Part shown: positions 1 to 64,000 of the stretch, one piece after another
Layout of the letters: every line of letters begins with the position of its first letter
How positions within the stretch are numbered: the first letter of the stretch is position 1
NCBI GenBank assembly: GCA_965212085.1
Contig: OZ243042.1
Span: 1,921,796-1,985,795 of the forward strand
Origin: Candidatus Poriferihabitaceae bacterium
GTDB lineage: Bacteria > Pseudomonadota > Gammaproteobacteria > Arenicellales > Poriferihabitantaceae
Direction: 5' to 3'
DNA: 64,000 nt
Position numbers and translations under genes: made by a program
Notes under the pieces: generated by a model
Seen by the model: the letters and a program-made list of their open reading frames with translations, nothing else
Told to the model about the DNA's origin: nothing
The model's database searches: none

Positions 1-1
1 C

Positions 2-970
2 GGCCCGCGCCTGATGGCGGTGAACGCCGACGAAGGCGAACCCGGCACCTTCAAGGACCGCTTCTACCTGGAATCCGACCCGCACCGGTTCATCGAAGGA
101 ATGTTGATCGCCGCCTGGGCGGTGGCCACGGAAAAATGCTACCTCTACGTCCGCGACGAGTATCCGGCGGTGCGCGAAATCCTGAAATCGGAACTCGCCA
201 AAGTGCGCGCCGCGGGTCTCGCCGAACATACCGAACTCATCATCCGCCGTGGCGCGGGCGCCTACATCTGCGGCGAAGAATCCGCGATGATCGAATCCAT
301 CGAAGGCAAGCGCGGCCTGCCCCGCAACCGCCCGCCCTACGTCGCCGAAGTCGGGCTGTTCGGCAGGCCGACGCTGGAACACAACGTGGAAACCTTGTAC
401 TGGGTGCGCGACATCGTCGAGAAAGGCGCGCAGTGGTTCGCCGGTGCCGGGCGGCGCGACCGCAAGGGATGGCGCAGTTATTCGGTTTCCGGGCGGGTCA
501 AAAATCCCGGCGTCAAACTCGCCCCCGCCGGCATCAGCGCCCTTGAGTTGATCGAAGAATACTGCGGCGGCATGCTCGACGGCCACACCCTCAAGGGCTA
601 CCTGCCCGGCGGCGCATCGGGCGGAATCCTGCCCGCGTCAAAAGCAGACGCACCCCTCGACTTTGATACGCTGCAAGAGTTCGGCTGCTTCATCGGCTCC
701 GCCGCCATCGTCATTTTCAGCCGGCACGACAACATGAAAGACGTGGCGCTCAACCTCATGCGTTTTTTCGAAGACGAAAGCTGCGGGCAATGCACGCCGT
801 GCCGGGTCGGCACCGAAAAAGCGGTTGCGTTAATGACCAAACCGAAGTGGGACACCGCCCTGCTCGCGCAGTTGAGCGCAGTGATGGCCGACGCCTCCAT
901 CTGCGGCCTCGGCCAGGCCGCCGGTAATCCGATTAACTGCGTGATTAAGTATTTTCCGGAGGATTTGTAA
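2..970 (+). CDS. fdsB: NAD-dependent formate dehydrogenase beta subunit (NuoF-like), 5' end cut by window edge
   Basis: Reading frame is open to the left edge. NuoF-type motifs GAGAYICGEESAMIESIEGKRG (FMN/NADH site) and ESCGQCTPCRVG (4Fe-4S). Lies directly upstream of the fdsA-like gene. Confidence 0.85.
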   Translation, partial: GPRLMAVNADEGEPGTFKDRFYLESDPHRFIEGMLIAAWAVATEKCYLYVRDEYPAVREILKSELAKVRAAGLAEHTELIIRRGAGAYICGEESAMIESIEGKRGLPRNRPPYVAEVGLFGRPTLEHNVETLYWVRDIVEKGAQWFAGAGRRDRKGWRSYSVSGRVKNPGVKLAPAGISALELIEEYCGGMLDGHTLKGYLPGGASGGILPASKADAPLDFDTLQEFGCFIGSAAIVIFSRHDNMKDVALNLMRFFEDESCGQCTPCRVGTEKAVALMTKPKWDTALLAQLSAVMADASICGLGQAAGNPINCVIKYFPEDL

Positions 971-1441
971 TTGCGAAAATTACCCACACAGATTGTCGGT
1001 AACATCGGGCTTTTTCATGTTTGCCGCGAACTTTCAAGAAGGGGGTTTAATGTTGTTCCGACTTCTCGGAACACAAAATCTGTTGATGTGATTGTTGGAA
1101 CGGAAGATTTTTCCCGTCACAAAACGGTCCAGGTCAAGACCACCACAACCAACCTTGGGACGCGAGTTGGCCCCGCTAAAGCAAGCCGGGAAGAAGCCAT
1201 ACAGCAAGCGAAACTAGCCGATTTTTGGGTATTTGTGCGTCTTGATAAAGAAGATAAGTATGCGGTGTTAGGCGTCTATGTTTGCAAAGGCGGCGACAAA
1301 ACTTTGCTTGTTCAGGGTCACGATTATTGGTGGTATGAACCCTGGTATCCAACGAAAAATGTTAAAGTACGGGATAAGTGGGAGCGTCAAAAAAATGATC
1401 TCGGCTGGCAGATAATCGAAAACGAACTGAACAAAGACTGA
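971..1441 (+). CDS. Hypothetical small protein, candidate PD-(D/E)XK nuclease fold (Hjc/DUF4365-like N-terminal pattern); foreign low-GC insert
   Basis: 156-aa ORF with a TTG start immediately after the fdsB TAA. GGAGGA at 958-963 sits 7 nt upstream. Stop TGA at 1439-1441 is 2 nt before the fdsA ATG. Visibly AT-rich compared with its flanks. Pattern IVGNIGLFHVCRELSRRGFNV...SVDVIV...KTVQVKT resembles the helix - D - (E/Q)xK core of PD-(D/E)XK proteins. Family call is not verified. Confidence 0.55.
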   Translation: MRKLPTQIVGNIGLFHVCRELSRRGFNVVPTSRNTKSVDVIVGTEDFSRHKTVQVKTTTTNLGTRVGPAKASREEAIQQAKLADFWVFVRLDKEDKYAVLGVYVCKGGDKTLLVQGHDYWWYEPWYPTKNVKVRDKWERQKNDLGWQIIENELNKD

Positions 1442-1443
1442 AA

Positions 1444-4275
1444 ATGACCGAAACGAAAACAATAACGTTCACCCTCAACGGCAAACCCGCCCAAGCCCGC
1501 AACGGCGAAACCATCTGGCAGGTGGCGAAGCGTGAAGGGGTTGAGATTCCGCATTTGTGTTATGCCCCGGAACCGGATTACCGGCCGGACGGGAACTGCC
1601 GGGTGTGCATGGTGGAAATCGAGGGCGAGCGGGTGCTGGCGGCGGCGTGTTTGCGAAAGCCCGCCGAGGGGATGGTGGTCAATAGTGCAAGCGGGCGCGC
1701 GAAAAAATCCCGGAGTATGGTGATGGAGTTGCTGCTGGCCGATCAGCCGCCCCGGCAGGTCGCCCACGAGCGCGACTCGAAGTTGTGGCGGTGGGCGGAC
1801 AAGATGTCGGCTGATAATAACGGCAGCGGCGGCGAGGCGCTGGTCGCCGACCGTTTTGAAGCGCGCCCGGCGTCTGCGGTGCCAATCGCTGACACCAGCC
1901 ACCCGGCCATGCACGTTGCCCTGGACGCTTGCATTCAGTGCAACTTGTGCGTGCGCGCCTGCCGGGAGGTTCAGGTCAACGACGTGATCGGCATGGCATT
2001 GCGCGGCCACCGCGCGAAAATTGTTTTTGACATGGACGATCCAATGGGCGCCAGCACTTGCGTCGCCTGCGGCGAATGTGTTCAGGCGTGCCCCACCGGC
2101 GCGCTCATGGAAGCCAGCCTGGTGGATGAAAAAGGCGTGGGCAGGTTTGATTCGCTGGCGGAGTCGGCGGAGCAAACCCACAGCGTCTGCCCGTACTGCG
2201 GGGTTGGCTGCCAGGTTACCTACCAGGTCGCCGATGATGAAATCATCGCGGTTCAGGGGCGGGAAGGCCCGGCCAACCGCAACCGCCTGTGCGTCAAGGG
2301 CCGCTTCGGATACGACTACATCAAGCATCCCCACCGCCTGACCAAACCATTGATCCGCCGAGACGATGCCGCCAAGCGCGGCGATCTCGACCTCGACCCG
2401 GCCAACCCCTTCACCCATTTCCGCGAAGCCGACTGGGATGAGGCGCTGAACTTCGCCGCCGCCGGCCTCCGCAAAATCCGCGATGCCGAAGATGTGGGCG
2501 CGGGCGGCGTGGGCGGCGGCGGTGCGCTGGCCGGTTTCGGTTCGGCGAAATGCTCCAACGAGGAAGCCTACCTGTTCCAGAAACTGGTGCGCGCCGGATT
2601 CGGCACCAACAACGTGGACCACTGCACCCGGTTGTGCCACGCCTCATCGGTGGCGGCGTTGCTTGAGGGCGTCGGCTCCGGGGCGGTTTCGGCACCCTTC
2701 AACGCGGTGGAGGATTCCGACGTGGTGGTGGTGATCGGCGCCAACCCGGTGGGCAATCATCCGGTGGCGGCGACCTTTTTCAAGCAGGCCGCGAAGTCGG
2801 CGGCCTTGATCGTGATGGACCCGAGGGGCACCGGTTTGAACCGCCACGCCACCCACACGCTGCAGTTCAAACCGGGAACCGACGTCGCCATGCTGAACGC
2901 GCTGCTGCATGTAATCATCGAAGAGGAGTTGTACGACCGCGCCTACGTGCAAGCCCATACCGAAGGCTTTGACGAACTCAAAAAACACCTCGTCCCGTTC
3001 ACCCCGGAACAGATGCAAGCGGTGTGCGGCATTGACGCCGGCACCCTGCGCACCGTGGCGCGCACCTACGCCAACGCCAAAGCGGCGATCATTTTCTGGG
3101 GGATGGGCATCTCCCAGCATATCCACGGCACCGACAACGCGCGCTGCCTGATCGCGCTTGCGCTGATTACCGGCCAGGTGGGCCGCCCCGGCACCGGGCT
3201 GCATCCGCTGCGCGGCCAGAACAACGTGCAGGGCGCTTCCGACGCCGGCCTTATCCCGATGATGCTGCCGGACTACAACCTGGTGGACGACGACGCTATT
3301 CGCGCGCGTTTTGAAGACGCCTGGGGAACCCGCCTGGACCCCAGGCGCGGGCTTACCGTGGTGGAGATCATGGACGCCATCCACCGCAACGAGATTCGCG
3401 GTATGTACATCATGGGCGAGAACCCGGCGATGTCGGACCCGGACGCGCAGCACGCCCGCGAAGCGCTGGCCGGGCTGGAACATCTCGTGGTGCAGGATCT
3501 TTTCCTGACCGAAACCGCGTTTTACGCCGACGTGGTTCTGCCGGCCTCGGCGTGGCCGGAAAAAGACGGCACGGTCACCAACACCAACCGCCAGGTGCAG
3601 ATGGGGCGCGCCGCCCTCACCCCCCCCGGTGATGCGCGGCAGGACTGGTGGATTACCCAGGAGATCGCCCGCCGCGTTGGCCTCAAATGGAACTACGCCG
3701 GGCCCGCGGATATTTTCGCCGAGATGGCATCGCTGATGCCGTCCCTGAACCACATCACCTGGCAGCGCGTGGCCGCGGAAAGCGCGGTCACCTATCCCTG
3801 CGAAGGCCCCGATCAAGCGGGCACCGAAATCGTGTTCAACGACGGCTTCCCCACCGCCAACAAGCGTGGCCGGCTGGTGCCGGCGGCGATTGTCGCGCCG
3901 GACGAGTTGCCGGATGACGACTACCCGCTGGTGTTGAGCACCGGCCGCCAGCTGGAACACTGGCACACCGGCGCCATGACCCGGCGCGCCGGCGTGCTCG
4001 ACGAAATCGAACCCGAAGCGGTGGCCACGATGTCGGTCCGGGCGCTGAGCGAACTCAGTATCACCCCCGGCGAGCGCATCAAGGTCAGCACCCGGCGCGG
4101 GGTCATTGAGTTGAAGGCGCGCGCCGACAACGCGGTGCCCCACGGCATGATTTTTATTCCGTTTTGTTACGCCGAAGCCGCCGCCAACACGCTCACCAAC
4201 CCGGCGCTGGACCCGGTCGGCAAAATCCCCGAGTTCAAGTTCTGCGCCGCGCGGGTGGAAAGGGTGCCTGATTGA
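1444..4275 (+). CDS. fdsA: NAD-dependent formate dehydrogenase alpha subunit (Mo-bisPGD, Cys type)
   Basis: 943 aa. N-terminal 2Fe-2S region (CRVCMVE), 4Fe-4S motifs CIQCNLCVRAC and CVACGECVQACP, CPYCGVGC at the start of the molybdopterin domain. Cys rather than Sec in the RLCHASS active-site context. Confidence 0.9.
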   Translation: MTETKTITFTLNGKPAQARNGETIWQVAKREGVEIPHLCYAPEPDYRPDGNCRVCMVEIEGERVLAAACLRKPAEGMVVNSASGRAKKSRSMVMELLLADQPPRQVAHERDSKLWRWADKMSADNNGSGGEALVADRFEARPASAVPIADTSHPAMHVALDACIQCNLCVRACREVQVNDVIGMALRGHRAKIVFDMDDPMGASTCVACGECVQACPTGALMEASLVDEKGVGRFDSLAESAEQTHSVCPYCGVGCQVTYQVADDEIIAVQGREGPANRNRLCVKGRFGYDYIKHPHRLTKPLIRRDDAAKRGDLDLDPANPFTHFREADWDEALNFAAAGLRKIRDAEDVGAGGVGGGGALAGFGSAKCSNEEAYLFQKLVRAGFGTNNVDHCTRLCHASSVAALLEGVGSGAVSAPFNAVEDSDVVVVIGANPVGNHPVAATFFKQAAKSAALIVMDPRGTGLNRHATHTLQFKPGTDVAMLNALLHVIIEEELYDRAYVQAHTEGFDELKKHLVPFTPEQMQAVCGIDAGTLRTVARTYANAKAAIIFWGMGISQHIHGTDNARCLIALALITGQVGRPGTGLHPLRGQNNVQGASDAGLIPMMLPDYNLVDDDAIRARFEDAWGTRLDPRRGLTVVEIMDAIHRNEIRGMYIMGENPAMSDPDAQHAREALAGLEHLVVQDLFLTETAFYADVVLPASAWPEKDGTVTNTNRQVQMGRAALTPPGDARQDWWITQEIARRVGLKWNYAGPADIFAEMASLMPSLNHITWQRVAAESAVTYPCEGPDQAGTEIVFNDGFPTANKRGRLVPAAIVAPDELPDDDYPLVLSTGRQLEHWHTGAMTRRAGVLDEIEPEAVATMSVRALSELSITPGERIKVSTRRGVIELKARADNAVPHGMIFIPFCYAEAAANTLTNPALDPVGKIPEFKFCAARVERVPD

Positions 4276-4318
4276 TGAGGGGCGGCCTGATTTCCCCGGC
4301 CCGGAGGCCCGGACGAAC

Positions 4319-5302
4319 ATGAAAGCGATCCTGCTGAAAGATTTCGGCGGCCCGGAAATGATGGTCTTCGGAGACGCCGAACGCCCGTCCCCCGGCGCCG
4401 GGCAAATTCTCATCAAGGTGGCGGCGACCTCGGTGAACCGCCCCGACGTGATGCAACGCCAGGGAAACTACGCGCCCCCCAAAGGCGAGTCGGAAATCCT
4501 CGGGCTGGAAGCGGCGGGCACGGTGGAGGCCGTCGGCGACGGCGTAACCCAATGGCAAACCGGCGACCGCGTCCTCGCGCTGCTCGGCGGCGGCGGATAC
4601 GCCGAGTACGCCCTCGCCCACGCCGACCACGCCATGCCCGTACCGGAGCGCATGGACTTCCAGCAAGCCGCGTGCGTCTGCGAAACCTACCTGACCGCGT
4701 ACTTGAACGTCTTCATGATCGCCGGGCTGGAAAACAACCAGTCGGTGTTGCTGCACGGCGGCGGCGGCGGCGTCAACACCGCCGCCATCCAGTTGTGCGG
4801 GCAACTGACCCCGCAGTGCGCCGTCATCGTTACCGCCTCCGCCGGCAAGGTGGAACGGGTCAGGCAACTCGGTGCCGATGAAGTAATCAACTACCAAAGC
4901 GAATCATTCGCGCCCAGGGTCAGGGAAATTACCGGCAAGCGCGGCGCTGACGTAATCCTCGACCACATCGGCGCCCCCTACCTGGAACCAAACCTGCAAT
5001 GCCTCGCGGTGGGCGGCACGCTGATGCTGATCGGCGTGCAGGGCGGAGCCGCCGCCGCCGGGTTCAACCTCGCGCTACTCATGGTCAAGCGCCAAAGAAT
5101 CATCGGCTCGGTGCTGCGCTCCCGGCCGCGCGCCGAAAAAGCCGCCATCATCGCCCGCTTCGCCGACACGGTGCTGCCGCTGATGGCCGACGGCGCCATC
5201 ACGCCGCTGATCTCCGAAGTGTATCCCCTGGAAAAAGCCGCCGATGCGCACCGCGCCATGGAAGCTTCCAGTCATTTCGGCAAAATCGTTTTGGCGGTGT
5301 GA
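4319..5302 (+). CDS. NAD(P)H:quinone oxidoreductase, medium-chain reductase (PIG3/Qor-like) family
   Basis: 327 aa. N-terminus MKAILLKDFGGPE...ILIKVAATSVNRPD. Gly-rich nucleotide site LLHGGGGGVNTAAIQL. C-terminus SSHFGKIVL is typical of Qor-type MDR proteins. Confidence 0.85.
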   Translation: MKAILLKDFGGPEMMVFGDAERPSPGAGQILIKVAATSVNRPDVMQRQGNYAPPKGESEILGLEAAGTVEAVGDGVTQWQTGDRVLALLGGGGYAEYALAHADHAMPVPERMDFQQAACVCETYLTAYLNVFMIAGLENNQSVLLHGGGGGVNTAAIQLCGQLTPQCAVIVTASAGKVERVRQLGADEVINYQSESFAPRVREITGKRGADVILDHIGAPYLEPNLQCLAVGGTLMLIGVQGGAAAAGFNLALLMVKRQRIIGSVLRSRPRAEKAAIIARFADTVLPLMADGAITPLISEVYPLEKAADAHRAMEASSHFGKIVLAV

Positions 5303-5345
5303 GCGGCTGAGTCGCTGAGCCGTTGCAAATGTTTCCAACAACCCC

Positions 5346-6146
5346 GTGAACACCCTGGTATTCGACATTGAAACCGTCCCGGACGTCGCCACCGGTGCCC
5401 GCCTGTACGATCTCGATGGTTTGTCCGATGAAGATATTGCGCGGGCGATGTTCACCCGGCGAACTCAAAAAACCGGCGGCTCGGATTTTTTGCCGCTGCA
5501 CCTGCATCGCATCGTGGCCATATCGGCGGTGCTGCGAAGCGGCGATTCGGTTCGGGTGTGGTCCCTGGGCGGCGAAGACGCAACCGAGGGCGAATTGATC
5601 ACCCGCTTCTACGACGGCCTCGACCGCTACACCCCGACCCTGGTCAGTTGGAACGGCGGCGGCTTCGACCTGCCGGTGCTGCACTACCGCTCGCTGCTCA
5701 ACGGCGTGACCGCGAGGCGCTACTGGGAAAGCGGCGACGACGACCGCGCGTTTCGCTACAACAACTACTTGAACCGCTTTCACTGGCGTCACGTTGACCT
5801 GATGGACGTGCTCGCCGGCTTCACCCCGCGGGCCTCGGCGCCCCTCAACGAAATCGCCGTGATGCTCGGCTTTCCCGGCAAACTGGGGATGAGCGGGGCG
5901 GACGTGTGGGATACTTTTCTGGGCGGCGGGATTCGCCGGATTCGCGCCTACTGCGAAACAGACGCGCTCAACACTTTTCTGGTGTACCTCAAGTGGGAAG
6001 TGGTGCGGGGCAACCTGAGCACCGAGTTGTTTGAAAGCGAATGTGCGTTGCTAAAAGCGTGGCTTGAGCAGTCCGGGCAGGAACATTTTCGCGAATTTCT
6101 AGACGCATGGGCGCAGGCGCAGGCAAAAGAGCCGCTCTCCGAATAA
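5346..6146 (+). CDS. Predicted 3'-5' exonuclease, PolB-exonuclease-like RNase H fold
   Basis: 266 aa. N-terminal acidic motif LVFDIETVPD. Later YCETDALNTF matches the ExoIII-type motif of this family. GC3-rich host-like codon usage. Confidence 0.7.
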   Translation: MNTLVFDIETVPDVATGARLYDLDGLSDEDIARAMFTRRTQKTGGSDFLPLHLHRIVAISAVLRSGDSVRVWSLGGEDATEGELITRFYDGLDRYTPTLVSWNGGGFDLPVLHYRSLLNGVTARRYWESGDDDRAFRYNNYLNRFHWRHVDLMDVLAGFTPRASAPLNEIAVMLGFPGKLGMSGADVWDTFLGGGIRRIRAYCETDALNTFLVYLKWEVVRGNLSTELFESECALLKAWLEQSGQEHFREFLDAWAQAQAKEPLSE

Positions 6147-6181
6147 AAAAAATTTCTCAAACACAAAAAATTTTTTTTTCC

Positions 6182-7507
6182 ATGACGCCGATTGAGGGCA
6201 GGGTGGGCGACCTCACCCGCGATGGCGGCGTGGTCAAAACCGGCGACCGGGTCTACATCGTTGACGGCGCTTTGCCGGGGGAGTGGGTGGCGTTCGAACC
6301 GCGCAACAAGCGCCGGGGGAAATTCCGGGGCGTCCTCAAGCGGATTATCGAGCCGTCCGCGGAGCGGGTCGAACCGCGCTGCAACTATTTCGGCGTGTGC
6401 GGCGGCTGCGCCCAGCAGCATATCGCCCCGGCCGCGCAACTCGCCTTCAAGGAAAAGGTTTTGTTCGACTACCTCAGCCGGGACGCCAACGCGCAGCCCC
6501 AACAAAAACTCAAACCGCTCCACGCATCCCCCTGGCACTACCGCCGCAAAGCGCGCCCCGGCATCCGCCACGTGCCAAAAAAGGGCGGCATCCTGGTGGG
6601 GTTTCGGGAGCGTAACAGCAACTACATCACTTCCCTGATGAACTGCCACACGCTGGACGCGCGACTGTCCGCGCTGCTACCCGGCCTGCACGAACTCCTG
6701 GAGCAGATCAGCCGCCCCACCGCCATCCCGCAGATCGAAATGGCCGCGGCGGACAACGCGCCGGCGCTGGTGCTGCGGCACTTGCAGCCGCTGAGCGGCG
6801 CCGACCTTGCCCTGCTGAGGCGTTTTGCGCAGGAGCGGGCGCTGCAACTTTTTCTGCAGCCCGGCGGCTTGGACACGGTGAAACCGCTGTGGCCCGAATC
6901 CCCGGAATCGTTGTACTACCGCCTCGACGACTACGACCTGACGCTGCGTTTCGCGCCGACGGATTTCATTCAGGTCAACGGCGAAGTCAACGCCTTGCTG
7001 GTCAAACTGACGATGGAGTTGTTGAACCCCGTGCCCGGCGACTTCGTTCTCGACCTGTTCTGCGGCCTCGGCAATTTCACCCTGCCCATCGCCCGCAGCG
7101 GCGCGCGCGTGCTCGGCATCGAAGGCGACCCCGCTTTGACCCGCCGGGGCGCCGAAAACGCCGCGCTCAACGACCTTGCGAACGCCGAATTTCAATGCGC
7201 GGACCTGCACCGCGAAAACATCGCCGCGCCCGTCGGAGAAAAGTTTGACAAGGTCCTGCTCGACCCGCCCAGATCAGGCGCCGCCGAAGTGGTAACACAA
7301 CTAATCCCCGCCATCCGCCCACGGGTCATCGTCTACGTATCGTGCAACCCCGCCACCCTCGCCCGGGACGCCAACATCCTGCTCCACGCCCACGGCTACC
7401 AAATGACCCACGCCGGCGTGATAGATATGTTCCCGCACACCGCCCAGGTAGAATCCGTGGCGCGTTTCGAAACACAGGAACCGGCACGGGGCGGCGGGTG
7501 CGCGTGA
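6182..7507 (+). CDS. rlmD: 23S rRNA (uracil-C5)-methyltransferase RlmD/RumA
   Basis: Start moved to the ATG at 6182 (MTPIEGRVGDL, TRAM-like N-terminus). Fe-S Cys cluster CNYFGVCGGCAQQH. SAM-methyltransferase motifs DLFCGLGNF, LDPPRSG and SCNPATLARD. The stop codon lies inside repeat module B (gcgcgTGAcgcgc). Confidence 0.85.
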   Translation: MTPIEGRVGDLTRDGGVVKTGDRVYIVDGALPGEWVAFEPRNKRRGKFRGVLKRIIEPSAERVEPRCNYFGVCGGCAQQHIAPAAQLAFKEKVLFDYLSRDANAQPQQKLKPLHASPWHYRRKARPGIRHVPKKGGILVGFRERNSNYITSLMNCHTLDARLSALLPGLHELLEQISRPTAIPQIEMAAADNAPALVLRHLQPLSGADLALLRRFAQERALQLFLQPGGLDTVKPLWPESPESLYYRLDDYDLTLRFAPTDFIQVNGEVNALLVKLTMELLNPVPGDFVLDLFCGLGNFTLPIARSGARVLGIEGDPALTRRGAENAALNDLANAEFQCADLHRENIAAPVGEKFDKVLLDPPRSGAAEVVTQLIPAIRPRVIVYVSCNPATLARDANILLHAHGYQMTHAGVIDMFPHTAQVESVARFETQEPARGGGCA

Positions 7508-7915
7508 CGCGCATTTGCGGGGGGAGACCCCCCGCATGCCCCCCTTGCGGCGCGGGAAAACATCCTGTTTTCAGCGCCGCCGTGCGCGTCCTGCGCACGC
7601 CGAAGTCAGCGGCTATCGCCGCCGGTTGGACGGCCGCAGAGGTGTAAAGACAGGCAAGGGGAACGATGGGGCTTGGTCGCTTTTTTTGCGTTTCCTTTGC
7701 CTTGCCTTACGCCTCTGCCGTCATACCCGAACGATAGAAAAATAGGGAGCGCCAGCGACTATATTTTTCATCGTATCGGGAACCCGCTTTTTTGGTTCGG
7801 CGATAGCCGGACTGTCGCGCACAGGGATGTGCGCAGCGGCGCTGAAAACAGGATGTTTTCCCGCGCCGCAAAGGGGGGCGTGGGGGGTCTCCCCCCCACA
7901 ATGCGCGTCACGCGC
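7500..7915. repeat. Mosaic palindromic repeat block: module B (inverted, 7500-7620), module E-like segment, module A (7717-7785), module B (forward, 7799-7915)
   Basis: Module B (~115 bp) contains the hairpin cgcgcacagggatgtgcgcg, the palindrome ggggggtctcccccc and the terminal gcgcgtcacgcgc. Module A (~65 bp) is the long imperfect palindrome cattcccgaacgatagaaaaatagggagcg..cgaccatatttttcatcgtatcgggaat. Both recur at 13.5, 17.1, 42.8 and 48.1 kb. Confidence 0.9.
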
Positions 7916-8075
7916 ATACGCAACCCGCGTACCGCGCGCCGCACAGGGGGGCGTGGGGGGTCTCCCCCCACATGCGCGTCACGCGCATACGCAACCCGCG
8001 CACCGCGCGCCGCACAGGGGGGCGCGGGGGGGCTCCCCCCCCACATGCGCGTCACGCGCAACCCGCCCCGCGCCC
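7873..8075. repeat. Tandem repeat, ~72-bp unit, about 2.5-3 copies, extending from the 3' end of module B
   Basis: The atgcgcgtcacgcgc anchor recurs at 7901, 7972 and 8045 (spacing 71 and 73 bp). Unit: ggggggcgtggggggtctcccccc-acatgcgcgtcacgcgcatacgcaacccgcg.accgcgcgccgcaca. Confidence 0.9.
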
Positions 8076-8144
8076 TCGCGTCGCGCCTCGCCGTCAATCC
8101 GCCTGGATTTCCCCCTTTCCCCCTTCCCCCGGAATTTCTGTTAC

Positions 8145-8345
8145 AATTCGCCCCGGCGTTGCCTGCGGTGTTGGTGATGCCCGCCGGATTCCTTAGAACC
8201 TAATCCACATTCCAGGGAACCATAGTTGGGTCGTGGGCGTGTATTACCACGCTATCGTGGTCAATCCCGAAGCGGCTCCCGGTGCCCACTTGAATCTTCC
8301 TGGTTCAAGGGTAATGCGGGCACACGGCGCAGGCGGGCAGCGTCT
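8145..8345 (+). ncRNA. ssrS: Candidate 6S RNA (ssrS), ends approximate
   Basis: Non-coding stretch immediately upstream of the 5-formyl-THF cyclo-ligase gene, the conserved ssrS-ygfA synteny. The 3' part cuugaaucuuccugguucaaggguaaugcgggc resembles the E. coli 6S segment ccuugaaccaaggguucaaggguuacagccugcggc. Distal pairings gcctgcg(8161-8167)/cgcaggc(8328-8334) and tgcccgc(8178-8184)/gcgggca(8316-8322) fit a long rod with internal bubbles. Confidence 0.55.
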
Positions 8346-8383
8346 GTTTGATTACTTTTATGTCGTGTTTGGTGTATTGGTTG

Positions 8384-9028
8384 ATGAATCAGGTTGGCGG
8401 AAAATCCGTGCTGAGAAAACGCCTGCGGCGGCGGCGCAACGCGCTCGAGCGGGGTGCTCAGGCGCGCGCCGCCGTGGATTTGGCGGCGCGGCTGCAAGCG
8501 TTGCCGGCGTTTCGGCGCAGCGAGCGCATCGCCTTGTATGTGGCCAACGACGGCGAGATTGACCCCGCCGGGGTCGTGGCGTGGAGCCTTGAACACGGCA
8601 AGCGGTGCTACGCGCCGGTAATCGTGGGTGGCGAACCAAATCGGAACCGGAACCGGAACCGGCTGCGCTTTGCCGAGATTACGGCGCGCACGGTTTTTCA
8701 GAGCAACCGGTTTGGCATCGCCGAGCCCGCGGTGGCCGCCGCGCAACTGATTGACGCCCGCGAACTGGATTTGGTGCTGTTGCCGCTGGTGGGATTCGAC
8801 GGTTGCGGCAACCGTATCGGCATGGGCGGGGGGTTTTATGACGCGACCTTCGCGTTCAAGAAAACCAGCCCGCGGAGTTTGCCGAAACTGGTCGGGCTGG
8901 CATTTGAAATTCAGCGGGTCGAGAACATCGCCGCCGACAACTGGGATATTCCGATATCCGCGGTGGTCACGGAGCGGCGTATTTACCAGTGTACCGATGA
9001 TGAAGCGCAACGCGGAGGAGGCCAATAA
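8384..9028 (+). CDS. ygfA: 5-formyltetrahydrofolate cyclo-ligase
   Basis: Motifs RIALYVANDGEIDP, NRFGIAEP and LLPLVGFDGCGNRIGMGGGFYD. Start chosen at M13 of the tracked ORF (MNQVGGKSVLRKRL); exact start uncertain. Contains an in-frame (aaycgg)x4 repeat encoding NRNRNRNR. Confidence 0.8.
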   Translation: MNQVGGKSVLRKRLRRRRNALERGAQARAAVDLAARLQALPAFRRSERIALYVANDGEIDPAGVVAWSLEHGKRCYAPVIVGGEPNRNRNRNRLRFAEITARTVFQSNRFGIAEPAVAAAQLIDARELDLVLLPLVGFDGCGNRIGMGGGFYDATFAFKKTSPRSLPKLVGLAFEIQRVENIAADNWDIPISAVVTERRIYQCTDDEAQRGGGQ

Positions 9029-9034
9029 GGTACG

Positions 9035-9493
9035 ATGCAATACTGGCTGATGAAAAGCGAGCCAAACGAGTTTTCCATTGACGACCTGGCGCGGGTCGGG
9101 GTCGAGCCCTGGGACGGCGTGCGCAATTATCAGGCGCGCAATTTCATGCGCGATCAAATGAAGGCCGGCGAGCGGGCGTTTTTTTATCATTCCAGTTGCA
9201 AGACGCCGGCGATTGTCGGCGTTATGGAAATCAAAGGCCCCGCCTATCCCGACCCCACCGCCTTTGACCCCGAAGATTCGCACTATGATCCGAAGAGCGA
9301 CGCCGCCAATCCAACCTGGATGCTGGTGGACGTCAAGTTTCTCGACAAATTCACAACCCCGCTCACCCTGGAACGACTGAAACGGGAGCCGGCGCTGGCC
9401 GATATGCGATTGCTCAAGCGCGGCAACCGGCTGTCGGTGTTTCCGGTTGAGCGCAAACACTGGGATTACATTATGGAGATGACCGCACCATGA
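9035..9493 (+). CDS. EVE (PUA-like) domain protein
   Basis: 152 aa. MQYWLMKSEPNEFSIDDL...WDGVRNYQARNFMRDQMKAGERAFFYHS is a typical EVE/DUF55 N-terminus. Confidence 0.8.
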   Translation: MQYWLMKSEPNEFSIDDLARVGVEPWDGVRNYQARNFMRDQMKAGERAFFYHSSCKTPAIVGVMEIKGPAYPDPTAFDPEDSHYDPKSDAANPTWMLVDVKFLDKFTTPLTLERLKREPALADMRLLKRGNRLSVFPVERKHWDYIMEMTAP

Positions 9494-10119
9494 AAATTAA
9501 CTGCACGAAAATCAACTACGCAAAAATCAACTACGCAAGACTTGTCGTTATGATGATGTTTTCAGTCGCGGTGGGAACACTCGCCCCGCCGCTCCACAGC
9601 CAAACCAACGGGGGCCAAACCATGCTCAGGATGTCCACCACGCTGGGTGAGATCGAAATCGAACTCGACCCGAAAGCGGCGCCGATCAGCGTCCGCAACT
9701 TCATTGAATACGTCGAGTCGGGGTACTTCGACAACCTGATTTTCCACCGCGTAATCCCCGGTTTTATGATCCAGGGCGGCGGTTTCACCAGCGATATGGA
9801 GCAGCGTCCGCCCCGCGCCGCCATTGAAAACGAAGCCGATAACGGCTTGAAAAACCGCGCCGGAACGCTGGCCATGGCGCGCACATCCAACCCGAATTCG
9901 GCCACCTCGCAGTTTTTCATCAACCTCGTGGACAACGCCTTTCTCGACCATACCGCCAAAACCGCCCAGGGCTGGGGCTACGCGGTGCTCGGCAAGGTGG
10001 TGAGCGGTATGGATGTGGTGGAAAAAATTGGCGCGGTGCCGACCGGGCAAGTGGGGGCGTTCGGCGATGTGCCGACAACGCCCGTGGTGATTACCAAGGC
10101 CGAGATGCTGGCGCAGTAG
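9490..10119 (+). CDS. Peptidyl-prolyl cis-trans isomerase, cyclophilin type, probably periplasmic
   Basis: Cyclophilin signature FHRVIPGFMIQGGGF and SQFFINL. Hydrophobic N-terminal segment MMMFSVAVGTLAPP. Exact start uncertain. Confidence 0.85.
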   Translation: MKINCTKINYAKINYARLVVMMMFSVAVGTLAPPLHSQTNGGQTMLRMSTTLGEIEIELDPKAAPISVRNFIEYVESGYFDNLIFHRVIPGFMIQGGGFTSDMEQRPPRAAIENEADNGLKNRAGTLAMARTSNPNSATSQFFINLVDNAFLDHTAKTAQGWGYAVLGKVVSGMDVVEKIGAVPTGQVGAFGDVPTTPVVITKAEMLAQ

Positions 10120-10294
10120 GCCGGCAAGGCCCCGCACAATGCTCCGCGCGGCGCTTTATTTTTTCCCGGCGAGGGGGTACACTTGCCGTCCGTGCCGGCA
10201 CCGGGGCGAAGATCGCACAAAGATCGCCAACCTCCGGGGCCGGCTTATTATGTTTGTTCATAACCATTACCAACGATCACTGATGAGGAAAAAA

Positions 10295-11308
10295 ATGAAG
10301 ATTCACAAGATTGCCAAGACTACTGTGCTTGGTTTGGCTCTGCTGCTCAGCACCAACGTCGCCGTGGCGAAATGTGGTGACGTCCAGCTCGCATCCATGA
10401 ACTGGGCTTCGGCTGAGTTTATGGCCAGCGTTGACAAGCTCGTTCTCGAAGCCGGTTACGGCTGCAACGTCGAAGTGGTTCCCGGCGCGACCGAGACGAC
10501 TTTCGCTTCAATGAACGACAAAGGCTCGCCGGATATTGCCCCCGAGTTGTGGGCGAATGCTTTTATTGACGCCCTCGACAAGGCGATAGCCGAAGGCCGC
10601 CTGATCACCGCCAACCCCGCGCCGGTCGCCGGGCTGGGCGAAGGCTGGTGGATTACGCCGGCCACCGCCAAAAGGCACCCGGACCTGAAAAACGTCCTTG
10701 ACGTACTGGAACGCCCGGACCTGTTCCCGGATGCCGAAGATCCTTCCAAAGGCGCGTTCATTACCTGCCCCGCCGGTTGGGGCTGCCAGTTGGCCAACGC
10801 CAATCTTTTCCGCGCTTTTGAGATGGAAAAGAAAGGCTGGAAACTGGTTGACCCCGGTTCCGCCGCCGGCCTTGACGGCTCAATGACCAAGGCCGTTGAA
10901 CGCGATCAGAACTGGTTTGGTTATTACTGGACGCCGACCGCCATGATCGGCAAGCACAAGATGATCAAACTTGATTACGGCGTGCCGTTCGGCGGCAAAG
11001 AAAACTGGGACGGCTGCATCGCGCTGGCCGAGCAGGAATGTGCCGACCCAAAGCCGTCCTCGTGGACGGTGTCCCAGGTGTATTCGGTGGTTACCGATGA
11101 CTTCAAGAAAAAGGCCGGCAACGACGTCCTTGACTATCTGGGAAAACGCACCTACCCCGGCGAGGTTATGAACAGCATACTGGTTTATATGGGCGAAAAC
11201 CAGGCCGGCGGCGATGACGCGGCGGTGGAATTTTTCACCAAGCACGAAAACGTCTGGTCAACGTGGGTCAGCAAAGACACCGCCAAAAAAATCAAGGCCA
11301 GTTTGTAA
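10295..11308 (+). CDS. Glycine betaine/choline-type ABC transporter substrate-binding protein (OpuAC/ProX-like)
   Basis: Start moved to the ATG at 10295, with GAGGA a few nt upstream. Signal peptide MKIHKIAKTTVLGLALLLSTNVAVA. Followed by ProW- and ProV-like genes. Confidence 0.8.
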   Translation: MKIHKIAKTTVLGLALLLSTNVAVAKCGDVQLASMNWASAEFMASVDKLVLEAGYGCNVEVVPGATETTFASMNDKGSPDIAPELWANAFIDALDKAIAEGRLITANPAPVAGLGEGWWITPATAKRHPDLKNVLDVLERPDLFPDAEDPSKGAFITCPAGWGCQLANANLFRAFEMEKKGWKLVDPGSAAGLDGSMTKAVERDQNWFGYYWTPTAMIGKHKMIKLDYGVPFGGKENWDGCIALAEQECADPKPSSWTVSQVYSVVTDDFKKKAGNDVLDYLGKRTYPGEVMNSILVYMGENQAGGDDAAVEFFTKHENVWSTWVSKDTAKKIKASL

Positions 11309-11461
11309 TCTCCGTAATGACGCTGTCGTAAGTCATTTTTCATTGCGCGCTCGAATCGCCCGCGAGCGGTTCGGGCGCGCCGTTTGTATCCGGCGGTATC
11401 CGGCGGATGGTTACCATAACCGTTTAGTTTTTAACCGGCATTTTCATCAACGGGCCTGAAC

Positions 11462-12352
11462 ATGAATTTTTTAACCGAATTCCCCGCCATGGGGAAACAG
11501 AACCTGCGCGACCTCAAAAAGAGCATTGATTCCGGTTTTCGCGATTTCTCGCGTGAATTCGGCGAGGCGCTGGAAAATTTTTTCGGGCCGCTGCTGAAAT
11601 TTCTGGTGTGGCTGGAAAAACTACTGATTGCCGCGCCGTGGCCGGTCATTATTTTGATCGTGGCGGTTCTTGCGTGGTTCGGCTCGCGCAACCTCAAAAT
11701 CGTTATCGGTAGCGTGCTGTCGTTTGTCGCCATCGGCTACTTCGGCATGTGGAAGGACACCATGTCCACCCTCGCGATTATTTCGGTCGCCACCATCGTC
11801 TGTATTTCAATGGGCATTCCCCTGGGCATATTGATGGCGCGCTCCGACCGCGCCCAGGCGTTGGTCACGCCGGTGCTGGATGTCATGCAGACCATCCCGG
11901 CGTTCGTCTATCTGATACCGGTGGTCATGCTGCTCGGCATCGGCAAGGTGCCGGGCCTCATCGCGGTTTGCATCTACGCCATGCCGCCGATTGTGCGCCT
12001 GACCAATCTCGGCATCCGGCTGGTGGAAAAAGAAGCGCTGGAAGCCGCCGACGCCTTCGGCGCGAACTACAAACAAAGATTGTTCGGGGTTCAGATCCCG
12101 CTGGCGCTGCCCAACATTTTCGCCGGCGTCAACCAGACCATCATGATGGCGCTGTCGATGGTGGTGATCGCGTCCATGATCGGGGTCGCCGGGCTCGGCG
12201 TTCCGGTGCTGCGCTCGATTTCCAACCAGTACCTGGCCCTCGGCCTGATGAACGGCCTCGCCATCGTTGCGCTGGCCATCATCTTTGACCGCGTCTCCCA
12301 AGAGTACGGCGCGCGCCTGCAAAAACACCGCCAGGGCCTGCACCATGACTGA
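11462..12352 (+). CDS. Betaine-type ABC transporter permease (ProW/OpuAB-like)
   Basis: 296 aa, multi-pass membrane protein. Conserved loop [24 protein letters not shown]. Confidence 0.85.
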
Positions 12353-13394
12353 TGCCAAAATAAAAATACAAAGCCTCTACAAAATTTTCGGCACCCGCCC
12401 GCAGTCGGCCCTCGCCCACGTCCGCGATGGCATATCCAAGCAGGACCTGCTGGAGAAGCACCACCACGTCCTCGGCCTCAAGGACATCAACATAGACATT
12501 CCGGCGCGCGGCATCTCGGTCATCATGGGGCTTTCCGGTTCCGGCAAATCCACCCTGATTCGCCACATCAACCGCCTGATCGAACCCACCTCCGGCAAGA
12601 TCGTGGTGGACGGCCAGGACGTGCTCGCCATGTCCAAGGATGAGTTGATCGAGTTCCGGCGTCATCAGGCGTCCATGGTGTTCCAGAAGTTCGGGTTGCA
12701 CGTCCACCGCACGGTCGCCGAAAACGTCGCCTACGGCCTTTCCATCCAGGGGATTCCGGTGGAGCAGGCCAAAGAACAAAGCCACAAGTGGATTGACCGA
12801 GTCGGCCTCGCGGGTTTTGAGAAGCACTATCCGTCGCAGTTGTCCGGGGGCATGCAGCAGCGCGTCGGCCTCGCCAGGGCGCTCGCCACCGACGCCGAAA
12901 TTCTGCTCATGGACGAAGCCTTCTCGGCCCTCGACCCCCTGATTCGCGCCGACATGCAGGGCGTGCTGCTGGGCCTCCAGGAAGAGTTGCACAAGACCAT
13001 CGTCTTCATCACCCACGACCTCGACGAAGCCCTGCGAATCGGCGACCGCATCGCCATCCTGCGCGACGGCGCGGTCATTCAGCAAGGCAACCCCCAGGAA
13101 ATCATCCTGCATCCCGCGGACGAATACATCTTCGATTTCGTCAAGGACATCAACCGCGCGCGGGTCATCGAAGTCAAATCGGTCATGACCCCCGGCGAAA
13201 CCGTCCCCGGCCCCGAGTTTCGCCACGACGTGGTGCTCGAAGAAGCCCTCCAGGAAGTAGTCCGCGCCGACACCCGCGCCGGAAACGTCGTCAACGACAC
13301 CGGCCAAGTACTCGGCAGCATCCACATAGACCAAATCATCGCCGGCATCGCCCGCCCCCGTGTGGAAGGCGACGGGGAAGGGAAGTATAAATAA
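12345..13394 (+). CDS. Betaine-type ABC transporter ATP-binding protein (ProV-like, CBS-like tail)
   Basis: ATG at 12345 overlaps the permease stop (ATGACTGA). Walker [10 protein letters not shown], signature [15 protein letters not shown], Walker [13 protein letters not shown]. Confidence 0.85.
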
Positions 13395-13412
13395 AGCCGG
13401 GGCGGTTTTGAC

Positions 13413-13737
13413 GCTGGATTCCCGAGTACGCAAGTGTCCGTAAGCCGCTTGCGCGGCAACGGACACTAACGCTCGGGAATGACGGCAGCGTTGTTGTTAC
13501 GCTCTCGGTGTTATGCCCGCAAAGTACAAATCTCCCTCGGTGTCATTCCCGAACGATAGAAAAATAGGGAGCGTTAGCGACCATATTTTTCATCGTATCG
13601 GGAATCCAGTTTTTTTGGTTCGGCGCCAGCCGGACTGTCGCGCACAGGGATGTGCGCGCGGCGCTGGAAACAGGGGTTTCCCCGCGCCGCACAGGGGGGC
13701 GTGGGGGGTCTCCCCCCCCACAATGCGCGTCACGCGC
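13413..13737. repeat. Mosaic repeat block: module C (13413-13487), module A (13541-13607), module B (13621-13737), all forward
   Basis: Module C is a nested hairpin, ggattcccgag..gtgtccgtaagccgcttgcgcggcaacggacac..ctcgggaatgacggc. The A+B part is near-identical to 7717-7915. Confidence 0.9.
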
Positions 13738-13831
13738 ACCCGCGCCTCATACACAAAATTAGCGCCCACCGTCATCGGACGCCTCGGCCCCGGTGCGATT
13801 TCCCCCCCGAAATCGGTGTACAATTCCCGCG

Positions 13832-15274
13832 ATGAGCCTTCCGGTCAAATCTGCCGTGACGCGCAAACTGCACGTCAAAACCTTCGGCTGCCAGATGAAC
13901 GAATACGATTCGTCGCGCATGGCCGACCTGTTGCACGCCAGTCACGGCTACGAGACCACCGAGGATCCCGCCGAGGCTGACCTGATGTTGCTGAACACTT
14001 GCTCGGTCCGGGAAAAGGCCCAGGAAAAGGTGTTTTCCCAACTCGGGCAGTGGCGGCGGATCAAGGCGCGCAAGCCGGGTTTGGTGATCGGCGTGGGGGG
14101 TTGCGTGGCCAGCCAGGAGGGGGAGATGATCCTGCGGCGGGCGTCCTGCGTGGACCTGGTTTTCGGGCCACAAACCCTGCACCGGCTGCCGGCGATGCTC
14201 GACCGGGTGCTGGAACAGCGGGGCGGGCCGGTCGGGCGGGGCAGGGCGGCGGCGGTGGACGTCAGTTTTCCGGAAATCGAGAAGTTCGACTGTCTGCCGC
14301 CCCCCGGCCTCGTAGGTGGCGGCGTCAAGGCATTCGTTTCGATCATGGAGGGGTGCAGCAAGTATTGTTCCTTCTGCGTGGTGCCGTACACCCGCGGCAC
14401 CGAGTTCAGCCGCCCGTTCGACGACGTCATCGCCGAGGTGTACGGCCTCGCCCAACGGGGCGTGCGCGAGGTTACGCTGCTCGGGCAGAACGTCAACGGC
14501 TACCGCGGCGCGGCCCACGACGGCGGGGTGGTGGAATTCGCCGACCTGCTGCGCTACGTGGCCGCCATTGACGGCATTGACCGGATTCGCTACACCACTT
14601 CCCACCCCCTCGACTTCACCGACGAACTGGCGCGCGCCTACGCGGAAATTCCCGAACTGGCCGGCCACCTGCACCTGCCGGTGCAAAGCGGTTCCGAGCG
14701 GATTTTGCGGTTGATGAAGCGCGGCTACAACGCCGCCGGCTACCTCGGCTGGATCGCCAAAATCCGCGCCAGCCGGCCGGATATTTCGATATCTTCGGAT
14801 TTCATCATCGGCTTTCCCGGCGAGCGAGACGCCGACTTCGCCGCCACCATGGACTTGATCGAACGCGTCGGCTACGACCAGTCGTTCAGTTTCATCTACA
14901 GCCCGCGCCCCGGAACGCCGGCGGCGCGGCTGCCCGATGACGTGCCGATGGCGGTGAAAAAGGAGCGCCTGCGGGTGTTGCAGGCGCGCATCGGCGAGAT
15001 GGCGGCGGCCATCGGCGCGTCCATGGTGGGCGGCGAGCAGCGGGTGCTGGTGGAGGGGCCTTCGCGCAAGGACCCGGCGCAAATGGCGGGCCGCACCGAA
15101 AACAACCGGGTGGTCAATTTCGACGCCCCGGCGGATTTGAGCGGGGCGTTCGTTACGCTCCGAATCACCGAAGCGTTGCCCAATTCTTTGCGCGGCGTGT
15201 TGTCCACGCCGCCGGCGTCCATGCAGAAGATGCAAAAAATCGAAACCAGGGTTGCCCGGCCCCGCGCTGAATAA
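13832..15274 (+). CDS. miaB: tRNA-2-methylthio-N6-dimethylallyladenosine synthase
   Basis: Start moved to the ATG at 13832 ([27 protein letters not shown]). MTTase Cys residues ([15 protein letters not shown]), radical-SAM [15 protein letters not shown]-like C-terminus. Confidence 0.9.
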
Positions 15275-16277
15275 CCGAGCCGATTTGAACAAAGCCGCGA
15301 ACAAAGCGCTTCTGTTCCAGTTGCTGCCCGCCGAGAACGAGCGGTTGTCCCGGGTTTGCGGGGCACTCGACGCGCACCTCCGGCAAATCGAAAACCGCCT
15401 GGAGGTCAAAATATCCCAGCGCCACAACGCGTTCAGCGTTACCGGGGCGAACCACCGGGCGGCCCAAACCGAATCCGTCATCCGGAGTTTATTTGAAATG
15501 ACCAAACACAAGGCCGGGCCGATCACCGGCGGCGACGTGCACCTGGAACTGGCGCGGGCCGGCGCTGACGCCAATACCAACGACAGCAACGACGCCGATG
15601 CCGGTGAGGAATCCGCCGAAGAGGTCGTGATCAAACTTCGCAAGCACCTGATTCGCGGCCAGAACCGGCGGCAGCGGGACTACCTGCGGCGCATCGCCGA
15701 CAACGACATCAACTTCGCCATCGGCCCGGCGGGCACCGGCAAGACCTACCTGGCGGTGGCGTGCGCGATTCAGGCGCTTTCCGAAGACCGCGTGGACCGC
15801 ATACTGCTGGTGCGCCCGGCGGTGGAGGCCGGCGAGAAACTCGGATTTCTGCCCGGCAACATCGGCGAGAAAATAGACCCGTACCTGCGGCCCTTGTTTG
15901 ACGCGCTCTACGAAATGCTCGGCTTCGACCGCGTCGGCCGCTTGATCGCCAGGGGCACCATCGAACTCGCGCCGCTCGCGTATATGCGCGGGCGAACCTT
16001 GAACGAATCGTTCGTGATTCTCGATGAGGCGCAGAACACCACGGTGGAGCAGATGAAAATGTTCCTGACCCGCATCGGCTTCGGCTCCAGGGCGATCGTG
16101 ACCGGCGACGTCACCCAGGTGGATTTGCCCCGCGAGCAGGTCTCCGGGCTGAAGCACGCCGGGCAAGTGCTGGGCGGTATTGACGGCATCAGCTTCACGC
16201 GCTTCCTGCCCCAGGACGTGGTGCGCCACCCGCTGGTGCAGCGCATCGTCGAAGCCTACGAGGATTCCGGCGACTGA
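15252..16277 (+). CDS. ybeZ: PhoH-like ATPase YbeZ
   Basis: Walker [20 protein letters not shown], and conserved miaB-ybeZ-ybeY order. Start uncertain because it overlaps the miaB end. Confidence 0.85.
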
Positions 16278-16732
16278 TGCAACTGCCACTGCAACTGCAA
16301 GTCGCCTGTGCCACGGGTACCGGCCTTGAGATTCCCGGCCTCGACCAGGTGCGCGCCTGGGCGGCGGCGGCGTTGCAAAAAATCGAACACCCCGGCGGCG
16401 AACTGACCGTGCGCGTGGTGGACCGCCACGAGATGGCCGGCCTCAACGCCCGCTACCGGGGCAAGCGCGGGCCCACCAACGTGTTGTCCTTTCCTTGCGA
16501 GGGGCTGGATGGGTTACCCCTGGCGGTTCTCGGCGACCTGGTAATTTGCGCACCGGTAGTGGCCGCTGAAGCCGAATCCGGGCGAACGCCGCTCATGGAT
16601 CACTGGGCGCGCATGGTGATTCACGGCGTCCTGCACTTGTGCGGCTTCGACCACCAACGCCGGGCGGAAGCCGAGCAAATGGAGGCGCTGGAGCGGGGGA
16701 TTCTGGCGGACCTGGGGATTTCATCGCCATGA
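16277..16732 (+). CDS. ybeY: rRNA maturation endoribonuclease YbeY
   Basis: Zinc motif HGVLHLCGFDH. Start overlaps the ybeZ stop (TGATG). Confidence 0.9.
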   Translation: MQLPLQLQVACATGTGLEIPGLDQVRAWAAAALQKIEHPGGELTVRVVDRHEMAGLNARYRGKRGPTNVLSFPCEGLDGLPLAVLGDLVICAPVVAAEAESGRTPLMDHWARMVIHGVLHLCGFDHQRRAEAEQMEALERGILADLGISSP

Positions 16733-16744
16733 AAAATTCAGTAT

Positions 16745-17400
16745 CCGGTTTCGTTGGATGGGTGTTTGACCGGGTTGTTCGTATCATCCCTGATCCTCAC
16801 CTTTCGGGCTCCGCGCGATTTTGCTCCCGACAAAATTGTCCCGCCCCCGCTCAAGCCGTGGGCTTCGACAAGCAGCGCAGGCACAGGTCGCGACCTGTCC
16901 CTGCTACCTGCAAATGCGGGCATGACACCGAGAACATGGCAACAACTCTGCCGTCATTCCCGAGCGTTAGTGTCCGTTGCCGCGTAGCGGCTTACGGACA
17001 CTTGGCGCTCTCGGGAATCCAGCGGCATACGGCCTACCGGCGGTATAACCTGGATTCCCGAATAGCGATGAAAAATATGGTCGCTACGCTCCCTATTTTT
17101 CTATCGTTCGGGAATGACGGCGAGGTGAGGCCGGAATCCAGCGTCCAATCGGGGACAGGTCGCAACCTGTCCCTACGCCGCAACCGCCGCCCTACGCCCC
17201 AAACCCCCGCCCTACGCCCGCACAAAGTTCCCGCCGTTAGTCAAACCCTTCCGGCGATAGCCGGACTGTCGCGCACAGGGATGTGCGCGCGGCGCTGGAA
17301 ACAGGAGTTTCCCCGCGCCGCAAAGGGGGGCGCGGGGGGCATCCCCCCGCAGATGCGCGTCACGCGCCCCGCGCCCCGCAAACGCGCGCCCCGCGCCCCG
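16745..17400. repeat. Mosaic repeat block: module F (inverted, ~16745-16855), hairpin D (16889-16908), module C (inverted, 16950-17023), module A (inverted, 17050-17125), hairpin D (17151-17174), module B (forward, 17252-17367)
   Basis: Each module matches copies elsewhere. F matches 48119-48195 (contains caattttgccgggagcaaaattg). D is the palindrome ggacaggtcgcgacctgtcc, also at 47991-48013. B plus its left flank 17221-17251 matches 42763-42912 inverted. Confidence 0.9.
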
Positions 17401-17441
17401 CGCACAAAGTTAGCGGCGGGCGGCGTTAGCCCCTGACTTCC

Positions 17442-18956
17442 ATGCAATCCAAACACCTCAAAACTCTCATAGCCCTCATCGCCGGGGCCGCGAACGCGGC
17501 GGCTTTTGCGCCGTTCGGGTGGTGGCCGTTGTGCTTCGTCAGCATCGGCGTATTGTTCGCCCTGTGGCTGAGCGCCGGCTCCGAACGGGCCGCCGCCGTG
17601 CGGTTCGGGTTCGCATTTGGCATCGGTTTGTTCGGCGTTGGCACTTCGTGGATGTACATCAGCCTCAACTCTTTCGGCGGCATGCCGCCGCTGCTCGCGG
17701 GGTTTTGCATTTTGCTGCTGGTGCTGACGGTGTCTTTGTTTCCCGCCGCCGCCGGGTTTGTACAGGGGTGCTTTGCCGCGCGTAGCCCCACCGCGCGGGT
17801 CATCCTGATCATGCCGGCGGTGTGGCTGCTGGTGGAATGGTTGCGGGGCTGGGTGCTCAGCGGCTTCCCGTGGCTGACCACCGGTTACGCCATGCTCGAC
17901 ACTCCCGCCGCCGGCCTCGCGCCCCTCGGCGGGGTGTACCTGGTCGGCCTGCTGGGGTTGATGACGGCGGGCGCGTTGCTGGCGTTGCTGCTGGATCTGT
18001 CGCGGGCCAATCTGTTGTTGTCGCTGCTGGTGGGCCTCGGCTGGGCCGGCGGCTGGCACCTGCAAGGCGTGCCCTGGACCGAACCCCGTGGCCGGGAGAT
18101 TTCCGTGGCCATCGTTCAGAACAACGTGCCGCTGATGCTCAAGTGGGACCGTTCCGAAAGCCACGGCATCATCGCCGGCTATTTCGCCCAAAGCGCTCCG
18201 CTGCGAGACGCGGATCTGGTGGTGTGGCCCGAAGCCGCGGTGCCCGACTACCTCGACCGCATGCCGCCGGACTTCCACCGGCAACTGCGCGAGCATCCCG
18301 CCGACTTCATTTTCGGGGTGCTGACCCGCGAGGTCGTGGAGGGCCGGTGGCGGTACTTCAACAGCATCGCCGCGGTCGGCGGAGGCGAGGGCGAGGGCGA
18401 GGGCGAGGGCGTCGCGTTGTATCACAAGCAGCACCTGGTCCCCTTCGGCGAGTTCCTGCCGGTGAAATGGTTGTTCGGGCCGCTGGTGGAGATGCTGAAT
18501 ATCCCGATGTCGGATTTCACCCCGTGGCGGCGGCCTCAGGAGCCGCTGCGCGTGGTCGGGAATGCCTTTGCCGCCTCGGTCTGCTACGAGGACGCCTTTC
18601 CCGGCGAGTGGCGCAATCAAGTGCCGGCTTCCGGGATCCTGATCAACCTCAGCGAGGATATGTGGTTCGGCGACTCGCCGGCGCCCCATCAGCGGCTGCA
18701 GATGGCGCGCTTTCGCTCCCTGGAAAGCGGGCGGCCAATGATTCGCTCGTCCAACAACGGTTTGTCGTCGGTCATCAACTGGCGGGGCGGGATCGAGGTC
18801 ATAGCGCCGCAGTTCGTCAAAACCGTGGTCACCGCCGGGGTGCGGCCGCGCGCCGGGGTTACGCCCTATACCGTGCACGGCGACAACCCGGCGCTGATCC
18901 TGGCGGCCTTGATCTGGGCGCTGGGGTTGTTGTTCGGCGGGCGCCGGTTGCGTTAG
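17442..18956 (+). CDS. lnt: Apolipoprotein N-acyltransferase
   Basis: 504 aa. N-terminal multi-TM region plus a C-N hydrolase domain (VVWPEAAVP, ASVCYEDAFP). Contains an in-frame (ggcgag)x4 repeat encoding GEGEGEGEG. Confidence 0.9.
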   Translation: MQSKHLKTLIALIAGAANAAAFAPFGWWPLCFVSIGVLFALWLSAGSERAAAVRFGFAFGIGLFGVGTSWMYISLNSFGGMPPLLAGFCILLLVLTVSLFPAAAGFVQGCFAARSPTARVILIMPAVWLLVEWLRGWVLSGFPWLTTGYAMLDTPAAGLAPLGGVYLVGLLGLMTAGALLALLLDLSRANLLLSLLVGLGWAGGWHLQGVPWTEPRGREISVAIVQNNVPLMLKWDRSESHGIIAGYFAQSAPLRDADLVVWPEAAVPDYLDRMPPDFHRQLREHPADFIFGVLTREVVEGRWRYFNSIAAVGGGEGEGEGEGVALYHKQHLVPFGEFLPVKWLFGPLVEMLNIPMSDFTPWRRPQEPLRVVGNAFAASVCYEDAFPGEWRNQVPASGILINLSEDMWFGDSPAPHQRLQMARFRSLESGRPMIRSSNNGLSSVINWRGGIEVIAPQFVKTVVTAGVRPRAGVTPYTVHGDNPALILAALIWALGLLFGGRRLR

Positions 18957-19053
18957 AATGGCCCGAAATGCGTTGTTTCTTGGAACGCAATCGCGTTACC
19001 CTACCCCAATCTACCCCAATCCAACCTAACCCGGACCCAACGAGGGAACTCAA

Positions 19054-19677
19054 ATGACCACACAAAGTATGCCGTATCCCAGCGCAATCGATGAAATCTG
19101 GCAAGTGCCGCGTCATTCGCGGATGCTGGTTTTTGTGCGCCTGGCGATCCTTGCCGTCATCGGCTCGGGGTTGCTTTTCATCGCCTCGCAAAGCGCCATC
19201 AATCTTTCTTTCACGCCCGTTCCCATCACCATGCAGACCTTCGCGGTGTTTTTGATCGCGGTGGTATATGGCTGGCGGCTGGGTTTGCTGACGTTGCTAT
19301 TGTTCTTTGCCGAAAGCGCGTTCCTGCCGGTGTTCGCCAATCTGACGCCCGGCAGCGCGGTGTTATTCGGGCCGACTGCCGGATATGTTGCCGGCTGGGG
19401 GTTGGCCATCGCCGTTTGTGGCTGGCTGGTGGAAAAAGGCTGGGAACGCCGCTTGTCCACCCTGTTGGCGGCGATGTTGCTCGGTAGCGTTGCTCTGTAT
19501 ATCCCCGGACTCATTTGGCTGAGTCAGTTCATCGGCTGGGGTCCGTGGGGGCAGACCACGCTGACCGCCGGATTGTATCCCTTTGTGCTTGGCGACCTGG
19601 CGAAACTTGGCCTGGTGCTTTGGGTCTTGCCGGGTACGCGGGAAATGATTCGGAAATACTGCGATGCATTGAAATAA
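19054..19677 (+). CDS. bioY: Biotin transporter BioY
   Basis: 207 aa, about six TM segments. TPVPITMQTFAVFL and GPTAGYVAGW motifs are typical of BioY. Confidence 0.8.
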   Translation: MTTQSMPYPSAIDEIWQVPRHSRMLVFVRLAILAVIGSGLLFIASQSAINLSFTPVPITMQTFAVFLIAVVYGWRLGLLTLLLFFAESAFLPVFANLTPGSAVLFGPTAGYVAGWGLAIAVCGWLVEKGWERRLSTLLAAMLLGSVALYIPGLIWLSQFIGWGPWGQTTLTAGLYPFVLGDLAKLGLVLWVLPGTREMIRKYCDALK

Positions 19678-19698
19678 AAAATTCATATCGCACAGACC

Positions 19699-22296
19699 AT
19701 GCTTGAACAATACGAAAAACACGCCGCCGAACGGGCTGAACAGGGCATCGTTCCTTTGCCCCTGGACGCCGCGCAGACCGCGCAGTTGGTGGCGTTGTTG
19801 AAAGACCCGCCGGCCGGGAAGGAGGCGCAACTCGTTGAGCTCATCAGCGACCGCGTACCCGCCGGCGTTGATCAGGCGGCCTACGTCAAGGCGGCGTTTC
19901 TGGCCGCCGTGGTTCGCAAGGAAACCGCATCAAAGGTGCTCAGCCGCGAACGCGCGGTGGAATTGCTCGGCATGATGCACGGCGGCTACAACATCGAGCC
20001 GTTGATCGCGTGCCTTGACGACACGCCCGACAACGCGCCGCTGGCGGACGAAGCGGTGCGCGCGTTGTCGCGCACGCTGCTGATGTTCGATGCCTTCTAC
20101 GACGTCGCCGAGCGCGCCGAGGGCGGCAATCCGAACGCCCAAAAGGTGCTGCAATCCTGGGCCGACGCCGAGTGGTTCACCGATAAACCGGAAGTGCCGG
20201 AAAAAATTACGGTGACGGTGTTCAAGGTGCCCGGCGAGACCAATACTGACGACCTGTCGCCGGCCCCGGATGCGTGGTCGCGCCCGGACATTCCGCTGCA
20301 CGCGCTGGCGATGCTGAAAAATCCGCGTCCGGGGCTGGGCGAAAAGCCCCTTGAGACGTTGCGCGAGTTGAAGGAGAAGGGCTTTCCGGTGGCCTACGTC
20401 GGCGACGTGGTCGGCACCGGTTCGTCGCGAAAATCCGCGGCCAACTCGGTGCTCTGGCACACCGGCGAGGACGTGCCCGGCATCCCCAACAAACGCGCCG
20501 GGGGCTACTGCTTCGGCGGGCAGATCGCGCCGATCTTTTTCAACACCATGGAAGATTCCGGGGCGCTGCCCATCGAAATGGAAGTCGGCAAAATGGAAAT
20601 GGGCGACGTCATCGACGTCTATCCCCACGCCGGCAAGGTGTGCCGCCACGATAGCGATGAAGTTATCAGCGAGTTCCGCTTGAAGACCGGCGTGCTGCTC
20701 GACGAAGTCCGGGCCGGCGGGCGCATCAACCTGATCATCGGCCGCGGCCTCACCGCCCGTGCACGGGAAGCCCTGGGCCTCCCCGCCGATGAGATTTTTC
20801 ACAAACCGGCGCCGCCGGCAAAAAGCAGCAAGGGCTATACCCTGGCGCAAAAAATGGTCGGCAAAGCCTGCGGCGTGGCCGGCGTCCGCCCGGGGCAGTA
20901 CTGCGAACCGAAGATGACCACCGTCGGCTCCCAGGACACCACCGGCCCCATGACCCGAGACGAACTCAAGGACCTCGCCTGCCTCGGTTTCCAGGCGGAT
21001 CTGGTGATGCAGTCCTTCTGCCACACCTCGGCCTATCCCAAGCCGGTGGACATCGAAACCCAGCACAGCCTGCCGGATTTCATGATGGACCGTTCCGGCA
21101 TTTCCCTGCGCCCCGGCGACGGCATCATCCATTCGTGGATGAACCGCATGCTGCTGCCCGACACCGTCGGCACCGGCGGCGACTCCCATACCCGTTTCCC
21201 CCTCGGCATTTCCTTCCCGGCGGGTTCCGGGCTGGTGGCTTTTGCGGCGGCCACCGGGGTGATGCCGCTGGATATGCCGGAGTCCGTGCTGGTGCGCTTC
21301 AGCGGCGAGATACAGCCCGGCATCACGCTGCGCGACCTGGTGCACGCGCTCCCCTGGGCGGCCATCCGCAAGGGCCTGTTGACGGTGGAAAAGGCCGGCA
21401 AGAAAAACGTCTATTCCGGGCGCGTGCTGGAAATCGAAGGGCTACCCGACCTCAAGGTGGAACAGGCCTTTGAGTTCGCCGATGCGTCGGCGGAACGCTC
21501 GGCTTCCGGCTGCACCATAAAGCTCAACAAGGAGCCCATCGCCGAGTACATCACCTCCAACGTAGTCATGCTCAAGTGGATGATGAGCGAAGGCTACGGC
21601 GATGCGCGCACCATCGCCCGGCGCGTGGAAGCGATGCAGGCGTGGCTGGACGATCCGCAACTCATGGAAGCCGACGCCGACGCCGAATATTTTGAAGTCA
21701 TAGACATAGATCTCAACGCCATCACCGAACCGATCCTGTGCGCGCCCAACGACCCCGACGACGCGCGCCTGCTGTCGGAAGTCGCCGGCGACAAGGTGGA
21801 CGAAGTGTTCATCGGTTCGTGCATGACCAACATCGGCCACTTCCGCGCAACCAGCCGGCTCCTCGACAAGATGGGCAAGGTAATCCCCACGCGCATGTGG
21901 ATCGTGCCGCCCACCAAAATGGACCAGGCGCAACTCGTCGAAGAAGGCCACTACGCCATTTTCGCCAAAGCCGGCGCGCGCACCGAACCGCCGGGCTGCT
22001 CACTGTGCATGGGCAACCAGGCGCGGGTCGCCGACAACGCCACGGTGGTGTCCACCTCAACCCGAAACTTCCCCAACCGCCTCGGCAAAGGCGCCGACGT
22101 CTACCTCGCATCCTCGGAACTGTCGGCGGTCGCCGGCGTACTCGGACGCCTGCCCACCGTCGAGGAATACATGAACGAAGCCGGCCAACTCAACACCATG
22201 GCCGCCGACATCTACCGTTACCTCAACTTCAACGAAATCGAATCCTACAACACGGCTGCGAACTCGGTGGTGCCGGAGCAGGTGTTTGGGGCTTGA
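19699..22296 (+). CDS. acnB: Aconitate hydratase 2 / 2-methylisocitrate dehydratase
   Basis: 865 aa with an AcnB-type N-terminal domain ([24 protein letters not shown]). Fe-S ligand contexts [10 protein letters not shown] and [13 protein letters not shown]. Confidence 0.95.
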
Positions 22297-22427
22297 TATA
22301 CCTGAAATCGGTTTATATGAAATTTTCCTAGAGGCTTTTTGAACTTAATAATGGGGAGCATCAAGCAGTTTTGTGTCTGTTTGATTGCTTACTGATATCA
22401 CTTAACAGAAATTATGGGAAACAATAA

Positions 22428-24746
22428 ATGAAAGAAGTAAAACAGTTATTTACGGCGAAAGCATCGAGTTTTTATGACACAATGAAGGGCCATGGTGGCT
22501 CTGCCGGATATCGTATTCCAATCTATCAGAGAATGTATAGCTGGAGTAAGGAAAATATCGAACGTTTGATTGTTGATTGCTTAAATGGTTTTTATTATTT
22601 ATCACAGGAAAAGGATCGAGATTCTGGATCATTTACTTTTTTAGGAACTCTTATTTTAGTTCGAGAGAAAGACACGGAATCTAGTTTTAACGGGAGTTCT
22701 TTATCTGTTGTTGATGGACAACAAAGGTTGACGACCCTCGTACTTATTGCATGTGTCCTGATTGAGGAGATTGCGATTAAGGCAAATGAAATAATTCTGG
22801 AAGTTGATAATAAATACGCCAATTGGATGAAAGAGGAAAAAGATTTTCAATTGGGATGTCTTTACGAATGTGTCATGGGGACGCAATCTTCTCGCGCAAA
22901 AAATTTTCCTTATCCAAGGATTATACGGGATGGAGATAGTCGTGGTTTATCAGGTACGGATTCTGAGTATTATTCTATAATTTCAAGATTTCTGCAGAAT
23001 TTTTCAGAATATTACGAAAACTACTACAAAAATAATGAAAAGTGTGTTTTTGAATTTCCTTCCATAAGGGATAAGGAAAAGGAATATGAGCAGTTTAAAA
23101 AGAATCATGAAACTATAAAAGACAAAATACAGGAGATATCTGTTAGATATGACGGGGATGTTGAAGATCGAGAGTATGAGATTTTGCCGAGGAAAAATTT
23201 TGAAAAAAGTGGTATCAGGGATTTATTTGAACGGGTTAGTGTTTGTGGTGATGAGGGCTTGCAAGACAAAGCGATTTCAACTATATCTAAGGACAAAGCT
23301 TTTGAGCCTTTAGTGCGTCTTCTTCTTTTTGCAGCATACTTTACAAGGTATGTTGTGCTTACTTCGGTGGAAACGGATGATGAAAAAGCCGCGTTCGATA
23401 TATTTGATTCGTTGAATACGACGGGTGAACCGTTGACGGCACTAGAAACACTCAAGCCTCTTGTCATAAAATTTGAGGGTAAAAAAAGACGTGGGTACAA
23501 AGGGTCTGATTCAGAGATTTCTTTCTCAAAAATCAAGAGCAATTTAGATGACAAAGTCTCAGGTGATAAAACACGCCAAATAGAGACGAAAGATGCAATT
23601 GTGTCATTCGCACTCTATATGGAGGGTGCCAAGCTCCCTAGAGATTTGAGTAGGCAGAGAACTTATCTCAGGAGCAAATACGACAGGATCTCTGATGAAA
23701 GAAAACCACAATTTGTTGACGCAATAGCTGATATAACATTTTTTAGATATAACTATTGGAATGCAAAAGGTATTGAAAAGTTAGTAGAATTTAATTCAAC
23801 TAATCATCGGGATGAGATACAGCTGTGTATGCAATTGATTTCCGACATGAGAACGAGTTTAGCACTGCCTATTTTGACTCGTTATCATTCTAAAATTCAC
23901 GGAAATGGCGGTGAAAAAAACTTTTTCAACGCAGTAAAGGCATTGACAGGATTCCTCATTCTGCGAAGAGCGTATACTGGTAGTACAAATGGCATTGATG
24001 CAGTATTTCGATCCTTGATGGAAAAGCAACCGTCACACAAGGGTGACCCTTTGTCAGTTGGGTTAGACCATGAACACAAAATCTGGGATATTTTTAACTT
24101 TAAAGAGGAATTACGTAAGAAACTTGCTGAGTGTATGGGGAAAGTATCTCAAGAAAATTGGGTCGAAAAAGTTGTTGAAAATCCTCTTGCCCAACAATCC
24201 AAACCATTAGTAAAATTTCTTTTGTTTGCTGCTGCCCATCATTCAATATCTGACCCTAAAGAAGAAGGACTTTGGGTGCGTGATGGGGTTAAAATTGCCG
24301 CTGAGAATGAATATATCAACTATAGAAACTGGACAAACTCTAAATATGGAACAGTGGAGCATATAGCGCCTGATTCCCCTAAAAATGGGTGGGATAAAGA
24401 TATTTATACTCAATCTTTTAGAAGACATACTATAGGAAATTTGCTCCTCTTGCCTGAAAAGGAAAATAAAAGTCTCGGAAATGCTAGTTGGAAAAAGAAA
24501 CAGCTTTTTTATATGGCGGTATCAGAGAAGACAGTAGAGGAAGCAACTGCAAGGATAGCCGAATCTAAACATGAGGGTATCGAATTTTCGCAGAAAACCG
24601 AGAAACTAATACTAGGTGGTGATCGCTTGCAATTGCTAGACCCTATCCGTAATGTTGAGAGTTGGACTGCTGATTTTATACAGAAGCGCTCAACTAATAT
24701 TGCTAATTTAGCGTGGGATACGGTTAGTTCTTGGTTGTTGGATTAG
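22428..24746 (+). CDS. sspE: DUF262 + DUF1524 two-domain protein, SspE-like phosphorothioate-sensing NTPase/nickase effector
   Basis: 772 aa, very AT-rich. N-terminal DUF262 motifs IPIYQRMYSWSKENIERLIVD and VVDGQQRLTTL. C-terminal DUF1524/HNH-like motifs GTVEHIAPDSP and IGNLLLLPEKENKSLGNASWKKK. Adjacent to the modification genes. Confidence 0.8.
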   Translation: MKEVKQLFTAKASSFYDTMKGHGGSAGYRIPIYQRMYSWSKENIERLIVDCLNGFYYLSQEKDRDSGSFTFLGTLILVREKDTESSFNGSSLSVVDGQQRLTTLVLIACVLIEEIAIKANEIILEVDNKYANWMKEEKDFQLGCLYECVMGTQSSRAKNFPYPRIIRDGDSRGLSGTDSEYYSIISRFLQNFSEYYENYYKNNEKCVFEFPSIRDKEKEYEQFKKNHETIKDKIQEISVRYDGDVEDREYEILPRKNFEKSGIRDLFERVSVCGDEGLQDKAISTISKDKAFEPLVRLLLFAAYFTRYVVLTSVETDDEKAAFDIFDSLNTTGEPLTALETLKPLVIKFEGKKRRGYKGSDSEISFSKIKSNLDDKVSGDKTRQIETKDAIVSFALYMEGAKLPRDLSRQRTYLRSKYDRISDERKPQFVDAIADITFFRYNYWNAKGIEKLVEFNSTNHRDEIQLCMQLISDMRTSLALPILTRYHSKIHGNGGEKNFFNAVKALTGFLILRRAYTGSTNGIDAVFRSLMEKQPSHKGDPLSVGLDHEHKIWDIFNFKEELRKKLAECMGKVSQENWVEKVVENPLAQQSKPLVKFLLFAAAHHSISDPKEEGLWVRDGVKIAAENEYINYRNWTNSKYGTVEHIAPDSPKNGWDKDIYTQSFRRHTIGNLLLLPEKENKSLGNASWKKKQLFYMAVSEKTVEEATARIAESKHEGIEFSQKTEKLILGGDRLQLLDPIRNVESWTADFIQKRSTNIANLAWDTVSSWLLD

Positions 24747-24785
24747 TCAAAAGCCTTAGGGTATGAATCACTACTAGCGCCGAGT

Positions 24786-25622
24786 TTACTTATGACACGC
24801 CAAACAAACTTTCGCTTTCCCATACAAGTCATCAATATCCAAGGGTTCGTTGTCGGATCGTAAGGGATTGGGTTGTACTTTTGAGCGAAGTCGAGCAAGG
24901 CGTTTCTCGTGTTCCTGCTTGATTTGTTTGATTCGCTCCGGCCGGGATAGTTCTTCCAATGACTCGCCCTGACTCCAGGTAAACGGAGAGCCGTGTTCAA
25001 CGGCGTTTTTCTCATATGCTTTTGCTTCTTCAAAGGCATCGGGGTGCTCGTGCATAAGTCGTACCCATTCGATTTTCTGCTGAAAGAAACAGAAAGTGCA
25101 TCCGCTACGTGTCCGCCAAGAATAATATTTCGGCAATCCAAGACCGGCGGCTTCAAGAATTTCCAGAACAGCGGGTTTGTCGATACCTTCTTCCTTAAAA
25201 GGGAGTTTTACGATAAGGTTATCGCGCTTTGACAAATAGCCTTCTCGATATTCCTCATCACTGCGTATCGCCACATAACTGTAAATCGTCATACCATCAT
25301 CAAGCATTGGTCGCAGCCAGTGTTCAAAGGGGCGGAGTTTAAGTTGACGGGTGCACCAGCGGCTCTGTGGGGAAGGGAGGAAGCTATTGAACTGTTTGAG
25401 CCAGAAATCGAAATCCCGGTCCGGGTTCAACCGGAGTATTGGTTTCCCTAGAAAGCCCTCAAGACGCACTAGGTATTCGTAGACTTCCGGGAGTTCTTTC
25501 CCTGTGTCGGTGAAGAAGTATTCAATTTCCGTCTCTGGGTGATGCTGGCGCATATAAACGGCGAGCGCCGCGCTGTCGCGCCCGCCAGAAAGACCAAGAA
25601 CATGTTTTTCTTTATCCGGCAT
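24786..25622 (-). CDS. sspD: PP-loop PAPS-reductase/DndC-like ATP pyrophosphatase, SspD-like
   Basis: Start moved to the ATG at 25622 (MPDKEKHVLGLSGGRDSAALAVYM). The tracked N-terminal extension lies inside sspC. PP-loop SGGRDS. Cys pairs RSGCTFCFF and KVCLACHK. The ATG overlaps the sspC stop by 11 nt (ATGCCGGATAA). Confidence 0.8.
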   Translation of the reverse strand: MPDKEKHVLGLSGGRDSAALAVYMRQHHPETEIEYFFTDTGKELPEVYEYLVRLEGFLGKPILRLNPDRDFDFWLKQFNSFLPSPQSRWCTRQLKLRPFEHWLRPMLDDGMTIYSYVAIRSDEEYREGYLSKRDNLIVKLPFKEEGIDKPAVLEILEAAGLGLPKYYSWRTRSGCTFCFFQQKIEWVRLMHEHPDAFEEAKAYEKNAVEHGSPFTWSQGESLEELSRPERIKQIKQEHEKRLARLRSKVQPNPLRSDNEPLDIDDLYGKAKVCLACHK

Positions 25623-28600
25623 CAGATTTTTTTCTCCGTTTGGCCGGTTTTTTCTTGTCGCCATCTTCCATATAGCGTGCGCTGATTTTTGCCAGTGAAG
25701 CCAGGATGATGTTGCGTTGTTTTGTGTTGGCGTTTTGGATGGCGGTTGAAACAACACCGACAAGATAATTTACTGCCTTTTGGTCAGAATCCGCCACATC
25801 AAAAACTTCCAGCAGTGGAACAGGGCGACCGTCCATTCCAACGACAACGGCCATTGCTTGGCGTTTGTCCGGTCGGCCTTTTATCCGTGCGAAGGTTTCG
25901 GCGCGTAGAAATTGTTGAGCCATCTCCGCAACGTTGATGCCGGCGCGGTCCACGTCCGGATCTACCCAATTCCGCGGGGGTTTGTCGGTTACAAGACTTG
26001 CGATTGCCTCAAAGGCGCTATCGGTGCCGTCAAATTTAGACAACCGGCCAATAAATGCCTCCAATCGGAAGTCGCCGGTGAGTTCTTTGACGTTCTCCGC
26101 TCTCTCGCGCAGTTCTGTGAGGGATTGCGGAGACAGGTTTGGCACCTCGAGCTCGGTCAACATGGTATCCCTGATACGGTGCAACATGAATGGATAGGCG
26201 CCTATAAGTTCTTTCAGGCCCTCGTGAAAGTCCTCAACAAACTTTCGCATATCTTTATCATTGGATAAATCACGGTCTTTCCCAATTACTGAGGGAATGT
26301 CATCAAAGAGAAACTTATTGGGATCGCGCGCACGCTTGAAAAGGTCGCGGATCTTTATGGCGTTTTTAGAAAGTTGCATGGTTCGCTTGGTCCACTGCGA
26401 CAGTTCTTCGTATATTGCTACAAGATCGCGCGCAATATCTATCGGCTCTATGTGCGCTGATTTGTTTCCCTTATCAAGAGCGCTAACAACCACCGACATT
26501 TCCGAAAGAATGCGTCCGGACACGCTCGAAAGATTCATCCACCGCAACTGTATGAATGACGGATCCTTGGATAGATAATCAATATCCACGTCATCAAAGT
26601 GTGCGCGAAAAATACCATCACGATAGATGGCGATTTTGTTTCGTTGAGTCAGGATGAACGATACGGCGAGTATCGGTATCAGGCCGCTTTTTATGCCAAA
26701 GGGTTGCTTCTGCCAAAGCTCGTCGTAAATTTCCTTAATAGGAACCGTTCGCTTGGCGTGTTTTTTGATGTAGTTGACAGTTTCCTGCCACAGGGGTGCT
26801 AGGCGACTGTGATCTTCATCGTTTTTCGGCGCAACAATGCGCCAAGTTCCCTCAACCTGTTTGTACAGTTTTGTTGCTTCCAGCATCGAGGCGAACAGGC
26901 CACCCTCGGCGGGAAAGCCCTCAATGCCAAGGCGCGGCTCACCTTCATTGGCGACCATGCGCCGAAGCAATATTTTTTGTGCTCCCGTGGCGCTACTTGA
27001 CGGCCTTTGTCGGTTCAAAAGTTCGTTGTGCAACCGCGGGCATTTGTCGAACCGGCTGTCGGCCAGTTCAGAGGCCAGAATATTGAGATCAGCGTGGCGA
27101 TACCTTTTCGGTGAGTGGTTTTTTTGGAACCATAGTGCCCCATCCATCGCCGCGCGCAACTCCAGTCCAATACGGGTTTGCAAGGTTGCGATGCGTTCGG
27201 TCACTTCGCGTCGTGCTACCGCGTCTCCGGCCAGCTGTGGGTGATCATTGTGGATATTATCCAACGCGACCAACTCGCGGGCGAAAGTGAAAATGGACCG
27301 AGAGTGTTCTGAAGTCCCGACGACAATATCCCACTCATCGCTGTGCCGCGCCGCCTTTCGGCACTGTTGCTCGATGCGTTCCTTGCTTTCGCTCTCAGTG
27401 GGGACGGCAAGCAGGAATTGACCGACCACCCCGTTTTCAGGATGGTATTTGGACACAATTTCTTCGATATCCGCGACGTGTGCAAAGTTGACATCAAACC
27501 AGCGCATCGTCCCCGTTTCGTGATAGTGGCGTTTGGCAAGTATGGGTTGCAGTTCCGCAAGCATCTTGAGAGTAGTGAAGTCAATTTGACCCATATCTTC
27601 AAGTGCGCCGCTAATAGCTTGGTCAATATCAAAATCGCTACCTGCAAAAATGGCATATGCGTCAAGGAATTTTTTGAATATGATATGAGACCACTTGCCT
27701 AGTTGGTTGAGCGACTTTTTTAAAGCACCGTCCGACACATCAGGAAAGCAGGTTTGCAACAGTTCAAGACTGGCAACAAGGCCGGAACGATCTTTGCACA
27801 GGTCAACGATAGCGATCGTTTTCAGCAGACGGATGCATAGCGCATCCCCGCCCGATGTTTCACATCGCTCCAATGCATCGGCAGCCAACGCCCAGCGATG
27901 TCCGTCCGAAGAAGCAAGAATGGATGGCTCCAGGTTGGCGCGTAGGTAATCCCACAGTCGGTCCGGCTCATAGACCTCTCCTTTTTTTGCGCTTTGCAGG
28001 AAATCCTGAAAGCCATACGGTTCCGAGGAATTGAGAAAACTGAATATGCTGCGTTGATTCTGACCAAAGCGGCGACGTGAAATGGGGCCAAGAAGACAGG
28101 CGGTAACCGGATGCAGAGGCCAACAGGATTCCAGTGTCAGGGCAAATTCTTTGACGTTTTTGGACCGTTGATGTTGAGCAAGTGCCGCAGTCGTTCGTGC
28201 AAGTTCACCGGGGCTTTTTAGTTGTCGGTCGTTCTCAACGGCACGGGAGATGGTGTCTATTTGTTCCTCTCCGGTTGTGCTGATGGAAAGATCAACAAAG
28301 CGCCCTTGAATCTTTGCCCATTCCCTGCGTATTTCGTGGGAAATGCGGGATGCGTATTCTTCAAATGCTTGGTGCAAAATGCCAATCAGGATGAGGCGTC
28401 CATTACTGCGCGAAGCCACCTCGGCGAGTTGTTGGAAAACGTAGATGTCGGTATTTTTCTGAACAGCCGATTCAAGAAACTTGCCCATCTCGTCAACAAA
28501 TAAAACGATCCCGCCGTGGGTCCTTGGACGTTGTGCGGCAAGCTCCTGCAAGGTGCTGATGAGGTATCTTTCGCTCCATCCTCCGCGTGGTCTGCGTTCC

Positions 28601-29004
28601 ACTAGCCCGGCTTCTTTTATAGATTCTCCGATGACATCAATGGGGTTCTCAAGACGTCCGACTACGGGAATAATTCTCCAGCCCTTTGTGCCGGTTGGCA
28701 TCGCTTTCCGTATTTGATTGCTGAGTTTGTGCCCGAAAATTTTAGCGGCTTGCCTCCGTTGGTCGGTGCTGCCACCGAGGGCTACGCTAAACGCTACAGC
28801 AAGGCTGGATTTGCCACTGCCGTACGGGCCTGTCCATGTAAAAGCTCCCTGTCCCGACTTGGAAAGGTGTTCCGCCATCGTTTGCAGGGCGTTGGCGTAG
28901 GACTGAGGGCATACGAACCCATCTAGTGCTTTGGCATCGCCGAGGTCAGTATCAATGCGAACCGACCGTTGAAAGCGGCGAACAATTTGTACGCGATTAA
29001 TCAC
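25612..29004 (-). CDS. sspC: Large P-loop ATPase, SspC-like
   Basis: 1130 aa. GTG start overlaps the sspB stop (GTGA). Walker A GPYGSGKSS, Walker B-like IVLFVDEMGKF. No other domains recognisable by eye. Confidence 0.7.
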   Translation of the reverse strand: MINRVQIVRRFQRSVRIDTDLGDAKALDGFVCPQSYANALQTMAEHLSKSGQGAFTWTGPYGSGKSSLAVAFSVALGGSTDQRRQAAKIFGHKLSNQIRKAMPTGTKGWRIIPVVGRLENPIDVIGESIKEAGLVERRPRGGWSERYLISTLQELAAQRPRTHGGIVLFVDEMGKFLESAVQKNTDIYVFQQLAEVASRSNGRLILIGILHQAFEEYASRISHEIRREWAKIQGRFVDLSISTTGEEQIDTISRAVENDRQLKSPGELARTTAALAQHQRSKNVKEFALTLESCWPLHPVTACLLGPISRRRFGQNQRSIFSFLNSSEPYGFQDFLQSAKKGEVYEPDRLWDYLRANLEPSILASSDGHRWALAADALERCETSGGDALCIRLLKTIAIVDLCKDRSGLVASLELLQTCFPDVSDGALKKSLNQLGKWSHIIFKKFLDAYAIFAGSDFDIDQAISGALEDMGQIDFTTLKMLAELQPILAKRHYHETGTMRWFDVNFAHVADIEEIVSKYHPENGVVGQFLLAVPTESESKERIEQQCRKAARHSDEWDIVVGTSEHSRSIFTFARELVALDNIHNDHPQLAGDAVARREVTERIATLQTRIGLELRAAMDGALWFQKNHSPKRYRHADLNILASELADSRFDKCPRLHNELLNRQRPSSSATGAQKILLRRMVANEGEPRLGIEGFPAEGGLFASMLEATKLYKQVEGTWRIVAPKNDEDHSRLAPLWQETVNYIKKHAKRTVPIKEIYDELWQKQPFGIKSGLIPILAVSFILTQRNKIAIYRDGIFRAHFDDVDIDYLSKDPSFIQLRWMNLSSVSGRILSEMSVVVSALDKGNKSAHIEPIDIARDLVAIYEELSQWTKRTMQLSKNAIKIRDLFKRARDPNKFLFDDIPSVIGKDRDLSNDKDMRKFVEDFHEGLKELIGAYPFMLHRIRDTMLTELEVPNLSPQSLTELRERAENVKELTGDFRLEAFIGRLSKFDGTDSAFEAIASLVTDKPPRNWVDPDVDRAGINVAEMAQQFLRAETFARIKGRPDKRQAMAVVVGMDGRPVPLLEVFDVADSDQKAVNYLVGVVSTAIQNANTKQRNIILASLAKISARYMEDGDKKKPAKRRKKSDAG

Positions 29005-29963
29005 GCCGCGGCCGACCGTTTGATTTTTGGATAGTCTGTATCAATACAATCAAGGATAGTTTCAGGATTAAGATCGGCGTTGCGCATCACTTGCTTGAGG
29101 TTGGCGGTCTCCGACCATTGGAACGCATCGCTCGTTACGGTACCAAGAGCGGCGAGCCGGTCAATCACGTCGTTGTCATTGAGCAGGAAAGCGCGGCCCG
29201 GGCTACACGGCTCGTGCACTAGTGATTCAAATGATAAGGTGGTTGCATTCGGTGAAAAGCGGCGCCAGAAGTCCAGGAGCGCATAAACGAACACGCCGTT
29301 CCCCAAGGACGGCTTCGGGCCGCGCACAAAACGGAAGCCGTCGTGTTTGCCGATTGCCTTGATTAGTCCCAGCTCGGCCAGCGGAGATTCCAGAACGTCA
29401 TCATGCCCGCCTCTTGATGATTGCTGTGGAACATAGGTGCGTATAAAGCACGCAACATCGTTCTTTATTGTGGTTCCGGAGGCACGTCGCCATGCACGTT
29501 CCTTTGCCAATCTTTCCAGTCCCCTGATTAAATGTTCCCGGTCAAAGGCAATGTCGGGGTAGTGATTGAAAGCCCAGAACCATGTTGTTTTCTTATCGGC
29601 GTAAGCGGCCAACTTCCAATGAATAAGCCACAGTGTCGCCGGATGCTCCATATAGGGATCAAGACCTTTGGCTCCGAATAACTTTTGACCGAAACGTGTT
29701 GTGTGTATGATACTTTCCACTTTATCCTCGGCGAGGATATCAACCGATTCCGCCCAATGACGCATGGAAGAAACCATGTTCTTACCCACACCGAAACGGG
29801 CGATCGAATCTTCATTAAGGAATACGGATTTACTTTCCTGCCCGCCATTGGTTTTTTCAATGGCGTCAAAAGCTTTCTTCAGCCATCCATAGCGTAACGT
29901 AAACGTCTCGTGCCCTGATAGTCGGGGGCAGTAATCGCCTTGAAAAAGTGGTCCGCGGGACAT
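29001..29963 (-). CDS. sspB: DUF4007-like protein, SspB-like (nickase component)
   Basis: 320 aa. N-terminus FQGDYCPRLSGHETFTLRYGWLKKAF matches my recollection of the DUF4007 start. First gene of the sspB-C-D overlapping operon. Confidence 0.7.
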   Translation of the reverse strand: MSRGPLFQGDYCPRLSGHETFTLRYGWLKKAFDAIEKTNGGQESKSVFLNEDSIARFGVGKNMVSSMRHWAESVDILAEDKVESIIHTTRFGQKLFGAKGLDPYMEHPATLWLIHWKLAAYADKKTTWFWAFNHYPDIAFDREHLIRGLERLAKERAWRRASGTTIKNDVACFIRTYVPQQSSRGGHDDVLESPLAELGLIKAIGKHDGFRFVRGPKPSLGNGVFVYALLDFWRRFSPNATTLSFESLVHEPCSPGRAFLLNDNDVIDRLAALGTVTSDAFQWSETANLKQVMRNADLNPETILDCIDTDYPKIKRSAAA

Positions 29964-30115
29964 TTTGAAATCGATTGGTTGAGTTTCTTCGTTGGCGCTC
30001 GTATCATACAGGACGTGGTGACGGATGGCAATTCTCTGGTGATTCGCTCCAGATTAAAACGGCCTCGCTATTTCAGTCCCTAATCACAGAAATAACTGTA
30101 ACCTGTTCAAAAGTA

Positions 30116-31315
30116 ATGAAAATAGGAAAAATCCTCTACTTCGACCACCAAGCCACCACACCCGTGGATTCGAGGATTTTTGTCGAAATGTCCCCTTATT
30201 TCGTGGAGAACCCCGGAAATCCGCATTCCGAGGATCACCACCTCGGGTGGCAGGCGGCCCAAGCCGTCAAGGAGGCCGCCGGTCGTGTGGCGCGCTTTAT
30301 CGGGGCGGACGATGATGAAATCGTGTTCACTTCCGGCGCGACCGAATCAAACAATCTTGCCCTGCTTGGTTTCGGTCGGCGGGCGGCGAAGGGGAATCGC
30401 CGACGAATTCTTGTCAGTGAGATAGAGCACAAATGTGTGTTGGCCGCGAGTCATGCATTGCAGGAGCAACTTGGTTATAAGGTCGAGTATGTGCCCGTGG
30501 ATAATGAAGGACGGGTTGTTTTGTCGGCGCTTGAGCAAGCGTTGGATGACGGTGTGCTAATGGTATCCATTATGGCTGTAAACAATGAGGTTGGCACAAT
30601 TCAGGATATTGAACAAATCTCGAAACTAATCACAGGCCACGGAGCGATTTTTCACTGCGATGCAGCACAAGCCCCCTGCGCGGTGGATTTAAGTTCTTTT
30701 GCTGATTTTGTTGATCTTCTTAGTCTGTCTGCGCACAAAATGTATGGCCCCAAAGGGGTAGGCGCCCTTTTCATAAGACGAGAATTACAAGATCAAATTG
30801 AGCCTATTATTTACGGCGGGGGGCAGCAACGTAATTTACGATCAGGGACAACGCCTGTTCCCCTTTGCGTTGGCATGGGGGCGTCAGCAAATCTTCTTGG
30901 CGCTAGTGTGGCGAAACAGGAGCGGCTGTTGGTCTCCCGTCGTAGAGATCAGTTTGTAAAGGGGTTGTTGAATTTACAATGGCCCATCGACATTAATGGA
31001 CCAAAAAATGAATATCGTCATCCTGGAAACGCGAATATACGATTCATTGATTTTTCAGCGTACGATATTCTGAGTGCTCTCCAACCCGGACTGTCAGCGT
31101 CAACGGGCGCTGCCTGCACATCTGGCATTCAGGAACCTTCGCATGTTTTAAAAGCCATTGGCCTCTCAACCGTGGAGTCTGACGCATCAATCCGGTTCAG
31201 TATAGGTCGGGACACCAGCGATCCGGATATAGAGGAAGCAGTGGAGCTTGTGGGGCAAGCGCTTTCGAAGTTGTCGGTTACTAATTTGGTGAAATCTACA
31301 CAGGCAAAACGCTAA
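30116..31315 (+). CDS. sspA: Cysteine desulfurase (NifS/IscS/DndA class), SspA-like
   Basis: Start moved from the TTG at 29975 to the ATG at 30116 (MKIGKILYFDHQATTP). PLP lysine context LSLSAHKMYGPKGVGALF. Catalytic Cys loop STGAACTSG. Divergent from sspBCD. Confidence 0.8.
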   Translation: MKIGKILYFDHQATTPVDSRIFVEMSPYFVENPGNPHSEDHHLGWQAAQAVKEAAGRVARFIGADDDEIVFTSGATESNNLALLGFGRRAAKGNRRRILVSEIEHKCVLAASHALQEQLGYKVEYVPVDNEGRVVLSALEQALDDGVLMVSIMAVNNEVGTIQDIEQISKLITGHGAIFHCDAAQAPCAVDLSSFADFVDLLSLSAHKMYGPKGVGALFIRRELQDQIEPIIYGGGQQRNLRSGTTPVPLCVGMGASANLLGASVAKQERLLVSRRRDQFVKGLLNLQWPIDINGPKNEYRHPGNANIRFIDFSAYDILSALQPGLSASTGAACTSGIQEPSHVLKAIGLSTVESDASIRFSIGRDTSDPDIEEAVELVGQALSKLSVTNLVKSTQAKR

Positions 31316-31468
31316 GTGCCGACTTTTTATTGTGTTTGCGGTATTCCGGCGAAAAATCAAGGGAGGTGTATTCGATTGTTCATCTCAAAACACGTGTAGA
31401 AACTACCCCATTCACTTATAATAAGCGCTCAAACTTTTTACCGGCCTTTAACTTCCCCGAGGAATCCA

Positions 31469-32446
31469 ATGAACCCTCCCGTTCGAATCGCGGTCACCGG
31501 CGCCGCCGGCAATATCTCATATGCGCTGCTGTTTCGTATCGCCGCCGGCGATATGCTGGGCCGGGGTCAGCCCGTGATCTTGCAGTTGCTGGAAATCCCG
31601 CCGGCCATGGACGCCCTGCGCGGCGTGGTCATGGAACTGCAAGACTGCGCGTTCCCGTTGCTGGCGGGCATCATCGCGTCGGATGACGCCAACGCGGTGT
31701 TCGCCGATGCCGATTACGCGCTACTTGTGGGCTCCAAACCGCGCGGCCCGGGAATGGAGCGCGGCGAGTTGCTGACCGACAACGGCAAGATATTTTCCGC
31801 CCAGGGCAAGGCCCTCAACGACCACGCCGCGCGTTCGGTCAAGGTGCTGGTGGTGGGCAACCCGGCCAACACCAACGCCTTCATCGCCGCCGCCAACGCC
31901 CCGGACCTCGACCGCGCGCAGTTCACCGCCATGACGCGCCTCGACCACAACCGCGCCAAGGCCCGCCTCGCGCAAAAACTCGGCATCCACCACGACCACG
32001 TCCGCAAAATGACCATCTGGGGCAACCACTCCGCCACCCAGTACCCGGACGTCTCCCACGCCCTGGCCAAAGGGGAGGCGGCCATGCCAATGGTCGAACA
32101 AGCGTGGCTTGAGGAAGACTTCATTCCGGCGGTTCAGCAGCGCGGCGCGGCCATCATCAAAGCGCGGGGCGCATCCAGCGCGGCTTCGGCGGCGGCGGCG
32201 GCCATTGACCACGTGCGCGACTGGGCCCTCGGCAGCGCGCCGGACGACTGGGTGAGCATGGCGGTTTCCGGCGATGGCAGTTACGGCGTTGAAGAGGGGT
32301 TGATTTATTCTTTCCCGGTCACTTGTAGCGATGGCCGCTATCAGATCGTTCCGGATCTCGACATCAGCGACTTCAGCCGCGAAAAAATGGACGCAACCGA
32401 GCAGGAGTTGAAAGAGGAACGGGACGCGGTCCGGGATCTCGTGTAA
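31469..32446 (+). CDS. mdh: Malate dehydrogenase
   Basis: 325 aa. NAD site [18 protein letters not shown], active-site region [14 protein letters not shown]. Confidence 0.95.
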
Positions 32447-32465
32447 CCATTCGCGGAGAATTGCA

Positions 32466-32951
32466 ATGCCTTCATTTGACATCGTATCCGAAGTGGACTG
32501 GCAGGAAGTGAAAAACGCCGTCAACCAGGCCAACCGCGAAGTCAGCACGCGCTTTGATTTCAAGGGTAGCGACGCGCGGGTCGAGGAAAAAGATCCGCTC
32601 CTGATCATCCACGCCGACGACGACTACAAGGCCGGGCAAGTGGCGGACGTGCTGCAACTGAAACTGGCGAAACGCTCGGTGGAGGTCGGTTGCCTGGAAA
32701 AAGGCGAGGTGAAGGTAAGCCCCACCGGCAAGGCGGTTCAGGAAATCAAGGTACGGCAGGGCGTTGACACCGAACTCGCCAAAAAAATCGTCAAACTGAT
32801 CAAGGGTCAAAAAATGAAAGTGCAGGCGGCCATCCAGGGCGGGCAAGTGCGGATCAGCGGCAAAAAACGCGACGACCTGCAGCAGGTGATGGCGTTCATT
32901 GACGAGCAAAAACTCGGGTTGCCGTTGCAGTATGTGAACCTTCGCGACTGA
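32466..32951 (+). CDS. yajQ: YajQ-family nucleotide-binding protein (UPF0234)
   Basis: 161 aa. MPSFDIVSEVDWQEVKNAVNQANREVSTRFDFKG is the canonical YajQ N-terminus. Confidence 0.85.
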   Translation: MPSFDIVSEVDWQEVKNAVNQANREVSTRFDFKGSDARVEEKDPLLIIHADDDYKAGQVADVLQLKLAKRSVEVGCLEKGEVKVSPTGKAVQEIKVRQGVDTELAKKIVKLIKGQKMKVQAAIQGGQVRISGKKRDDLQQVMAFIDEQKLGLPLQYVNLRD

Positions 32952-32961
32952 GCCGACTGAT

Positions 32962-33288
32962 TCAGCCGCCGGTGTTTGGCTCAAGCAACGCGCTTTCAAT
33001 ATCGCTGAGCGCATCATCGGTGAAGCGCAATGTCGCCGATTGTTGTTCGACTTTTCTGGTCCGGCCTTTTTTGAGGTAGAAGTAATAGTCCCAGCGGTCG
33101 GCGTGGAACGGGTCGGTGATGAGCGGGTAGCCGATCACCTTGCCGACTTCCTCTTTGCTCATGCCGATTTTCAGCCTGGCGAGCATTTCCGTGGTGATTT
33201 CGTTGCCCTGCTGGATGTCGATTTTGTAGACGATGCAGCCCGGTGGCAGTAGTAGCGAGAGGAGGACGGGCAGGATGCGTAGTTTCAT
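32962..33288 (-). CDS. bamE: Outer membrane protein assembly factor BamE (SmpA/OmlA lipoprotein)
   Basis: Start moved to MKLRILPVLLSLLLPPGC (lipobox). IDIQQGNEIT...IGMSKEEV motif. Confidence 0.8.
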   Translation of the reverse strand: MKLRILPVLLSLLLPPGCIVYKIDIQQGNEITTEMLARLKIGMSKEEVGKVIGYPLITDPFHADRWDYYFYLKKGRTRKVEQQSATLRFTDDALSDIESALLEPNTGG

Positions 33289-33322
33289 TGTTGAGTGCCG
33301 GTTGTCGGTTGAGGATTGAGGT

Positions 33323-33820
33323 TTATGAAAGATTTTTGAGGACCGCGATTTCATCACAGTTGCGAAACTTGGGGCAGTTGATGCACACGCCCCACACTTT
33401 TTCTGGCAACTCGTTCATTTCCACGGTCTCGAATCCCAGGTTGTGAAAAAAACCGGTCTCGTAGGTCAGCGCCATCAACCGGCTGAGGCCCATCTCCAGC
33501 GCCTCCGCTTCGATGCGGCCCACCAGTTGCCGGCCCAGGCCGAGACCGCCGTGCTCCGGCGCCACCGCCAGGCTTCTGACTTCGCCCAGTTCCCCGGTGA
33601 ATATCTGCAGGGCGCCGCAGGCGATCACGCGCGCGCGGTTTTCGACCACCAGAAACTCGCGCATATTATTATACAGGTCGCTCTCCGAGCGCGGCAAAAG
33701 GACTTCGCGGTCGCTGAAATGTTTCAGCAGCGCGTGGATGCCGGCGACGTCCGCCAGCCGTGCGCGGCGAATCCGGTGTTGGCGAATCCGGCGGCGCGTT
33801 TTTTGTATGACGGTGTTCAT
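33323..33820 (-). CDS. GNAT N-acetyltransferase (short ArgA-like)
   Basis: 165 aa. Acetyl-CoA site RSLAVAPEHGGLGLGRQLV. Overlaps the recN stop by 4 nt. Confidence 0.75.
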   Translation of the reverse strand: MNTVIQKTRRRIRQHRIRRARLADVAGIHALLKHFSDREVLLPRSESDLYNNMREFLVVENRARVIACGALQIFTGELGEVRSLAVAPEHGGLGLGRQLVGRIEAEALEMGLSRLMALTYETGFFHNLGFETVEMNELPEKVWGVCINCPKFRNCDEIAVLKNLS

Positions 33821-35532
33821 GCCGACTGCAGCAGCCGCTCGGCGTGGGCCAGGGACTGGGGGGTCAGTTCGGCGCCGGCGGTCATGCGGGCGATCTCCTC
33901 GATGCGCTGCTGGTGATCCAATGGCCGCACGCTGACGCTGGCCTGGCGGCCGGTTTGCTTGGCTACCGACCAGTGATGATGCCCCTTGGCGGCCACCTGG
34001 GACAGGTGGGTGATGCAGATTACCTGGCGGTTGCCGCCCAGCTGGCGCAGTTTTTCACCGACCACCTCGGCCACGCGGCCGCCGATGCCCACGTCCACTT
34101 CGTCGAATATCAGCGTCGAGGCCGGCGCATCGGCGGCCATGACCACGTTGATGGCCAGGGAAATCCGCGACAGTTCGCCGCCCGACGCCACCTTGCCCAG
34201 CGGCTGCAGGGGCAGGCCGGGGTTGGCGCTGACCACGAACTCCACGCTCTCGTTGCCGCGCCGGGAAATGTGCGCCCCGCCGTTCCCATCATTCCCATCA
34301 TTCCCATCAGCAACGCTCAGGCGGATTTCAAACGCCCCGCCGGCCATGCCCAGTTCCTGCATCAGGGCGGTGACCCCGGCCTCAAGCCGCTTCGCCGCTT
34401 TGGCGCGGTTTTTGCCGATGGCGGTTGCCGAACGGTCGTAACCGGTTTTGTGTTCGTGCCACTGCGCGTCGAGCCGTTGCAGTTCGGCTTCGGGGTCTTT
34501 GATCCCGGCGCGTTCGGCGCGCAGTTGTTCGAGGCGGGACGCGAGCAGGCCGGGCAGCACCCGGTGTTTGCGGGACAGGTCGTGATAGAGCGAAAAGCGG
34601 GCTTCGATTTCGGCGATTTCCGCCGGGTTGAGCGCGCCTTCGGCGGACATCCCTTGCAGTTGGGCTGCGGACTCGCCGAGGTTGACGTTGGCTTCTTCGA
34701 GCATGGCGATGACCCTGGCGAGCCGCGCGTCGTATTCCACCAGGCGTTGCAGCTGCCGGCAGCACTCCACGAGCGCGGCACTGAGGCCGGGGCCGGGGGC
34801 GGAACCGCCTTCGCTACCGCCGTCTTCGCTCAGGCGTGCGGCCACGGCGCGCGCGCCCGCCGCCAGATCCTGGGCGTGGTGCATGCGCTTTTGCTGTTGC
34901 TCCAGTTGCGGCCATTCGTCGGGGCGCGGGTCGAGGGCTTCCAGTTCGCCGATCTGGAATTGCAGCAGGTCGGCCCGTTCCCGGGCCAGGTCGCCGTGAT
35001 TTTTGAGTTGTTCAATGCGCTCGCGCACCGCTTTTAGTTTTTCGTAGTCGCCCCCCAGTTGCGCCAGCAGTTCGGCGTTGCCGGCGGCGTTGTCGAGCAG
35101 CGACAGCTGGCCTTTTTTGCCGAGCAGGGAATGGTGTTCGTTCTGGCCGTGAATGTCCGCCAGTTCGCGGCCGAGGTCGCGCAGCATTGATGCGTTGACC
35201 GAGCGGCCGTTGATCCAGGCGCGGCTTGGTTTGTCGCGGCGCATCACCCGCCGCAGGATGCATTCGTTTTGGTTGTCGAGGCCGTGGTCAATTAGCCAGC
35301 GCATCGCCGGATGGGAATCGCCGAGGACGAAGCCGCCCTGGATTTCCGCTTCGGCCTGGGGTTGGCGGATCATCGAGTTTTCGGCGCGGTCGCCGAGCAG
35401 CACGCCCACCGCCCCGACGATCAGCGACTTGCCCGAACCGGTCTCCCCGGTGACCGTGGTGAACGAGTCGCCGAACTCCAGCGCGATGTGTTCGGCGATG
35501 GCGAGTTGGCGGATTTCCAGCCAGTCGATCAT
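33817..35532 (-). CDS. recN: DNA repair protein RecN
   Basis: 571 aa. Walker A GETGSGKS, signature ASGGELSRISLAINV, Walker B TLIFDEVDVGIGG. In-frame 9-bp x3 repeat (34282-34308) encodes GNDGNDGNG. Confidence 0.95.
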   Translation of the reverse strand: MIDWLEIRQLAIAEHIALEFGDSFTTVTGETGSGKSLIVGAVGVLLGDRAENSMIRQPQAEAEIQGGFVLGDSHPAMRWLIDHGLDNQNECILRRVMRRDKPSRAWINGRSVNASMLRDLGRELADIHGQNEHHSLLGKKGQLSLLDNAAGNAELLAQLGGDYEKLKAVRERIEQLKNHGDLARERADLLQFQIGELEALDPRPDEWPQLEQQQKRMHHAQDLAAGARAVAARLSEDGGSEGGSAPGPGLSAALVECCRQLQRLVEYDARLARVIAMLEEANVNLGESAAQLQGMSAEGALNPAEIAEIEARFSLYHDLSRKHRVLPGLLASRLEQLRAERAGIKDPEAELQRLDAQWHEHKTGYDRSATAIGKNRAKAAKRLEAGVTALMQELGMAGGAFEIRLSVADGNDGNDGNGGAHISRRGNESVEFVVSANPGLPLQPLGKVASGGELSRISLAINVVMAADAPASTLIFDEVDVGIGGRVAEVVGEKLRQLGGNRQVICITHLSQVAAKGHHHWSVAKQTGRQASVSVRPLDHQQRIEEIARMTAGAELTPQSLAHAERLLQSA

Positions 35533-36392
35533 TCGTTCCAGCCAAGTTTGGAACGCAGGGTCTCGAAGTGGTTGTGGCCGTTGATGCGGATCATGGACAG
35601 CGACTCGGCGGCCTTGCTCACGGTAACGGTCTCGCCGCCGTGCAGTTTGCAGGCGATCACTCCGTCGAGGGCGAGGTTGGCGTGGGTCTCGGCGAAAACC
35701 ATGGAGGTAATTTCCACGCGCGCGTTCTGGTCGAGCACGATGGGGCGGTTGCTCAAGGTGTGCGGGCAGATCGGCGAGAGGCTGAACACCGGCAGGGTCG
35801 GGTAGATGATCGGCCCGCCGGACGACAGCGAGTACGCGGTGGAGCCGGTGGGCGTGGCGAGGATGATGCCGTCGCTGCGGATGTGGCTGAGAAACTGGCC
35901 GTTGACGTGGATTTCAAACTCGATCAGGCGCCCGGTGTTGCCCTTGGATATGGCGGTGTCGTTGACCGAGTTGCCGTGGTGGACGGTTTGGCCGTCCACG
36001 GATACGGTGGTGTCGAGCAGGGTTCTTTGTTCGACGTGGTAGTCGCCGCGCAAAATCGCGGCGAGGCTGGGTTCGAGGTTTTGCAGGGCGATGTCGGCGA
36101 GGAAACCGAGCCGACCGAGGTTGACGCCGATGGCGGGTACGTTGTGCGCGGCGAGATTGCGCGCCGCGCTCAACATGGTGCCGTCGCCGCCCACCACGAT
36201 GGCGAGGTCAATGAGTTCGCCGAGGGGCTGGTCGCGGTCGTCAATGCGCTCGCCGTCAATGTCCGCCGAGGTGGTGCCGCCGAGCAGGACCGCGAGGTCG
36301 TGCTTCTCCAGCAGTTCCCGGATCTCGGCGACGGTGTCGCCGACGCTACGGTCGTTGAATTTGCCGAACAGTCCGACTTTGTTGATTTTCAC
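35529..36392 (-). CDS. nadK: NAD kinase
   Basis: 287 aa. VVGGDGTMLSAARNLA motif. Adjacent to recN as in many proteobacteria. Confidence 0.9.
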   Translation of the reverse strand: MKINKVGLFGKFNDRSVGDTVAEIRELLEKHDLAVLLGGTTSADIDGERIDDRDQPLGELIDLAIVVGGDGTMLSAARNLAAHNVPAIGVNLGRLGFLADIALQNLEPSLAAILRGDYHVEQRTLLDTTVSVDGQTVHHGNSVNDTAISKGNTGRLIEFEIHVNGQFLSHIRSDGIILATPTGSTAYSLSSGGPIIYPTLPVFSLSPICPHTLSNRPIVLDQNARVEITSMVFAETHANLALDGVIACKLHGGETVTVSKAAESLSMIRINGHNHFETLRSKLGWNE

Positions 36393-36621
36393 AATAGTTA
36401 CAGGGGGTTAGGGCGTAATTGTTAGCCGTCAGCCAGCCGGGAATTGGCACCGGGCGGGCGCACAAAAACAAGCATAGTATAGGGGTAATGCGGCAAAATA
36501 CAAACTTGACAGGGCGCCCGCCCCCTTGCTAGCGTAAATAGCGTAGAAGGCGCGCCCGCCGGATGTTTCCGATGGTTTCCGGTGCGCGGAATATCCCGCA
36601 CAAACGTCCCGAAATTTTTTT

Positions 36622-37698
36622 ATGCCTGAGCAATCACAGTTTCAACTGAACGAACGCGCCGAACAGGTGCTCAAGGGGCTTATCAGCCTGTACATCAGCG
36701 ACGGCAATCCGGTCGGTTCGCGGACGCTTTCCAGGGAGACCGACCTGGCCCTGAGCCCGGCCACCATTCGCAACGTCATGGCCGACCTCGAAGAGCACGG
36801 GCTGATCGAAGCGCCTCACACTTCCGCCGGGCGCGTTCCCACCCAAAAGGGCTACCGATTTTTTATCAACGGCCTGCTCAACGTCGGGCCCATGGACGAG
36901 CGCGCGCTCAGCGAAATCAAGGAACGGATTCGCGGCGTCGCCGACCCCAACGACCCCAAAAGCATTTTGACCGGGGCCACCGAAATGCTCTCTCAAATCA
37001 CCTCGTTCGCGGGCATCGTTTCGATTCCCGGCACCAGCCACGCGCACATTCGCCAGATCGAGTTTTTGCGCCTGTCCCGGCAGCGCGTGCTGGCGATCCT
37101 GATCACCGAGGACGGGCAGGTGCAGAACCGGATTTTGTCCACCCACCGCCAGTACAACGAGCCGGAACTCGTCGAAGCCGCCAACTATTTCAACGCGATT
37201 TACGGCAGCCGCACGCTGCACGGCGTGCGCGCCGAGTTGCTCGCGCATTTGCGCCAGGACCGGCGCAGCATGCAGCGGGAAATGCGCACCGCGCTCAGCA
37301 TCGTCCAGGGGCTTTTCGACGATGACGACGGGGATGACAACGCCGAGAACGTTTTGGTGAGCGGGGAAAACAACCTGCTTTCAATTCCGGATTTCGGCGA
37401 ACTGGAAAAACTCAGGCAGCTGTTTGATACCTTCAAGACCAAGCAGGTGCTTTTCGACCTGCTGCAAAAAAGCATGTTCGCCGACGGCGTGAATATCTTT
37501 ATCGGCGAGGAATCCGGCTACCGTATGTTCCGGGATTGCAGCGTGATCGCGGCGCCGTACAAAGTGGACAATCAAAAAGTCGGCGTACTCGGCGTCATCG
37601 GCCCCACCCGAATGAACTACGACGAAGTCATCTCGGCGGTGGACATCACCGCCAAACTCCTCGGCAGCGCGCTCAGTGCCTCCGCCCGCCGGCACTGA
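36622..37698 (+). CDS. hrcA: Heat-inducible transcription repressor HrcA
   Basis: 358 aa. N-terminal winged-helix region LNERAEQVLKGLISLYISDGNPVGSRTLS and LSPATIRNVMADLEEHGLI. Confidence 0.9.
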   Translation: MPEQSQFQLNERAEQVLKGLISLYISDGNPVGSRTLSRETDLALSPATIRNVMADLEEHGLIEAPHTSAGRVPTQKGYRFFINGLLNVGPMDERALSEIKERIRGVADPNDPKSILTGATEMLSQITSFAGIVSIPGTSHAHIRQIEFLRLSRQRVLAILITEDGQVQNRILSTHRQYNEPELVEAANYFNAIYGSRTLHGVRAELLAHLRQDRRSMQREMRTALSIVQGLFDDDDGDDNAENVLVSGENNLLSIPDFGELEKLRQLFDTFKTKQVLFDLLQKSMFADGVNIFIGEESGYRMFRDCSVIAAPYKVDNQKVGVLGVIGPTRMNYDEVISAVDITAKLLGSALSASARRH

Positions 37699-37731
37699 GT
37701 AGCCCGGCCACCCGCCACCGCCCGCACCACC

Positions 37732-38316
37732 ATGCCGGAAATCGAACAACTGTTCGAGCAACTCCAGGGATTCAAAATACCGCCGGTGGCGCAATGGCAG
37801 CCCCGCGAGTCCCTGGACATCGGCCTTCGCATCGCCGCCGATGGACGCTGGTATTACCAAAGTTCGGCCATTGAACGGCGGCGCATCATCCAATTGTTTG
37901 GTTCGGTGCTGCGCCTTGAACCCGATGGCCGCTATTGCCTCGTGACCCCGCGCCTCAAATATCCGGTCAGCGTGGAGGACGCGCCTTTTCAGGCGGTGGA
38001 ACTACACCGGCAGGGAACGGGCCGGGCGCAAAAACTGGTGTTCAGAACCAATTTGGATGACGTGGTGGCGACGGGCCGGGATCATCCCATTCAAGTTACC
38101 ACCGACCCGCGCAACGGACAGCCGTCTCCGTACGTTGAGGTCCGGGACGGGCTGCGGGCAAAAATTTGCCGCCCGGTTTATTATGAACTCGCGCAACTCC
38201 TTGAACCCGCCGCGCCGGGAGACGCTGATGCCGCCGATGACCAAAACGAAACCGGCGGGAAGATGCTCGGCGTGTACAGCGCCGGGGTATTTTTTCCCTT
38301 TGGCTGGAGCCGGTAG
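37732..38316 (+). CDS. Conserved hypothetical protein, DUF1285-like
   Basis: 194 aa with host-like codon usage. GLRIAADGRWYYQSSAIERRRIIQLFGSVL resembles the DUF1285 core. Assignment is from memory only. Confidence 0.5.
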   Translation: MPEIEQLFEQLQGFKIPPVAQWQPRESLDIGLRIAADGRWYYQSSAIERRRIIQLFGSVLRLEPDGRYCLVTPRLKYPVSVEDAPFQAVELHRQGTGRAQKLVFRTNLDDVVATGRDHPIQVTTDPRNGQPSPYVEVRDGLRAKICRPVYYELAQLLEPAAPGDADAADDQNETGGKMLGVYSAGVFFPFGWSR

Positions 38317-38347
38317 CCAGTAGTGTAGCCGGTTTATTTCGGCACGA

Positions 38348-40009
38348 TTATTTCAGCGGCCTGTACTTGATCCGGGTCGGCTTGATGGCGTTGCCGTGCC
38401 GGCGTTTGTAGTCCTGTTCGTAGTCGCTGTAGTTTCCTTCAAACCAAACCGCACGGGAGTTGCCTTCAAAGGCGAGGATGTGCGTGGCGATGCGGTCCAG
38501 GAACCATCTGTCGTGGGAGATGACCACGGCGCAGCCCGGAAAATTCAGGATCGCCTCCTCCAGCGCGCGCAGGGTTTCCACGTCCAGGTCGTTGGTGGGT
38601 TCGTCCAGCAGCAGCAGGTTGCCGCCTTCGCTCAGGAGTTTGGCGAGGTGCACCCGGTTGCGTTCGCCGCCGGACAGTTCGCCGACCCGTTTTTGCTGGT
38701 CGGCGCGCTTGAAGTTAAAGCGCCCGAGGTAGCGCCGCGACTGCACCTCACAGCCGCCGACCCGCATCACGTCCTGTCCGCCGGAGACTTCCTCCCACAC
38801 CGTTTTGGCCGGGTCCAGGGCGTTCCGCGACTGATCCACGCAGGCGATTTTCACGCTTTCGCCGACCCGCAAACGCCCGCCGGTGGGTTGATCGGCGCCG
38901 GTCATCAGCCGAAACAACGTGGTCTTGCCGGCGCCGTTCGGGCCGATGACGCCGACGATGCCGCCCTTCGGCAGGCTGAAACTCAGGTTTTCATACAACA
39001 GGTTGTCGCCGAAAGATTTGCTGACGTCCTCGGCTTCCAGCACCATATCCCCGAGCCGCGGCCCCGGCGGAATGTAAATCTCATTGGTCTCGGCGCGCTG
39101 CTGGTAGTCCCGCGAACTCAGCTCGTCAAAGCGCTTCAGGCGCGCCTTGCTTTTGGCGTGCCGCCCTTTGGGATTGGCGCGCACCCATTCCAGTTCCAGG
39201 CGGATGCTTTTGATGTGCGCCGCTTCGGAACGCGCTTCCAACGCCAGGCGTTTTTCCTTTTGTGCGAGCCACGACGAGTAGTTGCCCTCCCAGGGAATGC
39301 CGTGGCCGCGGTCCAGTTCGAGGATCCAGCCGGCCACGTTGTCGAGAAAATAGCGGTCGTGGGTGACCGCGATTACCGTGCCTTCAAACTCGTGCAGGAA
39401 GCGTTCCAGCCAGGCGATGGACTCGGCGTCCAGGTGGTTGGTGGGTTCATCCAGGATCAGCATGTCGGGGCTGGAAAGCAACAGCCGGCACAACGCGACC
39501 CGGCGCCTCTCGCCGCCGGACAGCGTGCCGATCCCGGCCTCCCAGGGCGGCAGGCGCAGCGCGTCGGCGGCGATTTCCAGTTTGTGGTCGAGGTTGTGGG
39601 CGTCCGCCGCCTGAATGATGTTTTCCAGTTTCGCCTGCTCGCTCGCCAGCGCGTCAAAATCCGCGTCCGCTTCGCCGTAGGCGGCGTAGATTTCCGCGAG
39701 CCGCGAATGTGCCTGCTTGATCGGCCCGAGGCCGTCCTCAACGTTGCCGCGCACGTCCTTGTCTTCGTCCAGCAGCGGCTCCTGGGGGAGGTAGCCGATG
39801 CTGAGGCCGGGTTGGGGCCGCGCTTCGCCGATGATGTCGGCGTCAACCCCGGCCATGATTTTCAGCAGCGTGGACTTGCCCGCGCCGTTATAGCCGAGCA
39901 CGCCGATCTTGGCCCCCGGAAAAAAATTCAGCGAAATGTCGGTGAGGATCGCCTGGTTGGGCGGCACCACCTTGCCCACGCCGTTCATGGTGAAAACGTA
40001 CTGCGCCAT
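38348..40009 (-). CDS. ettA: Energy-dependent translational throttle protein EttA (ABC-F)
   Basis: 553 aa. Two ABC cassettes (GYNGAGKST / LSGGERRRVAL and GPNGAGKTT / LSGGERNRVHL). N-terminus MAQYVFTMNGVGKVVPP. Confidence 0.9.
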   Translation of the reverse strand: MAQYVFTMNGVGKVVPPNQAILTDISLNFFPGAKIGVLGYNGAGKSTLLKIMAGVDADIIGEARPQPGLSIGYLPQEPLLDEDKDVRGNVEDGLGPIKQAHSRLAEIYAAYGEADADFDALASEQAKLENIIQAADAHNLDHKLEIAADALRLPPWEAGIGTLSGGERRRVALCRLLLSSPDMLILDEPTNHLDAESIAWLERFLHEFEGTVIAVTHDRYFLDNVAGWILELDRGHGIPWEGNYSSWLAQKEKRLALEARSEAAHIKSIRLELEWVRANPKGRHAKSKARLKRFDELSSRDYQQRAETNEIYIPPGPRLGDMVLEAEDVSKSFGDNLLYENLSFSLPKGGIVGVIGPNGAGKTTLFRLMTGADQPTGGRLRVGESVKIACVDQSRNALDPAKTVWEEVSGGQDVMRVGGCEVQSRRYLGRFNFKRADQQKRVGELSGGERNRVHLAKLLSEGGNLLLLDEPTNDLDVETLRALEEAILNFPGCAVVISHDRWFLDRIATHILAFEGNSRAVWFEGNYSDYEQDYKRRHGNAIKPTRIKYRPLK

Positions 40010-40062
40010 CTGCTTCTGCCTTTGCTCTGCCCTTGTCTGTTAATGTGCGCGCCGCCGCCGGG

Positions 40063-57881: not shown

Positions 57882-59999
57882 TCAGGCCGGGTGCTCCGCA
57901 AGCCCCAATGTTTTTTTGCGTTGGCTGCTCCACGACTGAATGATGCGGTCGGCGATGATGGCGATCAGCGCGATGCCCAGCCCGGCGACCAGGCCGAGGC
58001 CGGTATCCGCCTTGCTGAGGGCGATATAGACCGACTGCCCCAGCCCTTTGCTACCGACCAGGGCGGTGATTACCAGCATGGCCAGCGCGAACAATATGGT
58101 TTGGTTAAGCCCCAGCATAATTTCCGGAATCGCCAGCGGCATTTTCACCTCCCACAATAACTGCCGGGGCGTGCTACCCATGGACTCCGCCGCCTCCACG
58201 GTTTCTTTCGGCACGTTGCGCAGGCCGTGTTCGGTGTAGCGAATGGTCGGGACGATGGCGTAGGCGATGATGGCCAGGAAGGAAGTGAACTCGCCGATCT
58301 GAAAAAACATTAAAAACGGAATCAGGATTACGAACAGGGGCATGCTTTGCAAGGTGTCGTTGATGGGGCGCAAAAAATTCGACACCCGTTGACTGCGGCT
58401 CGCCCAGATGCCGAGGCCGCCGCCGAACACCAGGCACACGATCACCGCCGCCAGGCACATATACACCGACAGCATCGCCTGGGGCCAGATGCCGGTTAAC
58501 AGCATGAACAGCCAGCCGAAAAACGACAGCGCCGCCACCGACGCACCGCCGACCTGCCACGCCAGCAGGGTGGCGATTAATATGAACGGCAGCCACGGGG
58601 TGGCGGTGATGCCAAAGTAGAGCAGCCCGGCGATGATCACCACGGCGATGGCCGAACGCCAGCCGTGGCGGACGAACAACCAGCAGGCCAGGGCAAGCGC
58701 CAGGATTCCATAGCCCCAAATCATCGCCGGGGTCAGCGCAAACCCCCAGGAGAACGGCGCCACCGCTTTGGCGAAACCCACTTTGAGGGGCAGCAGGTAG
58801 TAAAAGAAGATGGTGTTTTTGAAGGCGTCTGTGACGCTCGAATAGTTGGCGGTAACGAAGCGCAGGCCGTCGTTGATGACCTCCGCCGGATAAAAAATCC
58901 ACGCTTCGGGGTAGATGCGCACGGCGGGCATGAACGCCGACAGCAGCACGATGATCGCCATCAGGGCCACGCTGATGAACCACGGTTGCAGGCGCCGCGC
59001 CCTGCCCAGGTGCCGGCGCTCAACGGCGCGGGCGCGGTCGGTGAAGCCCCAACTGATGCGGTCCAGCATCATCGCGATCAAGGCGATGACGATGCCCGCC
59101 AGCAGGCTTTGACCGAACTGCGCCTTGCGCATGGTGCTCAGCACTTCCCAGCCGATGTCGGCGGAGCCGCCGATGATGGCGGCGATGATCACCATGCTGA
59201 GCGCCGCCATGGTGGTCTGGTTGACGCCGATCATGATGTTCGGCAGCGCGCTCGGCACTTGCACCCACCAGAACAACTGGCGCTTGGTGGAGCCGCAGAT
59301 GATGCCGGATTCGAGCACGTCGTTCGGCACTTTTTGCAGTCCGAGTATGGTGTTGCGCACCATCGGCGGGCAGGCGTAGATGGCGCTCGCCACAACCCCC
59401 ACCACCGGCCCGAATCCGAACAACAGCAGGATGGGTATCAGGTAGGCGAAGGTCGGCACGGTCTGCATCAGGTCCAGTACCGGCTGCACGATTTTGTTGA
59501 TGCGCGCCGACTTATGCGCGCCGATGGCGAGAACGAAACCCGCGGCGATGGCCAGGGGAATGGACACGAACACGATGCCGAGGGTGTTCATGCTCGGCGA
59601 CCAGTAGCCGGTGAGCGCCATGTAGAAAAGCGCGAGCCCGGTGAATAATGACAGGCGCCAGCCCGATGAAACCCAGGCCAGCGCGCAAAAGCCGGCGATG
59701 GTGGCCGGCCACGGCAGCCATTGCAACAGCCCCTGTATGCCGGCCATGGGCCACGACAGCAGCCAGTTGATGGAGCGGAACAGCCACTTGAACGCGCCGA
59801 CAAACCAGTCCATGAAAACGTTGATCCAGGCGGCCACGGGAATCACCAGGTCGGCGGGCAGTTTGAGCAGCCACGGAACGCGCTCGCTCAGCCCCAGGCA
59901 GACCACGCTGATCAGGATGACCCCCAGCCACGGTGCCAGGCCGCGGTAGTTTTGCCGGGGCGGTTCGGGTGCGGGCGCGGGTGCGGATGCGGCGCGCAT
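57882..59999 (-). CDS. Betaine-type ABC transporter permease, fused double ProW-like domains
   Basis: 705 aa, many TM segments. Two copies of the ProW-type loop (ESGIICGSTKRQLFWWVQVPSALP and EAAESMGSTPRQLLWEVKMPLAIP). Confidence 0.85.
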   Translation of the reverse strand: MRAASAPAPAPEPPRQNYRGLAPWLGVILISVVCLGLSERVPWLLKLPADLVIPVAAWINVFMDWFVGAFKWLFRSINWLLSWPMAGIQGLLQWLPWPATIAGFCALAWVSSGWRLSLFTGLALFYMALTGYWSPSMNTLGIVFVSIPLAIAAGFVLAIGAHKSARINKIVQPVLDLMQTVPTFAYLIPILLLFGFGPVVGVVASAIYACPPMVRNTILGLQKVPNDVLESGIICGSTKRQLFWWVQVPSALPNIMIGVNQTTMAALSMVIIAAIIGGSADIGWEVLSTMRKAQFGQSLLAGIVIALIAMMLDRISWGFTDRARAVERRHLGRARRLQPWFISVALMAIIVLLSAFMPAVRIYPEAWIFYPAEVINDGLRFVTANYSSVTDAFKNTIFFYYLLPLKVGFAKAVAPFSWGFALTPAMIWGYGILALALACWLFVRHGWRSAIAVVIIAGLLYFGITATPWLPFILIATLLAWQVGGASVAALSFFGWLFMLLTGIWPQAMLSVYMCLAAVIVCLVFGGGLGIWASRSQRVSNFLRPINDTLQSMPLFVILIPFLMFFQIGEFTSFLAIIAYAIVPTIRYTEHGLRNVPKETVEAAESMGSTPRQLLWEVKMPLAIPEIMLGLNQTILFALAMLVITALVGSKGLGQSVYIALSKADTGLGLVAGLGIALIAIIADRIIQSWSSQRKKTLGLAEHPA

Positions 60000-61069
60000 C
60001 AGTCGCCGCCCGCGTCGCTCATGGCGGCGGCCATGGCATTGACCACCAGGCGCGGAGTCACGAAGCCGGCGTCCGCGCCGTCGCGTTGCACCAGCAGCCC
60101 TTCGGGATGGTCATTGAACAACGGCATGATTTCTTCGAGGGTCGCCGAGGCGTCTATGCGTTGGGCGGTTTTCTTGATGCCGTCCGCGGGCTTGCCGGGG
60201 TCGGCGATTTCGCCGGCGGTGATGATTCGTACCCTGGGCACGTCCTTGGTGAACTCGGCGACGTAGTCGTCGGCGGGATTCAGCACCAACTGCGCCGGCG
60301 CGCCGGTTTGCACGACCTGTCCGTCTTTCATGATGGCGATGCGGTCGGCGAGCCGCAGCGCTTCGAGAAAATCGTGGGTGATGAAGACGATGGTTTTATG
60401 CAGCAGTTTTTGCAGGCGCAGAAATTCATTCTGCATCTGCCGCCGAATCAGCGGGTCCAATGCGCTGAAAGGCTCGTCAAGAAACCATATCTCCGGCTCC
60501 ACCGCCAGGCTGCGGGCGATGCCGACGCGCTGTTGCTGGCCGCCGGAAAGCTGCCTCGGAAAGCTGTCTTCCCGGCCTTCCAGCCCCACCAGTTGGATGA
60601 CTTCCCGGGCGCGGGCTTCGCGTTTTTGCGGGGCGATGCCCTGCACCTTGAGGGGGAAGCAAATGTTTTCGAGCACGGTCAGGTGCGGCAGCAATCCGAA
60701 ATTCTGGAAAACCATCCCCATCTTGTGGCGGCGGAATTCGATCAGTTCTGCGTCGTTCAGGCGCAACAAATCCTCGCCGTCCATCAGCACCGCCCCGGCG
60801 GTGGGCTCTATCAGCCGCGACAGGCAGCGCACCACCGTGGACTTGCCCGAACCCGACAGGCCCATGATGACGAATATCTCGCCGGTGCGAACCTCAAAAC
60901 TGACGTTGCACACCGCGCCGATGTGATTCTTTGCCTCGAATTTTTCCCACAAACCACGGGTGTCGGCAACGTCCCCGTTGCTGTCCGTAAAAAACTGACC
61001 GGGGTTGTCGCCGTACACCTTCCACAGGTTTCGGCAGGATATTTTGACGGGGTTGTTCACCGTGTTCAT
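59999..61069 (-). CDS. Betaine-type ABC transporter ATP-binding protein (ProV-like)
   Basis: Walker [10 protein letters not shown], signature LSGGQQQRVGIARSL, Walker B IWFLDEPFSALD. Stop overlaps the permease ATG (ATGA). Confidence 0.9.
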   Translation of the reverse strand: MNTVNNPVKISCRNLWKVYGDNPGQFFTDSNGDVADTRGLWEKFEAKNHIGAVCNVSFEVRTGEIFVIMGLSGSGKSTVVRCLSRLIEPTAGAVLMDGEDLLRLNDAELIEFRRHKMGMVFQNFGLLPHLTVLENICFPLKVQGIAPQKREARAREVIQLVGLEGREDSFPRQLSGGQQQRVGIARSLAVEPEIWFLDEPFSALDPLIRRQMQNEFLRLQKLLHKTIVFITHDFLEALRLADRIAIMKDGQVVQTGAPAQLVLNPADDYVAEFTKDVPRVRIITAGEIADPGKPADGIKKTAQRIDASATLEEIMPLFNDHPEGLLVQRDGADAGFVTPRLVVNAMAAAMSDAGGD

Positions 61070-61110
61070 TCCGCGCCGCGCTTTATGATTTTTATTTTGT
61101 AACGGCTGAG

Positions 61111-61142
61111 CAAAAAAACGGCGATACTCAGAATATCGCCGT
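61111..61142 (-). terminator. Rho-independent terminator between the binding-protein gene and the ATPase gene
   Basis: On the minus strand: acggcgata-ttctgag-tatcgccgt (perfect 9-bp stem) followed by TTTTTTT. Lies 34 nt after the 61176 stop. Confidence 0.65.
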
Positions 61143-61175
61143 TTCCGATGTCCCAGGGTTCATCGCGCTTGCGGT

Positions 61176-62135
61176 TCACCGCAACGCCGCATCCACCCAC
61201 GGCTTCCAGGTTGCTTCGTTGGCATCCACCCAGGCGGCGACTTCGGCTTCGAGTTTTTTGCCGTCCTGATCGATGGCGTTCATCATCGGAATCTGATCGG
61301 CGTTTGTCAGGGTGTAGGCGGTCAGGAGTTTATGCGCCGCCGGCCACTTGTCGGCCAGCCCGGCCCACGCCATTTTCTTGATGTAGCCGCGCTCCCAGTC
61401 GCAATCCCAGGTCGCATCCGGGTTCACCCCCACCGCAGCGTTGTCCTGACAGCCCGCCTCAAATGGCGGCAAACTTACGTTGTCCAACGCCACCACCGCA
61501 AACAGCCAGTGCGGAGACCAGAACATCACCACCAGCGGCTCGTTGCGCGCCTCGGCGCCCTGAATCTCCGCCACCAACGCGCCTTCACTGCCCGCCGGCA
61601 CCGACGTGTAGTCCAGCCCCAGGCCGGCGATGCGGTCCACGTTGGAGGTTCCCCAGTCCGCCGGATAATCAACCAGGCGCCCCTTGGGAAAGGTTTCGGC
61701 ATTGGCAAACACGCCGACGCAATCGTTCAATGCCTTGTAGTCGGGCAGGCCCGGACATTTTTGTTTGGCGGCGTTGTTGAAGAACCACGATTCCACCGGC
61801 TTGAGGCCGAGGTCGCCGATCTCAACGACGTTGCCGGAGGCCAGCGCCTTGTCGTAGTGTTCGCCGATATTGGAACTCCATATTTCCATGGTGGCGGATA
61901 TGGTGTTGTCTTCCAGGGCCTGCATCTGCGGGTAGTAACCGGCGGTCACATACTCCACGTTATAGCCCATGCGTTTGAGTATTTCGCCGGCCACGTGGGT
62001 GGAGATGTGCTGGCCGGTCCATTCATTGACCGCCAGTTTGATGGGGTCGTTGGATTCGGGCACTTGCGCACGGGCAACCGCCGTCAGTCCGAGTGCCGCC
62101 ACGGTAATCACCGCCAAACAATTTCGTAATTTCAT
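61176..62135 (-). CDS. Betaine-type ABC transporter substrate-binding protein (OpuAC/ProX-like)
   Basis: Start moved to the ATG at 62135 (MKLRNCLAVITVAALGLTAVARA signal peptide). Same family features as 10295-11308 (e.g. NEWTGQHISTHVAGEIL). Confidence 0.85.
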   Translation of the reverse strand: MKLRNCLAVITVAALGLTAVARAQVPESNDPIKLAVNEWTGQHISTHVAGEILKRMGYNVEYVTAGYYPQMQALEDNTISATMEIWSSNIGEHYDKALASGNVVEIGDLGLKPVESWFFNNAAKQKCPGLPDYKALNDCVGVFANAETFPKGRLVDYPADWGTSNVDRIAGLGLDYTSVPAGSEGALVAEIQGAEARNEPLVVMFWSPHWLFAVVALDNVSLPPFEAGCQDNAAVGVNPDATWDCDWERGYIKKMAWAGLADKWPAAHKLLTAYTLTNADQIPMMNAIDQDGKKLEAEVAAWVDANEATWKPWVDAALR

Positions 62136-62288
62136 CGGGTATCCTCCAAATAGTATAAGTCGGGTATAGTCGAGTAGTTGGTTTGCCAATCCGTTCAGTA
62201 TAGTACACCGCCGGGGCAATGCAAACCATCGGCGTCATCAGCCCCCCCGGCTGGTTCCCGCACCGCATTATGCGCTAGTATCCGCGCC

Positions 62289-63629
62289 ATGAGCAAAATC
62301 CTGCACCGCCAGATCAATGCCGGCTTGCCGAACGCAGCCGGCGGCGAGGGGCCTTACCTGTTTGACGACAGCGGCAAACGCTACCTCGACGGTTCCGGCG
62401 GCGCGGCGGTGTCCTGTTTGGGGCACAATCACCCGGCGGTGGTTGAGGCGATGCGCGCGCAACTTTCGCAGCTCAGCTACGCCCATACTTCGTTTTTCAC
62501 CACCGAAAAACTGGAAGCCCTGGGCGAGCAGATGATCGAACACGCGCCGGATAATCTGAGCCACGTTTATTTTGTGTGCGGCGGTTCCGAAGCTATGGAA
62601 GCGGCGCTCAAACTGGCGCGCCAGTATTTCATCGAAACCGGCGAACCCCAGCGCACCCGTTTCATTTCCCGCCGCCAGAGTTATCACGGCAACACCCTCG
62701 GCGCGCTGGCGTTGGGCGGCAACGTGGTCCGCCGCGAACTATATGAACCGCTGCTCATGGACGGCGGCCGGATCGCGCCGTGCTACGCCTACCGCCACCG
62801 CAAGCCGGGGGAGTCGGAACGGGAATACGGTTTACGGGCCGCCGATGAACTTGAACAAAAAATTCTTGAACTCGGCGAAGACAATGTCATCGCCTTCGTC
62901 GCCGAGACCGTGGTCGGCGCCACCGCCGGCGTGGTGCCGCCGGTGGAAGGATACTTCAAGCGCATCCGCGAGATCTGCGACCGCTACGGCGTGCTCCTCA
63001 TCCTCGACGAAGTGATGTGCGGCATGGGCCGAACCGGCACCTTGTACGCCCACCAACAGGACGGCGTTCGCGCCGACTTGGTCACCGTCGCCAAAGGACT
63101 CGGCGGCGGCTACCAACCCATCGGCGCGACCCTCATGGACCGCCGCATCTACCGCGCCATAGCCGACGGCTCCGGCGCGTTTCAACACGGGCATACCTAC
63201 CTCGGCCACGCCTTGGCGGCGGCTGCGTCGCTGGCGGTGCAGCAGACCATTCAACGCGAGCATCTGCTGGACAACGTTCAACGGCGCAGCGCGGAGTTGT
63301 TCGCGCAGCTTCACCGGCAGTTTGACGACCATCCCCACGTCGGCGATATTCGCGGTCGCGGTTTGTTTATCGGCATTGAACTGGTGAAGCATCGGAATGA
63401 TACGACTGGCGCGACGCCCTTCGCCGATGACGCGCCGTTGCATTCGCGGCTCAAGCGCACGGCAATGGACAACGGCCTGATGATCTACCCCGGCAACGGC
63501 ACCATTGACGGCAGGCAGGGACACCACGTCCTGCTGGCGCCGGCGTTCATCTATGAGTCCGCCCACGTGGATGAGTTGGTGAGCAAATTGTCAAAATCCC
63601 TCGACGAAGCGATCGGCGGGCTTGCCTGA
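62289..63629 (+). CDS. Class III (omega) aminotransferase
   Basis: Start moved to the ATG at 62289 (MSKILHRQINAG). ILDEVMCGMGRTG and PLP lysine context DLVTVAKGLGGGY. Confidence 0.85.
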   Translation: MSKILHRQINAGLPNAAGGEGPYLFDDSGKRYLDGSGGAAVSCLGHNHPAVVEAMRAQLSQLSYAHTSFFTTEKLEALGEQMIEHAPDNLSHVYFVCGGSEAMEAALKLARQYFIETGEPQRTRFISRRQSYHGNTLGALALGGNVVRRELYEPLLMDGGRIAPCYAYRHRKPGESEREYGLRAADELEQKILELGEDNVIAFVAETVVGATAGVVPPVEGYFKRIREICDRYGVLLILDEVMCGMGRTGTLYAHQQDGVRADLVTVAKGLGGGYQPIGATLMDRRIYRAIADGSGAFQHGHTYLGHALAAAASLAVQQTIQREHLLDNVQRRSAELFAQLHRQFDDHPHVGDIRGRGLFIGIELVKHRNDTTGATPFADDAPLHSRLKRTAMDNGLMIYPGNGTIDGRQGHHVLLAPAFIYESAHVDELVSKLSKSLDEAIGGLA

Positions 63630-63656
63630 GGTTTGCTTGAACCGGCGGCTCAAATC

Positions 63657-64000
63657 CATGCGCGCTTCCCATACCCATACCGATACGCCGCAACCGTTGT
63701 TAATCGCCTCGGCTCCCAACGGCGCTTACAAAACCCGCGAAGACCATAACGCGTTGCCAATCACCGCCGCGCAACTTGCCGCCACCGCCGCCGCCGTCCA
63801 ACAAGCCGGCGCGCGCATGATCCACTTGCACGCGCGCGATGCCCACGGCAAACACACCCTCGACGCCGGCGCTTATCAAACCGCCGTCAAAGCGATACGC
63901 GCCCAGGCCGGCGATGATTTATTCATCCAACTCACCAGCGAAGCCGCCGGCGTTTATGACGCCGAACAGCAGCGGCGGGCGATGTATGCCGTCAGCGATG
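63657..64000 (+). CDS. 3-keto-5-aminohexanoate cleavage enzyme family (BKACE/DUF849), 3' end cut by window edge
   Basis: Not in the ORF track because there is no stop inside the window. My translation from the ATG at 63657: MRASHTHTDTPQPLLIASAPNGAYKTREDHNALPITAAQLAATAAAVQQAGARMIHLHARD. This is a typical BKACE N-terminus. Confidence 0.7.

Follow-up and report, generated by a model that had tools for sequence, protein, structure and literature searches.

A probable SspABCD-SspE phosphorothioate system at the acnB-mdh site of an uncultured gammaproteobacterium

The window analysed here, 64 kb of DNA from an uncultured high-GC gammaproteobacterium, carries five ORFs between the host genes acnB and mdh. 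They had been noticed in a preliminary description, and both the ORFs and the motifs quoted for them are present in the ORF list of the window and in its translations. On the left, acnB (19699..22296, plus strand; TIGR00117, 1486 bits, above cutoff) lies outside the Ssp system described below, and DNA alignment shows this flank to be collinear with four related loci, L084, L085, L086 and L088. In junction alignments, homology to three of them (L085, L086 and L088) ends at the acnB stop codon (22296/22297). On the right, homology to L084, a relative without ssp genes whose flanks are 95.7% identical, resumes at 31406. Here mdh begins with its own 63-nt upstream region (31406..32446, plus strand; NF003916, 533 bits, above cutoff), and a TATAAT block within that region is common to L084 and the more distant L087. 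Since the 63 nt preceding the mdh start are common to the 95.7% identical relative, they are, on alignment grounds, host sequence and not foreign DNA. In L085 and L086 the site is empty: some 75 nt separate acnB from mdh, and alignment to the window runs as far as 22297 and picks up again at 31446. Insertion between acnB and mdh, as originally proposed, is thus borne out by relatives in which both genes are adjacent, and alignment with the relatives defines a 9.1 kb composite cargo reaching from 22297 to about 31405. The left end had been placed correctly at the acnB stop codon (22296); the right one, given as 31468, moves to about 31405 by homology to L084.

Base composition sets the island apart from its host. 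GC content is about 0.64-0.66 in acnB and mdh and 0.36-0.55 over 22.3-31.5 kb, while GC3 falls from 0.82-0.83 in the two host genes to 0.325 in sspE and 0.50-0.55 in sspD, sspC, sspB and sspA. The abrupt drop had been anticipated, but the single AT-rich block that went with it dissolves into two tiers, 37.6% GC for sspE and about 50% for the other four ssp genes. The left end, together with the spacer upstream of sspE (22297..22427, plus strand), has 32% GC (0.321) and probably contains the sspE promoter and ribosome-binding site; the right end (31316..31405) has 41%. Scanning for mobility signatures had the same outcome as the first reading: no tRNA genes were found in the 64-kb window, no integrase or transposase among the island proteins (Pfam and PADLOC profile searches) and no convincing direct or inverted repeats flanking the island. 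Nor was any target-site duplication seen in the junction alignments with relatives. Promoter- and terminator-like matches in the island are no more numerous than in shuffled sequence and, not being enriched, are used here as weak positional hints. A synteny breakpoint at the island, inferred at first, was dropped, closer metagenomic relatives having acnB and mdh adjacent. A contig scan with mdh returned distant species alone, at 77% identity or less, none of them with acnB or ssp genes within 10 kb.

The leftmost gene, sspE (22428..24746, plus strand), encodes a 772-aa protein in which a DUF262/GmrSD_N GTPase is fused to an HNH-type DUF1524/GmrSD_C nickase (Pfam: GmrSD_N 1.6e-29, GmrSD_C 2.8e-13). 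It matches the PADLOC SspE model over its full length (2.7e-266, 884 bits), and a PDB search gave as its best matches, again full length, the solved EcSspE (20yv; 4.6e-99, 336 bits) and StSspE (6jiv; 3e-87, 297 bits). In alignment to both structures Y33/Q34/R35, D96GQQR100, R411/R415 and H645/N671/N680 are kept, as is the linker. Y33, R100 and N680 align with Y63, R133 and N724 of EcSspE, which are essential (PMC13251355). Likewise, StSspE Y30/Q31/R32, DGQQR, R404/R408 and H639/N667/N676 are all matched; the PT (phosphorothioate)-sensing patch, DGQQR, DNA-binding arginines and HNH catalytic residues of that enzyme have been described (PMC9646914), and R411/R415 are the counterparts of its DNA-binding arginines. 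One departure concerns K40, the lysine gating PT responsiveness in StSspE, which aligns with N43, K41 being nearby. With this residue replaced, details of how the GTPase responds to PT could be different. The closest non-self SspE in a set of 5.8 billion proteins is 55% identical. Between the stop codons of sspE and the convergent sspD lie 39 nt (24747..24785), in which no consensus terminator was found and into which the breakpoint between a strain-specific cassette and a common core falls.

The three following genes, sspD, sspC and sspB, all lie on the minus strand. sspB (29001..29963) encodes a DUF4007 protein of 320 aa, by family the nickase that serves Ssp modification (Pfam DUF4007 1.5e-89; PADLOC SspB 2.6e-106, full length), and has the solved SspB 6juf as its best match in a PDB search (9.6e-37). 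sspC (25612..29004) encodes a large AAA+/P-loop ATPase of 1130 aa with a Walker A motif (GPYGSGKS, residue 59) and a Walker B motif (VLFVDE, residue 167); it matches PADLOC SspC over residues 3-1056 (E=0, 1337 bits), returned no match in the PDB search and is 97% and 81% identical to its orthologues in L088 and L089, respectively. sspD (24786..25622) encodes a PP-loop ATP pyrophosphatase of the PAPS-reductase/DndC-like kind, 278 aa long (PADLOC SspD 7e-136; Pfam PAPS_reduct 1.3e-5, above cutoff), for which the PDB search gave a weak PptA match alone (5e-6). Its start is most likely at 25622, M48 of the long ORF, with 25664 and 25763 as alternatives: the longest ORF (325 aa) would overlap sspC by 152 nt, and position 1 of the SspD model falls at its residue 53. 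The 278-aa form has SGGRDS at residue 12 and cysteines at 90, 175, 178, 273 and 276. sspB and sspC overlap by 4 nt, sspC and sspD by about 11 nt, small overlaps such as would be expected of a coupled sspBCD operon. In the published arrangement, too, sspBCD form a three-gene operon, and sspA lies either beside it or apart (PMC8092258).

Divergently from sspB, sspA (30116..31315, plus strand) encodes an IscS/NifS-type PLP cysteine desulfurase of 399 aa. Its start is most likely at 30116, the longest-ORF start probably being too far upstream, since 399 aa matches the gene call in L088 and is near that in L089, and the match to the PADLOC model sets in only at residue 55 of the long ORF. The protein matches PADLOC SspA at 3.7e-126 and Pfam Aminotran_5 at 2.3e-75, with the PLP lysine K208 in SAHK and the catalytic cysteine C334 in GAACTSG; among PDB entries it matches IscS/NFS1 at about 1e-87 and SspA 6m4j at 5e-59. 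The 152-nt control region between sspB and sspA (29964..30115) contains the best sigma-70-like match of the island (10/12, minus strand, 30031-30003), facing sspB, and a 9/12 match on the plus strand (29979-30007), facing sspA. These candidate promoters are only suggestive, because promoter-like totals in the island do not exceed those of shuffles. The divergent layout itself is also found in L088 and L089.

Over their full length, all five ORFs match the PADLOC models SspE, SspD, SspC, SspB and SspA (E between 1e-106 and 0), and they give the expected Pfam matches, so the gene set is that of Ssp, as first suggested. Judged by these matches, the region very probably constitutes a complete and typical SspABCD-SspE PT modification/restriction system. 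The profile-HMM searches recommended in the preliminary description returned very strong full-length matches to exactly the predicted families; its reservation, that the variant might be divergent or a new PT-like one, is set aside by such typical matches, and we regard the cluster as a new member of the known system. No sspFGH cassette is present in the island, which holds the five ssp genes alone. A low-GC patch at 47-51 kb, considered as a site of SspFGH or another PT partner, was rejected, as it gave no Ssp, Dnd or Pbe matches. By family membership, SspA would take sulfur from cysteine, and SspD, SspC and SspB would place single-strand PT marks on host DNA; the PT motif of characterised Ssp systems is 5'-CpsCA-3'. 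The N-terminal DUF262 domain of SspE would sense these marks, which would stimulate GTP hydrolysis. Sensing would also license DNA nicking by the HNH-type domain at the C-terminus and so block phage replication. PT modification, the motif targeted, its strandedness and resistance to phages are predicted features.

Comparison with close strains gives access to the history of the locus. L088, a sister strain (ENA ERZ25878695, 289 kb contig), also has a filled acnB-mdh site, DNA identity being 95.9% across 24787-39033 and 97.6% across 20727-22296. It lacks sspE and carries in its place a 7.6 kb Pbe-like cassette composed of a 641-aa GHKL-type ATPase, PbeA (HKD nuclease plus SF2 helicase, 2.8e-196), a PbeC/DndD-like ABC ATPase (PbeC match 1.3e-47) and a 151-aa ORF. 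Between the window and L088, pS is 0.090-0.111 in sspA-D and 0.090 in acnB, an equal level of synonymous divergence, pN/pS is 0.04 for sspD, 0.17 for sspC, 0.24 for sspB and 0.18 for sspA, and sspA-D have no indels. By these ratios, the sspA-D core is under purifying selection. The comparison indicates that the sspD-C-B/sspA core was probably at the site before the window strain and its sister split. The 2.5 kb sspE cassette (22297-24786) occurs only in the window strain, without counterpart in L088, and appears to have been gained or exchanged separately from the core. The same contrast is seen in protein identity, the closest SspE being 55% identical whereas SspC has relatives at 97% and 81%. 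What had been described as one unitary island is better seen as two cassettes with different histories. As mobility genes, tRNA and target-site duplication are all absent, gain or exchange of the sspE cassette most likely occurred by recombination; the mechanism of insertion is read solely from these missing signatures. A third close strain holds an unrelated hydrolase gene between acnB and mdh, which makes the site a cargo hotspot without mobility genes.

This separate history raises the question whether sspE belongs to the system at all. The sspABCD genes might form an orphan PT module with an epigenetic or redox role, next to a DUF262-DUF1524 gene coding for an independent, PT-uncoupled type IV enzyme of the GmrSD kind. 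Both the composition and the history of sspE differ from those of the core, the Pfam names of its domains are GmrSD_N and GmrSD_C, StSspE K40 is not kept in register, and 83.9% of sspBCD clusters are devoid of sspE and sspFGH (PMC8092258). Against this, the protein matches the SspE model end to end at 884 bits, while other DUF262 families in PADLOC stay at or below about 100 bits; both the linker and the Tyr/Gln/Arg patch for PT sensing are kept, and the convergent sspE-sspD layout reappears in L089, elsewhere on the chromosome. A functional match of sspE with the core has to be assumed, because sspE was apparently acquired separately; SspE of one species can, however, be combined with SspBCD of another, such heterologous pairs functioning together (PMC8092258). 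An uncoupled enzyme beside an orphan module is thus very improbable in our view.

It is scarcely credible that the cluster represents a PT system of a divergent Dnd type or one resembling BREX type 4. SspA scores nearly as high on the DndA model (1e-122), SspD weakly matches DndC (3e-5) and BrxP (1.5e-10), and SspC matches one BrxC model at 1.4e-109. Every protein nevertheless scores far higher on its Ssp model: the DndC model gives 3e-5 and 2.8e-4 alone, compared with 7e-136 for SspD, BrxC and BrxP rank below SspC and SspD, and the NCBIfam BrxC score of 33.9 bits stands against a 400-bit cutoff. PADLOC returned no DndD or DndE among the island proteins, as the preliminary description had concluded in rejecting classical DndABCDE. 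DndB, PglZ, BrxL and other BREX proteins are likewise absent from the five ORFs, which fill the island, while DUF4007/SspB, the replacement of DndE in Ssp systems (PMC10853773), is present at 1.5e-89. Base composition that has not ameliorated and the absence of the ssp cluster from the close strain L084 would fit a decaying, non-functional relic of horizontal transfer. With all five ORFs full length relative to the models, motifs intact, pN/pS of 0.04-0.24 in comparison with L088 and core genes free of indels, decay is extremely improbable.

For annotation, the reading as a typical SspABCD-SspE system settles the region and corrects both its ends and two gene starts; the host is an uncultured high-GC gammaproteobacterium. 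The biological value is modest: the locus offers a clean natural case of modular defence evolution. Three strains with flanks about 96% identical carry Ssp with SspE, Ssp with a Pbe-like cassette or an unrelated hydrolase at a single site free of mobility genes, which is empty in more distant relatives. These near-isogenic states could serve to probe the exchange of effector cassettes beside a stable modification module, as well as the use of Ssp marks by effectors other than SspE. It is a tentative and rather doubtful idea that the SspABCD core acts as a fixed marking platform, beside which restriction cassettes (SspE here, the Pbe-like one in L088) are swapped. Pbe is linked to Dnd-type modules. 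If the cassette of L088 reads the single-strand Ssp mark, this would be a pairing that we did not find described in the literature searched, where PbeABCD and SspBCD are mentioned together in passing only. The platform idea bears more on the sister locus than on the window.

Among known systems, DndABCDE-DndFGH resembles the island in using a cysteine desulfurase and a PAPS-reductase-like PP-loop enzyme for sulfur in the DNA backbone. Unlike that double-strand PT system, the island has no DndB, DndD, DndE or DndFGH; in Ssp systems SspB and SspC stand in for DndE and DndD (PMC10853773). The architecture of L089 (ENA ERZ25070185, 78.5 kb contig) is identical, with divergent sspA, sspB-C-D and convergent sspE, and its DNA is 78.9% identical over 24637-31266 of the window, including the last ~110 nt of sspE. 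It sits elsewhere on the chromosome, with an SspE just 49% identical to that of the window, and, unlike here, a helicase/HATPase_c_3/PLD trio adjoins sspE. In L081, sspE and sspD are co-directional, whereas in the window they converge. Compared with the solved SspE proteins (20yv, 6jiv), the window SspE shows moderate sequence similarity and has Asn43 at the position of StSspE K40, and its uncultured high-GC gammaproteobacterial host is unlike those of characterised SspABCD-SspE systems. The island agrees with the systems of Vibrio cyclitrophicus FF75, E. coli 3234/A and Streptomyces yokosukanensis (PMC9646914, PMC8092258, PMC7188994, PMC13251355) in its five protein families, all matched full length, in the essential PT-sensing Tyr, DGQQR arginine and HNH asparagine of SspE, and in having sspBCD as a three-gene operon beside a cysteine desulfurase gene.

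The five open reading frames called between acnB and mdh, namely sspE (22428-24746, forward strand), sspD (24786-25763, reverse), sspC (25612-29004, reverse), sspB (29001-29963, reverse) and sspA (29975-31315, forward), coincide with those of the preliminary description, and every motif quoted there is found in the translations. Both flanking genes, acnB on the left (TIGR00117, 1486 bits) and mdh on the right (NF003916, 533 bits), exceed the curated cutoffs. The coordinates of sspD and sspA are those of the longest frames. Since the PADLOC models begin only at residue 55 of SspA and residue 53 of SspD, and since the orthologues called in the sister strain (L088, a 289 kb contig, ENA ERZ25878695) and in L089 (a 78.5 kb contig bearing an Ssp island, ENA ERZ25070185) measure 399 or 395 aa for sspA and 292 or 278 aa for sspD, we moved both starts downstream. 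The genes would then span 30116-31315 (sspA) and 24786-25622 (sspD); a second possible start for sspD is 25664. After trimming, a spacer of 152 nt separates the divergent sspB and sspA, and overlaps of 4 nt (sspB/sspC) and about 11 nt (sspC/sspD) are seen.

Profile searches returned exactly the families predicted from motifs. In Pfam these were the DUF262 domain GmrSD_N, the DUF1524 domain GmrSD_C, PAPS_reduct, DUF4007 (1.5e-89) and Aminotran_5. In PADLOC, the top match of each of the five proteins was a full-length Ssp model: SspE 2.7e-266 (residues 4-770, covering positions 2-765 of the 766-position model), SspD 7e-136, SspC E=0 (1337 bits), SspB 2.6e-106 and SspA 3.7e-126. NCBIfam lacks Ssp-specific models, and SspA displays there only generic IscS/NifS/DndA similarity. 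Competing PADLOC matches were far weaker (DndC 3e-5, BrxP 1.5e-10, and one BrxC model at 1.4e-109 against the 1337 bits of SspC), and neither DndB, DndD and DndE nor BREX core genes were detected by PADLOC among the island proteins. The earlier choice of Ssp over Dnd is thereby upheld. Dnd, BREX type 4 and SspFGH were each considered and rejected, as the defining features of these systems were not found in the island. All defining SspABCD-SspE features that can be checked from sequence are present, which argues against the reservation, voiced earlier, that the locus might be a divergent or new phosphorothioate (PT)-like variant.

Functional residues tell the same story. SspE aligned end to end with its best solved matches, E. 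coli 20yv/20yw (4.6e-99; in 20yw an alanine replaces the DGQQR arginine) and Streptomyces 6jiv/7drs (3e-87), and was mapped onto published functional residues (PMC9646914, PMC13251355). The PT-sensing residues Y30/Q31/R32 of Streptomyces SspE (StSspE; Y63 in the E. coli protein, EcSspE) correspond to Y33/Q34/R35, the GTPase motif D96GQQR100 (R133 in EcSspE) to D96GQQR100, the DNA-binding R404/R408 to R411/R415 and the HNH-type triad H639/N667/N676 (N724 in EcSspE) to H645/N671/N680, while the inter-domain linker TTGQPLT reads TTGEPLT. The sole difference from the functional residues of StSspE is the replacement of K40, whose mutation uncouples GTPase activity from PT, by N43; a lysine, K41, lies two residues before it. 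SspB matched solved SspB 6juf (9.6e-37). In SspA, both the PLP lysine (K208) and the catalytic cysteine (C334) are retained. SspC contains the two Walker motifs, A at residue 59 and B at 167, and SspD carries SGGRDS plus five cysteines, including two CxxC pairs. In the PDB search, SspC had no solved homologue and SspD a single weak match, PptA.

Next, we examined the insertion site. The species-level genome collection contained mdh relatives of at most 77% identity, none with acnB nearby, and much closer relatives were drawn from a large protein database. In two of them (L085 and L086, mdh 87%), lnt-bioY-acnB-mdh-yajQ is contiguous with an acnB-mdh gap of about 75 nt, and their DNA matches the window up to 22297 and resumes at 31446. 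This alignment bears out the proposed insertion between acnB and mdh, and the L085/L086 junction is the empty site. A still closer relative, L084, with 98% identity in mdh and 95.7% in the flanks, matches the window as far as 22280 and again from 31406. Its 2.3 kb acnB-mdh gap (L084 4324-6590) holds a DLH-family (dienelactone hydrolase) gene of about 50% GC and REP-like repeats, but no ssp gene. The foreign DNA accordingly extends from 22297 to about 31405: the left end stands as first drawn, whereas the right end, formerly set at 31468, just before the mdh start, moves inward by the L084 homology. The 63 nt preceding mdh are host sequence, and their TATAAT box is also found in L087.

Junction alignments revealed no visible target-site duplication. 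The last six codons of acnB (22279-22296) encode EQVFGA in the window and EQLFGT in L084, L085 and L086, and the terminal codons of L084 acnB are locally more diverged in DNA than the remainder of the gene, so that the recombination junction on the left may sit slightly inside the acnB 3' end. Other relatives carry different genes upstream of mdh: dapF-DUF484-xerC plus a zeta-toxin pair in L087 and L090, and, in L091, SLT/LysM and small HTH (HTH_3) genes together with lnt-bioY-acnB in inverted orientation. On these comparisons, the site is a recurrent breakpoint and cargo hotspot in the clade.

The abrupt compositional break reported before is confirmed, GC falling from about 0.64-0.66 in acnB and mdh to 0.36-0.55 in between. 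The foreign block is nevertheless two-tiered: sspE has GC 0.376 and GC3 0.325, whereas sspD, sspC, sspB and sspA have GC 0.49-0.51 and GC3 0.50-0.55, as against a GC3 of about 0.82 in host genes. The closest SspC relatives are 97% (P0241) and 81% (P0242) identical, while the best SspE besides the source copy reaches at most 55%. P0241 lies in the sister strain at the same acnB-mdh site, where the order is mdh, sspA, sspB, sspC, sspD, a GHKL-type ATPase (641 aa, opposite strand), a PLD plus SF2 helicase protein (710 aa), an ABC-type ATPase (705 aa), a 151-aa ORF without assigned family, and acnB. Window and sister strain are 95.9% identical over 24787-39033 and 97.6% over 20727-22296; between these blocks, 2,490 nt of the window and 7,605 nt of L088 are unrelated. 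The breakpoints coincide with the acnB and sspD stops.

Synonymous divergence between the two strains is 0.111 for sspD, 0.095 for sspC, 0.090 for sspB and 0.091 for sspA. Because these values match that of acnB (0.090), the modification core was evidently in place at this site before the strains split, and because its genes show pN/pS of 0.04-0.24 and no indels, it is being kept by selection. The effector cassette, by the same comparison, was evidently exchanged after the split in at least one lineage. The original picture of one AT-rich island thus holds as regards a foreign block but fails as regards a single unit, given the two GC tiers and the separate history of sspE.

The L088 cassette (L088 14239-21698), which adjoins an SspABCD core 97% identical to that of the window, matches PbeA (2.8e-196) and PbeC (1.3e-47; DndD-like 1e-31). 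PbeA is described as a fusion of HKD nuclease and SF2 helicase, and PbeC as a CxC ABC ATPase (PMC10853773). Pbe systems also occur independently of PT modules (PMC10853773), which makes coupling between the Pbe-like and Ssp parts of L088 no more than a possibility. The layout in L089 (SspC 81%) is identical to the window's, at a chromosomal site unrelated to it. DNA similarity between the two is 78.9% from sspA through sspD and across the terminal ~110 nt of sspE, beyond which it becomes patchy (~69%), a drop that again marks sspE as the exchangeable part. In L081, another ssp-bearing contig, sspE is co-directional with sspBCD and has the lowest GC among the four ssp genes.

Further genes adjoin sspE elsewhere. 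An 808-aa ORF directly after L081 sspE (L081 12425-14851, GC 0.347, no Pfam or PADLOC match) may be an uncharacterised accessory gene. A trio of SF2 helicase, HATPase_c_3 protein (GHKL/MORC-like, weak MzaB match) and PLD nuclease lies beside sspE in L089 (16925-21354) and L082 (3758-8878); its occurrence in two unrelated contigs suggests a further defence module prone to travel with sspE.

As initially noted, mobility signatures are missing: the window contains no tRNA, none of the island proteins is an integrase or transposase, and no convincing repeat flanks the island. Since mobility genes, tRNA and duplications are all lacking, acquisition was likely by homologous or illegitimate recombination at the hotspot, the core first and sspE later.

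Elsewhere in the window, ~65-nt REP/MITE-like palindromic hairpins (termini CATTCCCGA...TCGGGAATCC, at least two subfamilies, predicted energies -25 to -32 kcal/mol) occur at 7719-7785, 13414-13609, 16905-17125, 42913-43023 and 47864-48398. Copies are 89-97% identical even to those of L087, whose coding DNA is only ~80% identical; several lie within the L084 acnB-mdh gap and none within the Ssp island. A second low-GC patch (47000-51400, GC 0.39-0.56) contains an antitoxin-like gene with a SocA/Panacea domain (47283-47762, 1.4e-12) and, after it, an 88-aa ORF, as well as a DUF4189 protein (48443-48850), an ankyrin-repeat protein (49710-50534) and two ORFs without family (48923-49642 and 50449-51342). 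None of its genes matches Ssp, Dnd or Pbe, and the patch could represent a distinct toxin-antitoxin or accessory islet. The only Rfam match in the window is a 6S/SsrS RNA gene at 8157-8343 on the forward strand (RF00013, 56.5 bits; gathering score 46.4).

The sequence shows that the five proteins belong to the Ssp families, that their catalytic and sensing residues are conserved, how the operon is built, that the core is under purifying selection, and where the island was inserted, with its composite history. By analogy with characterised Ssp systems (PMC7188994, PMC8092258, PMC9646914, PMC13251355), SspA would mobilise sulfur and pass it to SspD, while SspB would nick and, together with SspC, pick sites for single-strand PT, the motif being 5'-CpsCA-3' in known cases (same references). 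SspE would read PT on host DNA and hydrolyse GTP, and so be licensed to nick incoming DNA.

The region represents an ordinary SspABCD-SspE system, with PT and PT-dependent defence predicted, and PADLOC-type pipelines would label it automatically. In the literature searched, PbeABCD and SspBCD appear together in only two papers, each time in passing. At the phylogenetic level, it has already been described that sspBCD is paired patchily with different partners through horizontal shuffling (PMC8092258). To this our data add a nucleotide-resolved, strain-level example at one hotspot and the Ssp/Pbe-like juxtaposition in a sister strain, a context of hotspot and effector swap that is a useful, if unsurprising, illustration of defence-island modularity.
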